From positions 270 to 64,269 of the forward strand of contig JBLMZW010000141.1 of assembly GCA_050259035.1 (NCBI GenBank): 64,000 bases of DNA, in the 5' to 3' direction. Each line of letters starts with the position of its first letter. Position 1 is the stretch's first letter. The position numbers were made by a program, and so were the translations under genes. Positions 1 through 64,000 of this stretch are shown piece by piece. The DNA comes from Chitinophagales bacterium (GTDB lineage Bacteria; Bacillota; Syntrophomonadia; Syntrophomonadales; DTU052). The notes beneath the pieces were generated by a model that was not told the origin of the DNA, made no database searches, and saw only the letters and a program-made list of their open reading frames with translations.

Positions 1-118
1 TGACCTGGACAGGTTTAAAATAAGACCAGCCCTTCAAGGGTTCCGGCGGGTAGGCTGCCAACACAGGAACACAAATCAGAGATAATGTAATTAAAAGCAA
101 GGCGGTACGGCGGATCAT
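1..118 (-). CDS. 5' part of a secreted protein (possibly DUF3999-like), runs off the window
   Basis: ATG at 118 overlaps the TGA of the upstream gene (ATGA). Manual translation gives MIRRTALLLITLSLICVPVLAAYPPEPLKGWSYFKPVQV, a signal peptide ending VLA-A. DUF3999 genes often follow DUF2339 genes. Confidence 0.6.
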   Translation of the reverse strand, partial: MIRRTALLLITLSLICVPVLAAYPPEPLKGWSYFKPVQV

Positions 119-2649
119 AAGACCTCCTTTTGGTCATTATGGTTTTCTAAGACCGGAAGTCGATTAGGATCAAGTTTTTCAAGGCGCTGGTAAATATATG
201 ATATGGCCAGGAAGATTAATCCGAAACCAAAATAGGCAAAAATACGGGTCAAACTGGTCATGTATCTCAGGTCAAACAGGAGAAGTTTGGCGGTGGCAAA
301 AAGAGCTAGAATCAACCCCGACCTGCGTATGTATGAATAACCTTGCTTCAAACCGTATACCACAAAGGCGAATGAAAAGGCCATAAGTACGAAGCTATCT
401 ACGACATGGCTGCTGGGAATCCAACCAAACTGGCAACTGCGAGTAAGGATTACAGCCAGAAGCAGGTAGGCTGCCATTACTATAGGATACCACTCTTGAC
501 TGACGCGATACCGATCAATAACCGCTAGAGTGCCGCGTCGTAGGGTAATAAATACAAAGGTGTGATATGCCAGCAGAACCAGGAACGCGGTCCAGGAGGC
601 AAGGCTGAAAATGTCGCCTTTCCCGGTGGGAAATAGTGATGTGGTAGTTAATATCAGACAACGCAAATCAATTAAGCCTATAATAATCCAGGTCCCGAAA
701 GATACGTATTTATCTCCAGTCATTTTAGTTCTTCCCAGGAGCCAGCAGTAAACGGTGCCAATGACAGCCACCAGGATATATGAGTAGAAGTTCTCAAATA
801 CAGGAGCCAGTTTGAGATAAGGCAACAAATAGTGGCTGAATACGTAAAGGGCTTCAAAGAGGGCATATAAGATGGCGTGTATCAGGATGATGTATTTAAC
901 CGGATTGAACAATGAGCCCAGAACAGATTCTCCAGGCCCTTCTGTTCGCATATAATGGCTTGCCAGAGCAATGAAAAGACCTATGGTTATAACCGCATAT
1001 TTGTAATGGTACAATGGATCAGAGTCGGGTCTGACAAATAGGAAGACATAGTAGGCTAACCCCAGAACCACCCAGCCAATCCGCTGCAATATAGGGGATT
1101 TAACATAAACTCCATAGGCTATAAACAAAACGGCTTCGATTGTCCAACCAATACTTAACCATACTTTGCCAAACTGGAAGGGAACGATGAGTGTGGCAAA
1201 TGTCAGCGCGGTCAGCCAGAAAATGTTGGACATTATTTCTTCTTTGGGCAGCAGGCGTTTCAAATTGTAGGCTAAAAAACTATAAAGCAGGGCGAAGAAA
1301 ACCGCTAAAAGACCGCGATAATCATTCCAGCCTGCCCGAGCGAAAAGCCAGTAGGTAAGGGCGCAGCTCATGGTGGTATTTAAAAAAAGAAGGAATACCT
1401 CTTGATGAAGAAGGGGCACCTTGAAGCGTAATGAGTAGCCCAGAGTAATAACCAGGAAGAGAGTGAACATGGCCGCAGTAAAGAATAGCGAAGTCTGGGG
1501 ATTACCAATTTGAACCAGGTAGATGATAACTGGAATGGAAAAAAGAAAGCCGACCCAATTTACTATCTGCCATTTTCTAAATAGGGAGACGACTAAAACC
1601 ATTGCGTTTAGCAGAAAGACATAAGCCATAGCCTCAGGGCCACCCAGTTCCATATAAAAAACATAAACAAAGAAAGGAAGATACCCGCCGATTAAAGCGA
1701 AAAGACAGATAACCTTAGAATCATACCGGACTGACATTATGATAGTTGCAATAGTAATCAAAAGGGACATGACAATAGCCGTATAAAAGTTAAAAATATG
1801 CAGATAAAAATAGCCCGAGAATGCGGTTATGTAAAGTATAGCTACTCCGCCCGAAGTTAAACCGAGAGAAAAGATGTTCTTGTCCTTTCGATTGAAATAT
1901 TCCCCCGACGCCAGAAAAGCCAGACCAAGCAGCAGCAAAATTATGCCTTTGGCATATGGCCCGGGCCTGAACCAGTTATTATACCCGTATTTCACCAGAA
2001 AGACGGTGGCCAAAACAATTAAGAAAATCCCCAGTTTATTCATCCAGCTTAGACCTAGGATACGCTCAAAATTGTTTTGAAGTATTCGCCTTTGTATTAC
2101 TGTCTCGGATACCGGTTCATTCGCCATATTTACATAACGAGTATTCACCTCGGTAATTTGTTGATGTCGGGTTTCTGCTGCAATCTCCATCTTATCCCGA
2201 AGAACTGTGTCAACTTTTTGTGAAAGTATGGAGAGTTCTTGCTTAAGCAGTTCTTCTTCTTTCATAAGGTCACTGAAGAGTTTATTATGGATTTCAGCCA
2301 GTGATCGCCGTAGGGAGGTTTCCATTGTCGACAGGCGGTTTTGAGTAGCATTAACATTTTGTTGAAAATAAGTTTCCAGCTTAGCACGGGACATTTTCAG
2401 GATACTTAAGCGCTCATTGATTATTTGTTCATTTAATGACATCCTGAGCCGGGAGTTCTCTTCACGGGTACTTCGAAGGGTTCGGTTAAGAACTTCGTTT
2501 TCCGTTTTTAATTTGTTTAAGGTATCACGTAATTCCTTATTTTCCAGAATTACAACGTCTGTGTCGTAAGCCGCAAGAATATTTTCCAGTTCGGAGACTG
2601 ACTGTTTCTCAGCTTGAATTACCTTGTTTAAACGGTCCTTAAGATCCAA
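115..2649 (-). CDS. DUF2339-type large membrane protein with N-terminal coiled coil
   Basis: About 200 aa of coiled coil, then FERILGLSWMNKLGIFLIV (typical DUF2339 start) and many TM helices. Likely start is TTG at 2649 after GGAGG (ORF extends to 2700). Confidence 0.8.
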   Translation of the reverse strand: MDLKDRLNKVIQAEKQSVSELENILAAYDTDVVILENKELRDTLNKLKTENEVLNRTLRSTREENSRLRMSLNEQIINERLSILKMSRAKLETYFQQNVNATQNRLSTMETSLRRSLAEIHNKLFSDLMKEEELLKQELSILSQKVDTVLRDKMEIAAETRHQQITEVNTRYVNMANEPVSETVIQRRILQNNFERILGLSWMNKLGIFLIVLATVFLVKYGYNNWFRPGPYAKGIILLLLGLAFLASGEYFNRKDKNIFSLGLTSGGVAILYITAFSGYFYLHIFNFYTAIVMSLLITIATIIMSVRYDSKVICLFALIGGYLPFFVYVFYMELGGPEAMAYVFLLNAMVLVVSLFRKWQIVNWVGFLFSIPVIIYLVQIGNPQTSLFFTAAMFTLFLVITLGYSLRFKVPLLHQEVFLLFLNTTMSCALTYWLFARAGWNDYRGLLAVFFALLYSFLAYNLKRLLPKEEIMSNIFWLTALTFATLIVPFQFGKVWLSIGWTIEAVLFIAYGVYVKSPILQRIGWVVLGLAYYVFLFVRPDSDPLYHYKYAVITIGLFIALASHYMRTEGPGESVLGSLFNPVKYIILIHAILYALFEALYVFSHYLLPYLKLAPVFENFYSYILVAVIGTVYCWLLGRTKMTGDKYVSFGTWIIIGLIDLRCLILTTTSLFPTGKGDIFSLASWTAFLVLLAYHTFVFITLRRGTLAVIDRYRVSQEWYPIVMAAYLLLAVILTRSCQFGWIPSSHVVDSFVLMAFSFAFVVYGLKQGYSYIRRSGLILALFATAKLLLFDLRYMTSLTRIFAYFGFGLIFLAISYIYQRLEKLDPNRLPVLENHNDQKEVL

Positions 2650-2895
2650 TTTCCGTCCTCCCTTCAAAAGAGGCTCTGTTTTCATTATTTTTCCATTCAT
2701 TGATTGCTAAGTCAATCCATGTAAATATTATTACTTTCTATTCGAATTACCGCGGGATTATGAGAAGTCATAGCTGGCATCCGATTTAGTATTGGAAATA
2801 CCCCGATTAAAGAGGATAGACAGGCCTTTATATCTGTTAGCGGGTTTGCAATAAGCAAAATAGCGAATTAATATCGGGTTATGTTAGTAAAAAAA

Positions 2896-2921
2896 AGGAA
2901 TTACCGCAGTTTTCCCAGAAT
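2896..2921 (+). promoter_or_regulatory. Possible SigH-type promoter
   Basis: AGGA-N18-GAAT upstream of the 3051 gene. Confidence 0.3.
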
Positions 2922-3050
2922 TAGAACTAAGAATCCTCAGCCTATCGTATTTTGGGACGGATCGTTTTTATTGATAATTGTCTTTGAGTTCAGGGCATCC
3001 TTTCTAAGTTTTTATGTTCTTCAGTTGATACTTCTGCGGGAGGTGATTGA

Positions 3051-3689
3051 TTGGTACAGGGTTTCCTTCTGGGACTGGCCAGTGGAACTGTCTGTTTGGC
3101 AACCTGTCTTCCAGTCCTATTCCCGCTATTACTGGGGGAAGGATCTGACACCCGCCAAAACTACTTCCTGCTGGGCAAGTTTCTATCCGGGCGCCTGGTC
3201 GGCTATATGCTATTTGGGTTGATAGCCGGGGTGTTTAGCCAACTATTAAACGGGACAGGTCCAGCCCGGGAATTGATTCTGGGTGCGGTAGACGCCATTC
3301 TTTCCATTTTAATGATTGTTTACGGTTTTTCCCGTCCTCGAGAGGTGTGTGCCGGAAAAGCAATGAACTGGTCGGTGGCGAAGGGATTTAGCCGTTGGCC
3401 TGAATTACTTCCTACGGTCCTGGGATTTTTAACCGGATTGAGTCTTTGTCCACCGTTTCTTCTGGCCTTGGCCGGAGCATCGAATTCTCGAACTATCATT
3501 GGGAGTATGCTATTCTTTTTAGCCTTTTTTTTCGGGACCTGTTTATATTTTATTCCCATGCCTGTTATCGGTCTGGCAAACCGTTTTCAGACATTAAAGA
3601 TAATCGGGAGATTGGCGGCAATAGTAATCGCTGTTTATTACCTTTATACCGGAATCATTTTATTGGGAGGAGGAATTATGGCTTTATGA
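3051..3689 (+). CDS. TauE/SafE-DsbD_2-like membrane protein
   Basis: GLASGTVCLATC and GFLTGLSLCPP motifs, ~6 TM helices, GGAGGTG RBS with TTG start. Confidence 0.7.
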   Translation: MVQGFLLGLASGTVCLATCLPVLFPLLLGEGSDTRQNYFLLGKFLSGRLVGYMLFGLIAGVFSQLLNGTGPARELILGAVDAILSILMIVYGFSRPREVCAGKAMNWSVAKGFSRWPELLPTVLGFLTGLSLCPPFLLALAGASNSRTIIGSMLFFLAFFFGTCLYFIPMPVIGLANRFQTLKIIGRLAAIVIAVYYLYTGIILLGGGIMAL

Positions 3690-4873
3690 ACATGATTGAA
3701 CCCCAGATTAACAGCCCGGGCCCTGAACGCCCCGTTCCTCAACACAGGGTATGGAAATCGGCTTTATTAACCTTGCCGATGATAGGCATGTCGTTTATTA
3801 TGCTTTTCCAGGGCAGTTTTCCATCTGAACCGGGTCAGTTGGCCGGAACGACCATTGTTTTTATCTTATGCAACGTGTTATTTTTCTTGATGATACATAC
3901 CGGCAAGGTCAATAAGTACCGGAAACCACTGTTCATACTAACTGCATTTTGTTTCAGTCTGACCTTTATCTGCAACTTGATTGAAGTGCGGGGCAGCATG
4001 ATGTTAACTCAGGCTAATATGCTGGATGGAGAGACTCCGTTTTGTCATTTAGTCATTCCTATGGTTATCATCCCGGCAGCTCTGACTAAAACCATAATCT
4101 TTCCGGGCTCTATGTTGAATGGCTGGGCAGCAATAGGTTTGATGCTGGTGATGTGGGCCGGCATCTCATTGGTCCTCGGCAGAGGATGGTGCAGTTGGGC
4201 CTGCTTCTTCGGCGGTTTCGATGAAGGGTTTTCTTGTCTGCGTAAAAAAACAGTAATAAAGAAGATCGACCGGCGTTGGACCTACTTTCCCTGGGCCGTG
4301 TTAATAGGAGTAGCATTAATGTCAGCCGTTACCCTCTCACCTTTTTATTGTGAATGGCTGTGTCCTTTTAAAGCTGTTACTGAATTCGAACAAATAACTT
4401 CCTTTAAGCTCCTGGTACAAACCATAATTTTCGGCAGCTTGTTCCTGGCATTAGTGGTTATCCTTCCGATTCTAACCCGGAGACGAATACAGTGCGGGCT
4501 TTTTTGCCCCTTTGCCGCTTTCCAATCTCTGACCAACAAAATAAATATATTTGAGGTGCGTATTGATCAGGAAGCCTGCAAAGACTGCGGAAAGTGTATA
4601 CGTGAATGTCCGACCTTTTCACTCGACGAGAAAAGTGTTGAAGCCGGTAAAACACTGATGTCTTGTACCAAGTGCGGTAAATGTGTGGATAACTGCCCGA
4701 GGAAGGCAGCGGCCTATCATATTAAAGGCACTCCCTTTAAACTGGGTTCAGAAGCAACGCGGCTACTATACGTTTATCCCGCTTTCTTAATCCTTGTCAT
4801 TATCGGGGGGGACATGATTTGTGATGCCCTGATTCGATTAATCAAGCTGGCTACCACCGGCAGTCTTCTATGA
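3686..4873 (+). CDS. Membrane 4Fe-4S binding protein (NapH/RdxA-like polyferredoxin)
   Basis: GRGWCSWAC, CEWLCP and CGLFCP motifs plus two CxxCxxCxxxCP ferredoxin motifs. ATG at 3686 overlaps the upstream stop (ATGA). Confidence 0.8.
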   Translation: MNMIEPQINSPGPERPVPQHRVWKSALLTLPMIGMSFIMLFQGSFPSEPGQLAGTTIVFILCNVLFFLMIHTGKVNKYRKPLFILTAFCFSLTFICNLIEVRGSMMLTQANMLDGETPFCHLVIPMVIIPAALTKTIIFPGSMLNGWAAIGLMLVMWAGISLVLGRGWCSWACFFGGFDEGFSCLRKKTVIKKIDRRWTYFPWAVLIGVALMSAVTLSPFYCEWLCPFKAVTEFEQITSFKLLVQTIIFGSLFLALVVILPILTRRRIQCGLFCPFAAFQSLTNKINIFEVRIDQEACKDCGKCIRECPTFSLDEKSVEAGKTLMSCTKCGKCVDNCPRKAAAYHIKGTPFKLGSEATRLLYVYPAFLILVIIGGDMICDALIRLIKLATTGSLL

Positions 4874-4883
4874 GAAGGGGGAG

Positions 4884-5354
4884 GTGGATAAAATGAGTAA
4901 AGTTAGAACCATATTAGCTTATTTTCTCGCAGCCCTGGCGGTACCCATAACCATTGCATTCTTTGTTGGCATGACGCCTTTGGCTGAAGCCCTGGTCAAG
5001 GCAACTGGTCTTAAAGTGTCGCCCTGGTATGACGGTGGAGAAGTTGTTCGCACGATTAAACACGATGGTTATGCAACCAGGATCCATCGCCCGGTTTTCG
5101 ACGGACTGATAGGAGAAAAGAAAGAGGGTTTCGTTCGAATTGATTGGGTACCATCTAAGGAATTGCCCCCCAAAATTAAAGAGGGGATTGATATTAACGA
5201 TGATGGTAAGGTAGATGTAGTTGTAAACCTTGATACCAGTGCCAGCAAGGCTACAATTAATCCGAAAAGGGAATGGGTGGAGGGTTTGATCGGAACCTAC
5301 AGCCTTAAGGATGGTCAGGCTGTGAAAATAAAACTCAAGAACGTAGGGATATAA
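4884..5354 (+). CDS. Hypothetical membrane-anchored protein with DxNxDG loop
   Basis: N-terminal TM/signal segment, DINDDGKVD motif, GGAGG RBS. Confidence 0.65.
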   Translation: MDKMSKVRTILAYFLAALAVPITIAFFVGMTPLAEALVKATGLKVSPWYDGGEVVRTIKHDGYATRIHRPVFDGLIGEKKEGFVRIDWVPSKELPPKIKEGIDINDDGKVDVVVNLDTSASKATINPKREWVEGLIGTYSLKDGQAVKIKLKNVGI

Positions 5355-5406
5355 TCGGACCAAAAATAGAATTGTTAAAAAACAAAGTGCTCGGTTACTT
5401 TCCTTT

Positions 5407-6183
5407 TTGATTAGGGACAAACTGCTGTCAGCATTTTATAGTCTAATTGGATATATGGAGAGCATAAAAGTGATGGATTCATTTAGCGTGAATTGTGTTG
5501 TTATCACCATATATAATTACCCATTGAGCTTTATTGAATTAATAGGAACAGCCTTTGGCCTTTGTAGTGTAGCCCTAGCAGCGAGAGAAAAAGTTCTTAA
5601 CTATCCAATTGGCCTAATAAATGTTATCCTTTTCTTTCTCATTTTCTATCAGGTGCAACTCTATTCGGACATGATTCTCCAGGTTTATTTTTTCATCATT
5701 AGTATCTACGGTTGGTGGAGGTGGTTAAGTCCAACCGGGGAGTTTGAAGCCAAAGCCAATCATGAGTTAAGGATCACTAATAATACACTAAAGACTAATA
5801 CCGGTTACATCCTATTGGTTGCAATAGGGGTTGTGATTTTGGGTACTGTAGTTAAAAACCTTCATCTGTGGTTGCCAACCATATTTAAGCTGCCCGCGGC
5901 ATTTCCCTACCTTGATTCTTACGTGGCTGTGGCTAGTATGGTGGCAATGTATTTGTTAGCTCGTAAAAAGCTGGAGAATTGGATTCTATGGATAAGCGTT
6001 GATGCACTGTGTATTGTGCTTTATTTCGTGAAAAACATTAAGTTGATGTCTTTTGAGTATCTGTTATTCTTCTTAATTGCATCATTTGGCCTCTGGAACT
6101 GGTTCAAGGAATTCCGAGAAAGCCAGTTTGAAAATAGCGGAAAGGTTAATGTTGATTATGAACCGTCGAAATTAATGGAGTGA
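5407..6183 (+). CDS. pnuC: Nicotinamide riboside transporter PnuC
   Basis: QLYSD, YGWWRW, PYLDS and ARKKLENWILW motifs; adjacent to a NadR-like gene. True start may be ~5470. Confidence 0.9.
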   Translation: MIRDKLLSAFYSLIGYMESIKVMDSFSVNCVVITIYNYPLSFIELIGTAFGLCSVALAAREKVLNYPIGLINVILFFLIFYQVQLYSDMILQVYFFIISIYGWWRWLSPTGEFEAKANHELRITNNTLKTNTGYILLVAIGVVILGTVVKNLHLWLPTIFKLPAAFPYLDSYVAVASMVAMYLLARKKLENWILWISVDALCIVLYFVKNIKLMSFEYLLFFLIASFGLWNWFKEFRESQFENSGKVNVDYEPSKLME

Positions 6184-7175
6184 TACATATGTCAGAACAG
6201 AAAATCGGACTAACCCTGGGAAAATTTGCTCCTTTGCATAAAGGACACCAGCATTTGATAGAAACTGCTTTAAATGAAATGGATCACCTAATCGTGATAG
6301 TATATGGTTGTCCGGAGATTACTTCAGTTCCATTAGAAACGCGAGTGGGGTGGATTGCCAATATATACCCTTCAGTAGAGGTTATTGAGGCGGAAGATGG
6401 TCCGAAGGAAGTGGGAGATACTCCTGAAATCAAGGCCAAACAAGAGAGATATATCTTAGGTAAGCTGAATGGCCGTAAAGTGACTCATTTCTATTCAAAC
6501 GAGTTTTATGGGGAGCATATGAGCCAGGCTTTAGGTGCGGTAAACCGCCAGGTTGATAGGCATCGATTAGAATATCCGGTTTCAGGTACCCTGATCCGAG
6601 AGAATTATTATGAGTATCGAGATTATTTACATCCTGTCGTATATCGGGACTTGATAACCAAGGTAGTATTTTTAGGAGCTCCGGCAACTGGGAAAACAAC
6701 TATAGCTGAATACCTGGCAAATGAATATAACACGGTTTGGATGCCTGAATACGGTCGTGAATACTGGGAAAAGCACCAAATTAACCGCCGTTTATCCCCT
6801 TTACAGTTGGTTGAAATAGCCGAAGGGCACTTCGAACGTGAGGAAAAATTGCTTCTTGAAGCAAGAAACTATTTGTTTACTGATACCAATGCCATTACAA
6901 CCTACATGTTTTCTCAATATTATCATGGTTATGCTCACTCCCGCCTAGTGGAACTCGCACAAATTGCGGAGTCCCGTTATGATCATTTTTTTCTTTGCGA
7001 TAGCAATATTCCATACGCTGATACCTGGGACCGATCAGGGGTGACGCAAAGAGAAACGTTCCAGAAAAATATAATAGCAGATCTTGCGAATAGAAAAATA
7101 CCATTTACAGTAATTGGCGGGAAATTAAACAAACGGGCCGACCAGGTGAAAAGATTATTACAAATTAAGATTTAG
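6180..7175 (+). CDS. nadR: NadR-like NMN adenylyltransferase / ribosylnicotinamide kinase (no HTH)
   Basis: GKFAPLHKGH (HxGH), Walker A GAPATGKTT, PEYGREY, DTN motif. Confidence 0.85.
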   Translation: MIHMSEQKIGLTLGKFAPLHKGHQHLIETALNEMDHLIVIVYGCPEITSVPLETRVGWIANIYPSVEVIEAEDGPKEVGDTPEIKAKQERYILGKLNGRKVTHFYSNEFYGEHMSQALGAVNRQVDRHRLEYPVSGTLIRENYYEYRDYLHPVVYRDLITKVVFLGAPATGKTTIAEYLANEYNTVWMPEYGREYWEKHQINRRLSPLQLVEIAEGHFEREEKLLLEARNYLFTDTNAITTYMFSQYYHGYAHSRLVELAQIAESRYDHFFLCDSNIPYADTWDRSGVTQRETFQKNIIADLANRKIPFTVIGGKLNKRADQVKRLLQIKI

Positions 7176-7407
7176 TTTGGCAATAAGATACCGCTATATG
7201 AAAGTACCATTTTTGTGGGGGTTGCTATGGTATTCATCGAATAGTGGCATCTAGGGTTAAGGTTTAAAATACATTGTGGGTTACGACAAATTCGCATGAT
7301 ATCATAAGGCCTATGCAAATCGAGATCAGAGATATAAAAAACACTAGATTACGTAAATAATCCTAATCGATTAATGATCTTAAGAAAATCACCGGAGGTG
7401 ATTCCCA

Positions 7408-10400
7408 CTGAAGAAATGCTTTTTAACCCCTTTCGCCAGTTCGAAAAGGCGAGAGTTGGTACGGGAATGCATCAAATATATGCATCGGGGCCAGAAGGCC
7501 GTTTACATACTGCCATCGCGGGAAGCGATGTTCGATGTACGGAGAATGTTAACGGAAGAAAACGGCGGGATATCGGACTGCCTGATACTGGGATTCGATA
7601 ACCTGGAGAGGATAATTACCCGTAGCCAAGTAAAACGCGATACTCTTAATAATGGGGAAGTAAGGAGCATTATCAGAGGTTTACTGGCGACGATGAGGCC
7701 GCCTGTCTTTGCCGGAGTTATAGACAAACCCGGGCTTACAGACGGCCTGGTAACAGCTATTAAGAGCTTGAAACGGCAGTATATCAGCCCGGCGGATTTC
7801 AACCATAGAATCTCTGGCTTTGAAGGGATCGTGCAGGATAAATGCCAGGCCGTCAGTCACATTTACCAGGCTTACGAAGAGTACAAGGAAGCTCATGGAT
7901 CATTGGATATAGACGACCTTTCCTGGTTGGCAATCAATAATGCCGCAGAAGCCCCCTTGTTCAATACAACCGGAGTAATTGTGATTGATGGATTTATTAA
8001 TATAGACGCGGTTAATGTTGAATTGTTGCGGGAGATTGCCGCCACCTACCCGGAGATAGACTTTTTGGCCCACGTTCCCTTTAGAAATGTTCATAATGAG
8101 GATTTTTTACGTGATGAAGTACTAAAGGACTTGGAGCAACTGGGTTTTGAATGCGTAAACGACAATAGCCCGGCAGAGTCCGAGCCGGCTGTCACATCTC
8201 TGGCCCGGGAACTATATGCCGGCAAAGCGTGCCTGGGTGATATGAGGGACTGTCTTGAGGTCGTGCCCGGGCCCTGTATGGATTACGAACTCCGAGAGGC
8301 TGCCCGGGCTATAAAGAAGTTGATCATAGAAGGTGTCAACCCTTCCGATATAGCGATTTACTGTAGCACTGGGGAAGAATACAGGCCGAAAGCAATAGAG
8401 ATATTCGCCGAGATGGGTGTTCCCCTGAGGATTTCAGGCGGGGATCGGCTGTATTCCATACCTCTGGTTAAGGATCTTTTTGACCTGTTTCGTTTTTTGG
8501 CAGAAGAACCTAACGAACGTTATTTTCGGAGTCTGGTGGGTTCCAAGTACCTTATACCGCTTGAGGCAGCGGCAGTATTGCCTGATGAGAACTATCGCCT
8601 GGTAAAGCTGGCTGGTCAATTGGCTAAGAGCCGTGAACCTGATCTCTATCTTTCCTCGTTTCGCCAGGCAGTCCCCGAAATACTGGTGGATGCCCCCTCT
8701 AGGGATGCAATGATTAAATACATATCTACGATCGAGGAATTCCCTGATAACTGCAACAACCAGTCCGAATGGCTGCTGGCCTTCAAGACATTGGTGAATA
8801 GCCTGCATCTAATAGACAAGGTCAAATGGATGAAAATTCAAAGCATCCTTAACGAAACTTCATTCATGCGGGATGTATTAGCTCTGCAAGGTTTTATCGG
8901 GGTGATCGACGAATTGATCGCCAGTTATAGAAAACTTGATACCATGCCGTATGCAGAATGGAAGCGATACTTGATCTCTGATTTACATGACCAGTTATTG
9001 TTCAAGGAGACCGATCTTCGTTTGAAGGGCTTACAGGGAGTAAACTTTCTTTCCCCGGATATGGCCCGGGGACAGAACTATCATGCAGTTTTTATAATTG
9101 GTTTGAATGAAGATTGCTTCCCATCAGTAGGTACGGGGAATCTTCTCTTCAATTTTCGAGAAAACACCGTGCTTAATGAGAATGGAATTAACTTTCGCTA
9201 TCCCCTGTGGGAACTGCAAAGGGAACGAATTCGCTTCAACAGCTGCCTGGGCTCGGCCCGCAAGTCTATATTCTTATCCTACCGGACCGGGGATGAGTCT
9301 GATAATTATATAATATCTTCCCCCTTTCTGGATGAAGTGGCTTTAGTATTAGGCGATCATTTCAAAGAAATCGAACGCCCCATGGTCAGTATGCGTCAGC
9401 GCCTGGATTACTCACAGGAACCGGCTTCGTGGAGAGAAGCAATGCGTCAAATGACTGGTCGGATGTGGCGGCTGCGAAGTGGTCCCGGCTTGGATGTTCC
9501 ATACCTAAAAGGCATTTCAAACGCAAGGATTCATGAGCTAAATTACATAAATCATGCCGCTCGCATGGAGATATCACGGATGGATAATCCGAAATTTGAT
9601 AAATATGACGGCCTGCTTTCGTCACCTCAACTGGCTCAGAGTGATAATGATTACATTTTCAGTGTATCTCAGTTAAACAGCTATGCGGCCTGTCCCTTCA
9701 GATACTTTATTGAGCGGGTTCTGGATCTTAAAGAAGAAGAGGATGGTCCTCTGGGTTACATGAATATAGGATCTTTCTATCACACGGTGTTGGAGAACTA
9801 TTATCGTAACCATCCGGATCCTTTGGTACTTGATTCGGCCAGGTTGGATAGTATCTTTGAACAGAATGTGGATGTACTTAATGACGGTTCTATTCCGGAT
9901 ACCATATTTCAGTCCGTTAAGGTGGAATTACTAAATGTTTTACAGACTTTTCTTCAGAATGATGCCGGTGTTTTAAAGTATATTCGGGATAATACCAACT
10001 GCGACATGAAGCCGGCCTTATTTGAACAGGAATTTGAATTAGATCAACAGTTCGGCAACCAAAAAATAAAGGGCTTTATTGACCGGGTGGACCTGGAATA
10101 TGATCAAAAACAGGAATTAACCGGACGTTACATCATTTATGACTACAAGACTTCTAACGCTAAGACTTTAAAGGATTGCATTGAAGGGCTAGATTACCAG
10201 CTCCCTATTTACCATTCGGCTGTTAATGAACTTCTAAAAAATAAACATGGTATTCAAAACCCGGAGTGTCTGGCGCTTATCTACTACAGTATAAAAGAAT
10301 CAAATCGAAGAGGCATAGTGCGCAAGGATATAAAAAAGTCATTGTTTAAGGGCAAGACCGGGCCTAGGGATTTGCTTGGCCCGGATAATATAAGGGTGGT

Positions 10401-10551
10401 GATGAAATGGGTAGAGGAAGAAGCGGATAAACTGGTTAATTGCATTCAGTCTGGCCGATTCATGCCACCCCGGAACTGTCCATGGACAAACTGCCCATTT
10501 ACTTCGGTATGCAGGCACGACCGGCAGCGCCTGGCGGGAAAGGAGGCCTAG
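7408..10551 (+). CDS. addB: AddB/RexB-like helicase-nuclease subunit B with Fe-S PD-(D/E)XK nuclease
   Basis: SVSQLNSYAACPFRYF, GFIDRVD, DYKTS, QLPIY, C-terminal CPWTNCPFTSVC. The ORF track starts at 7456, but an in-frame CTG at 7408 follows GGAGGTG. Confidence 0.8.
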   Translation: MKKCFLTPFASSKRRELVRECIKYMHRGQKAVYILPSREAMFDVRRMLTEENGGISDCLILGFDNLERIITRSQVKRDTLNNGEVRSIIRGLLATMRPPVFAGVIDKPGLTDGLVTAIKSLKRQYISPADFNHRISGFEGIVQDKCQAVSHIYQAYEEYKEAHGSLDIDDLSWLAINNAAEAPLFNTTGVIVIDGFINIDAVNVELLREIAATYPEIDFLAHVPFRNVHNEDFLRDEVLKDLEQLGFECVNDNSPAESEPAVTSLARELYAGKACLGDMRDCLEVVPGPCMDYELREAARAIKKLIIEGVNPSDIAIYCSTGEEYRPKAIEIFAEMGVPLRISGGDRLYSIPLVKDLFDLFRFLAEEPNERYFRSLVGSKYLIPLEAAAVLPDENYRLVKLAGQLAKSREPDLYLSSFRQAVPEILVDAPSRDAMIKYISTIEEFPDNCNNQSEWLLAFKTLVNSLHLIDKVKWMKIQSILNETSFMRDVLALQGFIGVIDELIASYRKLDTMPYAEWKRYLISDLHDQLLFKETDLRLKGLQGVNFLSPDMARGQNYHAVFIIGLNEDCFPSVGTGNLLFNFRENTVLNENGINFRYPLWELQRERIRFNSCLGSARKSIFLSYRTGDESDNYIISSPFLDEVALVLGDHFKEIERPMVSMRQRLDYSQEPASWREAMRQMTGRMWRLRSGPGLDVPYLKGISNARIHELNYINHAARMEISRMDNPKFDKYDGLLSSPQLAQSDNDYIFSVSQLNSYAACPFRYFIERVLDLKEEEDGPLGYMNIGSFYHTVLENYYRNHPDPLVLDSARLDSIFEQNVDVLNDGSIPDTIFQSVKVELLNVLQTFLQNDAGVLKYIRDNTNCDMKPALFEQEFELDQQFGNQKIKGFIDRVDLEYDQKQELTGRYIIYDYKTSNAKTLKDCIEGLDYQLPIYHSAVNELLKNKHGIQNPECLALIYYSIKESNRRGIVRKDIKKSLFKGKTGPRDLLGPDNIRVVMKWVEEEADKLVNCIQSGRFMPPRNCPWTNCPFTSVCRHDRQRLAGKEA

Positions 10552-10555
10552 AGCT

Positions 10556-13500
10556 ATGACGTTAGAAGTGCAGAAAAAGTACGGGGTAAATGAAGAACAG
10601 GCCATGGCTCTGGACCTTGGGACCAGTATTGCCCTGCGAGCCGGAGCAGGTTCCGGCAAGACCAGAGTCCTTACCAAACGATTCATGCGGCTCCTGCTGG
10701 AGGAGCCAAATATTGATCTTGATAGAATTCTGGCGATTACTTTTACTCGTAAGGCGGCAACCGAGATGAAAGACCGTGTTCGCCAAGAGTTATCGGAACG
10801 GATAGCGGACTGCGTTAATAATGATGATAAGAACCGACTGAACCGCTTCCGTATGTTTGTGACCATGGCGCATATCGATACCATCCACGGTTTTTGTGCC
10901 AAACTCCTTAAAGACAATTATGTTCACGCAGGGATTGATCCAAATTTTGAGGTGATGGAGGAAGTTGACGTCACCATAAAGTTAAACGAACTGGCAGAAC
11001 AGGCAGTAAAGAACTATATCGAAGACCCCGGGAATGACGATCAAGTTGTTAAGGTGCTTGAGGGGTATGGCTCAGGTTTATTTATTAAGGGAAGCCTCAG
11101 TCAGGGGCTGGTGGAAGTGTATAAATCAATTCGGGGTAAGGAATCTGATCCATCAAGGATTAGGCCCTATGATGATGGCCCGGAAGAGGTCAAAGCTCTT
11201 CAGATAATGGGGTGCAGTCTTCTGGCCAGACTCCATAAAGCATACCAGGAATACAAAGCCCGGGTGAATAAATTAGATTTTAACGATCTCGAAAACATGG
11301 CAGCAGATATTCTCCTGGATAGTTCAGTTCAGAAGTGCTGCCAGGAGCGGTTTCAATACATAATGATTGATGAGTTCCAGGATGTAAATCCTTTGCAAAA
11401 ACAGGTCATTGACCGGTTAATTGGAGATGAGACTGCCATCAAACCCGGAAGCCTGTTTATTGTCGGGGATCATAAGCAGTCTATTTACGGATTTCGTGGA
11501 GCAGACAACAGTGTGTTTGAGGAAATGTGCGAGAAAATAGATAATTATGGAGGCCTGAGGTATCTTAGAAATTGTTACCGCAGTACACAGACCATAATTA
11601 AAACGGTTAATGATATCTTCCGTAACTTAATGGATGATTTCCAGGAGTTAAACTATCCTGACCTTAACACCCGGCAAGAGAAAGAAGTAGAACTTATAAG
11701 CTGGAGCAAGGATGATTTTAAGGAAGATAAACAGCCAACCCGTTGGGATAAGGCTAAAAAGCTGCTCCCGGATGATGAGCGGGGCGATGAACTGGCTGCC
11801 TCGCTTAGAGCTGAATATAGTGAGCAAGTACTGCAATCAAAAAAGGACTTCCAGGGGGATATTATAGCAGCCCGCATAAAACAATTGACCGATGAGGGAT
11901 TTGATTATTCGGATATCGCTATTATAATGCGCAGTCGTGCTAATCTCACCCGAATTGAGATATCTTTGTCACGGTACGAGATTCCATATTGCGTTCTGGG
12001 CGGTCTGGGGTTTTGGGATAGACAAGAAGTAGTGGAGATTATGGCTCTTTATCGATTGGTTTTTAACCCTGAGGATCGGCTGGCTCTGTTTACTGTTTTT
12101 CGTTCGCCTTTAATCGGGTTTTCTGATGACCTTGTCCTGGCTTATTCAAGTCTATGGAGCAGCAATAGGAATCTTTCCATCACCGGAATATGCGATATGT
12201 TAATGAAAAGTGCAGGGGATGATCGCTGGATTGTGCAGCGGGCCGCCAGGGTGTTTAAGATTCTACTGCCTTTGGATGGGGTAGAGAATGCCAGCGAATT
12301 GATAAGGAGTATTATTAACTATACCGGTTACAAAGATATCCTTCTGGCTCTGCCGTTGGGAGAGAAAAAGTTCAGGAATCTAGAGAAACTTGTTCGCATA
12401 ATAGACGATTTCGAGAGCAAGGGGACCTACGGAGCGCGGGAATTGCCGAGCTATATTGATACTATTAAGGAACTGGGAACCCTGGATGGCGAAGCACGCC
12501 TCGATACCGAAGACTCCAATGCAGTTAAAATCCTTACCATTCATGCAGCGAAAGGACTGGAATTTCCTGCGGTTATTATTCCCGATATGGATGCGGCCCT
12601 TGATCGAATGGCCAAACAAGCCAGGCCGTTGTTTCTATTTGAGCCTGAATACGGAGTAATTGGGGCTAGTTCTGCTAATACAGAGGAATCAGCAGACAGC
12701 ATTTCATTGTATCAGCAAATAATCAATGAACGAGTGACCAGGGATCTGACAGAAAGCCGCCGTTTGTTTTATGTGGCCACTACCAGAGCCAAAGATTTTT
12801 TAGCAATGGTGGGCGAGGAACAGGAAGTCAAGGATGAAAACAATCTTAACAGCTTCATGCGGCAGCTAATATGGTCGAGCAATAAATCTGGAATCCCGGC
12901 TACCATTAAGAAGGTTAAAGCCAGTGATCTTACGAGAATCACCGCAGCCAGGAATTCGTACCCTCCGGATAGCTTTACCGAGAACGAAATCCTGGTAAAT
13001 CTTATTCTTACAGAAGACCGAAGTGAGCACTTCCCGATTTTGGCTTCTGTTCCGGCTGCCTGTCAGGGAACAGTCAGCATTACCAGATGGCTCAAGTTCA
13101 ATGAATGTCCCCGGGCTTACTACTATAGCTATATTGCCGGACTTAAAGCCATTGATACATTTGAATCAGAGACAGAAGAAATTCAGGAAGGCGAGAATCC
13201 AATGGTCATTAGTGCCGCCGAAACAGGAACCATGGTTCACGCCCTGCTGGAAGAAGTGGAGGTTGATTTTACCCATCCCCCAGAAATGAATAACATACTG
13301 ACTCTGCTTCAGGCAAATACTGCCGACCCTTCTATTAAGGAATACCTTGAAAATTACGTTTTAATAGAGAAAGACTATCGGGCCCAGGTTCATGGACGTT
13401 GGTTAAAAACTCTCAAAGAATATTATTTCCGGGTTCCGATAGACGAGCATCTTAGCCTGAGCGGTATCATTGACCGGATAGACCTGTTTGAAAACAATGG

Positions 13501-13867
13501 ACAGCTTGAAGCCAGAATAATAGATTATAAGACCAGTCGCATCATTTCAATTGAGCAGTCAGAAGAAAGGGCATCTATTTACCGGGACCAACTACTGGCC
13601 TATGCCTATGCAGCCAACAACCTGCCTTTGTTAGACGGCCAAAAACCAGTGGTTGCTTCGGCCAATCTTTATTTTCTGCATAATGGCCAGAGAATCAGTA
13701 TTGACTTGTCTCACGGGGTTCAAAAAGAATTTCTGAATAAACTGATCGAAGCAACTCCCTGGCTGCTTGGAATTAAAGAGATAAGCGAATATACGTGCTC
13801 CAGTCATCGCTGCAGTTGGTGTGACTTCCAAGCGATTTGTGATAATAATGAACCGATTCAGGTTTAA
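10556..13867 (+). CDS. addA: AddA-like UvrD helicase-nuclease subunit A
   Basis: AGAGSGKT, TFTRKAA, DEFQD, VGDHKQSIYGFRGA, TIHAAKGLEF, YVATTRA, GIIDRID, DYKTS. Confidence 0.85.
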   Translation: MTLEVQKKYGVNEEQAMALDLGTSIALRAGAGSGKTRVLTKRFMRLLLEEPNIDLDRILAITFTRKAATEMKDRVRQELSERIADCVNNDDKNRLNRFRMFVTMAHIDTIHGFCAKLLKDNYVHAGIDPNFEVMEEVDVTIKLNELAEQAVKNYIEDPGNDDQVVKVLEGYGSGLFIKGSLSQGLVEVYKSIRGKESDPSRIRPYDDGPEEVKALQIMGCSLLARLHKAYQEYKARVNKLDFNDLENMAADILLDSSVQKCCQERFQYIMIDEFQDVNPLQKQVIDRLIGDETAIKPGSLFIVGDHKQSIYGFRGADNSVFEEMCEKIDNYGGLRYLRNCYRSTQTIIKTVNDIFRNLMDDFQELNYPDLNTRQEKEVELISWSKDDFKEDKQPTRWDKAKKLLPDDERGDELAASLRAEYSEQVLQSKKDFQGDIIAARIKQLTDEGFDYSDIAIIMRSRANLTRIEISLSRYEIPYCVLGGLGFWDRQEVVEIMALYRLVFNPEDRLALFTVFRSPLIGFSDDLVLAYSSLWSSNRNLSITGICDMLMKSAGDDRWIVQRAARVFKILLPLDGVENASELIRSIINYTGYKDILLALPLGEKKFRNLEKLVRIIDDFESKGTYGARELPSYIDTIKELGTLDGEARLDTEDSNAVKILTIHAAKGLEFPAVIIPDMDAALDRMAKQARPLFLFEPEYGVIGASSANTEESADSISLYQQIINERVTRDLTESRRLFYVATTRAKDFLAMVGEEQEVKDENNLNSFMRQLIWSSNKSGIPATIKKVKASDLTRITAARNSYPPDSFTENEILVNLILTEDRSEHFPILASVPAACQGTVSITRWLKFNECPRAYYYSYIAGLKAIDTFESETEEIQEGENPMVISAAETGTMVHALLEEVEVDFTHPPEMNNILTLLQANTADPSIKEYLENYVLIEKDYRAQVHGRWLKTLKEYYFRVPIDEHLSLSGIIDRIDLFENNGQLEARIIDYKTSRIISIEQSEERASIYRDQLLAYAYAANNLPLLDGQKPVVASANLYFLHNGQRISIDLSHGVQKEFLNKLIEATPWLLGIKEISEYTCSSHRCSWCDFQAICDNNEPIQV

Positions 13868-14050
13868 CCTACTATTTCTTAAAGATATTTCGTTATTAAA
13901 TACACCCGTTAATTGTATCCCAAGTAAACCAAAGTTATTGACGATAGCGGAGATAAGCGGATAATTAAACGTAATAAGACCTAAACGAAGGGAGGATATA
14001 ATTCACAGCACTAATTAAAGACGAAACGCAGCAAGAAAGGAAGATAAGAA

Positions 14051-14434
14051 ATGAACTGGTATCTAACCGTAATGCAGAAGTATGTTGTCTTTGACGGACG
14101 TGCAAGGCGCAAAGAGTATTGGATGTTTATCTTATTTAATATTATATTTGGCGCATGCGCAATGATTCTGGATAGTCTTCTTGGTACGTCAAAAGTTGGC
14201 GGCATGTATGGAATCATATATTCTCTGTATACACTCGCGGTTTTCCTCCCCTCCCTGGCTGTTTCCATAAGAAGACTGCATGATGTTGGCAAGAGCGGCT
14301 GGTTTATACTTATCGCGTTTATCCCTATAATAGGCGCTATATGGTTATTAATACTGATGTGTACTGATGGGAAACCTGGTGAAAACCAATATGGTCCCAA
14401 CCCCAAAGAAGAATCTTTAAATACAGTAATGTAA
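14051..14434 (+). CDS. DUF805 (YhaH-like) inner membrane protein
   Basis: FDGRARRKEYW, RRLHDVGKSGW, NQYGPNP motifs. Confidence 0.9.
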   Translation: MNWYLTVMQKYVVFDGRARRKEYWMFILFNIIFGACAMILDSLLGTSKVGGMYGIIYSLYTLAVFLPSLAVSIRRLHDVGKSGWFILIAFIPIIGAIWLLILMCTDGKPGENQYGPNPKEESLNTVM

Positions 14435-14590
14435 GTCTTTGACATAGTCTTTGAGTGGCGCGAACCGTCGGGTATTTAGGCTTTTGGGAAAATATTTAGA
14501 CTGCCTTTGGCTCGTGTGGTTAAAGGATTAGAAGACATTATATGCGCCACTCATTACTATTTCATGTACGCGAACTGATATAGAGACTTT

Positions 14591-15271
14591 TTAACTGGCA
14601 TATTCCCCGGAATAACTCACTAGAACCACATCTTTAACTCCTTCGATGGACGACAATGTATTAACAAAACCGGTATTATCATCCTTTAACTTTACCTCAA
14701 TGGTTAATTCAATACTATCTTCGGCTATGGTCTTGGATTTCAGCGTATATTTTAGACGGTTTAAAACCGTTCTTACCTCATCATGGGCTCTTTCGTCATA
14801 ATGAATAACCAGCATGTACGGAGATCGCTTAATATTAAATCTCGCAAAAACAAGAATTACAATTCCGGCAAAAAGCGAACCGATTACTGAAATGGTATAC
14901 ATTTGGGCTCCGGTAGCGATCCCAACTCCAATAGCCCAGAACATAAAGACAATATCCATCGGGTCTTTCAGGGCAGTTCTGAAACGAACAATACTTAACG
15001 CCCCTACCATTCCCAAAGAGAGAACAATATTTGAGCTTACCGTCATAATTACCATGGTAGTGAGGAGGCACATCAGAACTAGAGACACATTATAGTAATA
15101 ACTGTAAACAACGCCCCGAAAAGTAGTCTTATAAATGTAAAAGATAAAACAGGCCAGCAGAAGCGCAATCCCTAAACCCGTAAAAACATCGATGGAAGAT
15201 ATTTTATCCAGAGCATATAAATCCAGAATACTGCGTTTCAAAAGCTTTTGAAAGGTCATTACTTTGTCCAT
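14591..15271 (-). CDS. DUF4956 membrane protein (MgtC-like TM region plus small C-terminal domain)
   Basis: SLGMVGALSIVRFRTALKDP signature. Confidence 0.85.
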   Translation of the reverse strand: MDKVMTFQKLLKRSILDLYALDKISSIDVFTGLGIALLLACFIFYIYKTTFRGVVYSYYYNVSLVLMCLLTTMVIMTVSSNIVLSLGMVGALSIVRFRTALKDPMDIVFMFWAIGVGIATGAQMYTISVIGSLFAGIVILVFARFNIKRSPYMLVIHYDERAHDEVRTVLNRLKYTLKSKTIAEDSIELTIEVKLKDDNTGFVNTLSSIEGVKDVVLVSYSGEYAS

Positions 15272-15282
15272 TGCTGCCTCCT

Positions 15283-15981
15283 TTAGTACAGTTTAGTATT
15301 GCTGGTTCTGCAGAGTACGTATTTGGAAATAGCCCATCGGTTATGAGCGGGCATTCTCAAAAGATCGCTGAGATGCCCGGGGAAAAAATGGCGGAACTTA
15401 ATCTCCATGATCACCAGTGACTTGTCTAAAGCCCTCAGGGCTACCAGGTTTTCATTGAAGATGTCGGTTGAATCAAAACCAGCCGTCAAATGCTTATCAA
15501 AAGTAATTCGTACCGCAGTTCCGTCCATTACAAAAGCTTCTCGTAAATAGTCCACAATTACTTTGGGCCGCAAAATGCCAGTTAATGATTTTCGGCAAAA
15601 CTCACCTAAAAGATTCTGGTTGAATTGCATAGTATGCATGTTGTTGTGCGTTATTCCCTGGTATTCATTCCTGGTCAAGACCCTGCTTCGCTTGCGAAAG
15701 AAATCGCCGCGCCGTTCTTTGCGTTCCAGTTTTATTGGCTGATCAGCCAGATTATAAATTCGTATTCGGTATCTCTCACGCTCACTGATACCATAGTTCT
15801 TTTCATACAATGATGAATTATGAATGTCATCAAAATACAAACTTCTTACATGGTAATTGCCCTGGGAATCCGCAAAAGAATCGTGTTTCAAGAAAGCCTT
15901 TAGACGGTTTCTCAGATTAATGTATTCGTTGTGGTTGATATAATATTTGTATTCATGCCTGAAATAGTCGCTGCTGTTCAC
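15283..15981 (-). CDS. VTC-domain (polyphosphate polymerase / CYTH-like) protein
   Basis: RHEYKY, VRSLYFD, RYRIRIY, LERK, DYLREAF, VRITFD, MEIKF, SKY motifs. Confidence 0.85.
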   Translation of the reverse strand: MNSSDYFRHEYKYYINHNEYINLRNRLKAFLKHDSFADSQGNYHVRSLYFDDIHNSSLYEKNYGISERERYRIRIYNLADQPIKLERKERRGDFFRKRSRVLTRNEYQGITHNNMHTMQFNQNLLGEFCRKSLTGILRPKVIVDYLREAFVMDGTAVRITFDKHLTAGFDSTDIFNENLVALRALDKSLVIMEIKFRHFFPGHLSDLLRMPAHNRWAISKYVLCRTSNTKLY

Positions 15982-16005
15982 TGCTGCTCCTCTTAAATAT
16001 GAAAT

Positions 16006-17712
16006 CTAACGAACCCTAAAAGACTTCACTCCGTGATATATATTGCCGGAGTCATCCTGAAAATCATCAAAAGCAATTTGCGTATGACCCTTGCTGTCAT
16101 GAACAACCACTTTCCAGTAATAAGTTCCAGCTGGCAGCATGCTAAAGGCATATTTGATTTGGGGAGTTTGTGCCTTATGAATCACTCTGGTGAATCCGGG
16201 GTCAGAAGCTATTTGAATCTCATAGAACAGATCATCCCCTTGAATATCAAAAGAAGGATCCCAGTTTAGAACGAGCTTCCCGTATTCACTGGCCAACTCT
16301 CCCAGGTAAACCGGCATAGGATTCTCCAGACTTTTCAAAAAAGCACGACGGTTTTCTTCAGGAACGCTTTCCAGCCTTGTATACTCTTTCTCAAAATCCT
16401 GGTAGGTTCCTGGTAAACCGTTCAGGTCAGGAGACCTGGCCAAACACCAGCTGACCGTATCATAATAACCAGCTAGCAGGGTATGGGTATTTTTTTTATT
16501 AATAATCTTAGAAAGCTCATCCACCTTGTCACACAAAGCTTTAACATTGTCCGGATCGCTAAAGAATCTACGGTGAAGTACACATCCCCAATAATTAGCC
16601 AAACCTGAATGCCATTCCGCCGCCCAACTCTTCCTAATGCCTAATTGTGTTGTATAGCCCCAGGCACCGTCGTAATCCCAGGGAACAAAATAGAATTTAC
16701 CGGAAGCGGCGGGGGAATAGAGAAGAAAGTTTTGGGATTGGGTATCGGTATTACCCATTAGTATATTAGCCGCCATCCAGGTAAGGTAGTTGTTCCGGTC
16801 AAAATACTTGTCCACCACCTTATTGATATCCTGATTGTAATCATTTACGGCGTCCAACATGGCCAGTAAGTTGGTGTGATTATCCCCGGATCTTATGGAT
16901 AGCACTGTTTCAAAAGCTGCCTTATTGTATTTAGGATCGTTGGCATTCCTTAACTTGTCCGGGTATCTAAAGAACTCAAACATTTCTGCCTTATACAAGT
17001 TGCCATTGGGATCCAAACCGTGTGATACCAGGAACTTATGATTAGGTTGTTCTACTTGGGTGTAGAGGCCATAGGTTTGATAAAAATTAGCACTATCCCC
17101 ACTTGATAAGTCCTTTACATGAAGGACTACAAACCGGGTTCTCAGGCTAACCATATCGGGTATTATACGGAAAAAGTCGAAGCTTAATTTATTTCTTACT
17201 CGAGTTATATCCGCCGAATGTTTGTTCAAATTGATAATGCGTTGTCCATTCCACAAGCCAGCATTGTTTTGTAGACGAATCCGATATGATTTGGTGTTTT
17301 GGCGCCTGGCAGCCTGCCCTCGTAGATCCAGGGTGCCGTTAGATTCCTTTTCTCCGTAACCAATCATTCCCCGTTTTGGACCCTTTTCATCACCTTCCTG
17401 TAGAATGATCTTCATACTGGGACTGGCTTCACCTTTGGCAAATATTGCATTATTTAAATAATCAAAAGTAACGGACGGATTATCGTAGTCCTTTAAAACG
17501 GTAAGGTAGAGATGAGCAACTCCAGAGTCATCTTTTTGATAAACATACTTGTTATCGACCAGCTGATAATTACTTTCGTTGGAAACTCTACCGGACTTAG
17601 TCACAAGATTAGCATTTTTTTCAGCGGTAAATTGTTTATATAGGGGACCTGACAGAACTACACCCGCTAATATTATTGCTAAGATTATGAGATTAAGATT
17701 TTTTTTAAACAT
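16006..17712 (-). CDS. CotH kinase family protein, exported, with C-terminal FN3-like domain
   Basis: N-terminal signal/anchor; RG..KSYRI, YGLYTQVE, NTD..SQNFLLY and PWDYD motifs; GTYYWKVVVHD FN3-like tail. Confidence 0.85.
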   Translation of the reverse strand: MFKKNLNLIILAIILAGVVLSGPLYKQFTAEKNANLVTKSGRVSNESNYQLVDNKYVYQKDDSGVAHLYLTVLKDYDNPSVTFDYLNNAIFAKGEASPSMKIILQEGDEKGPKRGMIGYGEKESNGTLDLRGQAARRQNTKSYRIRLQNNAGLWNGQRIINLNKHSADITRVRNKLSFDFFRIIPDMVSLRTRFVVLHVKDLSSGDSANFYQTYGLYTQVEQPNHKFLVSHGLDPNGNLYKAEMFEFFRYPDKLRNANDPKYNKAAFETVLSIRSGDNHTNLLAMLDAVNDYNQDINKVVDKYFDRNNYLTWMAANILMGNTDTQSQNFLLYSPAASGKFYFVPWDYDGAWGYTTQLGIRKSWAAEWHSGLANYWGCVLHRRFFSDPDNVKALCDKVDELSKIINKKNTHTLLAGYYDTVSWCLARSPDLNGLPGTYQDFEKEYTRLESVPEENRRAFLKSLENPMPVYLGELASEYGKLVLNWDPSFDIQGDDLFYEIQIASDPGFTRVIHKAQTPQIKYAFSMLPAGTYYWKVVVHDSKGHTQIAFDDFQDDSGNIYHGVKSFRVR

Positions 17713-17750
17713 AATTTACATCCTTGCTGCATATAATTTAAGTTGCGATT

Positions 17751-19310
17751 CTAGTTAGAATATTCCGGGGTCAGTGAATCGACACAATCGCCTGACCTTG
17801 GCGTATCTATTGAACCTTTTCCTTCTGATTCCTTGGTAGTATCTTCATCACTGGTTTGCTTCTCATTAGTTGCACCCACTTCATCCAAACGTCTTACCAT
17901 ACGAGATATAGGACCGGCGGATTCGTTTACCCATAAGGGCTGAGAACAGAAGGTAAAATAGTCAATGTTTCTAAGGACATAGGATAGGCGTTCAAGGGCT
18001 ATTATGTAGCTGATGAAGCTGGCTAGAAAATATCCGGTTCCATAAAAGGATTCTCCAAGCTCTACGCTGAGGATCGTTAGTCCTAAATTCAATACTAGAA
18101 AACAGAAGGAGATTAAAAAAGTTCCTTTCCGGTCATCAAAGTAGAATAAAAGCATTATAGCTATGAACATGTTAATATAGCCAAAACCACCCAAGACTAG
18201 CATAAAAAAGATTTCTGTTGAGATTTTATTGAAACCAACCATCGGTAAGAACTTTACTCCAAGGATAAAGGCTATAAGTACGATAAAAAACTGTATCTGA
18301 GCTATGTGGTTTATTTCTTGAAAAACCACTTCATTCATTTCTTTTTTGGCCATTTGTATTTCGGTGATTGTGGACCCTTTTAATATATTGGAGTAATATC
18401 CCCTATATTTCTGATAAAAGTTGGTTTCAACCGAAACCACAAAGAGTACCATGGTAGGAATAATAGTTAAAACTGCAAAGAAGGTGGGGACATCATAAAG
18501 GGAACACATGGCATAGGTTTTGCCTAGAATGATTCTATGGGGACTTACCCAGAAAACGAAATTATGAACATAAGGGGCCAGAGTAAGGAAAAAACCGGTG
18601 ATTAAAATGGGATAAAATTTTTCTATATAAATTAGGAATTCCGCCATGTTGCTGGTTGAAGTGCCGTAAAAACTCTTTATATGGGTCGCAAACCAGATCA
18701 TGACTATTAAAAAACCTGCATCAACTGATAATAATACCAAGGAAACTAAGTCTATGTTATAGACATTTTTTAAAACCAAAGTGAAAACCATCGACAAGAG
18801 ACAGCTTAACGTAAAACCCAGAACAATTCGTATATAATCCTTAACAGCAGAAAGATAAATCATTTCTAGCCAGATTTGACAAAGCACAACGAAAAAACAA
18901 TAGGCTAGAATCTTATAGAGTAAAGGTAGTGGAGAATTCCAGTAGAAAAATAAGCCTGCTATAGCCGACAGGATTAATATAAATACTTGGGACCCATAAA
19001 AAGACTGTATGATACTTTCATATCGCTTAAGGTATAAATGATCAGAAATGAAACGGGACAATACAAATAAAAAGCCGCTGGTTAGGATTTGGGAGAAAAT
19101 AAAAGAGTAAACGATGGTTGCCAGCAAAAGCTCTATGCTGGAATACCTGACATTTTGTTTAATGAGATAGTACTGTACGAAAAAAATTAATCCAATACAA
19201 AATATCACCGGTCCTACAGTAACCAGAGCAGAATAGACGTATCCAGATAAATTGGATAAAAGACCTCTTTGATTAAATAACTTTTTCAGTTCAAAACCAA
19301 CACCGGCCAT
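17751..19310 (-). CDS. pelG: Exopolysaccharide Pel transporter PelG
   Basis: MAGVGFELKK start, SRFISD, YDVP, VETNFY..YR.YY, LFYFDDR; polytopic membrane protein. Confidence 0.9.
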   Translation of the reverse strand: MAGVGFELKKLFNQRGLLSNLSGYVYSALVTVGPVIFCIGLIFFVQYYLIKQNVRYSSIELLLATIVYSFIFSQILTSGFLFVLSRFISDHLYLKRYESIIQSFYGSQVFILILSAIAGLFFYWNSPLPLLYKILAYCFFVVLCQIWLEMIYLSAVKDYIRIVLGFTLSCLLSMVFTLVLKNVYNIDLVSLVLLSVDAGFLIVMIWFATHIKSFYGTSTSNMAEFLIYIEKFYPILITGFFLTLAPYVHNFVFWVSPHRIILGKTYAMCSLYDVPTFFAVLTIIPTMVLFVVSVETNFYQKYRGYYSNILKGSTITEIQMAKKEMNEVVFQEINHIAQIQFFIVLIAFILGVKFLPMVGFNKISTEIFFMLVLGGFGYINMFIAIMLLFYFDDRKGTFLISFCFLVLNLGLTILSVELGESFYGTGYFLASFISYIIALERLSYVLRNIDYFTFCSQPLWVNESAGPISRMVRRLDEVGATNEKQTSDEDTTKESEGKGSIDTPRSGDCVDSLTPEYSN

Positions 19311-20726
19311 TTATACTACCTCAAAACTAGAATAAAGATCACGATAATTGCTTATAAACCGTTCGGCCGTATAAAAACGATTAACCCGTTCAAAACCGAT
19401 TTCGCCCATTTGTTTTCGGAGCTCCTTATCTCGGCCCAATTTGATTATGGCTTGCCCCATTATTTCATAATCCATAACCGGAACCACAATACCGCCGGGA
19501 TTTCCTCCGTCTCCTTCGATAAGTTCACGACAGCAGCCAACATCGGTACAAATACATGGTTTACGGGTGGCCATTGCCTCAAGCAGTGCAAGAGGCTGTC
19601 CTTCACTGATACTGGAAAGAATAATGAGATCCATCTTGCCAATGTAATCCCGGGCATTAATCCTACCGGTAAAGATAACATCCTTCAACTGAAGTCTTTC
19701 CACCAGTTGCAGGCATTCATTATAATAGTCCGGATCTTCGTCGGTAGAGCCCATAATAAACAACCTTAGACTCTTGATTTCCTTTTTAGCCAGGACGAAT
19801 GCGTGGATCATGGTTTTTACATCCTTTATCGGGACTATTCTGATTAAAGCCCCCAGATTAATATAATTATCGTCTTCTTCTTTGCCCGGCAGATTTTCAT
19901 ATAAGGAAACATCAATTCCATTCGGTATAACCGAAATCTTATCAACAGAACATCCCAATTCCTGTTGTATCTCCTGGTTACGATGAAAAAGGGCAATTAC
20001 CTTATCAGCTGAACTATAGGCGCTATTAGAAAGGTTATAAAAAAACCTGATATAAGTGTCTTTAAAATAACTTTTTAACCACATAGCTTTAATAATTTCT
20101 TCTTCTCGCTCCCGGCTATAGATTCCATGTTCGGTTACAATAAAAGGTTTACGGTAAGTGTATTTTGCTAAACCACCCATTACCCCGGCATAGCCGGTGG
20201 AAACGCTATGATATAGATCAGCCGGGGGAATTCCCTTGCTAATAATATGAAACAGGGGTAAAAGCATGGAACGAATTGTCCAAAAAAATTCAGTAAATGG
20301 AATATAGGCAAAATGCTCTTTACTAACTTTCTGAACCAAATCCAAAAAATCAAAGCTCATTAGAAAACTGGATATATTATTAAATTTTGAATCTGATAAG
20401 AATTCAAATATCGGTTCCCAAACAACTTTATCACCCAATATCAGGTGGATTATCTCATCGGTAACAACGCTCCCAATACGGTATCTTCTGCCCCATCTGT
20501 ATTTTTGAGTTTTATATTCATCGAAAAAGTTTTCTACCACAGCTGTGATATTGTCCGGTAAGTCATACTTGAACACGCCCCGATACTTCTCTTCTGCACC
20601 AATAGTGTATATAAGGAATTCATGTTGAGGCATCGATGATATAAGCATTTGGATCCAACTCGAAACTCCCCCCATTACATAGGGGTAGCTGCCTTCTGTG
20701 ATTAAACAAATCTTCATCGGTATCAC
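19311..20726 (-). CDS. pelF: GT4 glycosyltransferase PelF
   Basis: EGSYPYVMGGVSSW, HSVSTGYAG, TEHGIYSRER, RIVPIKD, SISEGQPL. Confidence 0.93.
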   Translation of the reverse strand: MIPMKICLITEGSYPYVMGGVSSWIQMLISSMPQHEFLIYTIGAEEKYRGVFKYDLPDNITAVVENFFDEYKTQKYRWGRRYRIGSVVTDEIIHLILGDKVVWEPIFEFLSDSKFNNISSFLMSFDFLDLVQKVSKEHFAYIPFTEFFWTIRSMLLPLFHIISKGIPPADLYHSVSTGYAGVMGGLAKYTYRKPFIVTEHGIYSREREEEIIKAMWLKSYFKDTYIRFFYNLSNSAYSSADKVIALFHRNQEIQQELGCSVDKISVIPNGIDVSLYENLPGKEEDDNYINLGALIRIVPIKDVKTMIHAFVLAKKEIKSLRLFIMGSTDEDPDYYNECLQLVERLQLKDVIFTGRINARDYIGKMDLIILSSISEGQPLALLEAMATRKPCICTDVGCCRELIEGDGGNPGGIVVPVMDYEIMGQAIIKLGRDKELRKQMGEIGFERVNRFYTAERFISNYRDLYSSFEVV

Positions 20727-22546
20727 CTCTTATAGACCAACTGAAAAGCCGGTTGTCTAGCCTGAATTAAAAAAACACCATCGTCTATTTTAGAGACATC
20801 GCAACCCTTCCCGATAAGCTTGTTCCGGGTACGAAGAATAAAATAGACATCGTCTTCGTAATTATTAATCCAAACCTCAATTCCCTTATCAGAGTGTCGT
20901 ATATAGCATTGTTCCGAACCGAATTGTTTAATTTCGAGAGCTGCCTGGGAAGCCGTCATACTGCGTAACCAGCCGAACCTGGAGTGAATTAGCTTGAGAA
21001 AAGAATCAAATTCATTGTATAGTTCTTTCCAAACCCTGCCGTGATTTCGACTGGCGTCCAAAACATCATCCGGGTGAACAAAATGGGAGAAAACCCCTAG
21101 TTCTGTAATACCGTTATATGCATTCCAAAGGTTGTCACCATCATGGTTGTAGCCGGATGTAATACGAGGTAAATAAACAATATTATCGGGCCTGGCCTCG
21201 AATTCCTGAAGAAAATAGCCGGTTTCCTTCGAATCATCGGGATAAAGACCGGAGATAATTAATATACCAGGTATGGCCTCGCGTAAAGCCTTTTCCCCCT
21301 CTGGACTTAATATATTGGACGGGGGTACGTAAAGCCTAAGTGCATAATTGGGAAACAGTATTTTTAGATATGATTTAACCTCTTGTATTGATTGAATCAT
21401 ATCCGATTTGTTTTTCCAGGGTTTATAACCCAGATCCTCGTTAACATAACCAAAACCCGCCAGAGGTTGGTGATTGTAACCGTGAATGCCTAATTCTCCT
21501 TCGTTTTTTAATATTTCTCGTCCAAAACTAACCATATTTTTCTCTGTTGCATCCGAGGGGGCTGTAAAAGGCGAACTGGTTTTCTCATCATAATTAAGAA
21601 CTAAGGCCGCATTGTATTTAAGATCATAACGACTGCCCAGGGACAACATGTCCTTCCACCATATATCTCTATAGAAGGTCGGAACATCTCGGCCATACTC
21701 TTCATAAATTACAGGATCTGTTGTCTCGGGAAGGGGGGCGGGGAAATCATCAATGAAGGCAAGTTTTAAATTCAAAACCGGGTAAATAAAATCCTGGTTA
21801 ATGAAGCTTATTCCTCCAATGATCAGTCCCCGGGTATCTTTCTTATCCAACATGGTTCCATTAAAAATCAAGAACTGGCCTTTACCATAAGGGTTGCTCC
21901 AGAAAAGGGGAATCCTCTCTGAAGACAACGCATATACTAAACAGGATTTTTCTAAACCCACGACCATGGAGTAGTTATCCAGTCGGTTCCCTTTAATATT
22001 CAAATTCGTCCCTCGAATTAATACATTATTACACAGACGAATCCCCGTAGCTTCTTTGTACGGTCCTAACTCATAAATCCCCAGCTTGCGGTAGAGTCCT
22101 AAAAACGATCCATTAATGTTAGGACAACCAGTAAAAAAAGCATTTCCTCCTTGTTTGACGTAATCAATTATTTGGTTAAGGTTTTTTACCTTATCCAAAT
22201 CACGCACAGTAATAATTACGGTACCATATTTGCTCAAGCGGTTATTTGAGACACCGGTTTCGACAACGTCACAATGCTTTTTTAGTCGTTTAAACATTAT
22301 TTGGAGGTTACCGCTTGTATTTTTGCTGAGTTCTTCAGTTTGACTGTAAATAATAAGGAAGTTATCTTGTTTTTCTGTTTCAATAATCTCAGGGGGGATG
22401 AATACCTGTTTATCTATCGAACGTGGCGATAAACTATTGGTAGCCTGACTCAAGCTAAAAATTACATCGGTCCTCGATAACTGGATCATAACTCCCAGAA
22501 AAAAAACTAAAACCAGAATCAATTTAAGCTGGTTGCGACTTTCCAA
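20723..22546 (-). CDS. DUF2194 protein, PelA deacetylase-like
   Basis: FIDDFPAP, HGYNHQPL, YVPPSN, PRITSG and HFVHPDD CE4-like motifs; N-terminal anchor; position in the pel operon. Confidence 0.8.
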   Translation of the reverse strand: MESRNQLKLILVLVFFLGVMIQLSRTDVIFSLSQATNSLSPRSIDKQVFIPPEIIETEKQDNFLIIYSQTEELSKNTSGNLQIMFKRLKKHCDVVETGVSNNRLSKYGTVIITVRDLDKVKNLNQIIDYVKQGGNAFFTGCPNINGSFLGLYRKLGIYELGPYKEATGIRLCNNVLIRGTNLNIKGNRLDNYSMVVGLEKSCLVYALSSERIPLFWSNPYGKGQFLIFNGTMLDKKDTRGLIIGGISFINQDFIYPVLNLKLAFIDDFPAPLPETTDPVIYEEYGRDVPTFYRDIWWKDMLSLGSRYDLKYNAALVLNYDEKTSSPFTAPSDATEKNMVSFGREILKNEGELGIHGYNHQPLAGFGYVNEDLGYKPWKNKSDMIQSIQEVKSYLKILFPNYALRLYVPPSNILSPEGEKALREAIPGILIISGLYPDDSKETGYFLQEFEARPDNIVYLPRITSGYNHDGDNLWNAYNGITELGVFSHFVHPDDVLDASRNHGRVWKELYNEFDSFLKLIHSRFGWLRSMTASQAALEIKQFGSEQCYIRHSDKGIEVWINNYEDDVYFILRTRNKLIGKGCDVSKIDDGVFLIQARQPAFQLVYKR

Positions 22547-23459
22547 TGCTTATATCCCTTTCTCCTATCCAAAATCTTAGGATACTTAAACCCGTATAAG
22601 TCAGTGATATCGGCGCAATTCTTAACTTCTCCATCCAAATCCGGAAGTTAGGTTCATCATGGAGCATATAGTAAGTTTTCATGTATAACAGGTAAGGTTT
22701 CTCATTATTGTGACCATGCTTATTCATAAAATGATCGCATCCAATCAAAGCCTTATCATACTCTTTTAGCTCCAAAGTACATTCAATTTTATCTATAAAG
22801 TATTGGGATTCTTCTGGGGCAAGTCGGATTAAATTATCCAGAACCTGCAGCCTTAGATATTGATACTCTCTTACAGTGCGAGAATCCATCATGCCACTGC
22901 TTATATACTTTGCCAGAGCATCAGCATAAGCTATTGAGCTTTCTAGATCATCTGGATTTTTGTCGTATTTCACTGCTAAATCCTGCAGGGCCAGCGTAAG
23001 TTGACGAAGCAATTCAAACATGGCTGAAGCGGCATAGTGGGAGGTTTCAGTATCTTTATCCCGAAGTGCTTTCTGCAAAAAGGTACTTTGGGATAGGATG
23101 TCATTCCGCAGGGCATCGATCAATAAAGATCTTTTGGTCTTGCTATCATTTAGGACCAGGGCTTCCTGGATGGGAACAACATTCATTTCACGCTGGTAGT
23201 TTATTATCTTTAAGATGTCCTCTGGAGAATCGGCAGTTATGTAATCTAAATCAACAGTCTGCACGGAATCAGTTGTACTTTGTCGAGTATGGTTTAAAAA
23301 GAATATCAGTATAGTACCGAGCACAGGGAAAAGGCTTAAGATTAACAGTCGGTAAATACCCTGCCACCGGTCTAGTTTAAATACATATAAAGAATAGGCC
23401 AGTACCACGACATAGTAGAGAATTATCCAGTCTTTAAGCTGCATAAAAATCGGCCTCAT
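22524..23459 (-). CDS. PelE-like membrane/TPR-like protein
   Basis: Two N-terminal TMs, VVPIQEAL, D.ETSHYAAS, helical repeats; lies between pelD-like and DUF2194 genes. Confidence 0.65.
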   Translation of the reverse strand: MRPIFMQLKDWIILYYVVVLAYSLYVFKLDRWQGIYRLLILSLFPVLGTILIFFLNHTRQSTTDSVQTVDLDYITADSPEDILKIINYQREMNVVPIQEALVLNDSKTKRSLLIDALRNDILSQSTFLQKALRDKDTETSHYAASAMFELLRQLTLALQDLAVKYDKNPDDLESSIAYADALAKYISSGMMDSRTVREYQYLRLQVLDNLIRLAPEESQYFIDKIECTLELKEYDKALIGCDHFMNKHGHNNEKPYLLYMKTYYMLHDEPNFRIWMEKLRIAPISLTYTGLSILRFWIGERDISIGKSQPA

Positions 23460-25623
23460 TCACTAAATAGAAATCTATTCCGACGTTTTTTAAACGGTCA
23501 ATTACTGCCAGTGCGGCTGGGCCTTCAGTTTCTGAGAGTACAATATAAATGTTTCCGTCTGAGGCTAAACCGGCATGGTCATTGTCACGCAGGTTCTTCT
23601 CAATTATTGATGAAAGCTGTTTTAGATCATGTTCCACGGTTCTAGAGCGCAGTAACTTGAATTCTATCCCAAAGCGTTTCCGCGCATCCTGTTTAACCCT
23701 GATCAGGTTCATAAGGTAATCTTCCTTAAGCAGGTTAGTGCCAGGTACCAGCTTTTGCTGTGCCAGTGCTTCTTCGTAACGGCTAGCCCGGGCTATCGAA
23801 GCGGAAATCAGCTTAATCACAGTACAAAACAAGTTAATATGATAAAGAGTTAAGTTTTGAAAAGGAAGGTCATAAAGCATTACCAGTGCCACTACTTGCC
23901 CGGAGTCCAAAATCGGTCCGGTTATAATAGGAATGTCGGGATCAAATTGGTCATTAACACTTACTGATTTTTGGGCAATAACTTTTTGAAAATAAGCGTG
24001 GTTGTCTAACTTAATCGACTTGGGCATTTCAAAACCCGTTTTATTGGATTTAGCTTTTAGTCTTAGGTGGCAACCGGAAGTGCCAAGAGTATAAAGAACT
24101 ACCCCATCGGTTTTCATAACGGTTTCAATAACAGATATGGCCGAATAGAAAACGTTGTCTGAGTCGACATTGTCTAATTGGCTGGTCAGATTATATATCT
24201 TCCCGAAACTATCTTCGGAATTAGCGATTTGTGACTGCAACTCATCTTTTATCACCATGGTTTGTTTATGTATCTCGTTCAGGAATTTATATCTGTCTTT
24301 AAGCAAGTTGAACCTGTTTGCTGCTTCCATTATGGTTTGGTTTTTTCTATCAACGAAGTATCCGATCAGCAGACCTATCAGAATAAAGAAAGCTAATTGC
24401 AGGACACTGCCGGTATTATAAAGCAGCGAAATTATATCGCGGCCATGCATCATCGAAGCGAAAATATAATAAGCACAAGAAACCAGGACTGAAATTATTA
24501 ACTGCCTCGACCCATGCACTATTCCAATGATTACAATGTAATAAATCAAATAAGAAGCGGCAGTCTCATCAAGAGTGCCTTTAGAAACATACGAGAGTCC
24601 CAAAAATCCGGCTAATAAGAGCATATTCTCTACATAAGGCAAGATAACACTATTAGCCATTCTGCTAACAAACTTTGTTTTTTTAACAGCTTTTTCATTA
24701 CTAATTCGTTCTCGATTGGTAAAACGCCAATCAAAAGTTTGTCTTAAACCTTCCTCTAGCGAATACATAGGAACCCAATCAAGGGTCTTCTTAATTCCAG
24801 TATTATCGAGCCACCAGGTTGTGAATTGGTCGGGCAGCTTATTCTGATTATCAACCTCTATCAAAGGGTCCAAATCCCGCATTAAACTAATCAATTCTTC
24901 CGGGCCAACCGGTAGGTTGTTGGAAAGGTTATAGATACCACGAATGTCACTGAAGGCCGCACGGTATAAAGCATCGACCACATCGTTTATATATATAAAA
25001 TCCATGCTAGAATGTAAATCAGGAATAACCAATTTATGATCATCCAACATATGATCCAAAATGATATCAAAAAAACCTCTAGTGTTCCGCGAATAATTTC
25101 CCGGGCCAAAGACTTCTGATATACGAAGACAAACTGTCTCCAATCGATAAAACTCATGCCACTTCTGGCAATATAATTCACCAACCAATTTGTTTATCCC
25201 GTCCAAGGAATTTGGGTTGCAGTCCGAATCCTCCTTAAAGGGAACCTGGGCTCCGTCGCCATAAACCGCAGCAGAAGACGCAAAAACAAATTTCTTTACT
25301 TTAAAATTAACCGACAATTGTAAAAGATTGATCAGACCACACAGGCTTGACAGGGTTGATTGGAGTGGCTGGACACAATTCTTATTTTTCTCACAAGCAA
25401 GGTGAATGACAACATCAAATGAATGGTTTTTAAAGATATCTTCGCACCTGGAATCCTCAGCATCAATAATGAATGAAAGATGCTTAAAGGAAACACTATT
25501 TTGACTGCCATTCGATAGATTATCAATTATAGCGACGGAATGGCCTTCCTTATTCATTTTGGCAGCCAGCTTAGAACCTATGTATCCGTAACCACCAATA
25601 ATTAGTACTTTCAATGCGACCAC
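23434..25623 (-). CDS. Fusion of an extended-SDR (PelX-like epimerase) domain with PelD-like TM-GAF-degenerate GGDEF c-di-GMP receptor
   Basis: GGYGYIG, IIDNLSNG and ASSAAVYG; ~4 TMs; coiled coil; GAF-like region; RDND (RxxD) followed by no GGDEF. Confidence 0.8.
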   Translation of the reverse strand: MVALKVLIIGGYGYIGSKLAAKMNKEGHSVAIIDNLSNGSQNSVSFKHLSFIIDAEDSRCEDIFKNHSFDVVIHLACEKNKNCVQPLQSTLSSLCGLINLLQLSVNFKVKKFVFASSAAVYGDGAQVPFKEDSDCNPNSLDGINKLVGELYCQKWHEFYRLETVCLRISEVFGPGNYSRNTRGFFDIILDHMLDDHKLVIPDLHSSMDFIYINDVVDALYRAAFSDIRGIYNLSNNLPVGPEELISLMRDLDPLIEVDNQNKLPDQFTTWWLDNTGIKKTLDWVPMYSLEEGLRQTFDWRFTNRERISNEKAVKKTKFVSRMANSVILPYVENMLLLAGFLGLSYVSKGTLDETAASYLIYYIVIIGIVHGSRQLIISVLVSCAYYIFASMMHGRDIISLLYNTGSVLQLAFFILIGLLIGYFVDRKNQTIMEAANRFNLLKDRYKFLNEIHKQTMVIKDELQSQIANSEDSFGKIYNLTSQLDNVDSDNVFYSAISVIETVMKTDGVVLYTLGTSGCHLRLKAKSNKTGFEMPKSIKLDNHAYFQKVIAQKSVSVNDQFDPDIPIITGPILDSGQVVALVMLYDLPFQNLTLYHINLFCTVIKLISASIARASRYEEALAQQKLVPGTNLLKEDYLMNLIRVKQDARKRFGIEFKLLRSRTVEHDLKQLSSIIEKNLRDNDHAGLASDGNIYIVLSETEGPAALAVIDRLKNVGIDFYLVNEADFYAA

Positions 25624-25779
25624 CTTAATGGTAAGTTATACATTCGCTGCTATTTAATATTTAATATAGAATATAATATTTTACAAAAAAATAACACGAA
25701 TAATGTCGGAAATTATAACGATAATTATTAAAGATGGAGATAAGAAGCAAAAATGATGGGCTATGGCTGAGTAATTTGT

Positions 25780-27249
25780 TCATGGTAATACTGTTTGAGG
25801 TGATCCAACAGATATAGTGCCGACCGAATACCTGCCATCGGATTGCCGTCCTTCAACAGCAAAAACCACTCCGGGCTTACCATCAGCAGGATCAAGTATG
25901 GCAAAACAGAGGTTATAAGTTCCTGTCGGTAAATTAGTCGGTAGTTTGAAGGAACTATAGAGGTTATTAGCTCCTGGCAGCCATTTACGGGTATCATCTT
26001 TGGTTATATATCTAAAGACAACCTTACCATCACTGTCACACAGGGAAATCTCGACCGGCCACAAGTAGTAAAAGGGGGCAACCCCAGTGTTGTCCACGAC
26101 CCAATTAACTTCCATGTCTTTACCGGGGCAGGGAGATGACGTGCACTTCACCGATTTGATGACATAACGATACCCCATCAATTTAAGCAAAGAGTCGCGG
26201 TTCTTAATCACATCCGGATCACTGATATCATATACTGGACAACTGGGTCCTAGCCAGCTGGTGTGGCTCTGTTTCAGCTGCATCATTGTACGGGAGAGGT
26301 TTACATTACTTAGAAATGATGTGCCCGGGGGTAACGTGAATTCCCCTCCAGACGGGGCATACTTCCAGAATTCGGGCATGGCTGGTTGCTTAGTCCCCGT
26401 TAGATAATCCAAATAACCTTTTTGATACCACTTTATAAAATAGTCTTCAGTCTGCAGAACGTTGCCAAAGGAATCATTATATAAACCTAACCTATGGTCA
26501 CGGGCAATCGTAATCGGACGCCGAATCAATAACTGCTTTTGAGTAAAGTACTTCAAGTAATGTTCAACATACTGATTATAAATTTTCTCAGGGGGAAACG
26601 GCACTTTGTACTCTTCCTCCACCTGGGTATGCCATTCACCCCAGTGACCGATGCTTCCTAATTCCACGAATGCCAATTGATCATTGCTGTTGTAACGTTC
26701 GGCGACCGCTTCGATTAACTTTTCGTGGTAGGTAACTATTTTAGGGTTGCTGTAATTCGGGCTAAATCCTTTGCCGTGCTCACCTCGATACCAGATTCCG
26801 TCTTTGTTAGTTTCCTGGTAAAGCCAATTGGGGATATCAGTATGATAATCTTCATCGGGTTCGTCCAGGTATATACGAAGTATAATTTTGACCTTACGTT
26901 CCCGCCAGTAACTGTAATGGTTCTTTTCCTCCAGCCCTTCGAAATCATATACTCCTTTTCCCGGCTCCAGTTCTTTCCATGAAGCCCCCACGTAGACCAG
27001 GGAATGGGGGAAGGTAATATCAGTTTCACCAGCCGGCGGGGCAAAACCAATAAAAGGATTGGATACGACATCATTAACTCCCTGTGGGTAAAACATCTTG
27101 TACTGATTGGCTTGAGTTAAGGATTTTACCACAGAAACTGCCGCTAAGTTGAAGAAACATATGACGGTAATTAAGGCGAGAATGAGCACAAATCTTGACT
27201 TCTTCACTTCGGGACTTAACCTTCCTTTATCATATAAGGGTAATCTCAC
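25780..27249 (-). CDS. DUF4832-domain putative glycoside hydrolase, exported
   Basis: NPFIGF, WKELEP..GVYDF, GSIGHWGEWH, GLYNDSFG, PSGGE, MGYRY, NTGVAPFY; N-terminal TM. Confidence 0.75.
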   Translation of the reverse strand: MRLPLYDKGRLSPEVKKSRFVLILALITVICFFNLAAVSVVKSLTQANQYKMFYPQGVNDVVSNPFIGFAPPAGETDITFPHSLVYVGASWKELEPGKGVYDFEGLEEKNHYSYWRERKVKIILRIYLDEPDEDYHTDIPNWLYQETNKDGIWYRGEHGKGFSPNYSNPKIVTYHEKLIEAVAERYNSNDQLAFVELGSIGHWGEWHTQVEEEYKVPFPPEKIYNQYVEHYLKYFTQKQLLIRRPITIARDHRLGLYNDSFGNVLQTEDYFIKWYQKGYLDYLTGTKQPAMPEFWKYAPSGGEFTLPPGTSFLSNVNLSRTMMQLKQSHTSWLGPSCPVYDISDPDVIKNRDSLLKLMGYRYVIKSVKCTSSPCPGKDMEVNWVVDNTGVAPFYYLWPVEISLCDSDGKVVFRYITKDDTRKWLPGANNLYSSFKLPTNLPTGTYNLCFAILDPADGKPGVVFAVEGRQSDGRYSVGTISVGSPQTVLP

Positions 27250-27401
27250 CTATAAATAAAAACATGAATAGAAGTCGGAAATGAACTATCTAATCACCCG
27301 AGAACGATTGGAAAACATAATCCCAACAATAGATATTATTTTCGCTATGAGGCTTTCAACGACCTTCTAAAAAACAATTAGTTTCACACGAAAAACTGTC
27401 T

Positions 27402-28250
27402 TTATACCGTTGAATATACAATGCCTATAGCTCCAGGTCCGACATGTAACCCAATTACCGGACCAATGGGCACTACCGGCACTTCGAAACCATACTTTTC
27501 CTTTAATCGTTCCGCCAGCTCCATGCCCCTTGCATGGCATTGAATATGGTGAACTACCACATGATTTAGCCCGCAATTAATAAAATCCTTATCAACTCTT
27601 GCCAGCATATCTTCCAATGCCGTGCGATATCCTCGAGCCTTTTTAAGTACAGCTGTTTTGCCCTTTTCCACAAAGAGAATCGGAGTTATTTTGAGGATTG
27701 AACCTAGCAATGCTGCCGCTCCTCCAATTCTTCCGCCCTTACGTAAGTATTCTAGTCCAGCCGGAATGAAACAAAAGTTTACCCGCTGGATAATGTGTTT
27801 GGCTTTCTCGGCTACGTTTTCCAGTGAGTGTCCGGCTTTAGCAATTCGGGCGGCTTCTATTACCGGCAGACCTAGAGCCATACAGTTGGTACGCGAGTCG
27901 ATGATCTCAATTGCGGCATGCGGATACTTTTCTAAAATGATCTGTTTGGCGGTAAGCGCCGAATGGTAGGTGCCGCTCATTTCGGAGGAAATAAAGACCG
28001 CCACAACGTCATCACCTTTTGCAACTATGTTTTCAAAGGCTGTGGTTATGTCTCCCAAAGATGGCTGAGATGATACCGGTATTACGTTATCCTTTTTAAT
28101 CTTGGCATAGAAATAATTAAAATCAACTTCTGTTTCCTTGAATGATTCATCAGGAAATTGAACGCTCAAGGGAATCACAGTTATATCCAGGTCCCTCGCT
28201 AATTCCGGTAAAATATACGAAGTGCTGTCGGTTAATACCTTAACACCCAA
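27402..28250 (-). CDS. DegV family fatty-acid-binding protein
   Basis: TDSTS, SSQPS, SSEMSGTY, LRKGGRIG, HVGPG; AAGGAGG RBS with TTG. Confidence 0.92.
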   Translation of the reverse strand: MGVKVLTDSTSYILPELARDLDITVIPLSVQFPDESFKETEVDFNYFYAKIKKDNVIPVSSQPSLGDITTAFENIVAKGDDVVAVFISSEMSGTYHSALTAKQIILEKYPHAAIEIIDSRTNCMALGLPVIEAARIAKAGHSLENVAEKAKHIIQRVNFCFIPAGLEYLRKGGRIGGAAALLGSILKITPILFVEKGKTAVLKKARGYRTALEDMLARVDKDFINCGLNHVVVHHIQCHARGMELAERLKEKYGFEVPVVPIGPVIGLHVGPGAIGIVYSTV

Positions 28251-28345
28251 AGGTAAAATCCTCCTTGATTTTCTTTAGACCAGTACCTTAAACAGTTTAA
28301 CACGGCGAATAAGAAGGTCACAATCAAAGCCCATCAAAGGCGGCA

Positions 28346-28391
28346 CAAAAAATAACGCGCGCACGAGATGTTTCCATCTAGCGTACGCGCG
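28346..28391 (-). terminator. Intrinsic terminator after the two-component operon
   Basis: GC-rich hairpin GCGCGTACG...CGTGCGCGC followed by TTATTTTTTG on the minus strand. Confidence 0.6.
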
Positions 28392-28413
28392 GTAAAGATA
28401 TAATTTAGATAGA

Positions 28414-29979
28414 TTATGTGTCTTGGGTAGTATTCGACGGAATTTGAATACAGAACGAAACTCCCTGTTGCTCATTCTCCGCCCATACCGAGCTTTTGTT
28501 AAGATCGGCCACCCGCTTCAGAATTGCCAAACCTAACCCGATTTCACCGTCTTTTCCGGAACTGAAAGGTTCGAAAAGGTTAGGCAGCAGTTGCGGATCA
28601 ATAGAGTTGCCGTCATTCCAAACCCGCAGAATGACCATTTCGTCTATCCGGTTGGCGGTTATTCTGATCTTATTACAGGCATGGCGCAACTGGTTATCAA
28701 GCAGGTTTTCCAATCCCACCTCCCATTGCTGCTTATTACCTGTAACCAGGAGAGGCGGCAGTTTATAATCCCACTCCAGTTCCGGCCGGCGGGGTTGAAA
28801 TCGTTCCGCACAATCCGATATTATCTGGGACAGATCGAAAGAAGCAGTGTCCAATTGATGACTTGACAGATAATTGAGTTTGTTTAAATATAAGAGATCT
28901 TTAATACGACTCTCTAAACGCTCAGATTCCTTAATAATTACGTCAATACTGGCCTCCTGGGTACCCCGGGGATAAACCCCATCCAGAATAGACTGAGCGT
29001 AACTGTGAACTACCATCACTGGTGTCTTTAATTCGTGAGAAACGTTCTGTAGAAATGACCTCTGAGCCTCATCCTGGCTTATCAGTTTTTGGCGCATTTG
29101 TTCGAAGGCCCGGGCTAACCTGCCAATCTCGTCTCGCCGCACCATCTGAATGGGTTGATGCCAATCATGTTCAGCGATACGAGCAGCTTCTGTTTCCATC
29201 TGAATCAGGGGTCGGGATAAATATTTTGCCAATCCCATGGAGGGGAACCAGCTCAGTACTAAAAGAATGAACATAAGAACAAGCAGACGCCAATACATAG
29301 TTTTTACCAGACCGTTCCAATATGTGCCCCAGGAATATGTAACAGCATAAACCGGTTGATTTTCAATAATGCTCCTGCGAATAACATAGTAAAGTGTTTT
29401 GCCTCCTGTTTTGTGATAATACTCCTTAAAGATTTCTTTTTGTATCAAAGCTTCATTCTTTATAAGATTAAACGAGTCGATGGGAAGGTCATCGGGGCAA
29501 AGCGTTTTATTATCTCCAGAAAAGACCATATGCCGCACCAACTTGGAGTCTCCCGAAGTAACAGGGAGTACTGAAATATTTATATTATCCAGAGTTGACT
29601 TACCCAGAGCCAGACTGGTGGTAACAGTATATTGTTCCTGAAAAATAGTCGCCCGGTCAGGCCGGACAGAGGTTACAACACCGCCTGAGGCTTGAGCTAT
29701 ATATATGCCTTTCATAATATCGGATTCATTTTTAGTCGAGATTTTAATATTCGGTTTAACCGTAATCTTTACACTGCTTTGAGGTAGGTTGGTATCAGAG
29801 AAGGAATCAAGTTTAATTACTCCGACAGTTGGTTGAGAATCCCCCAGCATTTTAAAGACCTGTTTAGTGAAAAACTCGTTCAATGTCCAGGGAAGAAAAA
29901 GGACCAGCAGCATAAAAATTAGGCCGGTAATACCTACACACATTAACCAGATTTGAAAGGATAAGGGCATGTTCTTCAT
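28414..29979 (-). CDS. HAMP sensor histidine kinase, CssS-like
   Basis: MKNMPLSFQIW start, two TMs, HAMP, SHELKTPVMVVHSYAQSILDG, NLLDNQLRH, GLGLAI. Confidence 0.85.
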   Translation of the reverse strand: MKNMPLSFQIWLMCVGITGLIFMLLVLFLPWTLNEFFTKQVFKMLGDSQPTVGVIKLDSFSDTNLPQSSVKITVKPNIKISTKNESDIMKGIYIAQASGGVVTSVRPDRATIFQEQYTVTTSLALGKSTLDNINISVLPVTSGDSKLVRHMVFSGDNKTLCPDDLPIDSFNLIKNEALIQKEIFKEYYHKTGGKTLYYVIRRSIIENQPVYAVTYSWGTYWNGLVKTMYWRLLVLMFILLVLSWFPSMGLAKYLSRPLIQMETEAARIAEHDWHQPIQMVRRDEIGRLARAFEQMRQKLISQDEAQRSFLQNVSHELKTPVMVVHSYAQSILDGVYPRGTQEASIDVIIKESERLESRIKDLLYLNKLNYLSSHQLDTASFDLSQIISDCAERFQPRRPELEWDYKLPPLLVTGNKQQWEVGLENLLDNQLRHACNKIRITANRIDEMVILRVWNDGNSIDPQLLPNLFEPFSSGKDGEIGLGLAILKRVADLNKSSVWAENEQQGVSFCIQIPSNTTQDT

Positions 29980-30659
29980 AACTTCACCATCCTATAGCCA
30001 AAGCCGTAAATGGTTTCAATTCTCGCTCTGGGGATTTTCTTCCTGACCCTCCGGACAAGGTCATCGACCACCCGATCCGAGCCGAAATAATCACTACCCC
30101 AAACATTTTCTATTATTTGCTCTCTTCCCAGGGCCAGGCCCCGGTTGTTAACCAGATACCACACCAGATCAAATTCCTTCGAAGTCAGGTCGATTACTAT
30201 GCCGTCTTCATCACGAACTACCCGCTCAAACTCATATAGGGTGTAATAGGAGAAATCGATTGAATGAGCGGCCTTTGCCTGGAGTTCTGACTCGCCGTAT
30301 ACTCTCTGGAGAAGCTTACGGGAACGAATAACCAGTTCTTGCGGGAGAAAAGGCTTGGCCAGATAGTCTTCACTGCCCATCTCCAACCCGACGATCCGAT
30401 CTATATCAGCGTCCCGGGCTGAGATGAATATAACAGGAACCTGAGCTGATTCTATTTTGATCTCCCTAATCAATTGAAAACCGTCAATGCCAGGTAGCAT
30501 TATATCCAGAATCCATAAATGCGGCGGTCGCTTAATCCATGGTCTGGCATCAGCACCGTTTAGAAAGGACTTTACTTCCCAACTTTCCTTTTTCAGATAG
30601 GAAGTCAGTATTTCGTTCAGACTGGGTTCGTCTTCTACCAGATATACTATGTAATCCAT
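29976..30659 (-). CDS. OmpR-family response regulator, CssR-like
   Basis: VYLVEDE, PHLWILDIMLP, FISARD, GSDRVVDDLVRR, ETIYGFGY; AAGGAGG RBS before ATG 30659. Confidence 0.88.
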   Translation of the reverse strand: MDYIVYLVEDEPSLNEILTSYLKKESWEVKSFLNGADARPWIKRPPHLWILDIMLPGIDGFQLIREIKIESAQVPVIFISARDADIDRIVGLEMGSEDYLAKPFLPQELVIRSRKLLQRVYGESELQAKAAHSIDFSYYTLYEFERVVRDEDGIVIDLTSKEFDLVWYLVNNRGLALGREQIIENVWGSDYFGSDRVVDDLVRRVRKKIPRARIETIYGFGYRMVKL

Positions 30660-30757
30660 ACAGGGGTCCTCCTTCCCATTAGAAGGACGCAAACTTACGC
30701 CCCCTTAGAACGCTTAATAGACTTTTTGGGGATTTCGCCGTTTTGGGTTGATTCCCT

Positions 30758-30818
30758 TTAAAACAAGCTACCCGAAAATTGCGGAAAAATTGTCACTAGA
30801 ATGTGTGAAATTGTAAAA
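30758..30818 (-). promoter_or_regulatory. CssR-type direct-repeat array and -10 upstream of the response regulator
   Basis: TTTTACA-ATTTCACACA-TTCTAGTGACA-ATTTTTCCGCA with 10-11 bp period, then TAGCTT; matches 33332-33385. Confidence 0.6.
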
Positions 30819-30834
30819 GGGCAGGGTAGACAAC

Positions 30835-30866
30835 AAAAACCCACCTTTATTTATTAGGTGGGTCTT
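30835..30866 (-). terminator. Terminator after aminotransferase
   Basis: ACCCACCT...AGGTGGGT hairpin followed by TTTTG on the minus strand. Confidence 0.65.
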
Positions 30867-30938
30867 CGAATAGTTCTAATTAAGTTGGTGTACTTAAATA
30901 ACTGCGTATTAGCCCGGCTGAATTAGAGTTGGCTTATT

Positions 30939-32414
30939 TCACGACTTAACTGCCACATTCTTAAACACCTTGTCAAAGCGGCTGAGAACATCATCTATCA
31001 TCTCTTCCGTATAAGCCGCACTGGTATATAACCGGCTGCCAGCTAAAGTAACCAGACCTTCCGCCATATAAGCTGCGCCCATATGTTCCATCTCAGTTTT
31101 TCTTTCCGATGTTGCGCTTATAACCCCGGGTATGGTCCAGGGCTTAGACCAGTTAATAGCAAAATGCATAGTTCCCACCGTTTCTAAATGACAGATTGAT
31201 CCTTGGTTAAAGACCACAAACGGCAGTTTATATTTGTCGATCAGAGTTTGCAGCCCGGCGATTAGTTTGTCTGCCATCCTCCCGGCTTTAGCTGCTGCGT
31301 TGGTTCGTTCAATTTCACATAGTGTGTAATAACCAGCAACACAACTAAGGGGATTGGCTGCCATGGTGCCCCCAACCAAAGCCTTCTTATGTTTATCACC
31401 TGATCCCAGCCCGGCAGACAAGTATTTCATGCATTCTCTTTTTCCCCCCAGGCCACCGGCGCCAGGATAACCACCGGCTACGACCTTCCCAAAGATAGTG
31501 AGATCGGGGGATACATTGAAGTAGCCCTGCGCGCCGGACATTCCCAACCGGAATCCAGTTACCACTTCATCAAATATTAATAAAGCACCGTACTTACGAC
31601 ACAGTTTTTCGACGTTCTGGTTAAAATCAAAGTCCAACGGTCTGGTGCCGCTTTCCGGACCAACGGGTTCTATGAGCACCGCGGCTGTTCCACCCCTCAA
31701 CTGATTAAAACGGAGCTTTCTTTCTAGATCGCTTAAATCATTGGGGAAAAACTCCTGGGTATTCTTGAAACAGAACCGGGGTACCCCCTCTGCCTGAGTC
31801 CATTTAGAGCCCGGAATACGAATTCCGTAAGCCAGCTGGTCACTCCAGCCGTGATAGGCACCGCCCATTTTAATTATGTATTTATTGCCAGTAGCCAGAC
31901 GAGCTACTCTTATGGCTGCCATACAGGCTTCTGTTCCTGAACCAAGCATGCGAAACATTTCAACAGTCTTAAAATTATCAGAGATTTTTTTAGCCAGTTT
32001 ATATTCGAATTCGTGGAAAAGTCCGGTTGAAGGACCACAGTCATTTAACAATTCAAAAACTTTTTCTCGAACCTCGACGGGGTTGCTTCCCAGGACTGTT
32101 GGCCCGCCGGCCTGAAGAAAATCATAATAACGATTGCCGTCAATGTCGTATAAATACGCACCTTCAGCTTTTGTAAACACCAGAGGAAAAGGGTAATTAA
32201 AAGCCAGGTTGTGCTGTACTCCGCCAGGAATAATTTTTTGGGCGTCCGCAATTATTTCCTTGGACCGCGCACACTGCTTGTTAAAATATTCTTCTTCATA
32301 CTTTTTAAGCGCATCCGGACGGATTGTATATATTGGCATTCGAATTAACTGGTCAAGTTGTTTGGTTATTTTACCGGCATCGGGATATTTGGAAATCGCT
32401 GATACTTGATTCAT
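30939..32414 (-). CDS. Class III PLP aminotransferase (GSA-aminomutase-like fold)
   Basis: SGTEA, YHGWSD, FDEVVTGFR, FGKVVAGG (PLP Lys), GGTMAANP; GGAGG RBS before ATG 32414. Confidence 0.85.
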   Translation of the reverse strand: MNQVSAISKYPDAGKITKQLDQLIRMPIYTIRPDALKKYEEEYFNKQCARSKEIIADAQKIIPGGVQHNLAFNYPFPLVFTKAEGAYLYDIDGNRYYDFLQAGGPTVLGSNPVEVREKVFELLNDCGPSTGLFHEFEYKLAKKISDNFKTVEMFRMLGSGTEACMAAIRVARLATGNKYIIKMGGAYHGWSDQLAYGIRIPGSKWTQAEGVPRFCFKNTQEFFPNDLSDLERKLRFNQLRGGTAAVLIEPVGPESGTRPLDFDFNQNVEKLCRKYGALLIFDEVVTGFRLGMSGAQGYFNVSPDLTIFGKVVAGGYPGAGGLGGKRECMKYLSAGLGSGDKHKKALVGGTMAANPLSCVAGYYTLCEIERTNAAAKAGRMADKLIAGLQTLIDKYKLPFVVFNQGSICHLETVGTMHFAINWSKPWTIPGVISATSERKTEMEHMGAAYMAEGLVTLAGSRLYTSAAYTEEMIDDVLSRFDKVFKNVAVKS

Positions 32415-32445
32415 GATACCCCTCCATATTATTATAGAATGAGGT

Positions 32446-32492
32446 GAGTGATTGCTCACTCGTAATTTAAGAATAAACCATTATTTAGTCAA
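32446..32492 (-). promoter_or_regulatory. SigA promoter with downstream TetR-type operator
   Basis: TTGACT-N17-TAAATT on the minus strand, followed 2 nt later by the perfect inverted repeat GAGTGA-N4-TCACTC (32446-32461). Confidence 0.7.
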
Positions 32493-32550
32493 ACGTCAAT
32501 CTATATTTCACTGATAGAAAAATTAAGGAATTAAAAAGAGAGGGTAAGTT

Positions 32551-33204
32551 ATGAAACTAGATAAGGCAACTATATCTTTTATGAAACTTTCCTCGGAAAA
32601 ACAGAATCGAATAATGGAAGCGGCCATAACCGAATTTGCCGAGTATGGTTATAACAGCGCCAACATCAATAAAATAGCCCAAAATGCCGGGGTTAGCATA
32701 GGCTCTATGTACAAGTATTTCAACAGCAAAGAAGATTTATATTTAACAATTGTTCATCTGGGGGTTGAGACTCTTAAAGCAACTCTAGAGGACATTGTTA
32801 ACCGGGAGGCCGATCTTTTTACCCGGATAGAAATGATACTCCAGGCTATTCAGTCCTATTCCCGGCAGTATGTTGGTTTAACCAGATTGTATAATGAGAT
32901 GACTACTGAAAACCATTCCGAATTAACCTGGACCATTGTATCCGACATGGAAGGAATAACCGCCGAGTTGTATTCTTCTTTCATTAAAGGAGCCCAGGTG
33001 TCAGGTCAACTGAGACCGGATATTGACCCCAGATACTTTGCTTTCTTCCTGGACAACCTGTTTATATTACTGCAGTTTTCCTATGCCTGTGAATACTATA
33101 AAAACCGGTTGAAGATGTTTATCGGCCAGGAAGTTTTTGACCAGGATGAATTAATGGTGGATCAGTTAATGAAGTTTATCAGGGGAGCCTTCGGTCTGCA
33201 ATAG
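32551..33204 (+). CDS. TetR/AcrR family regulator
   Basis: IAQNAGVSIGSMYKYFNSKEDL HTH; divergent from the aminotransferase. Confidence 0.92.
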   Translation: MKLDKATISFMKLSSEKQNRIMEAAITEFAEYGYNSANINKIAQNAGVSIGSMYKYFNSKEDLYLTIVHLGVETLKATLEDIVNREADLFTRIEMILQAIQSYSRQYVGLTRLYNEMTTENHSELTWTIVSDMEGITAELYSSFIKGAQVSGQLRPDIDPRYFAFFLDNLFILLQFSYACEYYKNRLKMFIGQEVFDQDELMVDQLMKFIRGAFGLQ

Positions 33205-33331
33205 AATTATATTGTTGGCTGCCGACCTATATCATTAGTCGATAATAGGAAAAATTCTCAATAACACATCTAATAAATGCGCCATAATTATGGTCATCAA
33301 TCTAATGGCCAATATTCTTCTTCTGCCAGCC

Positions 33332-33385
33332 TTTAACAATTTCCCACAATTGCCTCATATTCTTTCCGCATTTTTTCCTTAAATT
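33332..33385 (+). promoter_or_regulatory. CssR-type direct-repeat array and -10 upstream of the hybrid ABC operon
   Basis: TTTAACA-ATTTCCCACA-ATTGCCTCATA-TTCTTTCCGCA then TAAATT; 32/45 ungapped identity to the reverse complement of 30774-30818 (hand count). Confidence 0.6.
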
Positions 33386-33535
33386 CATCTGGACAGGATA
33401 ACGGATAAGATCTGGGTACGAGCCCTATGGTCTGCTCCTTATTTAGAAATCTTAAGAAAATATTTAAAAAGAACCAAGATGAATTTTAAGATTACCATTT
33501 TATAGTGTGGCTTAGGGAAGGAATGGGGGAGAAAC

Positions 33536-34396
33536 ATGCGCTTAAGGTTAGAAAAATCAGAGAACCGGGCCGGGCTGCTTTTCGCTGCGCCCAGCCTGGC
33601 TGGTTTTTCCATATTCTACATAATACCTTTCATCTTTATAATCTATTACTCTCTTATCGATAATCCAGCTAGCCATCAATTTGTAGGCCTTGCCAACTAT
33701 TTCGCATTATTGAGCAATCCTATTTTTCTCAAAGCCGGATTTAATACAATCGTATTTACCATCATCGGAGTACCTCTCATAATGATTCTTTCTCTGGGTT
33801 TAGCATTATTACTAAACCGCAGTATGGTCGGCCGCGATTATTTTCGGGCGGCGTTCATATTACCTTTGATAGTCCCGGTAGCATCGGTGGTTTTAGTCTG
33901 GCAAGTGGTATTTAATTTTCACGGTTCATTGAATTCAGTTGTGGTTTTGCTGGGGCTTAATCCCGTAAATTGGATGAATACATCCTGGGCCAGAGTAATT
34001 GTTACTCTCTTTTATTTATGGAAAAACGCCGGATATAATATGATTCTCTTTCTTGCCGCCCTACAAAATATACCCCGGGAATTATACGAGGCAGCCTATA
34101 TAGACGGAGCAGGAAGCTGGCAGAGGCTGGTCAATATAACTCTGGTACATCTGATCCCCACCGGTTTTTTTGTTTTCATCATTTCCGTCATCAATTCATT
34201 TAAGGTTTTCCGGGAAGTATACCTGATTTCGGGGGATTATCCACATGAGAGCATCTACATGCTTCAACAATATATGAACAATATGTTCATGGCACTGGAT
34301 TATCAGAAACTATCCACCGCCGCAGTCATTACAGCGGCGCTGATTATAGGAATTGTATATGCCTTCTTTAAATTGGATCGAAATTTTAGGCGGTGA
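33536..34396 (+). CDS. Carbohydrate-type (CUT1) ABC permease
   Basis: FVGLANY, WKNAGYNM, EAA loop LYEAAYIDGA. Confidence 0.88.
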   Translation: MRLRLEKSENRAGLLFAAPSLAGFSIFYIIPFIFIIYYSLIDNPASHQFVGLANYFALLSNPIFLKAGFNTIVFTIIGVPLIMILSLGLALLLNRSMVGRDYFRAAFILPLIVPVASVVLVWQVVFNFHGSLNSVVVLLGLNPVNWMNTSWARVIVTLFYLWKNAGYNMILFLAALQNIPRELYEAAYIDGAGSWQRLVNITLVHLIPTGFFVFIISVINSFKVFREVYLISGDYPHESIYMLQQYMNNMFMALDYQKLSTAAVITAALIIGIVYAFFKLDRNFRR

Positions 34397-34402
34397 CAGA
34401 CG

Positions 34403-35293
34403 ATGGGTAAAAGACTGTTGGGGGCCAAACCTCCGGTCCAATATTATGTTCTAATTTTTGGTGCCTTGCTGGCTCTGGTTTTTATTACGCCCCTTATTTT
34501 GACTGTTACCAATTCTTTCATGAGTCTGGGGGAAATAATGAGTAATTACGGGATGATAATTCCCGATCAGGATAGTAATGAAATGGTTAATAACGGGTAT
34601 GCCAACCTCAAGTTGGTACCCGATATGGTTACTATCAGACAGTACTATCAGGTTCTCATCAAGGAATCCCAGTATCTGTTCATGTTTTGGAACTCGGTGT
34701 TTCTGGTGGCAATGATATTAATAGGACAGATACTGGTGGCAAGTACGGCGGCTTTCGCTTTCGCCAAAATTGATTTTCGTTGGAAAGAACCACTGTTCTT
34801 GATTTATATCTTAGTAATGTTGATGCCCTTTCAGGTTACCCTGGTACCGAATTATCTGGTGGCTGATTTCCTTGGGTTGATTGACAAACCCGGGAGCATT
34901 ATTTTACCTGGAATTTTCAGTGCCTTTGGGGTTTTTCTCTTAAGACAGTTCATGTCCTCCATACCTGATCAGTATATAGAAGCAGCCAGAATTGATGGTG
35001 CCGGATATTTTACGATATTTTATCGAATCATCCTACCCATGTCCAAGAACGCAATTGCCGCCCTGGCTATTCTGGTTTTTATGGATAACTGGAATATGGT
35101 TGAACAGCCGTTGATATTTCTGCAAAGCGTATTTAAACAACCCTTATCCTTGTTTTTATCTCAGGTCAACCTAAAGGAGATGGGCATCGCCTTTGCGGCG
35201 TCGACCATCTATATGATACCTGCCTTGCTGGTGTTCTTTTACGCGGAAAATTATTTTGTTGAGGGGATTCAGCACTCCGGATTAAAACTATAA
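34403..35293 (+). CDS. Carbohydrate-type (CUT1) ABC permease
   Basis: MPFQVTLVP, FGVFLLRQF, IEAARIDGA, WNMVEQP. Confidence 0.88.
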   Translation: MGKRLLGAKPPVQYYVLIFGALLALVFITPLILTVTNSFMSLGEIMSNYGMIIPDQDSNEMVNNGYANLKLVPDMVTIRQYYQVLIKESQYLFMFWNSVFLVAMILIGQILVASTAAFAFAKIDFRWKEPLFLIYILVMLMPFQVTLVPNYLVADFLGLIDKPGSIILPGIFSAFGVFLLRQFMSSIPDQYIEAARIDGAGYFTIFYRIILPMSKNAIAALAILVFMDNWNMVEQPLIFLQSVFKQPLSLFLSQVNLKEMGIAFAASTIYMIPALLVFFYAENYFVEGIQHSGLKL

Positions 35294-35312
35294 AAACATT
35301 GGAGGCCACACT

Positions 35313-36590
35313 ATGATTGACATTGACAACGAATTAGCGGCTGGAGATCAGAAGAAGACCATAGTTAAAAAACTGCTTTTAATCTTTTTTGCAGTAATGC
35401 TGTTGTTGACGTTTTTCTCCAATACCATTACCAATTACACTTTGCCGCGAGTTAAAGTCGAGTACCCGACCAGTGGCTCGCTAGTAAAAGAGATACTGGC
35501 CCAGGGGGAAGTATTGCCTAAAGACAGCCAGTGTGAATATACCAGTCTCAATACCGCCGTTAAAACGGTGAATGTAGAAGCCGGGGATGCAGTGGCCAAA
35601 GGACAGATAGTTATGACTCTGGATAACGCAGTGGCCATGACTCAGTATCAGGAGGAATTGGTTAATCTTAATAAATTGAAATTGGTTCTGGATAAATTAG
35701 AGCAGGAGGCTCCCGCTAATGATAATCAGACCTTGAAAAGGAAGCTGGCTGATTCACAACAGAAATATGAGGCGGCGAAGAGGAGTTATGACAGGGCGAA
35801 GTTGCTTTTCGACGCCGGGGCGGAATCCAAGGTGAACCTGGAGTCAGCCGAGGATCAAATGAAGACTCTGGAAAGGGAGTATCAACAGGCCCGTGAGGAT
35901 TATACACAGGGAATTAAAAGCAGTCGTCGTGAAATTCAGGATGCTCTCTATGACATTACAAGTCAGCAATTAAAGGTCAATAATCTGAAAAGGGAACTTG
36001 ATACCAAATACACTTTACGAGCTCAGTGCGATGGTTTGGTTAAGGAGATAAATTTTAGCCCGGGAACATTGACTAATAATGCTCAGCCTCTGTTTGTTAT
36101 TACCAATACAGCGAAAGGATTTGAGTTTAAGACCACTGTTGACAGTGATGCCGCCAATTATCTGACTAAGGGCGATGAAGTAAAGATCAGTCTAAAATCA
36201 AGCAATCGTGGCCTAAACGGCCTAATAGACAGGTTGGTCAGCAGTGGTGAAGGTAAGACCAATGTTTTTATAGACATCGACTGCAGCGATTTGACCGGGG
36301 GAGAGGCGGGCGAGGCTTTTATCAGCAAGAATATAGGATTCTACGATTGCTTGGTATCCAATTCAGCGCTGGGACAAGATTCATCGGGCAGTTTCGTATG
36401 GACCTTGGCGGAGCGTAAAGGGGCCTTTGGCAACCAATTATATTTGAGAAAGACCTCCGTTACCCTGGATAAATCAGATAATTCAAAGACTGCCGTTCGC
36501 AGTGGTTTGGACAATGAACAGAAAATAGTGGTTTCGGTTGAAGGCAACCGTCAATTGACTGATGGGTGCCGGGTTATGCTTCCCGATTAG
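35313..36590 (+). CDS. Membrane fusion (periplasmic adaptor, HlyD/MacA-like) protein
   Basis: Single N-terminal TM (LLTFFSNTI..LPRV), lipoyl half-motifs V.AGDAVAKGQ and LRAQCDGLV, long alpha-hairpin, beta-barrel/MP tail. Confidence 0.8.
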   Translation: MIDIDNELAAGDQKKTIVKKLLLIFFAVMLLLTFFSNTITNYTLPRVKVEYPTSGSLVKEILAQGEVLPKDSQCEYTSLNTAVKTVNVEAGDAVAKGQIVMTLDNAVAMTQYQEELVNLNKLKLVLDKLEQEAPANDNQTLKRKLADSQQKYEAAKRSYDRAKLLFDAGAESKVNLESAEDQMKTLEREYQQAREDYTQGIKSSRREIQDALYDITSQQLKVNNLKRELDTKYTLRAQCDGLVKEINFSPGTLTNNAQPLFVITNTAKGFEFKTTVDSDAANYLTKGDEVKISLKSSNRGLNGLIDRLVSSGEGKTNVFIDIDCSDLTGGEAGEAFISKNIGFYDCLVSNSALGQDSSGSFVWTLAERKGAFGNQLYLRKTSVTLDKSDNSKTAVRSGLDNEQKIVVSVEGNRQLTDGCRVMLPD

Positions 36591-36614
36591 TGTCGGAAAA
36601 CAGGGGATGATTTC

Positions 36615-38003
36615 ATGAATAAACACAGACGGATAATAATGTTGGCTGGAATACTTATTTTAATTCTTTCCTTTTGTTTGGAGGAGTCAATCCTGGAACA
36701 GGTGGTTGACAACAATGGATTCGTTGGATTGAACAAGACCATGATAAAGGCCAGCTCCAGACCAAATGTTGATAAGAACCAGGCGCTAACCCTTGATGAT
36801 ATTAGTTATTTAGACAAGAAGGCAAAGGGTGGCAGCATTACATATCTGACCAGGCAGGATAGTGAGGCTGGTGGGAATTGTAACTGGACCCGGGCCAGAA
36901 TCATTGGGACCAACTATATGTATCCCCGGTTCCGTGATCTGCATATGGAATCCGGTGGGATGTGGACCGAGGAAGCTGAACGGGAAGGCCTGAGAATGGC
37001 TGTAATTAATAATGATCTGGCATGGCAGTTGTTTAAATCAACTGAAGTGGTGGGAATGGATGTAAATATTTTAGGAAGCACTTTTAAAGTTGTTGGGGTA
37101 ATGGGGAAAAACGAAAGCCTTATCGCCAGGTTAGCCGATGATGGCGTGCCAGAAATACTAATACCGGGACCGGTTTATTATAGTTTGGCAAAAAATCCGG
37201 AAATTCTGGAGATCCAAATATCCGGTGAAGAATCTGGCTACATAAACGAACTGCTGACGGGAATGGGCAAGGACTTATCTTGCTTCTCAATCAACGACTA
37301 CCATGATACTCAACCCCTAATGGGACAGGTTCCGCAAATACAGGTTTTTCTTATTGGTTTATTGTGTATTGTTGCGTTACTGCGTTGGATAAGAAAGGAG
37401 TTTCGACAGCTTGTTAAATTGTTGAAAAAGGACAGCTGCAATGATTACTTTGCAGTGGTCTTAAAAAGACGATGGCGCGAGGCAGCTGCTTTTTTATTGA
37501 TAACAGGCGTTCTGATTGCGACCATCATTTTTATTTGGAGCAACATCCATTTTCAAATTTATGTACCATCCCGCTACATACCGGATGATCTGATAAATAT
37601 TCAATACTACACGGAGGTGATTAAACAGGACATAGCTAACGGACGGACGGCAGCGGAGTTTTACCGGCCAACAACGGACTTGGAACTGGGAATTTGCCAA
37701 AATATCAATTTCTTTCTTTATTTTATTAGCTGGCCGTTAAGTCTGGTACTGCTTTTGTACGGCCTTTCCCGGCGACGGTGGATTCCTAAATATGCCCTTA
37801 AAACTATGGTGTACACAGCTGGAACTATGATTTTATCCCTGATAATCGTGGCCTTAATAGGCTTCTTCACGGGGTCAAAATCCGTATTAAACCTTCATGC
37901 TTTTATTGTCCTTTGGTGTTTTATTGGTTTGAAGCTGATATATATTTTTGTCAGTTCTTCGAGAGAAAATGGACATCTAACGGAATTAATTTCATTTAAA
38001 TGA
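36615..38003 (+). CDS. MacB-like (MacB_PCD) membrane protein
   Basis: TM, then extracellular domain with IIGTN, AVINNDLAWQLF and FKVVGV, then further TMs; no ATPase domain. Confidence 0.7.
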   Translation: MNKHRRIIMLAGILILILSFCLEESILEQVVDNNGFVGLNKTMIKASSRPNVDKNQALTLDDISYLDKKAKGGSITYLTRQDSEAGGNCNWTRARIIGTNYMYPRFRDLHMESGGMWTEEAEREGLRMAVINNDLAWQLFKSTEVVGMDVNILGSTFKVVGVMGKNESLIARLADDGVPEILIPGPVYYSLAKNPEILEIQISGEESGYINELLTGMGKDLSCFSINDYHDTQPLMGQVPQIQVFLIGLLCIVALLRWIRKEFRQLVKLLKKDSCNDYFAVVLKRRWREAAAFLLITGVLIATIIFIWSNIHFQIYVPSRYIPDDLINIQYYTEVIKQDIANGRTAAEFYRPTTDLELGICQNINFFLYFISWPLSLVLLLYGLSRRRWIPKYALKTMVYTAGTMILSLIIVALIGFFTGSKSVLNLHAFIVLWCFIGLKLIYIFVSSSRENGHLTELISFK

Positions 38004-38016
38004 GAGGTGGAAGAGG

Positions 38017-40308
38017 TTGCAGGTAAGTAAGAGATATTTAAGCATGTTACTAATTGCCCTATTGATGATGACCAGCCTGACCGGATGCGCCGGAACTGGG
38101 AAAAAGGCGAAAACAACCGATGAAACGAATAAACAGACCAACGTTTACTACCAGGAGAACAAAATAAGTCTTCCAGATTTTGAAATGGTCTATAACGCAG
38201 AACTTGATAAGAACGGCCAACTGGTGGTTTATGATAGCGGTCAGAATCCCAAGTACGTCTTCCTTAACAGTAAAGGCAAGCCGGTTCGAGAAATCAAGTG
38301 TCAGATGCAGAGCCCGGGAGTTCCTGATGGCAACGTATTCGCTTTAGACAATAATAATAACCTGTACCAACTGCAGCAAATCGATGTTTATGACCCCAGT
38401 GGCACTCAAATCAAGGAGTATATCAAACGTTTGCAGGTATATGACCCAGCAGGGAAGCCGGCAGGGACAACCCTGGAGTTGGGAAAGGTATCCGGAACCT
38501 TGAACAGCATGAATTTACATGCTTCTAGTATGGCAGCGGATGATAAAGGCCGATTGTACATTCTCTATTATCGAGGCGATATCGAAATATTGAATTCTAA
38601 AACCGGCAAGGTTATTAAAACCATTACCGGGACCAAGTATCGGTTCATAGATATTGACAAGCAGGGCAATATACTGGCTATTGCGCGGTCGGAAGACGGA
38701 AACTGCTTAATCAAATTAGATAAGAACGGTAAAACCATTTGGAGGCGCAACTTAAAAATCAAAACGGCTGTTATGGGGTTTAAATACAACCGCTACGATG
38801 GATCCAGCTATATTACCGATTATTCCGGAGTCAAGAAATATGACGGTGAGGGTAAATATGTTGGAGAAATCCTGAATTTTCGGGAGACCAGTATTATTCC
38901 ATCGGAATCTTATATGACCAGTCTTAATGTTGATGCAACGAACAACATTTACGCTACCATAATGTACAATGGAGGGTCATCAGATAAACCCTTCGGTATA
39001 TTCAAGTACACACCGCAGAAAGGTGCTAAACATCGAACCGGGCCTGTGAAAACCATTACTGTGGGAACCGCGGATTCTGACGATTTTCTGGAAACTGCGG
39101 CTAGAAAGTATGAAAAAGACCACCCTGGGATGAAGGTTGAAATCAAGGATTACTCCGGAGGCAAAACCAGGGGTTCTGATGAAGAACGTTATCAGAATTA
39201 TGTAAAAACCTTAAACACCGAGATCCTGACCGGGAAAGGACCGGACATTATCTCGGTTCAGGGACTTCCCTATAACAAATACATAGATAAGAAGGTTTTT
39301 ATAGATTTAAATAGTTTTATAAAGAAGGATAAAAGCTTCCATCGCCAGGAGTATTATACCAACATCATTAAGGCTTGCGAAACTAAAGGTAAGTTGTACT
39401 CCATGCCAGTATGTTTTTGCCTTCCGGTTATTATGGCAGATGAGGACCTGCTGAAGAAATCAGGGGTGACCATAGACGAAGAAAACTGGACCTGGTCTGA
39501 TTTTTATAGAGTCTCCAAACAATTGACCAAAGACCCTAACAACGATGGTAATACCGACATTTATGCTTTGCCCAAAACTGATGCCCAGAGACTCTTTAAG
39601 AATATGTTAGCCAGTGATTATCGGCGATTTATTAATGAAGACAAAAAGCAGGCCAGTATCAATTCCAAACAGTTTGTTCAGCTATTAAATCAGTATAAAG
39701 AAATAAACGATAAAATGATGAATCCCCGAATTGATGACGAGAATCTCTTATTCTCCGGGAGCCGAGGAACCATTGCTTTTAAACCCCAGGAATACTATGG
39801 TGGTGATCTTACTGTTGCGAAAGCCGAGTTGGGTCAGAACACTGAAGCATTGGCCATGCCACAAGGTGAATCCACAGGAGACAATTGCTTCGAAGCGTTT
39901 AGATTAGCCATTAACAGTAATTCAAAGGCTAAGAATGAAGCCTGGGAGTTTCTTAAGTACATTACCGCCGCCAAGCAACAAAAATCACTTCAATTGCCGG
40001 GTTTATGTATCAACAAGGAGGCTCAGAACCTGGCCTTTGAAGAGCAAGCCAAGAACAATTCAGGTTCAACGAGCATCAGTATCGGTAGCGATAAAGGAAT
40101 GAAGATAATGAATGTTGAACCTTTGACCCCGGAACGAATCAGGCAAACTAAGCATCTAATAGCACGGTTAAATCGATGCAACAATAATAACCCGCAAATT
40201 GAGAAAATGATGAAAACCGAAATATCAGCCTTTTTAAAGGGAGAGAAGTCCTCTAAAGAAATCGCAAAGATTCTGCAGAACAAGATAAACATCTATTTAA
40301 ACGAATAG
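38017..40308 (+). CDS. Large lipoprotein: beta-propeller-like N-domain fused to ABC solute-binding domain (family 1)
   Basis: Lipobox LTGC; repeated D..G.LY beta-strand blades; GKGPDII, GKLYSMP, WTWSDF, AWEFLKY. Confidence 0.8.
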   Translation: MQVSKRYLSMLLIALLMMTSLTGCAGTGKKAKTTDETNKQTNVYYQENKISLPDFEMVYNAELDKNGQLVVYDSGQNPKYVFLNSKGKPVREIKCQMQSPGVPDGNVFALDNNNNLYQLQQIDVYDPSGTQIKEYIKRLQVYDPAGKPAGTTLELGKVSGTLNSMNLHASSMAADDKGRLYILYYRGDIEILNSKTGKVIKTITGTKYRFIDIDKQGNILAIARSEDGNCLIKLDKNGKTIWRRNLKIKTAVMGFKYNRYDGSSYITDYSGVKKYDGEGKYVGEILNFRETSIIPSESYMTSLNVDATNNIYATIMYNGGSSDKPFGIFKYTPQKGAKHRTGPVKTITVGTADSDDFLETAARKYEKDHPGMKVEIKDYSGGKTRGSDEERYQNYVKTLNTEILTGKGPDIISVQGLPYNKYIDKKVFIDLNSFIKKDKSFHRQEYYTNIIKACETKGKLYSMPVCFCLPVIMADEDLLKKSGVTIDEENWTWSDFYRVSKQLTKDPNNDGNTDIYALPKTDAQRLFKNMLASDYRRFINEDKKQASINSKQFVQLLNQYKEINDKMMNPRIDDENLLFSGSRGTIAFKPQEYYGGDLTVAKAELGQNTEALAMPQGESTGDNCFEAFRLAINSNSKAKNEAWEFLKYITAAKQQKSLQLPGLCINKEAQNLAFEEQAKNNSGSTSISIGSDKGMKIMNVEPLTPERIRQTKHLIARLNRCNNNNPQIEKMMKTEISAFLKGEKSSKEIAKILQNKINIYLNE

Positions 40309-40315
40309 CACTGAG

Positions 40316-40346
40316 CGAACAGGGGGGAACCCTCCTCCCTGTTCGT
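40316..40346 (+). other. Intra-operon stem-loop between SBP and ATPase genes
   Basis: GCGAACAGGGGGG...CCTCCCTGTTCGT with no U-tract; likely an mRNA stabiliser or partial terminator. Confidence 0.55.
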
Positions 40347-40364
40347 TGGAAGGGAAGATGGGCA

Positions 40365-41465
40365 ATGGCCGGAATATGCCTTACTGGTATGAACAAGGTT
40401 TATCCCAATGGGTTTCATGCAGTTAAGGATGTAGATCTTGACATTGGTGACCATGAATTTGTCGTACTATTAGGGCCTTCAGGGTGTGGCAAAACAACTA
40501 TCCTAAGAATGATTGCCGGTCTCGAGAGGATAACTTCGGGGCAGCTCTTTATTGGGGAAAAACTGATGAACCTGGTTGAAGCTAAAGACCGGGATGTAGC
40601 TATGGTCTTTCAAAATTTCGCCCTTTATCCTCATATGACTGTATTTGAAAACCTGGCATTTGCCCTAAAGATTCGTAAAATGACCAAATCGGCAATTACT
40701 GATAAAGTGCATAACGTAGCCAAAACGCTGGATATGGAACAACTCTTGCCGATGAAACCCAGGCAGCTTTCGGGAGGGCAAATGCAAAGGGTGGCCCTGG
40801 GGCGCGCCATGGTTCGAGAACCTAGTGTGTTCCTTATGGATGAACCACTCTCCAACCTGGATATGCAGCTTAGAGTACATATGCGGGCAGAATTGACAAA
40901 ACTGCATGAGAGACTTCAGACTACCTTTGTTTATGTTACTCATGACCAGATGGAAGCGATGACGATGGGCAGTTTAATAGTGGTTATGAATGAAGGTGTA
41001 ATCCAGCAAATAGGCACTCCGATGGAGGTCTATGAAAGACCAAAGAATATGTTCGTAGCCGGGTTTATCGGCAGCCCTTCCATAAACTTTATAGAAGGAA
41101 AGTTAAATATCGATCAACATAACTTATATATTGATTTCGTGAATCATCGGCTCAACATACCGAAGAACAGACTTGGCAATAAACTCTATGAGTACGTCGG
41201 GAATTCAGTCATATTAGGCATCAGACCGGAAGATATATCTTGTTTTATCAGTCCTGAAGACTTAGAGGATAATTACTTCAACGCTGAAGTAGAGAGGATT
41301 GAGCCAATAGGGCATGAATCCTACTTGCATTTTACCCTGGATCACTTCCCTATGGTAGCAAGGATTGATAGAAGTATGGCTTTAGGCCCTGGGGGTACCA
41401 TCCGGGTTGGTCTTGATATGTCACGATTACACATTTTTGACCCGAATAGTCAAGAAGCACTTTAA
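40365..41465 (+). CDS. MalK/MsmX/UgpC-type ABC ATPase with TOBE domains
   Basis: GPSGCGKTT, LSGGQ, MDEPLSNLD, YVTHDQ, FVAGFIGSP, LGIRPED. Confidence 0.92.
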   Translation: MAGICLTGMNKVYPNGFHAVKDVDLDIGDHEFVVLLGPSGCGKTTILRMIAGLERITSGQLFIGEKLMNLVEAKDRDVAMVFQNFALYPHMTVFENLAFALKIRKMTKSAITDKVHNVAKTLDMEQLLPMKPRQLSGGQMQRVALGRAMVREPSVFLMDEPLSNLDMQLRVHMRAELTKLHERLQTTFVYVTHDQMEAMTMGSLIVVMNEGVIQQIGTPMEVYERPKNMFVAGFIGSPSINFIEGKLNIDQHNLYIDFVNHRLNIPKNRLGNKLYEYVGNSVILGIRPEDISCFISPEDLEDNYFNAEVERIEPIGHESYLHFTLDHFPMVARIDRSMALGPGGTIRVGLDMSRLHIFDPNSQEAL

Positions 41466-41527
41466 GTATAGACGGCCAGTTTTTTTACTTTTTACTAATG
41501 AAATAAAATTAAAACACCTGAATAAAT

Positions 41528-41576
41528 AGGAAGATAGCTATGATAACCAAGTTTCAAGCTATCTTCTTCTTCTTTC
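41528..41576 (+). terminator. Terminator after the ABC operon
   Basis: GAAGATAGCT...AGCTATCTTC hairpin followed by a T-rich run. Confidence 0.55.
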
Positions 41577-41673
41577 GTCCCCAAACCTCATTCTATCTTA
41601 CCTTTTATTCGTTAATGTTCTTTGTCTTAATCCTATCATGCCAAACAAAATACTGTCCCCGGGTAAAAAAGAA

Positions 41674-41747
41674 TTGACTAAACCACACTATAAGTTTATA
41701 CTGGGGTCAAATAATATAATACAATATAAAAATGTACCAAAGTAAAA
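41674..41747 (+). promoter_or_regulatory. SigA promoter with two TetR-type operators
   Basis: TTGACT-N17-TATACT; TTATACTGGGGTCAAA (41696-41711) and ATGTACCAAAGTAAAA (41732-41747) resemble TTATACTTAAGTCTAA at 44097. Confidence 0.6.
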
Positions 41748-41807
41748 CGAGGTGGTGGTAATTATTAGGCTTTAACAAAAACTAGGAAAATGGGGGGAGG
41801 CGACAAT

Positions 41808-43025
41808 ATGTTATTGAGACCACAGCCGGTTGATAAACTGCAGTATTCCAGGGTTTTGGAAATCGCGGATGAAATCTGGATGATTGAAGGATATGTATCC
41901 TATGACTTTTTTTCAGATAACCCATCTTCAAACGTCTTTATCATGCGAGACCGGGAAATGGTTTTACTCGTCGATTCAGGACTTTATCCCTACTACCGTG
42001 AAATCATCTTAAAAATATTAAACAAGTGTAAGAAGAATGGAGCCAAAGAACTGGTATTGGTATTAACCCAGGGCCATTTTGACCATGCAGGTAATAACGA
42101 TGTTATTTTGGAAGCGGGGTATGACAAGGTCCGTTTCATCTTCGCTGAAGAAGAAATGAAAACCGTCAATTTTGCACAGTATTTTTATGATGACATAGTG
42201 GCACAGGAAAAGTATTACGACCCTTATCTTATCTTCCCGCCAACAGAGATGCCGGGTGTGCTCTTTCATGCTCTTACCCCAGTTTCTAAAGACGCGGTTC
42301 GGACTATTATGAGACTCGTCGGTACAGCTATGGTGATGGGGGTTGAAACTTTAGCTGATCGGGCGGAATTACTTACGTCAAAAACAAAAGTAATTAAAAA
42401 GTTTGGAGAAATTGAACTTGCTGGCTGGGAAGTGGGCCGGTTTTTCTTAATTCATGATGGTGGGCATACCCCGGGACACATTTCAATATACGATCCACTT
42501 AATAAATTCTTGATGATGGCGGACACTTCGCAGGAAATTAATCCGCCTTTCCTGGATGCCAGCATGCAAAAACTTCTAAGCTCTGTCAAACAGTATAAAT
42601 CCTTAGCCGAACAGGGATTTATAGAAACGGTAACCGATTCCCACAGAAGTTCTCTATGGTTGTCGAAAGTAATAGAAAAAGTTGTTGAGAAAGTGGATGC
42701 GGAGCCGCTTAGCCGGCTGCAATTATTGGATTGTATTTATGGGCAGAAAGATGTACTTGGATTCCTGAATATCTGGGAGGAGTATTATCAAGCAATAATT
42801 AACGAGACTTTAGCGAGTCTTACGGTAATTGGTGAAGGAACAGCTTCTCAGGTTGCCGCTGAATTTAAGAAAACTACTAACCGGGCAGCAAAAATGAAAG
42901 CAGCATTGTCTTGGCCCAATCTGCCTAACCGTCTTGAAACCATGGTATGCATTGTGTTGAGAGAAGCCAACATCCCTTACCGCATTGAGAACGACCTGGT
43001 CGTTTTTAGAGCACCCGAAAAATAA
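41808..43025 (+). CDS. Metallo-beta-lactamase-fold hydrolase (variant QxHxDH)
   Basis: LLVDSG, TQGHFDH, GHTPGH, MAD, DSH; GGAGG RBS before ATG 41808. Confidence 0.8.
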   Translation: MLLRPQPVDKLQYSRVLEIADEIWMIEGYVSYDFFSDNPSSNVFIMRDREMVLLVDSGLYPYYREIILKILNKCKKNGAKELVLVLTQGHFDHAGNNDVILEAGYDKVRFIFAEEEMKTVNFAQYFYDDIVAQEKYYDPYLIFPPTEMPGVLFHALTPVSKDAVRTIMRLVGTAMVMGVETLADRAELLTSKTKVIKKFGEIELAGWEVGRFFLIHDGGHTPGHISIYDPLNKFLMMADTSQEINPPFLDASMQKLLSSVKQYKSLAEQGFIETVTDSHRSSLWLSKVIEKVVEKVDAEPLSRLQLLDCIYGQKDVLGFLNIWEEYYQAIINETLASLTVIGEGTASQVAAEFKKTTNRAAKMKAALSWPNLPNRLETMVCIVLREANIPYRIENDLVVFRAPEK

Positions 43026-43037
43026 GGAGGTAGAACT

Positions 43038-44000
43038 ATGAATGTTCGAGAAGAATTTGCGCATCTTTCACGCCAGGAACTGTTGGATCGGGTGTATGAA
43101 ATCGCAAGCAAACTGGAGATCGAATCGGGCAGCTGTTCCCAAAGTACGGTAGGAGCTATTCATCAGGTAGTTGGAATTGATGAAAACGTTGTGAAAGCGA
43201 GTACTTCTTTATGCGGAGGCATAGCTATGCAGGGGGCCGGAAACTGCGGCGCGGTTTTAGGCGGAATAATGGCTTTAGATTGTCTATTTGGCCGATCCTG
43301 TAATGATTTTCTGGCCAGCAAAACAAAACCTCTGGTTGCTGCGCAAAAACCGGCTAAAAAGTTTTTTGAGGCCTTTTATCAGAAATACCGTACCATTGAA
43401 TGTCGCGAAATAATGAGACAGTTCTTCGGACGTTCATTTTACTTTGAAGACATAGATGACAGCAGGAAAGCATTGAAGTTAGGAGCACATTCAGCCCAGG
43501 GCTGTGCCAGTGTAGTCGGTAATGCTGCTCGCTTTGTTTTGGAAACAATTTTAGATACAGAAGTAACGGATTCCTCGAATAAAAGAGATGATTTATTCCC
43601 CGGCACTCCTGGTCAGCCAGTACAGGACCCTTCGGTACTGATTTCAGCAGTCCGAAATGCAATTATTCAAGTCAAAATGGGTTCTGAAATGAACGGGATA
43701 TTTCAGTACATAATCGAAGATTATCCCGATTTCGCATTTTATATCGGATTTGACAGAGGAAAAGGCTATGTGTCGGAAGGAACCGCGGAAAAATCAAACG
43801 TTGTCATCGGTGTTACTTCAACCGATTTAATTCAAATGCTAACAGGCGCACTTAGCGCTACAGACGCTTTTGCGCAAGGAAAAATAGCTATTACCGGGGA
43901 TATTTCTTATGTCCTAAATCTTGAAAGTCTTTTTTCCAATGCTAAGAATGTCCCAGTTACGGAAGAACCGGAAAGCTTCGGGTGCTGCGGAGGTAGTTGA
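43038..44000 (+). CDS. C_GCAxxG_C_C putative redox protein fused to an SCP2 lipid-binding domain
   Basis: SCSQS, LCGG, NCGAVLGG, IECREI, GC motifs; C-terminal MLTGALSATDAFAQGKIAITGD (SCP2); GCCGGS tail. Confidence 0.75.
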   Translation: MNVREEFAHLSRQELLDRVYEIASKLEIESGSCSQSTVGAIHQVVGIDENVVKASTSLCGGIAMQGAGNCGAVLGGIMALDCLFGRSCNDFLASKTKPLVAAQKPAKKFFEAFYQKYRTIECREIMRQFFGRSFYFEDIDDSRKALKLGAHSAQGCASVVGNAARFVLETILDTEVTDSSNKRDDLFPGTPGQPVQDPSVLISAVRNAIIQVKMGSEMNGIFQYIIEDYPDFAFYIGFDRGKGYVSEGTAEKSNVVIGVTSTDLIQMLTGALSATDAFAQGKIAITGDISYVLNLESLFSNAKNVPVTEEPESFGCCGGS

Positions 44001-44096
44001 ACAGTTATTAGGGTGAGAATTGATGTTGAACCGGTAGTTCTGATCATTTAGACGATTGGAGTTATTGATGAATGTGATAGAATGACATCAAGATTC

Positions 44097-44112
44097 TTAT
44101 ACTTAAGTCTAA
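44097..44112. promoter_or_regulatory. Putative TetR operator (autoregulation)
   Basis: Near-palindrome TTATACT-TA-AGTCTAA upstream of the TetR gene. Confidence 0.55.
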
Positions 44113-44147
44113 TATGTGAGAATTTCTGAGATATGGAGTAGTTAATA

Positions 44148-44759
44148 ATGAAAACCAACTCGTCTAATAATCAAAAATCTTTGCGGGAACGAAAAAAGGA
44201 ATCCTGCCGACAGACTATATATGAGGCAGCGGTACAATTATTTCTCGATAAGGGATATGAACAAACCACAGTTGATGAAATTGCAGTCGAAGCCAATGTC
44301 AGCAAAGCCACTTTTTTTAACTATTTCTCTCGGAAAGAGGAAATTGTAAAGTACTACGCTGACGCTATGTTTAAAGCCATACAGGAGGGGTGGCAGGGGG
44401 TTCAATTGTCCGCCACCTCTTCCAGTATCGATAGGATTAAACATATGGTTCAGACGATTATTGATTTATATGAGTCCCGCAAAGAAGAGGTACACATTCT
44501 CTTATGGCGAAGGGTGAATATCTTAGGGCAGGACGAAAAGTTCCCCTTGGACAATCATAAAATCCTTATTGATACATTGAAAAACACTATATCCGAAGGA
44601 CAAAAGAGAGGGGAAATAAGATCTGATATCGATGCTGGAATACTGGCAGAAGACTTATTTATCATCATTCTTTACAACTTGGGAGTATGGTCGCAAGAGG
44701 GAACAACAAAGGATTTTATGGAACGCACTAGTAATACCCTTAAACTGTTGGAAAAATAG
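44148..44759 (+). CDS. TetR/AcrR family regulator
   Basis: LRERKK, GYEQTTVDEIAVEANVSKATFFNYFSRKE. Confidence 0.92.
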   Translation: MKTNSSNNQKSLRERKKESCRQTIYEAAVQLFLDKGYEQTTVDEIAVEANVSKATFFNYFSRKEEIVKYYADAMFKAIQEGWQGVQLSATSSSIDRIKHMVQTIIDLYESRKEEVHILLWRRVNILGQDEKFPLDNHKILIDTLKNTISEGQKRGEIRSDIDAGILAEDLFIIILYNLGVWSQEGTTKDFMERTSNTLKLLEK

Positions 44760-45075
44760 GTTTGCCCTGTTCTTCGCCAAAATAACCAATATTTAATCAA
44801 CCAGTTTGATTAACCACACCGGCTCACACATCCTATAGATCAACCCTAAATACACCATCCTATTAATAGGTCTTAAAGCATTAACGCTTCACGGTCCAAT
44901 ACTCAGGTTTACTGAAAAAATAGCATTAGCTGGGACCATCAGGTTACCTGGAAGCCTTACGATGGTATTTCGCTGATGAAATGACTGTATCGAGTCAACA
45001 ACAAATCGCTGTCTGATAGAAAGCCATTATAGGACGCTTTTATCGGAACGCAGTACATATTGGGGAGAGATTGTT

Positions 45076-46731
45076 ATGAAAAAAAAGATATTGATTATAG
45101 GTGGTGTAGCGGGAGGCGCAAGTGCAGCCGCCCGGCTGCGTAGATTGGATGAAAATGCTCAAATAATAATATTCGAACGTGGTGCAGAGGTTTCCTTTGC
45201 CAACTGTGGTCTACCCTATTATATTGGGGGAACCATAGATAAGCGGAATAAGCTCTTAGTACAGACTCCCAAATCCCTTTTGCAGCGATATAACATCGAC
45301 GTGAGAATATATAATGAAGTAATTCAGACTATACCCCACCTGAAAGAGGTGGAAGTAAAAAACCTTCTGACCCATGAAATCTACCGAGAAAGCTATGATT
45401 ACCTGATCTTATCTCCAGGCGCTAAACCCATTCTCCCGAACATTCCAGGAATCGATCTACCTAATGTTTTTAGTATCCGCAATGTACCGGATAGTGACCG
45501 CGTTAAAAACTTTATAGATGAACGGAAGCCCAATAAAGCATTAGTAATCGGTGGTGGATTCATCGGTCTGGAAATGGTAGAGACCCTGATAACAAAAGGT
45601 CTATCGGTTACCGTTGTTGAGAAGGGCGATCAAGTAATGCCGCCTCTTGATTACGAAATGGCAGCTGTGGTTATGCAGCATCTAAATGGGGTTGGAAACG
45701 TTTCAATAAAACTAAACGAACACATTACAGCCCTTGAGGGAGATGGGAAAGTTCAATTCGCCGTACTGTCAAACGGTGAACGGCTGGAAACCGATATGGT
45801 TGTAATAGGTATCGGTGTACTTCCTGAGACTGACCTGGCTAAAGAAGCGGGGTTAATGATTGGCTCTGCCGGGGGTATCCTGGTTAATGATTACTTATGT
45901 ACTTCTGACCCTTACATATATGCCGTGGGTGACGCAATACAGGTTCGGCACATGGTAACTGGCCAAGATAGTCTTTTACCCTTAGCCGGTCCAGCCAATA
46001 AACAGGGAAGAGTCGCTGCCGATAACATAGCCGGAAAAGGAATAAAATACAAAGGCTCTCAGGGTACATCCATTGTTCAAGTCCTGGGATTAGTAGCTGC
46101 CACAACCGGCGCCAATGAGAAATCCCTGAAAGCGAGTGGAATTGGTTATTTGAAATGTTATTTACATCCTTCATCTCATGCAACCTATTATCCGGGGGCA
46201 CACGGATTAGCCATTAAACTTTTATTTACCCCTGAAGGGAAAGTACTTGGCGCTCAGATTGTTGGAGGAGAAGGCGTGGATAAACGTATCGATGTCATAG
46301 CTACAGCCATACGGGGGGGGATGTCGGTTTATGATCTTCAGGAGTTAGAACTTAGTTACGCTCCTCCATTTTCCTCTGCTAAAGATCCGGTTAACATGGC
46401 AGGCTTTATAGCCGCGAATATCATAAACGGTGAAAACCCACCTGTCTATTGGAACCAATTCGCCGGAATAGACCCCGAAGAAGTGATTCTGCTTGATGTA
46501 CGTACCCCAAAGGAGACGGAGGCGGGCATGCTTGAAGGAGCTGTAAATATCCCGGTCGATGAATTGCGTCATCGGCTTCATGAAATTCCAAGGGATAAGG
46601 AAATATGGATCTACTGCCGGGTGGGACTCAGGGGATACATTGCAACCCGCATCCTGCAGCAAAATGGATTTACCCGGGTTAAAAACCTGAGTGGTGGGTA
46701 TTTGACCTACCATCCTACGGTAGCTAAATAG
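45076..46731 (+). CDS. CoA-disulfide/persulfide reductase with C-terminal rhodanese domain
   Basis: GGVAGGAS, SFANCGLPY, GGGFIGLE, YAPPFSSAKDPVN, rhodanese DVR..E and YCRVGLRG. Confidence 0.9.
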   Translation: MKKKILIIGGVAGGASAAARLRRLDENAQIIIFERGAEVSFANCGLPYYIGGTIDKRNKLLVQTPKSLLQRYNIDVRIYNEVIQTIPHLKEVEVKNLLTHEIYRESYDYLILSPGAKPILPNIPGIDLPNVFSIRNVPDSDRVKNFIDERKPNKALVIGGGFIGLEMVETLITKGLSVTVVEKGDQVMPPLDYEMAAVVMQHLNGVGNVSIKLNEHITALEGDGKVQFAVLSNGERLETDMVVIGIGVLPETDLAKEAGLMIGSAGGILVNDYLCTSDPYIYAVGDAIQVRHMVTGQDSLLPLAGPANKQGRVAADNIAGKGIKYKGSQGTSIVQVLGLVAATTGANEKSLKASGIGYLKCYLHPSSHATYYPGAHGLAIKLLFTPEGKVLGAQIVGGEGVDKRIDVIATAIRGGMSVYDLQELELSYAPPFSSAKDPVNMAGFIAANIINGENPPVYWNQFAGIDPEEVILLDVRTPKETEAGMLEGAVNIPVDELRHRLHEIPRDKEIWIYCRVGLRGYIATRILQQNGFTRVKNLSGGYLTYHPTVAK

Positions 46732-46843
46732 AAAGAATCGACCAGATTAAGGATCTATATAATACTGAACCTGATTGAAACGATGATGCATAATCAGGCA
46801 AGTCGGCAGTAATTATAAAATAGAATACCTAATAAATAAAAGT

Positions 46844-46868
46844 AAGGGGCTCGAAAGCCCCTATTTTC
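46844..46868. terminator. Probable bidirectional terminator between cdr-like gene and tRNA
   Basis: AGGGGCT-CGAA-AGCCCCT hairpin flanked by A- and T-rich runs. Confidence 0.7.
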
Positions 46869-46871
46869 CTA

Positions 46872-46957
46872 TGGTGCCGAAGGTGGGACTCGAACCCACA
46901 TGTCCTCAGGACACTCGATTTTGAGTCGAGCGCGTCTGCCAATTCCACCACTTCGGC
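46872..46957 (-). tRNA. tRNA-Leu (anticodon CAA)
   Basis: Reverse complement GCCGAAGTGGTGGAATTGGCAGACGCGCTCGACTCAAAATCGAG...GGGTTCGAGTCCCACCTTCGGCACCA: acceptor stem, CTCGA/TCGAG anticodon stem with CAA, long variable arm, TTCGA loop, encoded CCA. Confidence 0.96.
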
Positions 46958-47228
46958 TTATTATTATATTAATATAGGTTTTTATTGTAAGTTCTCTGCA
47001 AATCTAGCGTATCTAATTGTACAACATGATTTGGAAACGGTCAAGAAAGCGGGATTTGGGCTAGTTCTGGTTTGATGCAGCCCTATAAGGTCAAAAGGGA
47101 GGGATGCGCTTAATTTGGCGAATATATAATATAATCGCTTCTTATTAATGTTAAATAAAGGCAGGAAAAGGTAGTATCTATGGCGAAAAGTGATCATATT
47201 GAAAATTAAGGTATTTAAGGAGAGGGCT

Positions 47229-49478
47229 ATGAGACGCAGAGTACTTTTATTTCTTATGATTATTCTTATTGCTGCGGGGACAATGTTCGCTTTACCGGCT
47301 ATGGCCGCAGAGTATCTCGATTCGGATATTAGGATTTCGAATCCATCAAGTGGAGATATCGTGGAAACTAACACTATGTGTGAGATTACTTGGAGTGTAC
47401 CTACCGCTTGTTTGGAACAAAACCTATATTATTCACTTGATGATGGTTCGTCCTGGTCAAGTATTGCCACAGTAATCGCCGGAATTGGCAGTTATGATTG
47501 GAAAGTGCCTAACGTAAGTTCCAATGAGGCACGCATTAAAGTACAGATACTGGTCTTGGAATCGTCAAGCACGGAAGTATATACTTTGAAATATTATAAC
47601 AAGTCCGGCCGATTTACCATAAAAAAGGCGGGGGATACTCTTAAAGCTCCGTCAAATCTAAACACGGCCGCAGAATCAAGTTCAAGCATTCTTGTTAGCT
47701 GGAAAGACAATTCTTCTAACGAATCCGGTTTTAGGGTTGAAAGACGGCTTCCGTCTGGTAATTGGAACGAAGTGAAGCAAACCAGCGCTAATATAACTGA
47801 GTACAAGGATACCGGACTGCAACCGTATACCAAATACTACTACCGGGTAAGAGCTTATAACAGTTCCGGTTTGTCCGATTATTCAAATGAGGATAGTGTT
47901 CGGACATTGGAAGAAGATGATTCCGATAAACCAAAGGCACCCAGTAGTTTGACTGCGGAAGCAGTTACATCCCAACAAGTAAACTTAAAATGGAAGGATA
48001 ATTCCAGCAATGAAAATGGGTTCAAAATTGAAAGGAAAACCAGTAGTTCTTCATGGAGTGTGATTACCACCGTAGGTTCTGATGTTGTCAAGTTGAGCGA
48101 TACCGATGTGAAATCGAACACAAAATATTACTATCGGGTGCGAGCGTATAATGATGAAGGCTATTCTGAATATTCTAATGAGGACTATGTCACAACTTCC
48201 GAAAGTGATTCTGACGAACCTAAAACGCCAACCAATTTAAATGCGGATGCAGTCTCATATAAACAAGTCACTTTAAAATGGCAGGACAATTCCAATAACG
48301 AGAATGGTTTTGATATCGAAAGAAAAACCAGTTCTTCTTCGTGGAATGAGATAGCCAGTGTTGGCAAGGACGTCGTGAAGTACACGGATAATAGTGTGAG
48401 TCCTGATACCAAGTATTACTACCGGGTACGGGCATACAATAACGCCGGCCATTCCGATTATTCTAATGAGGACAATGTCAAAACCCCGGAAAATGATTCA
48501 AGTAATCGACCTGTGGCACCCCAAAGTCTGAGCGCGGAATCGGTTACATATCAATTAATTACTTTGAACTGGCTGGATAAATCTAGTAATGAAACTGGTT
48601 TCCGAATTGAGAGAAAGACTAGTTCCACATGGAAGGAGATTGGTACTGTCAGTGCCAATACCATCAAGTGGAGCGACTCCGATGTGGTTTCCGGCACCGA
48701 ATATACTTATCGAGTTAGAGCCTATAATAGCTATGGTAATTCAGATTATTCCAATGAAAAAACAATAACCGCCGGTGGCAGCAGCCAACTTGCCGCACCA
48801 AGCAATCTGAACGCCACGGTCATATCATCAGCGGAACTTCTTTTGAAATGGACTGACAATTCCAGTAATGAAAAAGGGTTCATAATAGAAAGGAAAATTG
48901 GCAGCGGCAGTTATAAGACGCTAATTACGGTTAAATCCAACATAACTTCATACAATGATATTGAGTTAGTTCCTTCTACTAAATACAGTTATCGAGTCAG
49001 GGCTTATAATAGCTCAGGTTATTCAGCTTATTCCAACGAAATCACAACCACCACCTCATCAATTAACTCTAATAACAGGGGCCGAACAGTACTTCGATTC
49101 AGCTTGGGTTCCAGTGTTTATTATGTTAATGATCAGCCTCAAACAATGGATGCTGTACCAGTGGTTAGAAATAGCAGGGTTTTTATTCCTATAAGATATG
49201 TGGGAACAGCGCTGGGGGCTGATGTGGGCTGGCAACAGGCTGAGAGTAAAGTAACAATCAAACTGGATCAAAAAATAGTTGAGTTATGGATCAATTCAAA
49301 CCGGGCCCGAGTCAATGGGATTTCTACCCTGGTGGATTTGGATAATTCAAAAGTAATGCCATTTACTGTACCACCTGGTCGTACAATGCTGCCACTGCGT
49401 TTTATTGCTGAGAATCTTGGCTGCGATGTGAACTGGAATCAAAGCCTGGGAGTTGTGACTATAACCTATAATCCCTAA
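47229..49478 (+). CDS. Secreted protein with five fibronectin type III repeats and C-terminal copper amine oxidase N-terminal (stalk) domain
   Basis: Signal peptide ending AMA-A; 5x (P..L..W.DNS.NE.GF.IER..YRVRAYN..G.S.YSNE); RVFIPIRYV and GRTMLPLRFIAENLG. Confidence 0.88.
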   Translation: MRRRVLLFLMIILIAAGTMFALPAMAAEYLDSDIRISNPSSGDIVETNTMCEITWSVPTACLEQNLYYSLDDGSSWSSIATVIAGIGSYDWKVPNVSSNEARIKVQILVLESSSTEVYTLKYYNKSGRFTIKKAGDTLKAPSNLNTAAESSSSILVSWKDNSSNESGFRVERRLPSGNWNEVKQTSANITEYKDTGLQPYTKYYYRVRAYNSSGLSDYSNEDSVRTLEEDDSDKPKAPSSLTAEAVTSQQVNLKWKDNSSNENGFKIERKTSSSSWSVITTVGSDVVKLSDTDVKSNTKYYYRVRAYNDEGYSEYSNEDYVTTSESDSDEPKTPTNLNADAVSYKQVTLKWQDNSNNENGFDIERKTSSSSWNEIASVGKDVVKYTDNSVSPDTKYYYRVRAYNNAGHSDYSNEDNVKTPENDSSNRPVAPQSLSAESVTYQLITLNWLDKSSNETGFRIERKTSSTWKEIGTVSANTIKWSDSDVVSGTEYTYRVRAYNSYGNSDYSNEKTITAGGSSQLAAPSNLNATVISSAELLLKWTDNSSNEKGFIIERKIGSGSYKTLITVKSNITSYNDIELVPSTKYSYRVRAYNSSGYSAYSNEITTTTSSINSNNRGRTVLRFSLGSSVYYVNDQPQTMDAVPVVRNSRVFIPIRYVGTALGADVGWQQAESKVTIKLDQKIVELWINSNRARVNGISTLVDLDNSKVMPFTVPPGRTMLPLRFIAENLGCDVNWNQSLGVVTITYNP

Positions 49479-49510
49479 GTTAATAGAGCTGATAATTATT
49501 AATACTGGAA

Positions 49511-49544
49511 AGCAGGCACCATATTTGGGCTGCCTGTTTTTTTT
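49511..49544 (+). terminator. Intrinsic terminator
   Basis: GCAGGCA...TGCCTGT followed by a T run. Confidence 0.7.
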
Positions 49545-49745
49545 ATCAGAACTGATCTTTAAATGGGTTTCCAACCATCGAATTCGCATTTCTGGGAGCT
49601 TTAGTGTTACAATATACAATAGCTCTGTTATCACAAGTAACATTATGCCTTTACTGGAAACATTCTTCGATTATTATTTGGAGGAGATCATTAACCTATT
49701 ATCGAATCATAATTGCGAATGTTCTCCATCCCTCGAGAGAGGAGG

Positions 49746-50333
49746 ATGCGTCTGAGCAGAGATGAAGATCTTATAAAACAGAGCATACACGGAAATACCC
49801 AGGCTTTCGAGGAGTTAGTACATAAATATCAGAACAGAATATACAATCTGGCCTATCGTTATATGGGTAACGAGGACGATGCCAGTGATATGGCTCAGGA
49901 GGCTTTAATCAAGGCGTATCGTTCTCTGGCTAGTTTTAAAGGGGAATCTTCCTTTAGTACCTGGCTCTACCGAATAACGGCTAATGTATGTCTGGACGAA
50001 CTTCGAAAGCGCAAACGGGTAGTGCCAATGATTTCGCTTGATGAACCGGCAGTGACATCTGACGGAGAGGATATCGAACGTGACCTGGCTGACTCGTCTC
50101 CGACAGCTGATATTGTTTTCGAACACAAGGAAATGGAAAAATACCTTCAGGCGTTGATAAGCACACTAAAACCGGAATATAAATCGGTCATTATTTTAAG
50201 GGATGTCATGGATTTTTCCTACGAGGAAGTCGCGGAGATACTACAGTGCTCGATAGGAACGGTAAAATCAAGGTTAAGCAGGGGTAGGGAGATCTTAAGA
50301 AAAAAGCTTTCCAGGAGGGAACTTTTACCGTAA
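49746..50333 (+). CDS. ECF sigma-70 factor (SigW-like)
   Basis: DMAQEALIKAY, FSTWLYRI, SYEEVAEIL..SIGTVKSRLSRGR. Start uncertain (ATG 49746 or CTG 49752). Confidence 0.92.
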   Translation: MRLSRDEDLIKQSIHGNTQAFEELVHKYQNRIYNLAYRYMGNEDDASDMAQEALIKAYRSLASFKGESSFSTWLYRITANVCLDELRKRKRVVPMISLDEPAVTSDGEDIERDLADSSPTADIVFEHKEMEKYLQALISTLKPEYKSVIILRDVMDFSYEEVAEILQCSIGTVKSRLSRGREILRKKLSRRELLP

Positions 50334-50343
50334 CCCTTTCGTC
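50318..50343 (+). promoter_or_regulatory. ECF-type promoter for the anti-sigma gene
   Basis: GGAACT-N16-CGTC spanning the sigma gene's last codons and stop. Confidence 0.6.
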
Positions 50344-50358
50344 ATAATTTTAGAAGGG

Positions 50359-51423
50359 GTGCGTAGTATGTTTTGCAAGGATGCCAGGGAGTTATTATCT
50401 CCCTATGTAGATGGCTTTATAACCGAAGAAGAAAAAGTTGCTCTGGAGAATCATCTGGCTGGTTGCATGGATTGTCGGCAAGAGATGACAGAGCTTCGTA
50501 GTATGCTTCAGTTGTTTGGGGGTTTACCTGAACTTGAAGTGCCATCTAATTTCGGCGAAGAATTGCACCTCCGTCTATTACGAGAGAAGACCGTTCCATC
50601 AATTAAAAAAGAACATACTCCTCACAGAACTGGTTGGGTTGCGGCGGCAGCCGCCGGAATTGCGTTGGCCTGTGGTATATATGCCAGCAGTCTGGTACCC
50701 GCTCCGATGATAGCAAGTGTTAATGATAAGATAATAGCTATGTTCTCGCCATCGGATAAGGATTCTAATGTAGATATTAATAACATTTTAAATCACATAC
50801 CTAAAACGGATCAATCGGGAAAACTGAACCCGGCAGTAACTCAGCCAACACCTAATACAGGGAATAACTCAACCAAACAAGTTGTACCACCTACGGTCCA
50901 AGTAGCTACTAATTCACCTAAGAATAACAACAATAATTCAACCGGTAAAACAGCTGCAATTGAACAGAAGATCGCAACGAGTTTTAATTTACAGCTTAGG
51001 ACAGATAATGCGACAGATACTATTAACAGTATTAGGCAGGTTGCTTTAAATAACGCAGGTGGAGTCGAGGTGTATAATGCTGAGACCTCGATATCAAATA
51101 CGTTAGTAACACTAAGGGTTAAGCCTGACCAGGTTAACCAGGTAATATCCGAGTTGGAGAAACTGGGTATAACCACCAACCCGATGAAATCCAGCGAGAA
51201 TCTTACCAGTGATTATTCTAAGAATAAAAACAGTTTAGATAGAGTTAATGCCGAGGTCATATCCCTGGAATCAAGAACTAATCTTACCCCGGCCGAAGAA
51301 GAACGGCTCCAAGCCAGGCTTTGGGAACAGTCATATCTTAATGATAAACAGGCCGAATTGGAACAGCAGTTAGACACAGTAGCCATTAAGATTCTGGTAC
51401 CCAATAAAACTGACAGCAATTAA
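50359..51423 (+). CDS. Zinc-binding anti-sigma factor (zf-HC2) with TM and DUF4349-like extracellular domain
   Basis: HLAGCMDC (HxxxCxxC), one TM, low-complexity linker, LRVKPD..SENLTSDY C-terminal domain. Confidence 0.85.
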   Translation: MRSMFCKDARELLSPYVDGFITEEEKVALENHLAGCMDCRQEMTELRSMLQLFGGLPELEVPSNFGEELHLRLLREKTVPSIKKEHTPHRTGWVAAAAAGIALACGIYASSLVPAPMIASVNDKIIAMFSPSDKDSNVDINNILNHIPKTDQSGKLNPAVTQPTPNTGNNSTKQVVPPTVQVATNSPKNNNNNSTGKTAAIEQKIATSFNLQLRTDNATDTINSIRQVALNNAGGVEVYNAETSISNTLVTLRVKPDQVNQVISELEKLGITTNPMKSSENLTSDYSKNKNSLDRVNAEVISLESRTNLTPAEEERLQARLWEQSYLNDKQAELEQQLDTVAIKILVPNKTDSN

Positions 51424-51482
51424 TGTTCTGGTAACCGGCATACCAGATCCTTGATAATCAAATATTAAAAGAAGATACTAAG

Positions 51483-51517
51483 TGGGCAGGATTTTGATCC
51501 TGCCCATTGAATTTTTT
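51483..51517 (+). terminator. Terminator after the sigma/anti-sigma operon
   Basis: TGGGCAGGAT-TTTG-ATCCTGCCCA then TTGAATTTTTT. Confidence 0.65.
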
Positions 51518-51645
51518 ATACTTCAGGGAAGTATATCCTTGCCATATCTATGGCAACACCAGAGGTATGAAGTAGCCAGGCGCGTGCCCAGGGAACTGAT
51601 TATGGCGTGCCTATCTCGCGAGAAAGTTATTATAAGAGGTGTTAT

Positions 51646-54204
51646 ATGAAAGAAAACCTTATCCTGCTGATTGATGGCAATAGTCTGGCCTACCGGGCTT
51701 TCTATGCCTTACCCCTTTTAAGAACCAGGCAGGGGGTATTCACCAATGCCATCTATGGATTCTTAACCATGTTATTCAGGGTATTAAAGGAGTTTAATCC
51801 CGAGTATGTGATTGTAGCCTTCGATAAGAGTCGAATAACTCTACGCACACAGGAGTATGCGGACTATAAGGCTCACCGCCAACCTACCCCACCTGAATTG
51901 AGGGATCAGTTTCGTATCTTGAAAGAGGTCTTATCTGCCCTCGATATCACCTGGATTGAAATGGATGGCTATGAAGCCGATGACCTTTTAGGCACCCTTA
52001 GTTGCCGAGCCAGTAAAGAAGGTCTTCCCTGTGTTATAGTGACCGGAGACCAGGATGCGCTGCAACTAGCAGGCAGAGGGGTTGACATTCTCATTACCCG
52101 TAAAGGAATAACGGAGATGGATCGCTACAGCGATGAACTGGTAATGGAGAAATGGGAGGTCTATCCCGATAGACTGGTCGACGTTAAGGGTTTAATGGGC
52201 GATCCTTCTGATAATATTCCCGGTGTACCCGGGATTGGAAAGAAAACGGCGATTAAGTTGGTCAAAGAGTATGGAAGCCTGAATGAACTCTATGAACATT
52301 TGGATGAGGTAAAACCGTCCCGCATTCAAGAACTTTTACGAACTAATCGGGATCAGGCCTTCTTGAGCCGCAGCCTTGCTACCATTAATAAATTTTTGGA
52401 GGTCCCGCTGGTTCTGCAAGAGTGTCGCTATGATCAGCCTAACCGAGAAAGATTACTCGCATTTTATCGAGAACTGGAGTTCAATACATTTGCCCGTGAA
52501 CTGGGGGGTGAGGTCGAGACTGCACCTGTCCTCGCCATTGATTACCGGGAGATGCTGGACCAGGTAGCTCCGGGCGATGAGATAGCCCTGATGCTGGTTA
52601 CCAGTCAGATTCACCCTATGTGGGCCGATCTCATAAGTATTTATATCTGGTGGAAGGGGAAACCGTACTTAGCTCCTGGTGAGAGTGTACAAATTCTGGC
52701 ACCGTTATTAGAAGATACCGGGGTGAAAAAGTACCTGCATAATGCCAAGCAAGCACAAGTGTTGTTAGCTCGCCAGGGAATAAAACTTAATGGCGTGGTT
52801 GGAGATACTCTACTACTGTCTTATGTTCTGGATCCGAGTTTTCAGGGAGAAAGTTTTCAGGAACACGTATTCCATTATTGGGGAAGAATGATAGAACAGG
52901 AGAATGAACCAGAGAAGGCAGTAGCTGAGATTATCAACTTTCATCAGCATTTAATGGAAAGGGCTACTCCGGAAATAAAAAAGCTTTACTACGAGGTAGA
53001 GTTGCCTCTTTCCTTCGTGCTGGGCGAGATGGAAGTGGCCGGGGTTCTGGTTGAACGTTCTGTATTAGAAACAATATCGGTCGAACTTGCTGAAAGACTG
53101 GAGATGACCGAGACTACAATCTACGAGATGGCAGGCAGCCAGTTTAATATCAACTCCACCCGTCAACTGGGGGAAGTGCTCTTCGATAGATTAGGGCTGC
53201 CTGTTATTAAGAAGACTAAAACCGGTGTTTCAACCAGTGCTGAGGTTTTAGAACAATTGTATGATTACCATCCCATAATTCCTTTAATCATGGATCACCG
53301 ACAGCTAATGAAGCTAAAATCCACCTATGTAGACAGCCTTAAGGATTACATTCACCCCATGACGGGAAGGGTGCATACGGTTTTTAAACAGGCGGTAACC
53401 GCAACCGGAAGGTTGTCCAGTGTGGAACCCAATCTACAGAATATTCCGGTTCGTATGGAGGATGGACGCCGAATTAGAAAGGCTTTTGTGGCTCCGGTAG
53501 GCCAATGGCTTCTTCTCAGTGCGGATTACAGCCAGATCGACCTGAGGGTCCTGGCTCATGTTTCAGGTGATGATACGTTGATTGAGACTTTTCGTCAGGG
53601 TGTCGATATTCATACCCGTACTGCCAGTGAAATCTTTAAGGTTTCTCTGGATGCGGTCACTCCTGAACTGAGACGTCGGGCTAAGGCGGTCAATTTTGGT
53701 ATAGTATATGGAATTAGTGACTTTGGTTTGGCAAGAGATACCGGTGTAAGTCGCCATGAAGCCAGGGAATACATTGATAATTATTTGTCGTCATACCCGG
53801 GAGTACAGGCCTATATGCGGGACATTGTGGAAACTGGGCGCGAACAAGGTTATGTTGAGACCATCCTGGGGCGCCGTCGTTATCTTCCGGATCTGCTTAG
53901 CAGTAATCGGATGGTACGTTCATTTGCTGAGAGGATGGCTCTGAACACACCAATTCAAGGTGGATCGGCTGATATTATCAAATTGGCTATGTTGGCGATA
54001 GATAGGGAAATTAAGAAACGTGAATGGCGTTGCCGAATGTTATTGCAGGTTCATGACGAATTGGTCTTGGAAGTTCCCGCGGATCTTCTGGAACAGGTGG
54101 CCTGGATTCTTAAGGAATGCATGGAAGAAGCCTATAGTTTAAAAGTTCCTCTGGAGATATCACTGAAATACGGTTTAAATTGGTTCGAAATGAGGTCAAA
54201 ATAA
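51646..54204 (+). CDS. polA: DNA polymerase I
   Basis: IDGNSLAYRAFYA, GYEADD, GDPSDNIPGVPGIGKKTA, TGRLSS, DYSQIDLR, AKAVNFG, QVHDEL. Confidence 0.98.
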   Translation: MKENLILLIDGNSLAYRAFYALPLLRTRQGVFTNAIYGFLTMLFRVLKEFNPEYVIVAFDKSRITLRTQEYADYKAHRQPTPPELRDQFRILKEVLSALDITWIEMDGYEADDLLGTLSCRASKEGLPCVIVTGDQDALQLAGRGVDILITRKGITEMDRYSDELVMEKWEVYPDRLVDVKGLMGDPSDNIPGVPGIGKKTAIKLVKEYGSLNELYEHLDEVKPSRIQELLRTNRDQAFLSRSLATINKFLEVPLVLQECRYDQPNRERLLAFYRELEFNTFARELGGEVETAPVLAIDYREMLDQVAPGDEIALMLVTSQIHPMWADLISIYIWWKGKPYLAPGESVQILAPLLEDTGVKKYLHNAKQAQVLLARQGIKLNGVVGDTLLLSYVLDPSFQGESFQEHVFHYWGRMIEQENEPEKAVAEIINFHQHLMERATPEIKKLYYEVELPLSFVLGEMEVAGVLVERSVLETISVELAERLEMTETTIYEMAGSQFNINSTRQLGEVLFDRLGLPVIKKTKTGVSTSAEVLEQLYDYHPIIPLIMDHRQLMKLKSTYVDSLKDYIHPMTGRVHTVFKQAVTATGRLSSVEPNLQNIPVRMEDGRRIRKAFVAPVGQWLLLSADYSQIDLRVLAHVSGDDTLIETFRQGVDIHTRTASEIFKVSLDAVTPELRRRAKAVNFGIVYGISDFGLARDTGVSRHEAREYIDNYLSSYPGVQAYMRDIVETGREQGYVETILGRRRYLPDLLSSNRMVRSFAERMALNTPIQGGSADIIKLAMLAIDREIKKREWRCRMLLQVHDELVLEVPADLLEQVAWILKECMEEAYSLKVPLEISLKYGLNWFEMRSK

Positions 54205-54228
54205 TTAATAAAAGCCGGGAGCGATACT

Positions 54229-55032
54229 ATGCCAGAACTTCCAGAGGTGGAGACCATTGTACGCTCATTGAGCAAGGCGGTAGGATACCGGGTTGAAAAA
54301 CTGGTCGTTTACAAACCAGTAGTTGTTAGACAGGAGTGCTATTCGATTGACAGCTTGACTGGTTTGCCAATCGAAAGCATAACCCGAAGAGGTAAGTTTA
54401 TCGTAATGGACCTGGGTGGCCAGCATTATCTGATATGGCATATGGGCATGAGCGGGCGTTTGTTTCTAACGGAATCCGGTCAGACCAGGGCCAATCATAC
54501 CCATGTTGTTTTGCATTTGGTGGATGCCGGGGAGTTGCATTATGTAGACCCGCGTCGGTTTGGAGGTTTATGGCTAGTACATCGTCCTGAGGATGTATTC
54601 GGCCAACTTGGCCCTGAACCGTTGGGAAAAGAATTTTCTGCAGCCTACCTTGAAAAGTCATTAAGGAATAAGAAAACTCCGATTAAAAACCTCTTGCTCA
54701 ACCAGTGTGTTGTAGCTGGAATAGGAAATATTTACGCTGATGAGATCTTATTCGACTCTGCCATAAGCCCAGAAAGAATCGCCGGGTCATTAGACTCTAA
54801 AGAAATTGCGAAATTACACCGATCAATTAAAAAGGTTTTACGTCAGGGAATCGAATGTCGGGGAACTACTTTCAGGGATTACCGAGACGGTTTTAATCGA
54901 CCTGGTGGTTTTCAGGAGTACCTGCGGGTTTATGGCCGAGAGGGTAAACCATGCTTGAAGTGTGGGAACCCAATTTGCCGAATAAAAATGGGCGGCCGCA
55001 GTACACATTTTTGTCAGCATTGCCAGCATTGA
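54229..55032 (+). CDS. mutM: Formamidopyrimidine-DNA glycosylase
   Basis: MPELPEVE, RRGK, DPRRFG, GIGNIYADE, C-terminal zinc finger. Confidence 0.97.
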   Translation: MPELPEVETIVRSLSKAVGYRVEKLVVYKPVVVRQECYSIDSLTGLPIESITRRGKFIVMDLGGQHYLIWHMGMSGRLFLTESGQTRANHTHVVLHLVDAGELHYVDPRRFGGLWLVHRPEDVFGQLGPEPLGKEFSAAYLEKSLRNKKTPIKNLLLNQCVVAGIGNIYADEILFDSAISPERIAGSLDSKEIAKLHRSIKKVLRQGIECRGTTFRDYRDGFNRPGGFQEYLRVYGREGKPCLKCGNPICRIKMGGRSTHFCQHCQH

Positions 55033-55120
55033 TCGAACTGCAATTTGGATTTCAGTGATTGTTTTTAATAAGCTGGCGAAGGTTGCTAAGATTAGTAAGC
55101 GCATGCCATAATAGGTAAGT

Positions 55121-55149
55121 GCACAACTAACTGCTTCTATCCATATAGT
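55121..55149 (+). promoter_or_regulatory. Possible mother-cell (SigE/SigK) promoter
   Basis: GCACA-N16-CATATAGT upstream of ytaF. Confidence 0.45.
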
Positions 55150-55160
55150 AAGAGAGAATA

Positions 55161-55805
55161 ATGGATAGGAGTGGTATCATAATGTACCTATTCGTTAGCC
55201 TGCTTCTGGCTCTGGCAGTCAGCGCCGACGGGTTTGGTGTTGGGGTGGCCTACGGGCTAAAGAAGATCAAGATTCCTATACTCTCCATCCTGGTTATTTG
55301 TCTGGCCTCAATGTTAGCAATCGGAGCTTCTATGGTGGTGGGGAAGGGAATTGCCCTTTATTTTAGTCCAAAACTAGCGAGTGTTGTAGGTGCATTGGCT
55401 TTATTTTTCGTTGGGATATGGTTCTTAAGCGATCTTTGGCGTGATTCAGATGATAAACGAACAGAAATTACTTCGATAAGAATCCGACCTCTGGGTGTTA
55501 TAATCCAGATTTTAAGAGAACCAGCCCGGGCCGATTTCGATTCGTCCGGTGTAATAAGCTACAGCGAAGCTTTTTTCCTGGGTGCTGCTCTAGCAGTCGA
55601 TGCTTTGGGAGCCGGCCTGGGAGCAGCTATGGCTGGGTATAACCTCCTAGCAACTATAGCGGCAGTAGGTTGCTGCAAGTTCCTGGTACTGAATTTAGGG
55701 CTTCGCCTGGGGGAACGTCTTCAGCGGGGGTTCCTGAAAAAGTACTCGCCTGTTATTGCTGGTTTAATCCTTTGTTTATTAGGCATAGCTGAACTGGTGA
55801 GGTGA
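55161..55805 (+). CDS. ytaF: YtaF sporulation membrane protein (MntP family)
   Basis: ALAVSADGFGVGVAYG, ILREP..ADFDSSG, ALAVDA; conserved polA-mutM-ytaF-coaE synteny. Confidence 0.85.
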   Translation: MDRSGIIMYLFVSLLLALAVSADGFGVGVAYGLKKIKIPILSILVICLASMLAIGASMVVGKGIALYFSPKLASVVGALALFFVGIWFLSDLWRDSDDKRTEITSIRIRPLGVIIQILREPARADFDSSGVISYSEAFFLGAALAVDALGAGLGAAMAGYNLLATIAAVGCCKFLVLNLGLRLGERLQRGFLKKYSPVIAGLILCLLGIAELVR

Positions 55806-56422
55806 GCCCTTTGTTTATTATAGGTCTAACCGGCGGAATAGCCACCGGTAAAAGCACTGTGTCAGAAATGTTGGGACAACTTGGAGCGGTAGTCATTGAT
55901 GGGGATCGGGTGGCTCATGAGGTAATGCAGCCCGGAGAATCTGCTTACCAAAAAGTCGTTGCTCACTTTGGCAGTGAAATTCTTCAGCCCAACGGAGAAA
56001 TTGACCGGGGTAAACTAGGTGACCTCATATTTAATAATCCAGAATTAAGATTTACCTTGAACAGTATTGTCCATCCAGTTGTTGAAAAGGCCATGCGGTC
56101 CACGACACAACAACTGCCACTTGATACTGAAATTGTTGTTTGGGATATTCCCCTGTTAATAGAAACAGGTATGAATCATCAAGTAGATGAAGTATGGCTG
56201 GTATGGGTAGACGAAGAAACCCAACTGGAACGGTTGATGCAACGCAATAGAATACCAGCCGAGGAAGCCCTTAAAAGAATTAGATCTCAGATGTCAATCT
56301 TCGAAAAAATAAAAAAATCCGATCGGTTAATCGATAATCGAGGCAGCTTTGAGGAAACCAGAAGAATTACCACCGAATTTTACCACCATCTAAGGCGAAT
56401 TATCCAAAGCAAAATATTATAG
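55802..56422 (+). CDS. coaE: Dephospho-CoA kinase
   Basis: IGLTGGIATGKST, IVHP, DIPLLIE, RLMQRN. Confidence 0.96.
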   Translation: MSPLFIIGLTGGIATGKSTVSEMLGQLGAVVIDGDRVAHEVMQPGESAYQKVVAHFGSEILQPNGEIDRGKLGDLIFNNPELRFTLNSIVHPVVEKAMRSTTQQLPLDTEIVVWDIPLLIETGMNHQVDEVWLVWVDEETQLERLMQRNRIPAEEALKRIRSQMSIFEKIKKSDRLIDNRGSFEETRRITTEFYHHLRRIIQSKIL

Positions 56423-56481
56423 GATGTAAAGAGACAGTTATCCTAAACTTAAGTAGAAAAAACCTGGGAAGAGGTGGTTTC

Positions 56482-57060
56482 ATGCCGAAATTGCAGACTA
56501 GGAAATCCAACCAGGTGTCTTTCAGTTTTATCCTGTGGGGGGTTATTATTATCGTTCTGGCCATTGTCCTTTCCTTTCCCAGGTGGATAACTTACTTCTA
56601 CCCCCTTCCGCATAAAGAACTGGTTATGAAATATTCTGCCCAGTACGATGTTGATCCCTATCTGGTTTTCGCCGTCATACGAACTGAAAGCGATTTTCAG
56701 TCCCAGGCGACATCTTCTTCCGGAGCCCGTGGTCTGATGCAACTGATGCCTGAAACGGCGAGTTGGGCAGCTCAACAGGCGGGATTAAAAGACTACGAGG
56801 AAAGCCAGCTATCTGATCCCAACGTCAATATCCGGTTAGGCTGCTGGTATTTAAACGACCTATCCCGCGAGTTCAAGGGACGGCTTCCCCTGGTTATCGC
56901 CGCGTATAACGCTGGAAGAGGTAATGTCAGGGAATGGCTGGTTCAAGGTGTCTGGGATGGTAGCACAGAAAATCTGCAAAAAATACCCTTCCCGGAGACC
57001 CGCATGCACGTCCAGCGTGTTTTAAACGATTATGAGGTATATAGAACCATTTATGAATAG
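56482..57060 (+). CDS. Lytic transglycosylase (SLT domain)
   Basis: IRTES, GARGLMQLMPETA, AAYNAG, FPETR. Confidence 0.92.
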   Translation: MPKLQTRKSNQVSFSFILWGVIIIVLAIVLSFPRWITYFYPLPHKELVMKYSAQYDVDPYLVFAVIRTESDFQSQATSSSGARGLMQLMPETASWAAQQAGLKDYEESQLSDPNVNIRLGCWYLNDLSREFKGRLPLVIAAYNAGRGNVREWLVQGVWDGSTENLQKIPFPETRMHVQRVLNDYEVYRTIYE

Positions 57061-57093
57061 TGTATTTGCTGCATGTCTATAAGTGTCCTGCTC

Positions 57094-57123
57094 GTCATAT
57101 TTGCCTGTCTTCTGCCATATATT
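57094..57123 (+). promoter_or_regulatory. Probable SigE promoter
   Basis: GTCATA-N16-CATATATT matches the SigE consensus (ATA-N16-18-CATAcaaT). Confidence 0.5.
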
Positions 57124-57181
57124 AGAAACCAATAGAACTATCAATATACCGACTGGTATAAAAGCAAGACCCATCTGAGGA

Positions 57182-58807
57182 GTGATCCCCTTGTTTCTAC
57201 GGTATGGACGTCTTATTTTTGCCTTGTTTTGTATCGTCCTGGGACTAGCTTTTATGTTACCGTCCCTGCATCAGTCTGTAACAACACTTACCAGTAGTTC
57301 AGATAAGAAAGTTCTTAAACTGGGAGTGGTAGCAAAAGAAATAGTTGTTGATCCCTCGTTAGCTCAAAGTCGCCCTGAGAAGTTGATGGCATCAACGATG
57401 TATGAACCACTTTTGCGCTACGACGAGATCAGTAAAAGTCTTAAGCCTTGCCTGGCCAGAAACTGGGGATACTCCAAGGATGGGAGAAGCCTGGTTATCA
57501 TGCTGGCCAATTGCGTTTACTTTCATAATGGCAGGCAAATGACGGCTCAGGATATTAAGAATTCCTGGGAACGCTCATTACGAGATTCAAAAGACTTAGA
57601 ACTTCAATACCTCTTTACCACCATCGAAGGAGCCGACGCTTTCCAACAGGGAGTGGCTGATGAGATTAAGGGATTGAAAGTGATTGATAGATATACTCTT
57701 CGCATTTATATGAATCAACCTGATTCTGCTCTGGTTTACAAGATGACCAATTCTGCATTTTGGATAGTCGATGTCACCGACAGCGTTTCCACTCCTCCGG
57801 GCACTGGACCTTACCGGTTGAATAAACTAGATGAAAAACAATTGGTAGTAAAGAGTTTTAAGAATTATTGGGGAACTAAGCCGGACACTGGCGAAATATA
57901 TTTCGAAGCTTTTGATGATGAGTCAGAAGCCCTAAAAAGTTTCCAAAATGGAAATCTTGATTATCTTGATCAGGTACCGGTTAAAGAAGTAGCCGGCTTA
58001 GCAAAAGATTCTGCTTGGAAGGATTGTTTAGTTCGCGTACCGGTCCTGGGTTTTTATGCCCTGGGAATGAACGTAAATCAATACCCTTTTAACGAACTCC
58101 AATTTCGGCAGGCATTAAATTATTGTATTGACCGTCAACATCTAATAAACAATGTAATGGGCGGGGTTGGCGTTGCCTCGAAGGGGGTCTTCCCGGTTGA
58201 TCTCCCGGGATACAACCGAGCACTTCGGGGATACTCTTACAACCCTGAACTAAGCAGTGAATTATCAGCTGAATCTTCTTATATGCAAGAATCCCAACCA
58301 CCTGCTATCAAACTCTATTTTAATTCCGATCCGGGGCAGGAAAAATTAATTATGGCATGCCAAGCCCAATTGGAAAACCTAGGATTAAACATTCAACCCA
58401 TGCCAATGAACTGGGATGATTATCTTGGCCGGGTAACTACTCTGCAAACAGAATTCTTCCGGTTTGGGTGGGACGCCGACTATCCAGACCCCGATGGTTT
58501 TCTCTACCCTTTGTTTCATAGCAGCCAGATTGGGATAAGTAATTTCTGTGCCTATAAAAATCCGAGGCTGGATAATATATTGGACGATGCGCGCAAAGAA
58601 ACAGCCGACAATCAAAAAAGAATCAAGTTATTACGCCGGGCGGAGCAAATCGTAATTGACGATGCTCCAATGATTTGGCTATTTCAAAAGCAGTCGGTTA
58701 AGATGGTTAATCCAAGGGTTAAGGGCTTACAGGTAGACGGCATGGGCCTTATCAATTGGAAAAAAATAGAGCTTCTTGATGGCGCAGATATCAAAGAACA
58801 GTCCTAA
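57182..58807 (+). CDS. Family 5 (peptide/nickel) ABC substrate-binding protein, orphan
   Basis: LARNW, FHNGRQMTAQDI, GTGPY, RQALNYCIDR, GWDADYPDP. Confidence 0.88.
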   Translation: MIPLFLRYGRLIFALFCIVLGLAFMLPSLHQSVTTLTSSSDKKVLKLGVVAKEIVVDPSLAQSRPEKLMASTMYEPLLRYDEISKSLKPCLARNWGYSKDGRSLVIMLANCVYFHNGRQMTAQDIKNSWERSLRDSKDLELQYLFTTIEGADAFQQGVADEIKGLKVIDRYTLRIYMNQPDSALVYKMTNSAFWIVDVTDSVSTPPGTGPYRLNKLDEKQLVVKSFKNYWGTKPDTGEIYFEAFDDESEALKSFQNGNLDYLDQVPVKEVAGLAKDSAWKDCLVRVPVLGFYALGMNVNQYPFNELQFRQALNYCIDRQHLINNVMGGVGVASKGVFPVDLPGYNRALRGYSYNPELSSELSAESSYMQESQPPAIKLYFNSDPGQEKLIMACQAQLENLGLNIQPMPMNWDDYLGRVTTLQTEFFRFGWDADYPDPDGFLYPLFHSSQIGISNFCAYKNPRLDNILDDARKETADNQKRIKLLRRAEQIVIDDAPMIWLFQKQSVKMVNPRVKGLQVDGMGLINWKKIELLDGADIKEQS

Positions 58808-58833
58808 TAAGCCGCAACATTATAACTTTTGAG

Positions 58834-58872
58834 AAGGCCGGTACATGGGTGAGTTACCGGCCTTTGTAATTT
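58834..58872 (+). terminator. Intrinsic terminator
   Basis: AAGGCCGGTA...TACCGGCCTT then TGTAATTT. Confidence 0.6.
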
Positions 58873-58927
58873 ATAGATTAAATTCAGAATAATTCACAAA
58901 TTTTAAATAAAATAAGAAAACTATGGC

Positions 58928-58952
58928 AGGAAACTCGATCATTACAGAGAAC
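58928..58952 (+). promoter_or_regulatory. Possible SigH-type promoter
   Basis: (GC)AGGA-N17-GAAC upstream of the MCP gene. Confidence 0.3.
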
Positions 58953-58980
58953 TGTATTAGGTAATTGATGGTAGGAGGGA

Positions 58981-60474
58981 TTGATCTTGTCCGTCTTACA
59001 GGAGCATGAGCGAAGTATTAATCAGGTTACTTTTTATATGGTTTTTATTGGTTCAGTTCTAGGCGTACCTTTCTTTTTGTTTGTGAATAACCTGGGCATT
59101 GCTCCAACCTCATTTTTATTGATACCCATAGTATTTAGTCTAATTACCAGGTTCATGGGAAATACCTCCAGAGCTTACTTATGCAAGTATTCATATATGT
59201 TTATCTTCGCCTTGTTTACCCTTACGATTTTCTGCGTACTGGGTTATTACGATAATAACAACGCAGTGGTACTGCTGTACTTTGTGGGCCTGGTAGTCGC
59301 AGCCATGTACTATGGGAGACGCCTGGTCTACTTCTATGCAGCCCTGGTAACAATTCTTAACGTTGTAGGGATTGCTGTACTGCCCCATAAAATATTTTTT
59401 ATGGAGTATGCTTTCAATGACTGGTTTTCTGTTCTGGGTCTTTTCATTCTAGCGACCATTGCAGCCGGTGTTGTAGCTTATCGGGCTTCTGCCCTGATAG
59501 TCAAAGTGGAAACGGAAGAACAAAACGGCAAGGGTCTTGTTGATTCGTTACATAAAACTGTCAATCAAATATCAACGACCGCCGGTGAATTAAATCAAGT
59601 GAGCAATAAAATTCATTTATCCGCGCAGGATGCTGCTAATTCCGCCGGACAAATATCCGCGGCCATGAACCAGATGACACAGGCTTTTACTCATCAATCA
59701 GAACATGTGCTGGAGGTCTCGGATGCGACCGACCATATGGATCGATCCTTCCGAACCGTAATGGATAGCATGGAAACAGCCAGGGGGGCATCCTCCCGAA
59801 GCCTGGAAATAACCAATCAGGGGGCCGGTTATATCGATTCAGTCGTAGAATCTATAGATCAACTAGCCCAGTCAATTTCGGTATCAATCGAAACGGCAGG
59901 GAACCTTCAGGAATCCTCGGCCGAGATTAAGAATATTGTTGAACTGATTAGCGAGATTACCGCTCAGACCAATTTGTTATCCTTAAACGCTGCGATTGAA
60001 GCGGCTCGGGCTGGAGAAGCCGGACGTGGGTTTGCGGTAGTGGCGGAGGAAGTTAGGAGATTAGCCGCTCAATCGGCCACGGCGACCGAAACTATAAATC
60101 GGATCATTACTAATATCCAGGACCAGATCATCGAGGCTAACCGAGTTGCCCGCCTGGGACGGGATAACATAACTCGCAGTGAAGAATTGACCCAAAATGC
60201 TCACGAGGCTTTTTCCGGTATTGCGATAGCGGTTGCAGAAGCGACCTCGACCCTAGATGAGGCTGCAACTGCGGTTCAGAGCTTGGCGACCGATAGTAAC
60301 AGTATTGACGATAAAATGAGCAGCCTGGCAACTGCTTGCCAGCAATCGTTGGCTGGGGCACAGGAAATAATGGCCAACGTTGAACAACAGATGTTTAGAT
60401 ACAATGAGTTGTTGGAAATGGCCAAGTCGTTGACTACTCTGGCGGGTTCACTGGAAAAGGGAGCTCAAGCATAA
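58981..60474 (+). CDS. Methyl-accepting chemotaxis protein with intramembrane (~6 TM) sensor
   Basis: [34 protein letters not shown] hairpin tip; hydrophobic N-terminus. Confidence 0.93.
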
Positions 60475-60847
60475 ATCCTAGAGAAAGTACGTCGGAGTAA
60501 AATGCTTTTCCATTTACGTAAACTGCGGGCCATTGATAACGGGAACTATAATGAACTTGAATAATCAGTAGGTGTCAGAACCCACCATTTTCCTGCCTAC
60601 CTGTAAACATCCCTTGAATGGGTTAAGGAGCATTGCTCTATATACCAAGGGGTGTTCCCTGTTGACCTCACCAGGATTGAATCCCAGCAAATCTGATAAA
60701 TTGAGGCTCTCAAATGATTTGCCCTATGGAACAAATACAAGAGTAAAGGATATAACAAAAGTCATAACGAAACAGTAATAAGCTAATCTTCTAGGATATT
60801 TATTTAGTTTTATAAGAGAGATCTAATTCAAAATTAGACCTTTTAGT

Positions 60848-62176
60848 TTGGGAGATGAAGTGTTGGTAGAAAAAATGCTGCTTCTAATGCTATGTTTAGC
60901 TGCAGTGTGCATGATCATGTTGATAATAATATTAGCCCGGTTATTCCGAAAGGATAAGGACCAGGAAATCATAAGACGCCTGGAGTTTTTGACTGAAAGC
61001 CTAAATAAGCAAGATCGAACCCTGCGTGAGGAGATGCTCGCTAATCGAACCGAAACAGGGCAGCAGGTTCAGGTTTTAGGCGGGCTGGTGGTCGAACGAA
61101 TGGCGGAAAACGCGGGATGGCAAAAGAATCAACTCAAAGAGTTTACCCATCAGGTTTCTATCCTTATCCAGAGCAGTGAACAGAGATTGGACAATGTAAG
61201 GCAGACGGTAGAGGATAGGCTTAAGTTCCTTCAGGACGATAATAGCAGGAAACTTGAACAGATCAGATTGACTGTAGATGAGAAACTTCATTCCACACTT
61301 GAGCAGCGCCTGGGCGAATCGTTCAAATTGGTAAGTGAGCGGCTTGAGATGGTCCACAAAGGACTTGGGGAGATGCAAAATCTGGCCACCGGGGTGGGGG
61401 ACTTAAAAAAGGTGCTGACTAATGTCAAAAGCAGAGGAATTTGGGGGGAGATTCAACTCGGGAATATTCTTCAGGAAGTTCTGTCTTCCGACCAATATGC
61501 AGCCAATGTTGCAGTAAAAACCAATAGCCTGGAAAGGGTCGAATATGCAGTAAGGTTACCGGGCCGGGGGGATTCACCGGGAACAGTTTGGCTTCCGATA
61601 GATGCTAAGTTTCCTCAGGAGGATTATCTTCGTCTGGTGGATGCTACTGAAGAAGGGAACCAGGTCGCCGCTAATCAGGCCTCTGTTCAGATTGAAAACC
61701 GTATTAAGGCGGAAGCTCGCAATATTGCATCAAAGTATATTGACCCACCCCATACCACGGATTTTGCTATAATGTTTCTGCCCACTGAGAGTCTTTTTGC
61801 TGAGGTAATCAGACGTCCGGGACTGCTTGAATATCTACAGCGTGAATATCGGGTAAATGTGGCTGGACCTACTACAATGGCTGCATTGCTAAACAGCTTG
61901 GCAGTAGGGTTTCGCACCCTGGCTATCGAAAAACGTTCCAGCGAAGTGTGGAACCTTTTAGGGGCAGTAAAAACTGAATTCGGTCGATTTGGAGATTTAC
62001 TGGACAAAACCCAGAAAAAATTACAGGAGGCCAGCAGTACTATAGAGAATGCGGCTCGGAGATCACGCACCATTGAGAGAAAACTAGGTAAAGTTCAAGA
62101 ACTGCCTGCCGGGGAAGCGGCCTGTCAAATAGATAGTAGTGAAGAATTACAAGAGTGGGGAGAGGATGACCGGTGA
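60848..62176 (+). CDS. rmuC: DNA recombination protein RmuC
   Basis: N-terminal TM, coiled coil, KSRGIWGE, PIDAKFP, TTDFAIMFLPTESL, GPTT. Start may be 60860/60863. Confidence 0.93.
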   Translation: MGDEVLVEKMLLLMLCLAAVCMIMLIIILARLFRKDKDQEIIRRLEFLTESLNKQDRTLREEMLANRTETGQQVQVLGGLVVERMAENAGWQKNQLKEFTHQVSILIQSSEQRLDNVRQTVEDRLKFLQDDNSRKLEQIRLTVDEKLHSTLEQRLGESFKLVSERLEMVHKGLGEMQNLATGVGDLKKVLTNVKSRGIWGEIQLGNILQEVLSSDQYAANVAVKTNSLERVEYAVRLPGRGDSPGTVWLPIDAKFPQEDYLRLVDATEEGNQVAANQASVQIENRIKAEARNIASKYIDPPHTTDFAIMFLPTESLFAEVIRRPGLLEYLQREYRVNVAGPTTMAALLNSLAVGFRTLAIEKRSSEVWNLLGAVKTEFGRFGDLLDKTQKKLQEASSTIENAARRSRTIERKLGKVQELPAGEAACQIDSSEELQEWGEDDR

Positions 62177-63384
62177 TTAATCGGGAACTTCTGGAGGTAA
62201 TTTATAAAGCCGCCAGCATTCAGCGCTGGAACGATCATATAAGACCACATCGAGGCTTTACTGAGCTTGATAAACAGTCCCATAAGATGATTTATGCTTA
62301 TATATTGGGCAAAATGGAAGAAACCGATCGAGGAGCCTCTGTCGACTGGTGTGCTCTAATTGAGGGGGGTATCTTTGAGTTCCTGCAAAGAATTAAATTA
62401 ACTGATCTGAAGCCAACGGTTTTTCATAGGTTGATGGAACATAAAAGCCGGGAGTTGAATGAATGGGTTCTGCGAGAATTGTCTGGAGCGATCGGTGATA
62501 TAGGCAACAATTTTAAGGAAAAATGCACCGCCTATCTGCTGTGTCCAGAACCGCGATCCCTGGAGCGAAGGATACTTAAAGCCGCTCACTATCTGGCGAC
62601 TGACTGGGAGTTTCGAATAATTTATCACTTAAATTCACCTCTCTATGGACTTGAGGAGACCCGCAAAGAGATTGAAAATCAAATTGAGGAGCACTACGAT
62701 CTGGCCGGGGTTCAAAAAATTGTATTGGGCAAAAAGACCCATGATTTTTTGGATTTAGTAGGGCAACTCAGGTTCCAACAGCGCTGGGGACAATCCCCGA
62801 GAATCCCCGAAACTTCTGTGATGGGGCATATGTTGGTAGTAGCGATGCTAACCTTCTTTTATTCCAACCAACTTGGTGCCTGTGACAAAAGGGTATACAA
62901 TAATTTTTTCGCTGGTCTTTTTCATGATCTCCCTGAAGTATTAACCAGGGATATTGTTTCCCCGGTCAAACGTTCTGTTCCTGGGCTGGAGGATTTAATA
63001 AAGGATATTGAAAAGGACCAAATACGCGAACGCATACTGCCATTATTGCCCGAACTGTGGCATTCTGAGGTTCTTTACTTTATCCAGGAGGAATTCCAAA
63101 ACAAGATCATTCAGGATACTGGTATACAATTCGTTACTTCGAGCGAGATTAGTGATAAATATAATGATGATCGGTTTTCTCCTCTGGATGGAGAACTGGT
63201 TAAGATGTGCGACCAGGTGGCTGCTTTTGTTGAGGCTTCAATGTCTATTGAATTTGGCCTTAAAATACCTGATCTGGTGATTGGCCAGCGGCAGATTTTT
63301 GAGAACTGTTCGGAGAAAACGGTATCTGGGTTGAGCTTCCGGGACGTATTTTATTTATTCAATGCTTTTAATCAGGAGGAATAG
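62173..63384 (+). CDS. Tandem YfbR-like HD-domain protein
   Basis: IQRWND..ELDKQSHK (first, degenerate half); QQRW..TSVMGH..FHDLPEVLTRDI..CDQ (second half). Confidence 0.82.
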   Translation: MINRELLEVIYKAASIQRWNDHIRPHRGFTELDKQSHKMIYAYILGKMEETDRGASVDWCALIEGGIFEFLQRIKLTDLKPTVFHRLMEHKSRELNEWVLRELSGAIGDIGNNFKEKCTAYLLCPEPRSLERRILKAAHYLATDWEFRIIYHLNSPLYGLEETRKEIENQIEEHYDLAGVQKIVLGKKTHDFLDLVGQLRFQQRWGQSPRIPETSVMGHMLVVAMLTFFYSNQLGACDKRVYNNFFAGLFHDLPEVLTRDIVSPVKRSVPGLEDLIKDIEKDQIRERILPLLPELWHSEVLYFIQEEFQNKIIQDTGIQFVTSSEISDKYNDDRFSPLDGELVKMCDQVAAFVEASMSIEFGLKIPDLVIGQRQIFENCSEKTVSGLSFRDVFYLFNAFNQEE

Positions 63385-63386
63385 AA

Positions 63387-63788
63387 GTGGAAATCCTTGA
63401 CCTTCATGGTATTTCACTGGAGAATGCTATCAGCAAAGTGGAAGAACAAATGGAATGGTGTTTAGCTCATGGGATAGAAATTCTAGTAATCAACCATGGC
63501 AAGGGATACCATAGCAGTCGAAACTTTTCGGTTATCAAACAGGAGGTTCGACGGTATCTTAATGATAAAAAGAGTTATCTCTCTCAGGCGGGGTACCGGG
63601 TTATCTTTGGAGAAGCCAATTACCCTGTGACGTTGGAATTTGACGAAGGTCATACCTTGATCGTAAGGAAAGGACTGGAAAGTGATTATCTTGGGAGCAA
63701 ACAGAGAATCGAGAAGAACCAGATAGTTTTTTCGGAGGAAGGACGTAAATTCAGGAAAAACGCCAAAAGAACAAGGTCGCAGAAGTAG
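63387..63788 (+). CDS. Stand-alone Smr/MutS2-domain protein
   Basis: LDLHG, INHGKG motifs. Confidence 0.82.
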   Translation: MEILDLHGISLENAISKVEEQMEWCLAHGIEILVINHGKGYHSSRNFSVIKQEVRRYLNDKKSYLSQAGYRVIFGEANYPVTLEFDEGHTLIVRKGLESDYLGSKQRIEKNQIVFSEEGRKFRKNAKRTRSQK

Positions 63789-64000
63789 GTTGTTTTCCAT
63801 ACAATTGATTTGTATACCAATTTCTTTGAAAATAGGGAGGATATCATCTGAGAATGATGGAATATCAATAAATAAACATTTAAAGGAGGTAATAATTCAG
63901 AAAATTCAAAATCATACCCAGCGTTTCTATCTTTGAAGACTGTATGCAGTAATGGTCGTTATAGGGGGGATAATATTGGATAATGAACAATTATATCAAG

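Follow-up and report, generated by a model that had tools for sequence, protein, structure and literature searches.

A predicted pel operon carrying a portable CotH–VTC–DUF4956 module, with a survey of the module in 301 genomes

The stretch of DNA analysed here (the window, 64,000 nucleotides) contains a predicted Gram-positive-type pel operon (pelDEA_DA_FG) that continues into three further genes with products in three compartments. With moderate confidence, we propose that polyphosphate (polyP) synthesis by a VTC-domain protein, docked at the membrane on a DUF4956 protein, serves an exported partner and conditions the matrix or the cell surface. The operon itself is one more host for a published architecture, and the question that it raises is the job of the module. 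What is new comes from 301 genomes, in which VTC and DUF4956 form a near-obligate pair and the trio with CotH stands mostly in non-pel contexts. The nine genes form a minus-strand series from position 27249 to 14591 and are given in this order, together with the spacer behind the first gene.

25780..27249, minus strand: DUF4832 glycoside-hydrolase-like protein, 489 aa (Pfam DUF4832 2.1e-25, weak GH42)
25624..25779, no strand: AT-rich intergenic spacer of 156 nt, read from the sequence, separating the DUF4832 gene from pelD
23434..25623, minus strand: PelD-like protein, 729 aa (N-terminal Pfam Epimerase 7.7e-41)
22524..23459, minus strand: PelE-like protein, 311 aa (by position; two TM segments, 11-58; no Pfam family)
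20723..22546, minus strand: PelA_DA, DUF2194/DUF2334 deacetylase-like (Pfam DUF2194 1.3e-151; N-terminal TM segment)
19311..20726, minus strand: PelF, GT4 glycosyltransferase (NCBIfam PelF equivalog 2e-107; Pfam DUF3492 1e-77 and GT1/GT4)
17751..19310, minus strand: PelG, polytopic membrane protein (Pfam PelG 9.2e-133, full length, 1-452 of 452)
16006..17712, minus strand: exported CotH-fold kinase, 568 aa (Pfam CotH 1.2e-57; N-terminal signal/anchor; C-terminal extension)
15283..15981, minus strand: soluble VTC-domain triphosphate-tunnel protein, 232 aa, Vtc4-like (Pfam VTC 1e-33)
14591..15271, minus strand: DUF4956 membrane protein, 226 aa (Pfam DUF4956 5.8e-13)

A preliminary description of this DNA had placed the pel genes and then CotH, VTC and DUF4956 on one strand, with short gaps and no evident terminator. 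The ORFs, coordinates and Pfam matches bear this out, with gaps of 38 nt (pelG-cotH), 24 nt (cotH-VTC) and 11 nt (VTC-DUF4956). None of the 6 terminator-like sites detected in a scan falls into these three gaps (shuffled sequence contains 12.7 ± 4.5 such sites), and cotH is preceded by a GGA(T)G ribosome site. The gene list of that description stands as named, except that it passed over the first gene of the range, the glycosidase-like DUF4832, and that its PelD has an N-terminal SDR domain. An RNA-library contig identical to the window from 17488 to 17791 bridges pelG and cotH (41 nt of pelG and 225 nt of cotH), and further identical pieces lie in cotH and the VTC gene, with 18 of 21 pieces at least 99% alike; these are short contigs from a soil metatranscriptome, in which DNA carry-over is possible and stretches without cover (e.g. 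21260-23195) are uninformative. The 156-nt gap between DUF4832 and pelD (25624..25779) may hold an internal promoter, and a promoter scan of this gap returned no consensus site. The 3' spacer after DUF4956 lacks a canonical terminator and contains only a 10-bp long-range stem (z -1.96). An Rfam scan of the window returned a tRNA and nothing else.

Gram-positive pel operons of this kind are known for a GalNAc-rich, partly deacetylated polymer. Among the pel proteins, PelF scores 360 bits against the NCBIfam equivalog cut-off of 100, and PelA_DA is predicted from its N-terminal TM segment to be membrane-anchored and extracytoplasmic. The PelE-like gene shares 26 and 23 nt with the genes on either side; its product shows a weak TPR-type match and has homologues in the same position at 6 pel loci. 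In the PelD-like protein, the SDR/epimerase domain is followed by about four TM segments (residues 325-426). Alignment to UDP-glucose 4-epimerase (4zrm) places an aspartate at the tyrosine of the YxxxK motif; with the catalytic Tyr replaced, the domain looks inactive. The C-terminal region of this protein matched no Pfam model, and a profile built from the window PelD recovers the same-position gene at other pel loci. A PelD is expected to carry, besides its TM region, a GAF / degenerate GGDEF receptor for c-di-GMP; by eye, an RxxD-like motif is seen in the C-terminal half. The DUF4832 protein carries an N-terminal membrane anchor (hydrophobic residues 15-45) and is the counterpart of Streptococcus intermedius SIR_1591, its upstream placement being like that of the S. 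gallolyticus variant in the available portion of the published work.

For pel operons of streptococci, clostridia and bifidobacteria, the same accessory set is described in the available portions of Whitfield 2020 (PMC7112168) and the Raju 2024 preprint, the latter giving the S. intermedius genes as SIR_1591-1594. The preliminary description knew of no characterised Pel phospho-modification pathway. The architecture is not a new discovery, having already been published in these two sources. As far as they are available, the published group and the window share the gene families, the order pelD-E-A_DA-F-G-cotH-VTC-DUF4956, an inactive-looking SDR domain on PelD, an exported CotH, a soluble VTC protein with catalytic-type residues, and a DUF4956 protein with about four TM helices and an ACT-like domain. 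The window differs in its host organism and in the presence of its reads in a soil metatranscriptome. In the accessible parts of PMC13454231, PMC10434189 and PMC5817204 the genes appear in tables only, and no report on the biochemistry of the module was found in the literature searched.

The survey sample comprises 301 genomes of the phylum, with 53 VTC loci in 45 genomes and 12 PelG genomes. DUF4956 lies within 2 kb of VTC in 50 of the 53 loci; the other three are solitary at or close to the end of a contig, or have their DUF4956 match on another contig. Natural fusions of the two domains, in both orders, account for 4 of 65 longer VTC proteins. A functional tie between VTC and DUF4956 is thus supported, while a prediction of their 1:1 complex from own alignments scored 0.00, which is evidence neither way. 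CotH joins the pair in 32 of the 53 loci; overall, 45 of 301 genomes, about one in seven, encode a Vtc4-like enzyme in this close association with an MgtC-like membrane protein, and in most cases an exported kinase accompanies the two.

As a module the trio is portable, and most of its occurrences lie away from Pel. PelG adjoins 7 of the 53 VTC loci; it lies within 12 kb in 7 of the 32 trio loci and is absent from that range in the other 25, and only 2 of the 27 nearest VTC loci contain PelF or PelG. The trio is nevertheless enriched at pel loci, although Pel is a minority context. Co-occurrence with pel, a check proposed in the preliminary description, came out positive: of 12 pel loci, 7, which come from 5 families, have the trio adjacent, and it occurs in 8 of 12 PelG genomes versus 22 of the remaining 289 (Fisher p 1.4e-6, with kin not independent). 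It takes two arrangements at these loci, in one of which it follows pelG and in the other precedes pelD. These counts correct the statement in the available text of the Raju 2024 preprint that the trio was not found outside pel. As the trio is mostly outside pel, its function should be sought as that of a general surface module and not as a Pel-specific step.

Adjacency to pel would be incidental if a mobile three-gene module had merely landed there. The many contexts of the module fit this idea, as do several genomes in which it occurs two or three times in different types (e.g. G186), transposase/integrase genes in the same run at a Cthe_2159-type locus (L007), and phage-integrase fragments at a GT2-type trio locus (L021). 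It is at odds with the recurrence of the trio at 7 of 12 pel loci in 5 families, with the two arrangements, with the tight gaps and the bridging RNA-library contig, and with the tree of VTC proteins, on which the pel-linked ones need at least 2 label changes. Already disfavoured, this explanation is extremely improbable.

Outside pel, the module stands at GT2 synthase loci, with Cthe_2159 lipoproteins and beside two-component systems. Five further trio loci lie in a same-strand run with GT2-type synthases. Cthe_2159 proteins take the place of CotH in 6 loci; all 6 have a hydrophobic stretch at the N-terminus with a Cys close by, features that we read as putative lipoprotein-type signals. At 19 of 52 loci, OmpR-type two-component systems lie no more than 7 kb from the module. 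The window has its own two-component system (28414-30692); that it is an orthologue of those adjoining other modules is unsupported, identity being 23-37% only.

The VTC protein is a Vtc4-like tunnel enzyme, whose most likely activity would be the polymerisation of polyP from ATP. Across 50 homologues, residues K12, R72, R74, E86, K88, K97, Y145, R147, R158, D162, E193, K195 and K220 are invariant and S219 is nearly so; they align to Vtc4 K200, R264/R266, K281, K294, Y359/R361, R373, E426 and S457/K458. The Vtc4 tunnel residues K200, R264, R266, K281, Y359, R361, E426, S457 and K458 are those which we take to be catalytic. A PDB search with the single VTC sequence gave no match, whereas the family profile matched Vtc4 (3g3q, 5.2e-22), Vtc2 (1.7e-12) and Vtc3 (1.6e-10), the last two being presumably inactive. 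An AF2 model (pLDDT 93.6) likewise found Vtc4 as its best Foldseek hit (3g3q_A, E 2.4e-13, TMq 0.73), with YgiF at 8.9e-8 and other TTM enzymes at 8.9e-8 or weaker. Bacterial TTM enzymes are usually triphosphatases or cyclases, which counts against the polymerase reading. TM segments are present in none of 51 module VTC proteins, and the best identity of the window protein is 45% among the 27 species-representative loci listed.

With the yeast VTC complex the window shares the triphosphate-tunnel catalytic domain, including the aligned Vtc4 tunnel residues, and an obligatory tie to a membrane protein. Yeast Vtc4, however, has an SPX and a C-terminal DUF202 domain, whereas the window protein consists of the VTC domain only; VTC and DUF4956 are separate polypeptides that are rarely fused, and in place of a DUF202-type partner there is an MgtC-like membrane protein that bears an ACT-like domain. 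The source genome (89.85% complete) contains one Ppx/GppA; searches of it for DUF202 relatives, PPK1 and PPK2 found none of these. VTC as a replacement of PPK1 was considered and rejected, PPK1 being present in 16 of 45 genomes with VTC versus 36 of 256 without it. If the pair does make or export polyP, it would offer bacteria without PPK a route to this polymer and be a source of phosphate for a kinase outside the cell or for a cationic polymer of the matrix.

The DUF4956 protein is predicted to have about four TM helices and a cytoplasmic ACT-like C-terminal domain, with an invariant RFR motif. Of 45 homologues, 43 have 3 TM-like segments, one has 2 and another has 4. It matches the NCBIfam MgtC/SapB model NF007431 at 2.4e-7 (30.6 bits, the cut-off of 214 not being reached), and Pfam MgtC (PF02308) is weakly matched by 30 of 45 homologues (10.8 bits against a cut-off of 31.4). 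A search with the DUF4956 profile against PDB sequences gave nothing meaningful. In the AF2 model (pLDDT 85.5), the C-terminal domain has MgtC C-terminal domains as best Foldseek hits (2lqj, E 1.3e-4; 7qa5, 6.8e-4). A wide structural search, which covered this domain alone, gave VIA Z scores of 9.3 and 9.0, with Z 11.1 for the ACT-type protein TM1266. On these comparisons, structural ones being those of the C-terminal domain only, DUF4956 is judged MgtC-like and not Vtc1-like. It shares with the MgtC/SapB family a hydrophobic N-terminal half and the ACT-like domain, but lies far below the family cut-offs, has its own RFR motif and always adjoins a VTC gene. MgtC is a regulator and is not known to be a channel, which counts against export by the pair. 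The earlier proposal of a split synthase/translocase holds in part: the pairing (50 of 53) and the fusions (4 of 65) favour a unit of VTC and DUF4956, whereas the translocase half meets an MgtC-like protein for which no homology to the yeast channel was found.

In the proposed mechanism, the cytoplasmic Vtc4-like enzyme would make polyP from ATP on the cytoplasmic side of the membrane, where it probably docks on the MgtC-like four-helix DUF4956 protein with its cytoplasmic ACT-like domain. PolyP would then serve the exported partner, either by a chain handed across the membrane or by synthesis under the control of DUF4956. Beside pel, the module would condition or modify the matrix or the cell surface, Pel synthesis not being its job. 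PolyP synthesis, docking, any export and any CotH substrate are steps that we infer. That polyP crosses the membrane is possible but rather doubtful, its role as a counter-ion for a cationic deacetylated EPS is distinctly unlikely, and its use as donor by CotH is less likely still.

PolyP could instead stay cytoplasmic, or VTC could only hydrolyse tri- or polyphosphates, with DUF4956 as an MgtC-like phosphate/energy regulator, CotH as an independent ATP-using surface kinase, and the operon reflecting co-regulation (Raju 2024). We regard this as a possible, tentative alternative. The MgtC likeness of DUF4956 (NF007431 2.4e-7; 2lqj, 7qa5), the channel homology not found for it, the search of the 89.85%-complete genome that found no DUF202 and the OmpR-type systems near 19 of 52 loci agree with it, and the available part of the Raju 2024 preprint both argues that polyP may remain cytoplasmic and reports mild deletion phenotypes in S. 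intermedius. Such an arrangement does not account for the 50 of 53 loci in which a cytosolic enzyme goes with a polytopic membrane protein, nor for a third partner that varies in fold but is always exported; it also puts a kinase that depends on ATP on the outside of a Gram-positive cell, where no donor is obvious. A bolder form of polyP export would make VTC-DUF4956 a widespread prokaryotic polyP synthase-exporter, a counterpart by analogy of the eukaryotic VTC complex with an unrelated MgtC-like membrane part. PolyP would be fed to the cell surface to supply exported partners dedicated to it, namely CotH-fold kinases, beta-helix lipoproteins of the Cthe_2159 type and LTD/LRR proteins; CotH at pel and GT2 synthase loci would use or attach polyP, or polyP would cross-link cationic, deacetylated EPS. 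This is unlikely; if true, the chemistry of the matrix would gain a phosphate-based layer, and bacteria a first defined route to extracellular polyP.

The export of CotH, claimed in the preliminary description, is borne out by an N-terminal hydrophobic stretch in the window protein (residues 1-28) and in 33 of 34 module CotH proteins. The window CotH matches Bacillus cereus CotH (5jd9) with E 5.6e-16, and D323, N328 and D346 are present; of 29 module CotH proteins, 26, 22 and 26, respectively, conserve these residues. It belongs to the same Pfam family as the Bacillus spore-coat kinase, with the D...N and WDY(D/N) motifs aligned and conserved, but differs from it in the N-terminal signal/anchor, about 100 extra C-terminal residues and a non-sporulation context. 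A role in the spore coat, where CotH is a cytoplasmic mother-cell protein, does not suit a protein with a signal/anchor in an EPS operon. Stand-alone CotH ORFs of ~360-373 aa also occur in the survey away from VTC and are taken to be of the sporulation type.

The discussion in the available portion of PMC7112168 (Whitfield 2020) suggests that CotH phosphorylates the Pel machinery and thereby regulates Pel synthesis, in which case VTC-DUF4956 would be unrelated support. The intact active-site motifs of CotH would allow this, and accessory genes correlate with SDR-bearing PelD in what is available of Whitfield 2020 and the Raju 2024 preprint, the window PelD having a Tyr-to-Asp SDR domain. As CotH is exported, however, only extracytoplasmic Pel parts are within its reach, and pel is not in the neighbourhood of most module CotH proteins. 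According to the available text of the Raju 2024 preprint, single deletions of the S. intermedius homologues retained the Pel antibody signal and aggregation, with a small drop in the DUF4956 mutant alone. Regulation of Pel synthesis by CotH is accordingly very unlikely, and conditioning of the matrix or surface by the membrane-docked module remains the preferred reading.

A related arrangement is the Clostridium perfringens locus NELoc-2, compared here by its description in the available part of PMC11677781, which contains CotH, two VTC-domain proteins, a glycosyltransferase, a polysaccharide deacetylase and a HEAT protein. It differs from the window in its synthase type and in being a pathogenicity locus. 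With CotH and VTC beside polysaccharide genes other than pel, it resembles two of the surveyed loci, L012 and L021, in which GT2 and HEAT genes accompany the trio.

Between 27249 and 14591 the window carries nine minus-strand ORFs, annotated with Pfam and NCBIfam models, which place a gene trio, cotH, VTC and DUF4956, downstream of pelG.

Genes of the window's pel operon
25780-27249, minus strand: DUF4832, glycosidase-like protein
23434-25623, minus strand: PelD-like protein (729 aa), bearing an NAD-epimerase (SDR) domain at its N-terminus
22524-23459, minus strand: 311-aa protein, no family matched
20723-22546, minus strand: DUF2194 protein
19311-20726, minus strand: PelF (NCBIfam equivalog at 360 bits; cut-off 100)
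17751-19310, minus strand: PelG (E 9.2e-133)
16006-17712, minus strand: CotH (E 1.2e-57)
15283-15981, minus strand: VTC protein (E 1e-33)
14591-15271, minus strand: DUF4956 protein (E 5.8e-13)

Neighbouring pel genes overlap or abut, the junctions pelG-cotH, cotH-VTC and VTC-DUF4956 measure 38, 24 and 11 nt, and cotH is preceded by a ribosome site. The three trio junctions contain no terminator-like site, with six in the scan overall against 12.7 ± 4.5 in shuffled sequences. ORFs, family models and site scan confirm the gene layout noted in a preliminary description, with its gene run, short gaps and missing terminator. The DUF4832 gene and pelD are separated by a 156-nt AT-rich gap. Short contigs of a soil metatranscriptome (X1, one public RNA library) match the stretch, 18 of 21 pieces being at least 99% alike. 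One contig of 304 nt (17488-17791) reaches 41 nt into the pelG end and covers 225 nt of cotH, a second spans the pelA_DA/pelF junction, and further pieces fall within cotH and VTC. These contigs are consistent with read-through from pelG into cotH without proving it, being contigs only, from a library type that can contain DNA. DUF4956 and a convergent DUF805 gene are separated by a spacer (14435-14590) in which no canonical terminator is present, and which contains a 10-bp long-range inverted repeat (fold z -1.96).

The window locus shows, in a new host, an architecture already published by Whitfield et al. 2020 (PMC7112168) and Raju et al. 2024 (bioRxiv 10.1101/2024.04.20.589940). In the available text of the former, the accessory genes contiguous with pelDEA_DA_FG in streptococci and clostridia encode a CotH-like kinase, a 'poly-phosphate polymerase', DUF4956 and DUF4832; bifidobacteria have a related set. 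The S. gallolyticus variant shares the layout of the window, with the DUF4832 gene upstream, and the accessory set goes together with an additional PelD epimerase domain. In an alignment with the UDP-glucose 4-epimerase 4zrm, the SDR domain of the window PelD has Asp at the Tyr position of YxxxK, and its sequence fits the PelD class described in the accessible part of Raju et al. 2024, which also analyses the S. intermedius homologues SIR_1591-1594. C. perfringens NELoc-2, as far as the available text goes (PMC11677781), is reported to combine CotH and VTC proteins with a glycosyltransferase and a deacetylase. Searches of the available literature on CotH with DUF4956 or VTC/polyphosphate, on DUF4956 and on the VTC domain returned no biochemical study of the module.

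The distribution of the trio was surveyed with four Pfam models (VTC, CotH, DUF4956 and PelG) in 301 genomes of the window's phylum, computing adjacency. VTC matched in 45 genomes (53 loci), CotH in 43, DUF4956 in 46 and PelG, above its cut-off, in 12. DUF4956 lies within 2 kb of VTC in 50 of the 53 loci; the other three VTC genes either stand isolated at a contig end or close to one, or have their DUF4956 match on a different contig. CotH is found within 5 kb as well in 32 loci (30 genomes), and PelG within 12 kb in only seven. Among the PelG genomes, the trio is adjacent in seven and on another contig in one, while four have no VTC. The statistical link to pel that had been proposed as a check is therefore present, with the trio in 8/12 PelG genomes vs 22/289 others (Fisher p 1.4e-6, overstated since related genomes are not independent). 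The trio is enriched at pel loci, yet pel is the minority context of the trio. This finding contradicts the statement, in the part of Raju et al. 2024 available, that no such trio was found outside pel operons: the trio is mostly found elsewhere. The VTC, CotH and DUF4956 families also matched in three control genomes (Bacteroides thetaiotaomicron, Corynebacterium glutamicum and Methanosarcina acetivorans), in none of which PelG matched. Among VTC loci of species representatives, the 27 nearest reach at best 45% identity; CotH is labelled in 19 of them and PelF or PelG in two, one of which, in an Erysipelotrichaceae MAG, has the gene order of the window.

Gene contexts were compared in 52 loci, in which ORFs were called and labelled with profiles built on the window proteins, and 111 unlabelled neighbours in the same-strand runs were searched against Pfam. 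The commonest order is VTC-DUF4956-CotH, and the pel-linked orders are PelG-CotH(-CotH)-VTC-DUF4956 (five loci) and CotH-VTC-DUF4956-PelD...PelG (two loci). GT2-type, processive-like synthases occur in the same-strand run as the trio in five loci, accompanied by HEAT and EAL proteins (L012, L021), by BspA-LRR and DHHW proteins (L052, L054) or by a GT4-GT2 fusion (L056). These loci constitute a second exopolysaccharide locus type bearing the module, and together with the seven pel loci bring to 12 of 32 the trio loci with a polysaccharide glycosyltransferase. In six loci without CotH (L006-L010 and L016; e.g. L006:6849-8918), a Cthe_2159 carbohydrate-binding beta-helix protein adjoins the VTC-DUF4956 pair and looks like an alternative exported partner; its gene may precede or follow the pair. 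LRR and/or lamin-tail-domain proteins are encoded beside the pair in four loci.

In a quick phylogeny of 75 VTC sequences, the nine pel-linked members fall into one large unresolved clade together with plain trios and require three label changes, at least two of them by well-supported branches. The Cthe_2159-linked proteins form a separate deep clade. Genome G186 (5.6 Mb) carries three modules, of the Cthe_2159-linked, pel-linked (with two tandem CotH) and plain trio types (L008, L027, L048), and G286 and G168 carry two types apiece. Such paralogous modules seem to serve distinct surface systems. In L027, L028, L033 and L034, which are pel-linked and represent two families, cotH is present as a tandem pair between pelG and VTC. 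In 19 of the 52 loci the module has an OmpR-type two-component system within 7 kb. Directly upstream of the window operon, on the same strand, DegV, a HAMP histidine kinase and an OmpR-type regulator are encoded (27402-30692, minus strand); this two-component pair is only 23-37% identical to those near other modules, so orthology is not supported.

The VTC protein of the window is a predicted polyP polymerase. Thirteen residues are invariant across fifty homologues (K12, R72, R74, E86, K88, K97, Y145, R147, R158, D162, E193, K195 and K220), and the family profile matches yeast Vtc4 at 5.2e-22, with Vtc2 and Vtc3 scoring worse. The invariant residues align with Vtc4 K200, R264/R266, K281, K294, Y359/R361, R373, E426 and S457/K458, which we take to be catalytic. 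The AF2 model (pLDDT 93.6) has Vtc4 as best fold match (E 2.4e-13, TM 0.73), other tunnel enzymes being five orders of magnitude weaker. Unlike Vtc4, the window protein lacks an SPX domain and a membrane domain; a TM segment is present in 0/51 VTC proteins across the loci, and the search of the window's genome (89.85% complete) gave no DUF202 protein. PPK1 and PPK2 were likewise not found in this genome, and a Ppx/GppA protein was; a role of VTC as PPK1 replacement was not borne out across the genome sample.

In the DUF4956 model (pLDDT 85.5), membrane helices (about 26-50, 58-96, 104-121 and 125-149) precede a C-terminal beta-alpha-beta-beta-alpha-beta domain. This domain best matches the C-terminal domain of MgtC from M. 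tuberculosis and from P. aeruginosa, and ACT-type domains generally; sequence models support the MgtC likeness weakly. Regulatory roles are known for MgtC proteins. The invariant R96-F-R98 would lie on the cytoplasmic face by the positive-inside rule. Sequence models and a structural search with the C-terminal domain give no support for homology of DUF4956 to the yeast VTC channel, and polyP export by the pair is a candidate function only. The tie between VTC and DUF4956 itself is borne out by their pairing and by natural fusions. Both domains occur in four of the 65 longer VTC proteins, three with DUF4956 first and one in reverse. These fusions support a physical pair and would place the ACT-like domain on the enzyme's side of the membrane. 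They (P0061, P0062, P0064, P0065) are 458-463 aa long, with one member per cluster, and gene-calling read-through is possible. The other 61 longer proteins, including P0001 and P0039, are not shown as fusions; in six that were scanned, the VTC domain is C-terminal to an extension of ~190-330 residues without Pfam match, very basic and of low complexity in the two inspected.

The window CotH retains D323, N328 and D346 in an alignment with B. cereus CotH and 28 module CotH proteins, and its hydrophobic N-terminus, a feature of 33/34 module CotH proteins, marks it as a predicted exported protein. Equivalents of D323/D346 are missing in 3 of the 29 aligned sequences, so some copies may be pseudokinases. 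All six Cthe_2159 partners have an N-terminal hydrophobic stretch with a nearby Cys, which looks like a lipoprotein-type signal. The available text of Raju et al. 2024 gives a similar picture for S. intermedius: CotH is exported, has its catalytic residues and ends in an FN3-like tail; the Vtc4-like protein is cytoplasmic and also has catalytic residues; the DUF4956 homologue is a 4-TM protein bearing an ACT domain assigned to MgtC.

Across the loci one design recurs: a polymerase-like enzyme in the cytosol, a polytopic membrane protein as its obligatory partner, and a third, exported protein whose fold varies. The simplest explanation is something produced inside that serves something outside. 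This favours a polyP polymerase docked at the membrane, whose product, or its control, would cross the membrane. In the preliminary description, VTC and DUF4956 were proposed to form a polyP synthase/translocase feeding an exported CotH that phosphorylates Pel or matrix proteins; the pairing, catalytic residues, CotH export and pel enrichment are supported, the channel homology and novelty are not. PolyP as CotH donor and Pel phosphorylation have no support yet, and sit awkwardly with the mild S. intermedius phenotypes, since aggregation and the Pel antibody signal were not lost in single-deletion mutants and the DUF4956 mutant showed a small drop, according to the portion of Raju et al. 2024 available. 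The assays used there (aggregation, anti-GalNAc antibody) would, however, be blind to a phosphate modification. The same text suggests that polyP may remain cytoplasmic.

Elsewhere in the window, a lone tRNA gene (46875-46957, minus strand; Rfam 55.7 bits) is surrounded by plus-strand genes. At 47190-49478 (plus strand), a 762-aa protein with FN3 repeats and copper-amine-oxidase N-terminal-like domains is encoded, with an ECF sigma factor gene following; it is probably a cell-surface protein.

Follow-up and report, generated by a model that had tools for sequence, protein, structure and literature searches.

The stretch of DNA analysed here (the window, 64,000 nt) raises the question of what kind of machine an operon encodes when it combines the permeases of a sugar importer with a membrane-fusion protein (MFP) and a MacB-like protein. 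The first-pass annotation had described six genes in one operon, and this operon is real: all six lie tightly packed on the + strand at 33536-41465, with intergenic gaps of 6, 19, 24, 13 and 56 nt, and they encode two CUT1-type permeases (P1 and P2), an MFP, a 462-aa MacB_PCD protein, a 763-aa lipoprotein and a MalK/UgpC-type ATPase. The features of the locus are the following:

28414..30692, - strand: OmpR-type response regulator and HAMP histidine kinase (Pfam), divergent, two genes from the operon
32551..33204, + strand: TetR-family regulator (TetR_N 2.4e-14); the operon starts 331 nt downstream
33536..34396, + strand: P1, CUT1/UgpA-MalF-type permease (BPD_transp_1 3.8e-14; EAA---G loop; 6 predicted TM helices)
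34403..35293, + strand: P2, CUT1/UgpE-MalG-type permease (BPD_transp_1 2.9e-15; EAA---G loop)
35313..36590, + strand: MFP of the HlyD/RND-adaptor type (HlyD_3 2.7e-09, HlyD_D23 1.2e-07, Biotin_lipoyl_2)
36615..38003, + strand: MacB-like membrane protein without NBD (MacB_PCD 2e-12)
38017..40308, + strand: lipoprotein receptor (signal peptide, lipobox LTGC; SBP_bac_1 at residues 356-656, 1.1e-20)
40365..41465, + strand: MalK/UgpC-type ABC ATPase (ABC_tran 2.7e-31, OB_MalK 1.2e-12, TOBE_2; C-terminal OB/TOBE regulatory domain)
41530..41576, + strand: terminator-like hairpin (10-bp perfect stem, 17-nt loop, T-rich tail, read by eye)

Do these genes belong together at all? The module was present in 57 of 78 related loci, and the gene order P1-P2-MFP-MacB-like-SBP is common to Clostridia, Desulfotomaculia and Paenibacillus. 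The earlier reading of a composite machine was to fall if the MFP and MacB genes did not co-occur with the permeases; instead, the 55 loci with a gene of the MFP cluster held P1 in 50, P2 in 49 and the SBP in all 55. Module-type permeases were also present with MacB-like genes wherever the contig extends far enough. The MFP-linked permeases matched those of the window at 7e-91 to 8e-114, as against 2e-12 to 1e-51 for eight plainly unlinked CUT1 permeases from the same loci; judged by sequence comparison, they are a distinct, highly conserved group. The gene set is therefore a conserved module of Bacillota and no chance neighbourhood. We consider it very improbable that two unrelated systems merely adjoin here, namely a CUT1 importer and an MFP/MacB-like pair served by an unlinked MacB-type ATPase. 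Orphan ATPases are often shared in Firmicutes, according to the part of PMC9601137 drawn on here, and a complex prediction showed no contact between the parts, which is evidence neither way. Nevertheless, the genes of the two supposed systems are interleaved: the permease genes come first, then those of the MFP and the MacB-like protein, and last those of the SBP and the ATPase, an order that two abutting operons would not give. Furthermore, the MacB-like gene adjoins the MFP gene in 43 of 43 cases, across classes, and in the 14 of the 55 loci that lack it (Paenibacillus and Cohnella) the MFP still occurs with P1, P2 and the SBP.

The core of the module has the build of an importer. Like MalFGK2-MalE and UgpAEC-UgpB, it has two BPD_transp_1 permeases with EAA loops, a MalK/UgpC-type ATPase with OB/TOBE domain and an SBP_bac_1 receptor. 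Unlike the permeases of those systems, P1 and P2 score far under every curated equivalog cut-off, the best NCBIfam matches being UgpA for P1 (94.7 bits, cut-off 335) and UgpE for P2 (89.3 bits, cut-off 297). Mean column identity was 58% among the module-linked orthologues of P1 and 60% among those of P2, whose first extracytoplasmic loop is conserved. By contrast with CUT1 importers, the module also has an obligate MFP partner and a propeller-fused SBP, and lacks catabolic genes and a sugar regulator. The window ATPase passed the UgpC subfamily cut-off (465 bits against 432) and has no second ABC ATPase beside it in the set of 46 window ORFs. An ATPase is embedded in 12 of the 57 module loci; it is of the MalK type without exception and matches that of the window at 2e-109 to 3e-120. 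A MacB-type ATPase adjoins the module in L024 alone, and there with its own FtsX permease.

The other two parts resemble those of efflux and extraction systems. The MFP matched TIGR01730 at 7.9e-23 (80.9 bits, under the cut-off of 94.9); its sequence reads as an N-terminal TM anchor and, from the lipoyl to the barrel motif, a stretch of about 130 aa that probably forms a long alpha-hairpin. An MFP together with a protein of the MacB PCD fold is likewise found in MacAB(-TolC), in Spr0693-0695 of S. pneumoniae (5xu1) and in YknXYZ of B. subtilis. In its AF2 model (pLDDT 93.1), the MacB-like protein has TM1, a MacB-type extracytoplasmic core domain and then five further predicted TM helices, with cytoplasmic loops of 13 and 5 residues. 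The modelled PCD fitted MacAB-like PCDs at TMt 0.73-0.75 and rmsd 3.1-4.1 A (YknZ 5f9q, 0.75; MacB 3ftj, 0.73), whereas full-length TM-scores against MacB-type proteins were just 0.27-0.40. The protein further differs from MacB in having six predicted TM helices instead of four and no FtsX domain: Pfam gave no FtsX match in the window protein, and across 80 family members MacB_PCD was matched in 80 and FtsX in 0. The 150 best family representatives measure 217-519 aa, lengths that leave no room for a fused NBD. Unlike MacAB, the module has no fused or adjacent MacB/LolD-type ATPase and stands in a CUT1 importer operon. Start Met aside, the MacB-like protein has 22 positions with at least 80% conservation, and 21 of them fall within the PCD, TM2 or the loop 312-352. 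The public gene call of the window protein (P0001) has 454 aa and starts 8 codons downstream.

Could the module then work in the sense of MacB and its MFP, exporting or extracting a lipid-linked glycan, a glycolipid or a peptide, with the importer-fold TMDs and the MalK-type ATPase as motor and the SBP as acceptor or regulator? To our knowledge, MFP and MacB-PCD parts are otherwise known solely from export or extraction systems, and in two loci (L008 and L009) the gene of an SLH-domain wall protein lies within the operon. The blocked SBP pocket of the relative CbpC, described in part of PMC9601137, would also suit an exporter. On the other hand, we know of no system of the type I importer fold that exports. 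No biosynthetic genes for an exported product recurred next to the module among the neighbour representatives, and the MacB-like protein is dispensed with in those 14 of the 55 loci. Export thus seems to us quite unlikely.

The receptor offers the closest link to a system that has been studied. Over residues 1-345 of the lipoprotein no Pfam family was matched, and its AF2 model (pLDDT 87.7) divides into a six-bladed NHL-like beta-propeller (about 40-345; TM 0.71-0.74 against NHL clusters, NHL repeat 6d69 at 1.1e-6) and a CUT1-type SBP (about 346-763), which ends in a family-invariant ...LNE. The nearest solved relative of the SBP part is CbpC (7x0o), with a profile E of 1.2e-58 against 3.4e-29 for the next match and rank 1 in Foldseek (TMt 0.78). 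This protein (PDB 7X0O) serves transporter C of C. thermocellum (Cthe_2125-2128 / Clo1313_2783-2786) as its SBP. Both the GxGPD motif and a C-terminal ...LNE occur in CbpC as in the window SBP, but CbpC, a 438-aa chain, has no propeller domain. Its operon likewise has two msd permease genes beside cbpC, and the Figure 1 legend, in the part of the paper used here, adds an 'acra' efflux-adaptor gene, presumably Cthe_2127. With four genes only, transporter C has neither a MacB-like gene nor an embedded ATPase, and in lacking the former it resembles the 14 Paenibacillus and Cohnella loci. The window operon is thus a member of the transporter C/CbpC type with an extra MacB-like subunit. The first-pass annotation had mentioned similar sets in other Clostridia without a functional study; such sets do occur there, but work on their four-gene relative with its acrA-like gene, which was supposed to transport cellodextrins, has been published and disagrees in its results.

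These results bear on whether the module really imports a carbohydrate, either a large oligosaccharide or one trapped in the wall, with the MFP and the MacB-like protein as accessories that form a funnel through the thick Gram-positive wall and the propeller as an extra glycan-capture domain. The CUT1 permeases with their EAA loops and the MalK-type ATPase with its regulatory TOBE domain speak for import, as do the folds closest to the SBP after CbpC, all oligosaccharide binders (cycloalternan, arabino-oligosaccharide and rhamnogalacturonan SBPs). Genes of the DUF624/YesL type, a common element of operons for sugar ABC transporters, lie 3' of the module in 6 of the 57 loci. Transcripts of the cbpC operon rise on xylose, glucose or fructose, and sub-micromolar affinities of CbpC for glucose and cellodextrins (Nataf 2009) are tabulated in the part of PMC11212667 used here. 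By contrast, according to the relevant part of PMC9601137, neither ITC nor NMR showed CbpC to bind glucose, G2-G5 or xylose, an extra loop blocks the pocket, and a transporter C disruption mutant grew normally on glucose, cellobiose and Avicel. The regulators beside the module are two-component (VanRS among them), BlaI or TetR types, and no glycosidase, sugar kinase, LacI or ROK regulator recurred among 147 neighbour representatives. Such an importer is therefore doubtful, though not far-fetched. In the window itself, the claim that no glycosidase, kinase or LacI gene lies nearby held for the operon and its direct neighbours (Pfam of the window ORFs); the closest glycosidase-like ORF (25780-27249, - strand; DUF4832, weak Glyco_hydro_42 at 3.7e-4) is part of a Pel-like polysaccharide cluster 6 kb away.

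What does recur around the module is of another kind. A response regulator and a histidine kinase lay within three genes of it in 36 of 55 loci. In L016, a two-component pair that passed the cut-offs for VanR (430.6, cut-off 350) and VanS (408.3, cut-off 400) stands with a DD-carboxypeptidase on one side of the module, and VanW, VanH, a VanI-type ligase (732 against 700) and VanX stand on the other. A D-Ala-D-Lac-type ligase was found in 7 of the 57 module loci, an S11 DD-carboxypeptidase in 12, BlaI in 4, and an amidase with a deacetylase in 4; in L044 the S11 gene precedes P1 at a small distance, a short ORF separating the two. In L012, BlaR1 is fused to the propeller-SBP unit. Of the seven gene clusters of wall or antibiotic type that were counted, at least one lay within 10 kb in only 21 of the 57 loci, and since many of these are related Desulfotomaculia, the independent associations are perhaps as few as 3-4.

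Because the relatives stand beside wall and vancomycin-resistance genes and not sugar-use genes, the context points to a device for defence or sensing at the envelope. We give a probability of roughly 0.4 to the reading that the module serves envelope surveillance or defence and is not a nutritional sugar importer. The composite machine proposed earlier gained in its gene linkage, and its "not an ordinary importer" part gained from the neighbour census and the CbpC negatives in the part of PMC9601137 used here; we infer the rest, namely one physical assembly, the ligand class, the direction and the defensive role. In such a device, a MalK-type ATPase dimer would drive the two CUT1-fold permeases via their EAA loops, and the membrane-tethered receptor, with its NHL-type propeller and SBP, would dock on them. 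The importer-type core is invariably accompanied by the MFP and usually also by the ATPase-less MacB-PCD protein. The ligand of the receptor would carry a glycan and be met where wall and membrane adjoin; candidates are a fragment or precursor of peptidoglycan, or a glycopeptide-type antibiotic attached to one. Its recognition would set off ATP hydrolysis in the core, and the MFP together with the MacB-like protein would enclose an extracytoplasmic space for collecting the ligand or stripping it off the membrane surface. Control would lie with stress-type regulators: TetR and perhaps a two-component system here, and systems including VanRS, or BlaI/BlaR1, elsewhere. The conserved operon, which belongs to Gram-positive spore-formers, thus combines parts of a sugar-uptake pump with parts otherwise typical of drug-efflux pumps. 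As such a device, the module has probably not been studied so far.

Several observations run against the envelope reading. Every core component is CUT1-like, and we know of no SBP-dependent type I system with an activity other than import. Neither close to the operon nor anywhere among its 46 scanned ORFs does the window have a van, PBP or BlaR gene; its two-component system lies two genes off and is of a generic kind, and the systems beside the module in other loci are heterogeneous. The DUF624 neighbours, the sugar-raised cbpC transcripts and the Nataf 2009 affinities, as tabulated in PMC11212667, weigh in the same direction.

A related possibility is that transport is secondary, and that receptor and ABC core signal ligand occupancy or flux to an adjacent kinase or BlaR1-type transducer. 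Bce-type transporters, which act as co-sensors, are a precedent. Like BceAB-BceRS, the module is an ABC system with a large extracytoplasmic domain adjoining a two-component system, and some relatives lie within resistance clusters against cell-wall antibiotics; unlike BceAB, it has an SBP and importer-fold permeases and lacks both a 10-TM double-FtsX BceB-type permease and a BceA-type ATPase, so that the likeness is a functional analogy from gene context, not homology. The response regulator and histidine kinase close by in 36 of 55 loci fit such a role, and BlaI and M56 genes directly follow the SBP gene in L020, L024, L035 and L043. In L012, the sole SBPs are two BlaR1-M56-propeller-SBP fusions, with the propeller-SBP in place of the penicillin-binding sensor domain of BlaR1/MecR1; as with BlaR1/BlaI, a Penicillinase_R repressor gene (BlaI) is present, here between the two copies. 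The receptor unit can therefore act as a signalling input. In the window, unlike L012, the receptor is a plain lipoprotein, and the nearest regulator is a TetR. Moreover, the adjacent two-component systems are heterogeneous, with no single orthologous pair; L014, L017 and L044 are complete but have none within three genes; and an MFP and a MacB-like protein would be superfluous for a sensor. A mainly signalling role thus appears improbable.

Regulation in the window itself probably involves the TetR protein as local repressor; a similar gene stands near the module in just one related locus, L007, and is not conserved in relatives. Between the operon and the two-component system, which possibly takes part as well, lie an aminotransferase gene and the TetR gene. 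The system is generic by NCBIfam (VanR 145.9 bits, cut-off 350) and bears no more than generic similarity to the module-linked ones of other loci. The hairpin 3' of the ATPase gene, missed by a scan that admits loops of 3-8 nt because its own loop has 17, likely marks the end of the operon.

The Pfam and NCBIfam assignments and the ORF map bore out the first-pass description of a six-gene operon at 33536-41465 on the + strand, with ORF gaps of 6, 19, 24, 13 and 56 nt. The genes and the nearest regulators are as follows.

33536-34396, + strand: permease P1 (gene 1)
34403-35293, + strand: permease P2 (gene 2)
35313-36590, + strand: membrane-fusion protein, MFP (gene 3)
36615-38003, + strand: MacB-like protein, 462 aa (gene 4)
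38017-40308, + strand: lipoprotein receptor with propeller and substrate-binding (SBP) domains, 763 aa (gene 5)
40365-41465, + strand: ATPase (gene 6)
331 nt upstream of the operon, + strand: TetR gene, the regulator nearest to the operon
28414-30692, - strand: response regulator (RR) and histidine kinase (HK) pair

P1 and P2 are BPD_transp_1 permeases (Pfam, 3.8e-14 and 2.9e-15), whose best NCBIfam matches, UgpA/MalF and UgpE/MalG, scored far under all curated cut-offs. Both translations carry the EAA---G motif, the loop on which MalK-type ATPases dock. Gene 3 encodes an HlyD-type protein that matched HlyD_3, HlyD_D23 and Biotin_lipoyl_2 in Pfam as well as TIGR01730 (7.9e-23; 80.9 bits, under the cut-off of 94.9), and its translation begins with a hydrophobic anchor. 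Judged from the sequence, its predicted lipoyl, alpha-hairpin and beta-barrel domains and membrane anchor are those of an MFP. MacB_PCD, the MacB-type core domain (PCD), is the sole recognisable domain of the gene 4 product. The gene 5 product has a lipobox and an SBP_bac_1 domain at residues 356-656 (1.1e-20), and its residues 1-345 matched no Pfam family. Gene 6 encodes a MalK/UgpC-type ATPase with ABC_tran, OB_MalK and TOBE_2 domains (465 bits for the UgpC subfamily versus a cut-off of 432), and none of the other 45 window ORFs encodes an ABC ATPase. The window contains these features of a CUT1 (TC 3.A.1.1-type) importer: a pair of EAA-loop permeases (BPD_transp_1), a MalK/MsmX/UgpC-type ATPase whose C-terminal domain is regulatory, and a receptor of the SBP_bac_1 cluster family.

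The ATPase gene is followed by a 10-bp hairpin and a T-rich tail, as read by eye. Another hairpin, G+C-rich, lies at 40322-40338 (+) in the 56-nt gap between the receptor and ATPase genes; a scan scored it as terminator-like with a weak T tail, and it may lower the ATPase transcript level. No operator candidate or inverted repeat was found in 32400-33560. Directly 3' of the operon, 41790-46731 (+) encodes a metallo-beta-lactamase-fold protein, a C_GCAxxG-SCP2 fusion, a second TetR and a pyridine-nucleotide-disulfide oxidoreductase that carries a rhodanese domain. These genes probably form a transcription unit of their own, as a promoter-like site lies at 41674-41702.

ABC systems are conventionally divided into two camps: SBP-dependent type I importers, which work inward, and MacB/MFP mechanotransducers, which work out of or off the membrane. 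It is highly improbable that the operon is just two unrelated neighbouring systems, given how the genes are distributed across related loci. We retrieved 78 such loci from species-representative genomes with a profile of the propeller-SBP family, whose alignment left out P0007 and P0009; their 3209 ORFs of at least 80 aa were searched with the window proteins and the MacB-like HMM and then clustered. An MFP or MacB-like cluster gene was present in 57 loci and an MFP cluster gene in 55, where it was accompanied by SBP in 55/55, P1 in 50/55 and P2 in 49/55, the missing permease genes being due to contig ends in most cases. A MacB-like gene was found in 41 of the 55 MFP loci, and the MFP gene lay directly beside the MacB-like gene in 43/43; in two loci (L027 and L039) the MFP ORF is truncated or masked, so that clustering missed it and the protein search saw it. 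Genetic linkage to the MFP is obligate and linkage to the MacB-PCD protein usual. The first-pass annotation had raised conservation of the six genes together with a two-component system; the module recurred in 57/78 loci, and the two-component pairs beside it were heterogeneous.

The order P1-P2-MFP-MacB-like-SBP recurred in Clostridia (Herbinix, Anaerovirgula, Geosporobacter, Anaerosolibacter and many MAGs), in Desulfotomaculia and relatives (Desulforamulus, Desulfotruncus, Desulfocucumis, Ca. Formimonas and Desulfosporosinus), and further in Dethiobacter, Paenibacillus and Cohnella. In Maledivibacter (L012) and Paramaledivibacter (L034) the receptor gene or genes are placed 5' of P1, with the gene set unchanged. 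The 14 MFP loci lacking a MacB-like gene all belong to Paenibacillus or Cohnella and are ordered SBP(s)-P1-P2-MFP or P1-P2-MFP-SBP. MFP-linked P1 proteins matched the window P1 at 7e-91 to 8e-114, versus 2e-12 to 1e-51 for eight plainly unlinked CUT1 permeases from the same loci; the permeases of L048 and L069 scored like MFP-linked ones on contigs that stop before a possible MFP position. Mean column identity across classes was 58% for linked P1 and 60% for linked P2, 29% for SBP and 28% for the MacB-like protein.

Several local variants were also observed. In two loci the P1 and P2 genes are separated by an inserted ORF of ~775 aa that starts with an S-layer-homology domain (L008:1698-4019, L009:3818-6151). 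A protein of 711-737 aa with no Pfam match (cluster c13) lies 3' of the module in 10 Paenibacillus loci (L033, L038, L041, L042, L053, L055, L056, L061, L073 and L074; e.g. L041:11395-13557), in 7/10 of them between the SBP gene and an RR-HK pair. The Paenibacillus/Cohnella form without a MacB-like gene can comprise RR, HK, a beta-rich protein of 400 aa, one to three SBP genes, P1, P2 and MFP. This unit occurs in L045, L047, L049, L053, L060, L063, L070 and L072 (e.g. L049:4567-9457), and in 4/8 of these loci a fusion of N-acetylmuramoyl-L-alanine amidase and polysaccharide deacetylase lies 5' of it.

The MacB-like protein was modelled with a pLDDT of 93.1 from an 80-sequence alignment. The model predicts TM1 (residues 2-33), an alpha/beta domain (41-228), a long TM2 (229-274) and four more helices (287-311, 353-385, 391-419 and 427-451), six TM helices in all. 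Its cytoplasmic loops have 13 and 5 residues, and the family motif LYIPxxYIPxELID sits in a 41-residue outer loop (312-352). The outer domain superposed on the PCDs of YknZ (5f9q) and MacB (3ftj) and on 9qgy_M with TMt 0.73-0.75 and rmsd 3.1-4.1 Å. The whole model reached a TM of only 0.27-0.40 against MacB, LolC/E, HrtB or YtrF, with full-length rmsd values of 13-28 Å against MacB and LolC/E. Among the 80 family members, MacB_PCD matched in 80 and the FtsX domain (PF02687) in none at E up to 0.01; the first four helices may bear a distant likeness to an FtsX-type membrane domain. The MacB/type VII ABC systems (MacB, LolCDE, FtsEX, BceAB, HrtBA) share with this protein the extracytoplasmic core domain between TM1 and TM2, but they differ in having a four-helix FtsX-type membrane domain, absent from the window protein, and their own MacB/LolD-type NBD, fused or alongside, absent from the window module. 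The hallmarks of an FtsX domain coupled to an ATPase are missing from the MacB-PCD protein.

An exhaustive profile search gave 149 MacB-like representatives (50% identity clusters) at E up to 1e-30; a word-based search found just 4 relatives, a low count that reflects its limited sensitivity. The 150 best representatives are 217-519 aa long, which leaves no room for a fused NBD in any of them. Conservation of at least 80% was found at 23 alignment positions, start Met included, and 21 of the other 22 fall within the outer domain, TM2 or loop 312-352. A predicted complex of P1 (10-279), P2 (11-288) and the MacB-like protein (1-452) from family alignments scored 0.00 in two runs without controls, which counts neither for nor against contact.

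An ATPase is encoded within the module in 12 of the 57 loci and in the window, with matches to the window's MalK/UgpC-type protein of 2e-109 to 3e-120; in Desulfotomaculia the gene lies between those for the MacB-like protein and SBP. The other module loci had no embedded ATPase gene, and an excerpt of PMC9601137 states that Firmicutes CUT1 systems commonly share an orphan ATPase. A MacB-type ATPase adjoined the module in only one of the 57 loci (L024), together with its own FtsX permease. As the embedded ATPases are MalK-type and a MacB-type enzyme is confined to that locus, the module appears to be energised by the importer type only. That it is an exporter with a borrowed motor is improbable in our judgement; such a machine would combine this ATPase with the MFP and MacB-like parts.

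In the lipoprotein model (pLDDT 87.7), the N-domain at 43-335 is predicted to be all-beta. It grouped with six-bladed NHL/SBBP propellers in a structure search of the ESM Atlas (TM 0.71-0.74), and the lipoprotein profile touched an NHL repeat at E 1.1e-6 in a PDB profile search. The module combines an importer-type core, which has an ATPase type of its own, with a tethered receptor to which a propeller is added. The fold of the SBP domain matched CUT1 SBPs in structure comparison, and its best solved relative is CbpC (PDB 7X0O), the SBP of C. thermocellum transporter C (profile E 1.2e-58, next chain 3.4e-29; Foldseek rank 1, TMt 0.78; single-sequence phmmer 1.5e-26). The alignment of the two showed a GxGPD motif and a C-terminal ...LNE in common, the terminal Glu being invariant in the SBP family.

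Papers on cbpC give four genes for this operon, Cthe_2125 (msdC1), Cthe_2126 (msdC2), the unnamed Cthe_2127 and Cthe_2128 (cbpC), also designated Clo1313_2783-6. We infer that Cthe_2127 is the MFP gene, in which case transporter C would be the four-gene form of the module. The window operon has the P1-P2-MFP-SBP core and CbpC-like SBP of the proposed transporter C/CbpC-type family. According to PMC9601137, ITC or NMR detected no binding of glucose, cellobiose to cellopentaose, or xylose to CbpC, an extra loop blocks the inter-domain pocket, and disruption of transporter C left growth normal on glucose, cellobiose and Avicel. Contrary to this, a table in the review PMC11212667 lists sub-micromolar Kd values of CbpC for glucose and cellodextrins (Nataf 2009), and other papers report cbpC-operon transcripts to be up on xylose, glucose or fructose. 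We consider it somewhat unlikely that the module is a genuine oligosaccharide importer with wall-spanning accessories.

The genomic context bears on the same alternative. As the first-pass annotation had remarked for the glycosidase, sugar kinase and LacI classes, our ORF scan of the window found no glycosidase, sugar kinase or LacI/ROK/AraC-type sugar regulator adjoining the operon. We then took a census of the non-core clusters lying no more than three genes from the module across 55 loci, scanning 147 of 155 representatives (the other eight were core-gene fragments or overlapping spurious ORFs). No recurrent glycosidase, sugar kinase or LacI was found among the 147; lone GH43, GH18-SLH and LacI neighbours were parts of other adjacent systems. 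Most representatives were unrelated housekeeping genes, and the recurrent neighbours were signal transducers and wall enzymes.

An RR and HK lay within three genes of the module in 36/55 loci, or 40/55 when an RR or HK alone was counted too. Among the 57 module loci, we found an S11 DD-carboxypeptidase in 12, a D-Ala-D-Lac-type ligase in 7, an amidase-deacetylase fusion and BlaI in 4 each, and VanW, VanX and BlaR1-type M56 in 3 each; at least one counted wall- or antibiotic-type gene was present in 21. VanZ, alanine racemase, LytR-CpsA-Psr, YkuD and Amidase_3 occurred as singletons. The regulators and neighbours are of the envelope-stress kind, not the catabolic kind. The most complete van context reads as follows.

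840-14965 in L016 (Ca. Formimonas warabiya): VanR, VanS, DD-carboxypeptidase, 116-aa ORF, P1, P2, MFP, MacB-like, ATPase, SBP, VanW, VanH, ligase, VanX

Here VanR, VanS and the VanI-type ligase all exceeded their curated cut-offs (430.6 vs 350, 408.3 vs 400 and 732 vs 700 bits). In Herbinix (L037) the module is followed by DUF624, RR, HK, DD-carboxypeptidase, VanH, ligase, VanX and MurF. The van-linked loci come mostly from one clade, plus two or three others. The vanI-type D-Ala-D-Lac clusters of L016, L018, L022 and L025 use a serine (S11) DD-carboxypeptidase, and in them the six-gene module stands between VanRS and the van genes on the ligase side, with the ligase directly 3' of the SBP gene in L018, L022 and L025; this layout was absent from the van surveys searched.

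In Maledivibacter halophilus (L012, 4916-12112) the sole module SBPs belong to two paralogues (1113 and 1114 aa) in which a BlaR1 M56 domain is fused to the propeller (residues 400-675; HMM E 1e-38 to 1e-40) and SBP. A BlaI-type repressor gene lies between them, and P1-P2-MFP-MacB-like follows directly downstream. A module acting mainly as a signalling co-sensor is a reading to which such fusions and the frequent RR and HK neighbours speak; we regard it as quite unlikely, and the module-adjacent two-component systems belong to no single orthologous family. The window itself is plainer. Its 64 kb hold no van-type glycopeptide resistance cluster, no wall genes lie beside the operon, and the window RR scored 145.9 bits vs the VanR cut-off of 350. 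The two-component system, two genes from the operon, is generic; its similarity to module-linked ones is generic as well (RR ~140 bits, HK 89 bits), and it is therefore not counted as part of the module.

Taken together, we favour a role in envelope surveillance or defence against wall damage, to which we give a probability of roughly 0.4. At the interface of wall and membrane, the receptor would recognise a ligand that bears a glycan and thereby trigger ATP hydrolysis, and the MFP and MacB-like parts would build an outer chamber within which the ligand is collected or stripped. The ligand might be imported for disposal, extracted or expelled, and glycopeptide-type antibiotics would be the clearest lead. 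A narrower antibiotic-defence version is unlikely as a whole. Here a motor of importer fold (MalK dimer, P1 and P2), triggered by a receptor with a plugged sugar pocket, would import no food and would drive or gate an apparatus of MacB-like and MFP parts at the membrane's outer face, which would sense or strip wall-targeting glycopeptide-type antibiotics or the damaged wall precursors arising from them. On this view, vanI-type clusters of Desulfotomaculia would have taken up the module, and in other Clostridia it would have become connected to BlaR1-type transducers. If true, the module would represent a new class of ABC systems for antibiotic defence.

Every part of the module falls in a known family, and one member is treated in the literature as a sugar transporter. 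Full-text literature searches, van clusters with ABC transporters included, returned no description of the hybrid gene combination as a unit. Searches under the Cthe locus tags returned C. thermocellum papers only, all treating the operon as a sugar transporter, and the van surveys and vanI paper leave the module undescribed, one survey naming 'ABC transporters' in passing. There is a real chance that the module is a new kind of machine. The part-lists of both ABC camps are inherited as one unit in three Bacillota classes, with an importer-type ATPase alone as power. If it is one machine, the architecture would be new, and possibly so would the coupling of ATP hydrolysis to work outside the membrane. 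Public annotation labels the module proteins sugar transporters (for the receptor, 'multiple sugar transport system substrate-binding protein' or 'extracellular solute-binding protein'), and, the negative data notwithstanding, one member has been listed as a cellodextrin transporter in a cellulolytic organism of industrial use. As relatives are embedded, unremarked, in genuine D-Ala-D-Lac glycopeptide-resistance clusters, the module is a candidate accessory determinant or sensor for wall-active antibiotics.

Some further observations concern the propeller and the remainder of the window. At L069:11279-13486, near a fused copy (7178-9385), propeller (313 aa) and SBP (378 aa) are encoded by two successive ORFs, through a natural split or a frameshift. 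Of two candidate propeller relatives, the free 400-aa protein 5' of SBP genes in 8 Paenibacillus/Cohnella loci (c16) gained no support as a homologue (hhalign probability 10.5%, E 0.0029, no match to the propeller HMM), and the 711-737-aa Paenibacillus protein c13 was unrelated by hhalign. In the window, 14594-27249 (-) holds a run of DUF4956, VTC and CotH-kinase genes and then a Pel-like exopolysaccharide set (PelG, a DUF3492-GT1 glycosyltransferase, DUF2194, a 729-aa epimerase fusion and a DUF4832/weak GH42-like protein); this run was not conserved beside the module in other loci, save for the DUF4956 and VTC pair in L023. At 47190-49478 (+), a 762-aa protein combines five fibronectin type III and two copper-amine-oxidase N-terminal-like domains, and 3' of it an ECF sigma factor is paired with a zf-HC2/DUF4349 anti-sigma factor (49713-51420).
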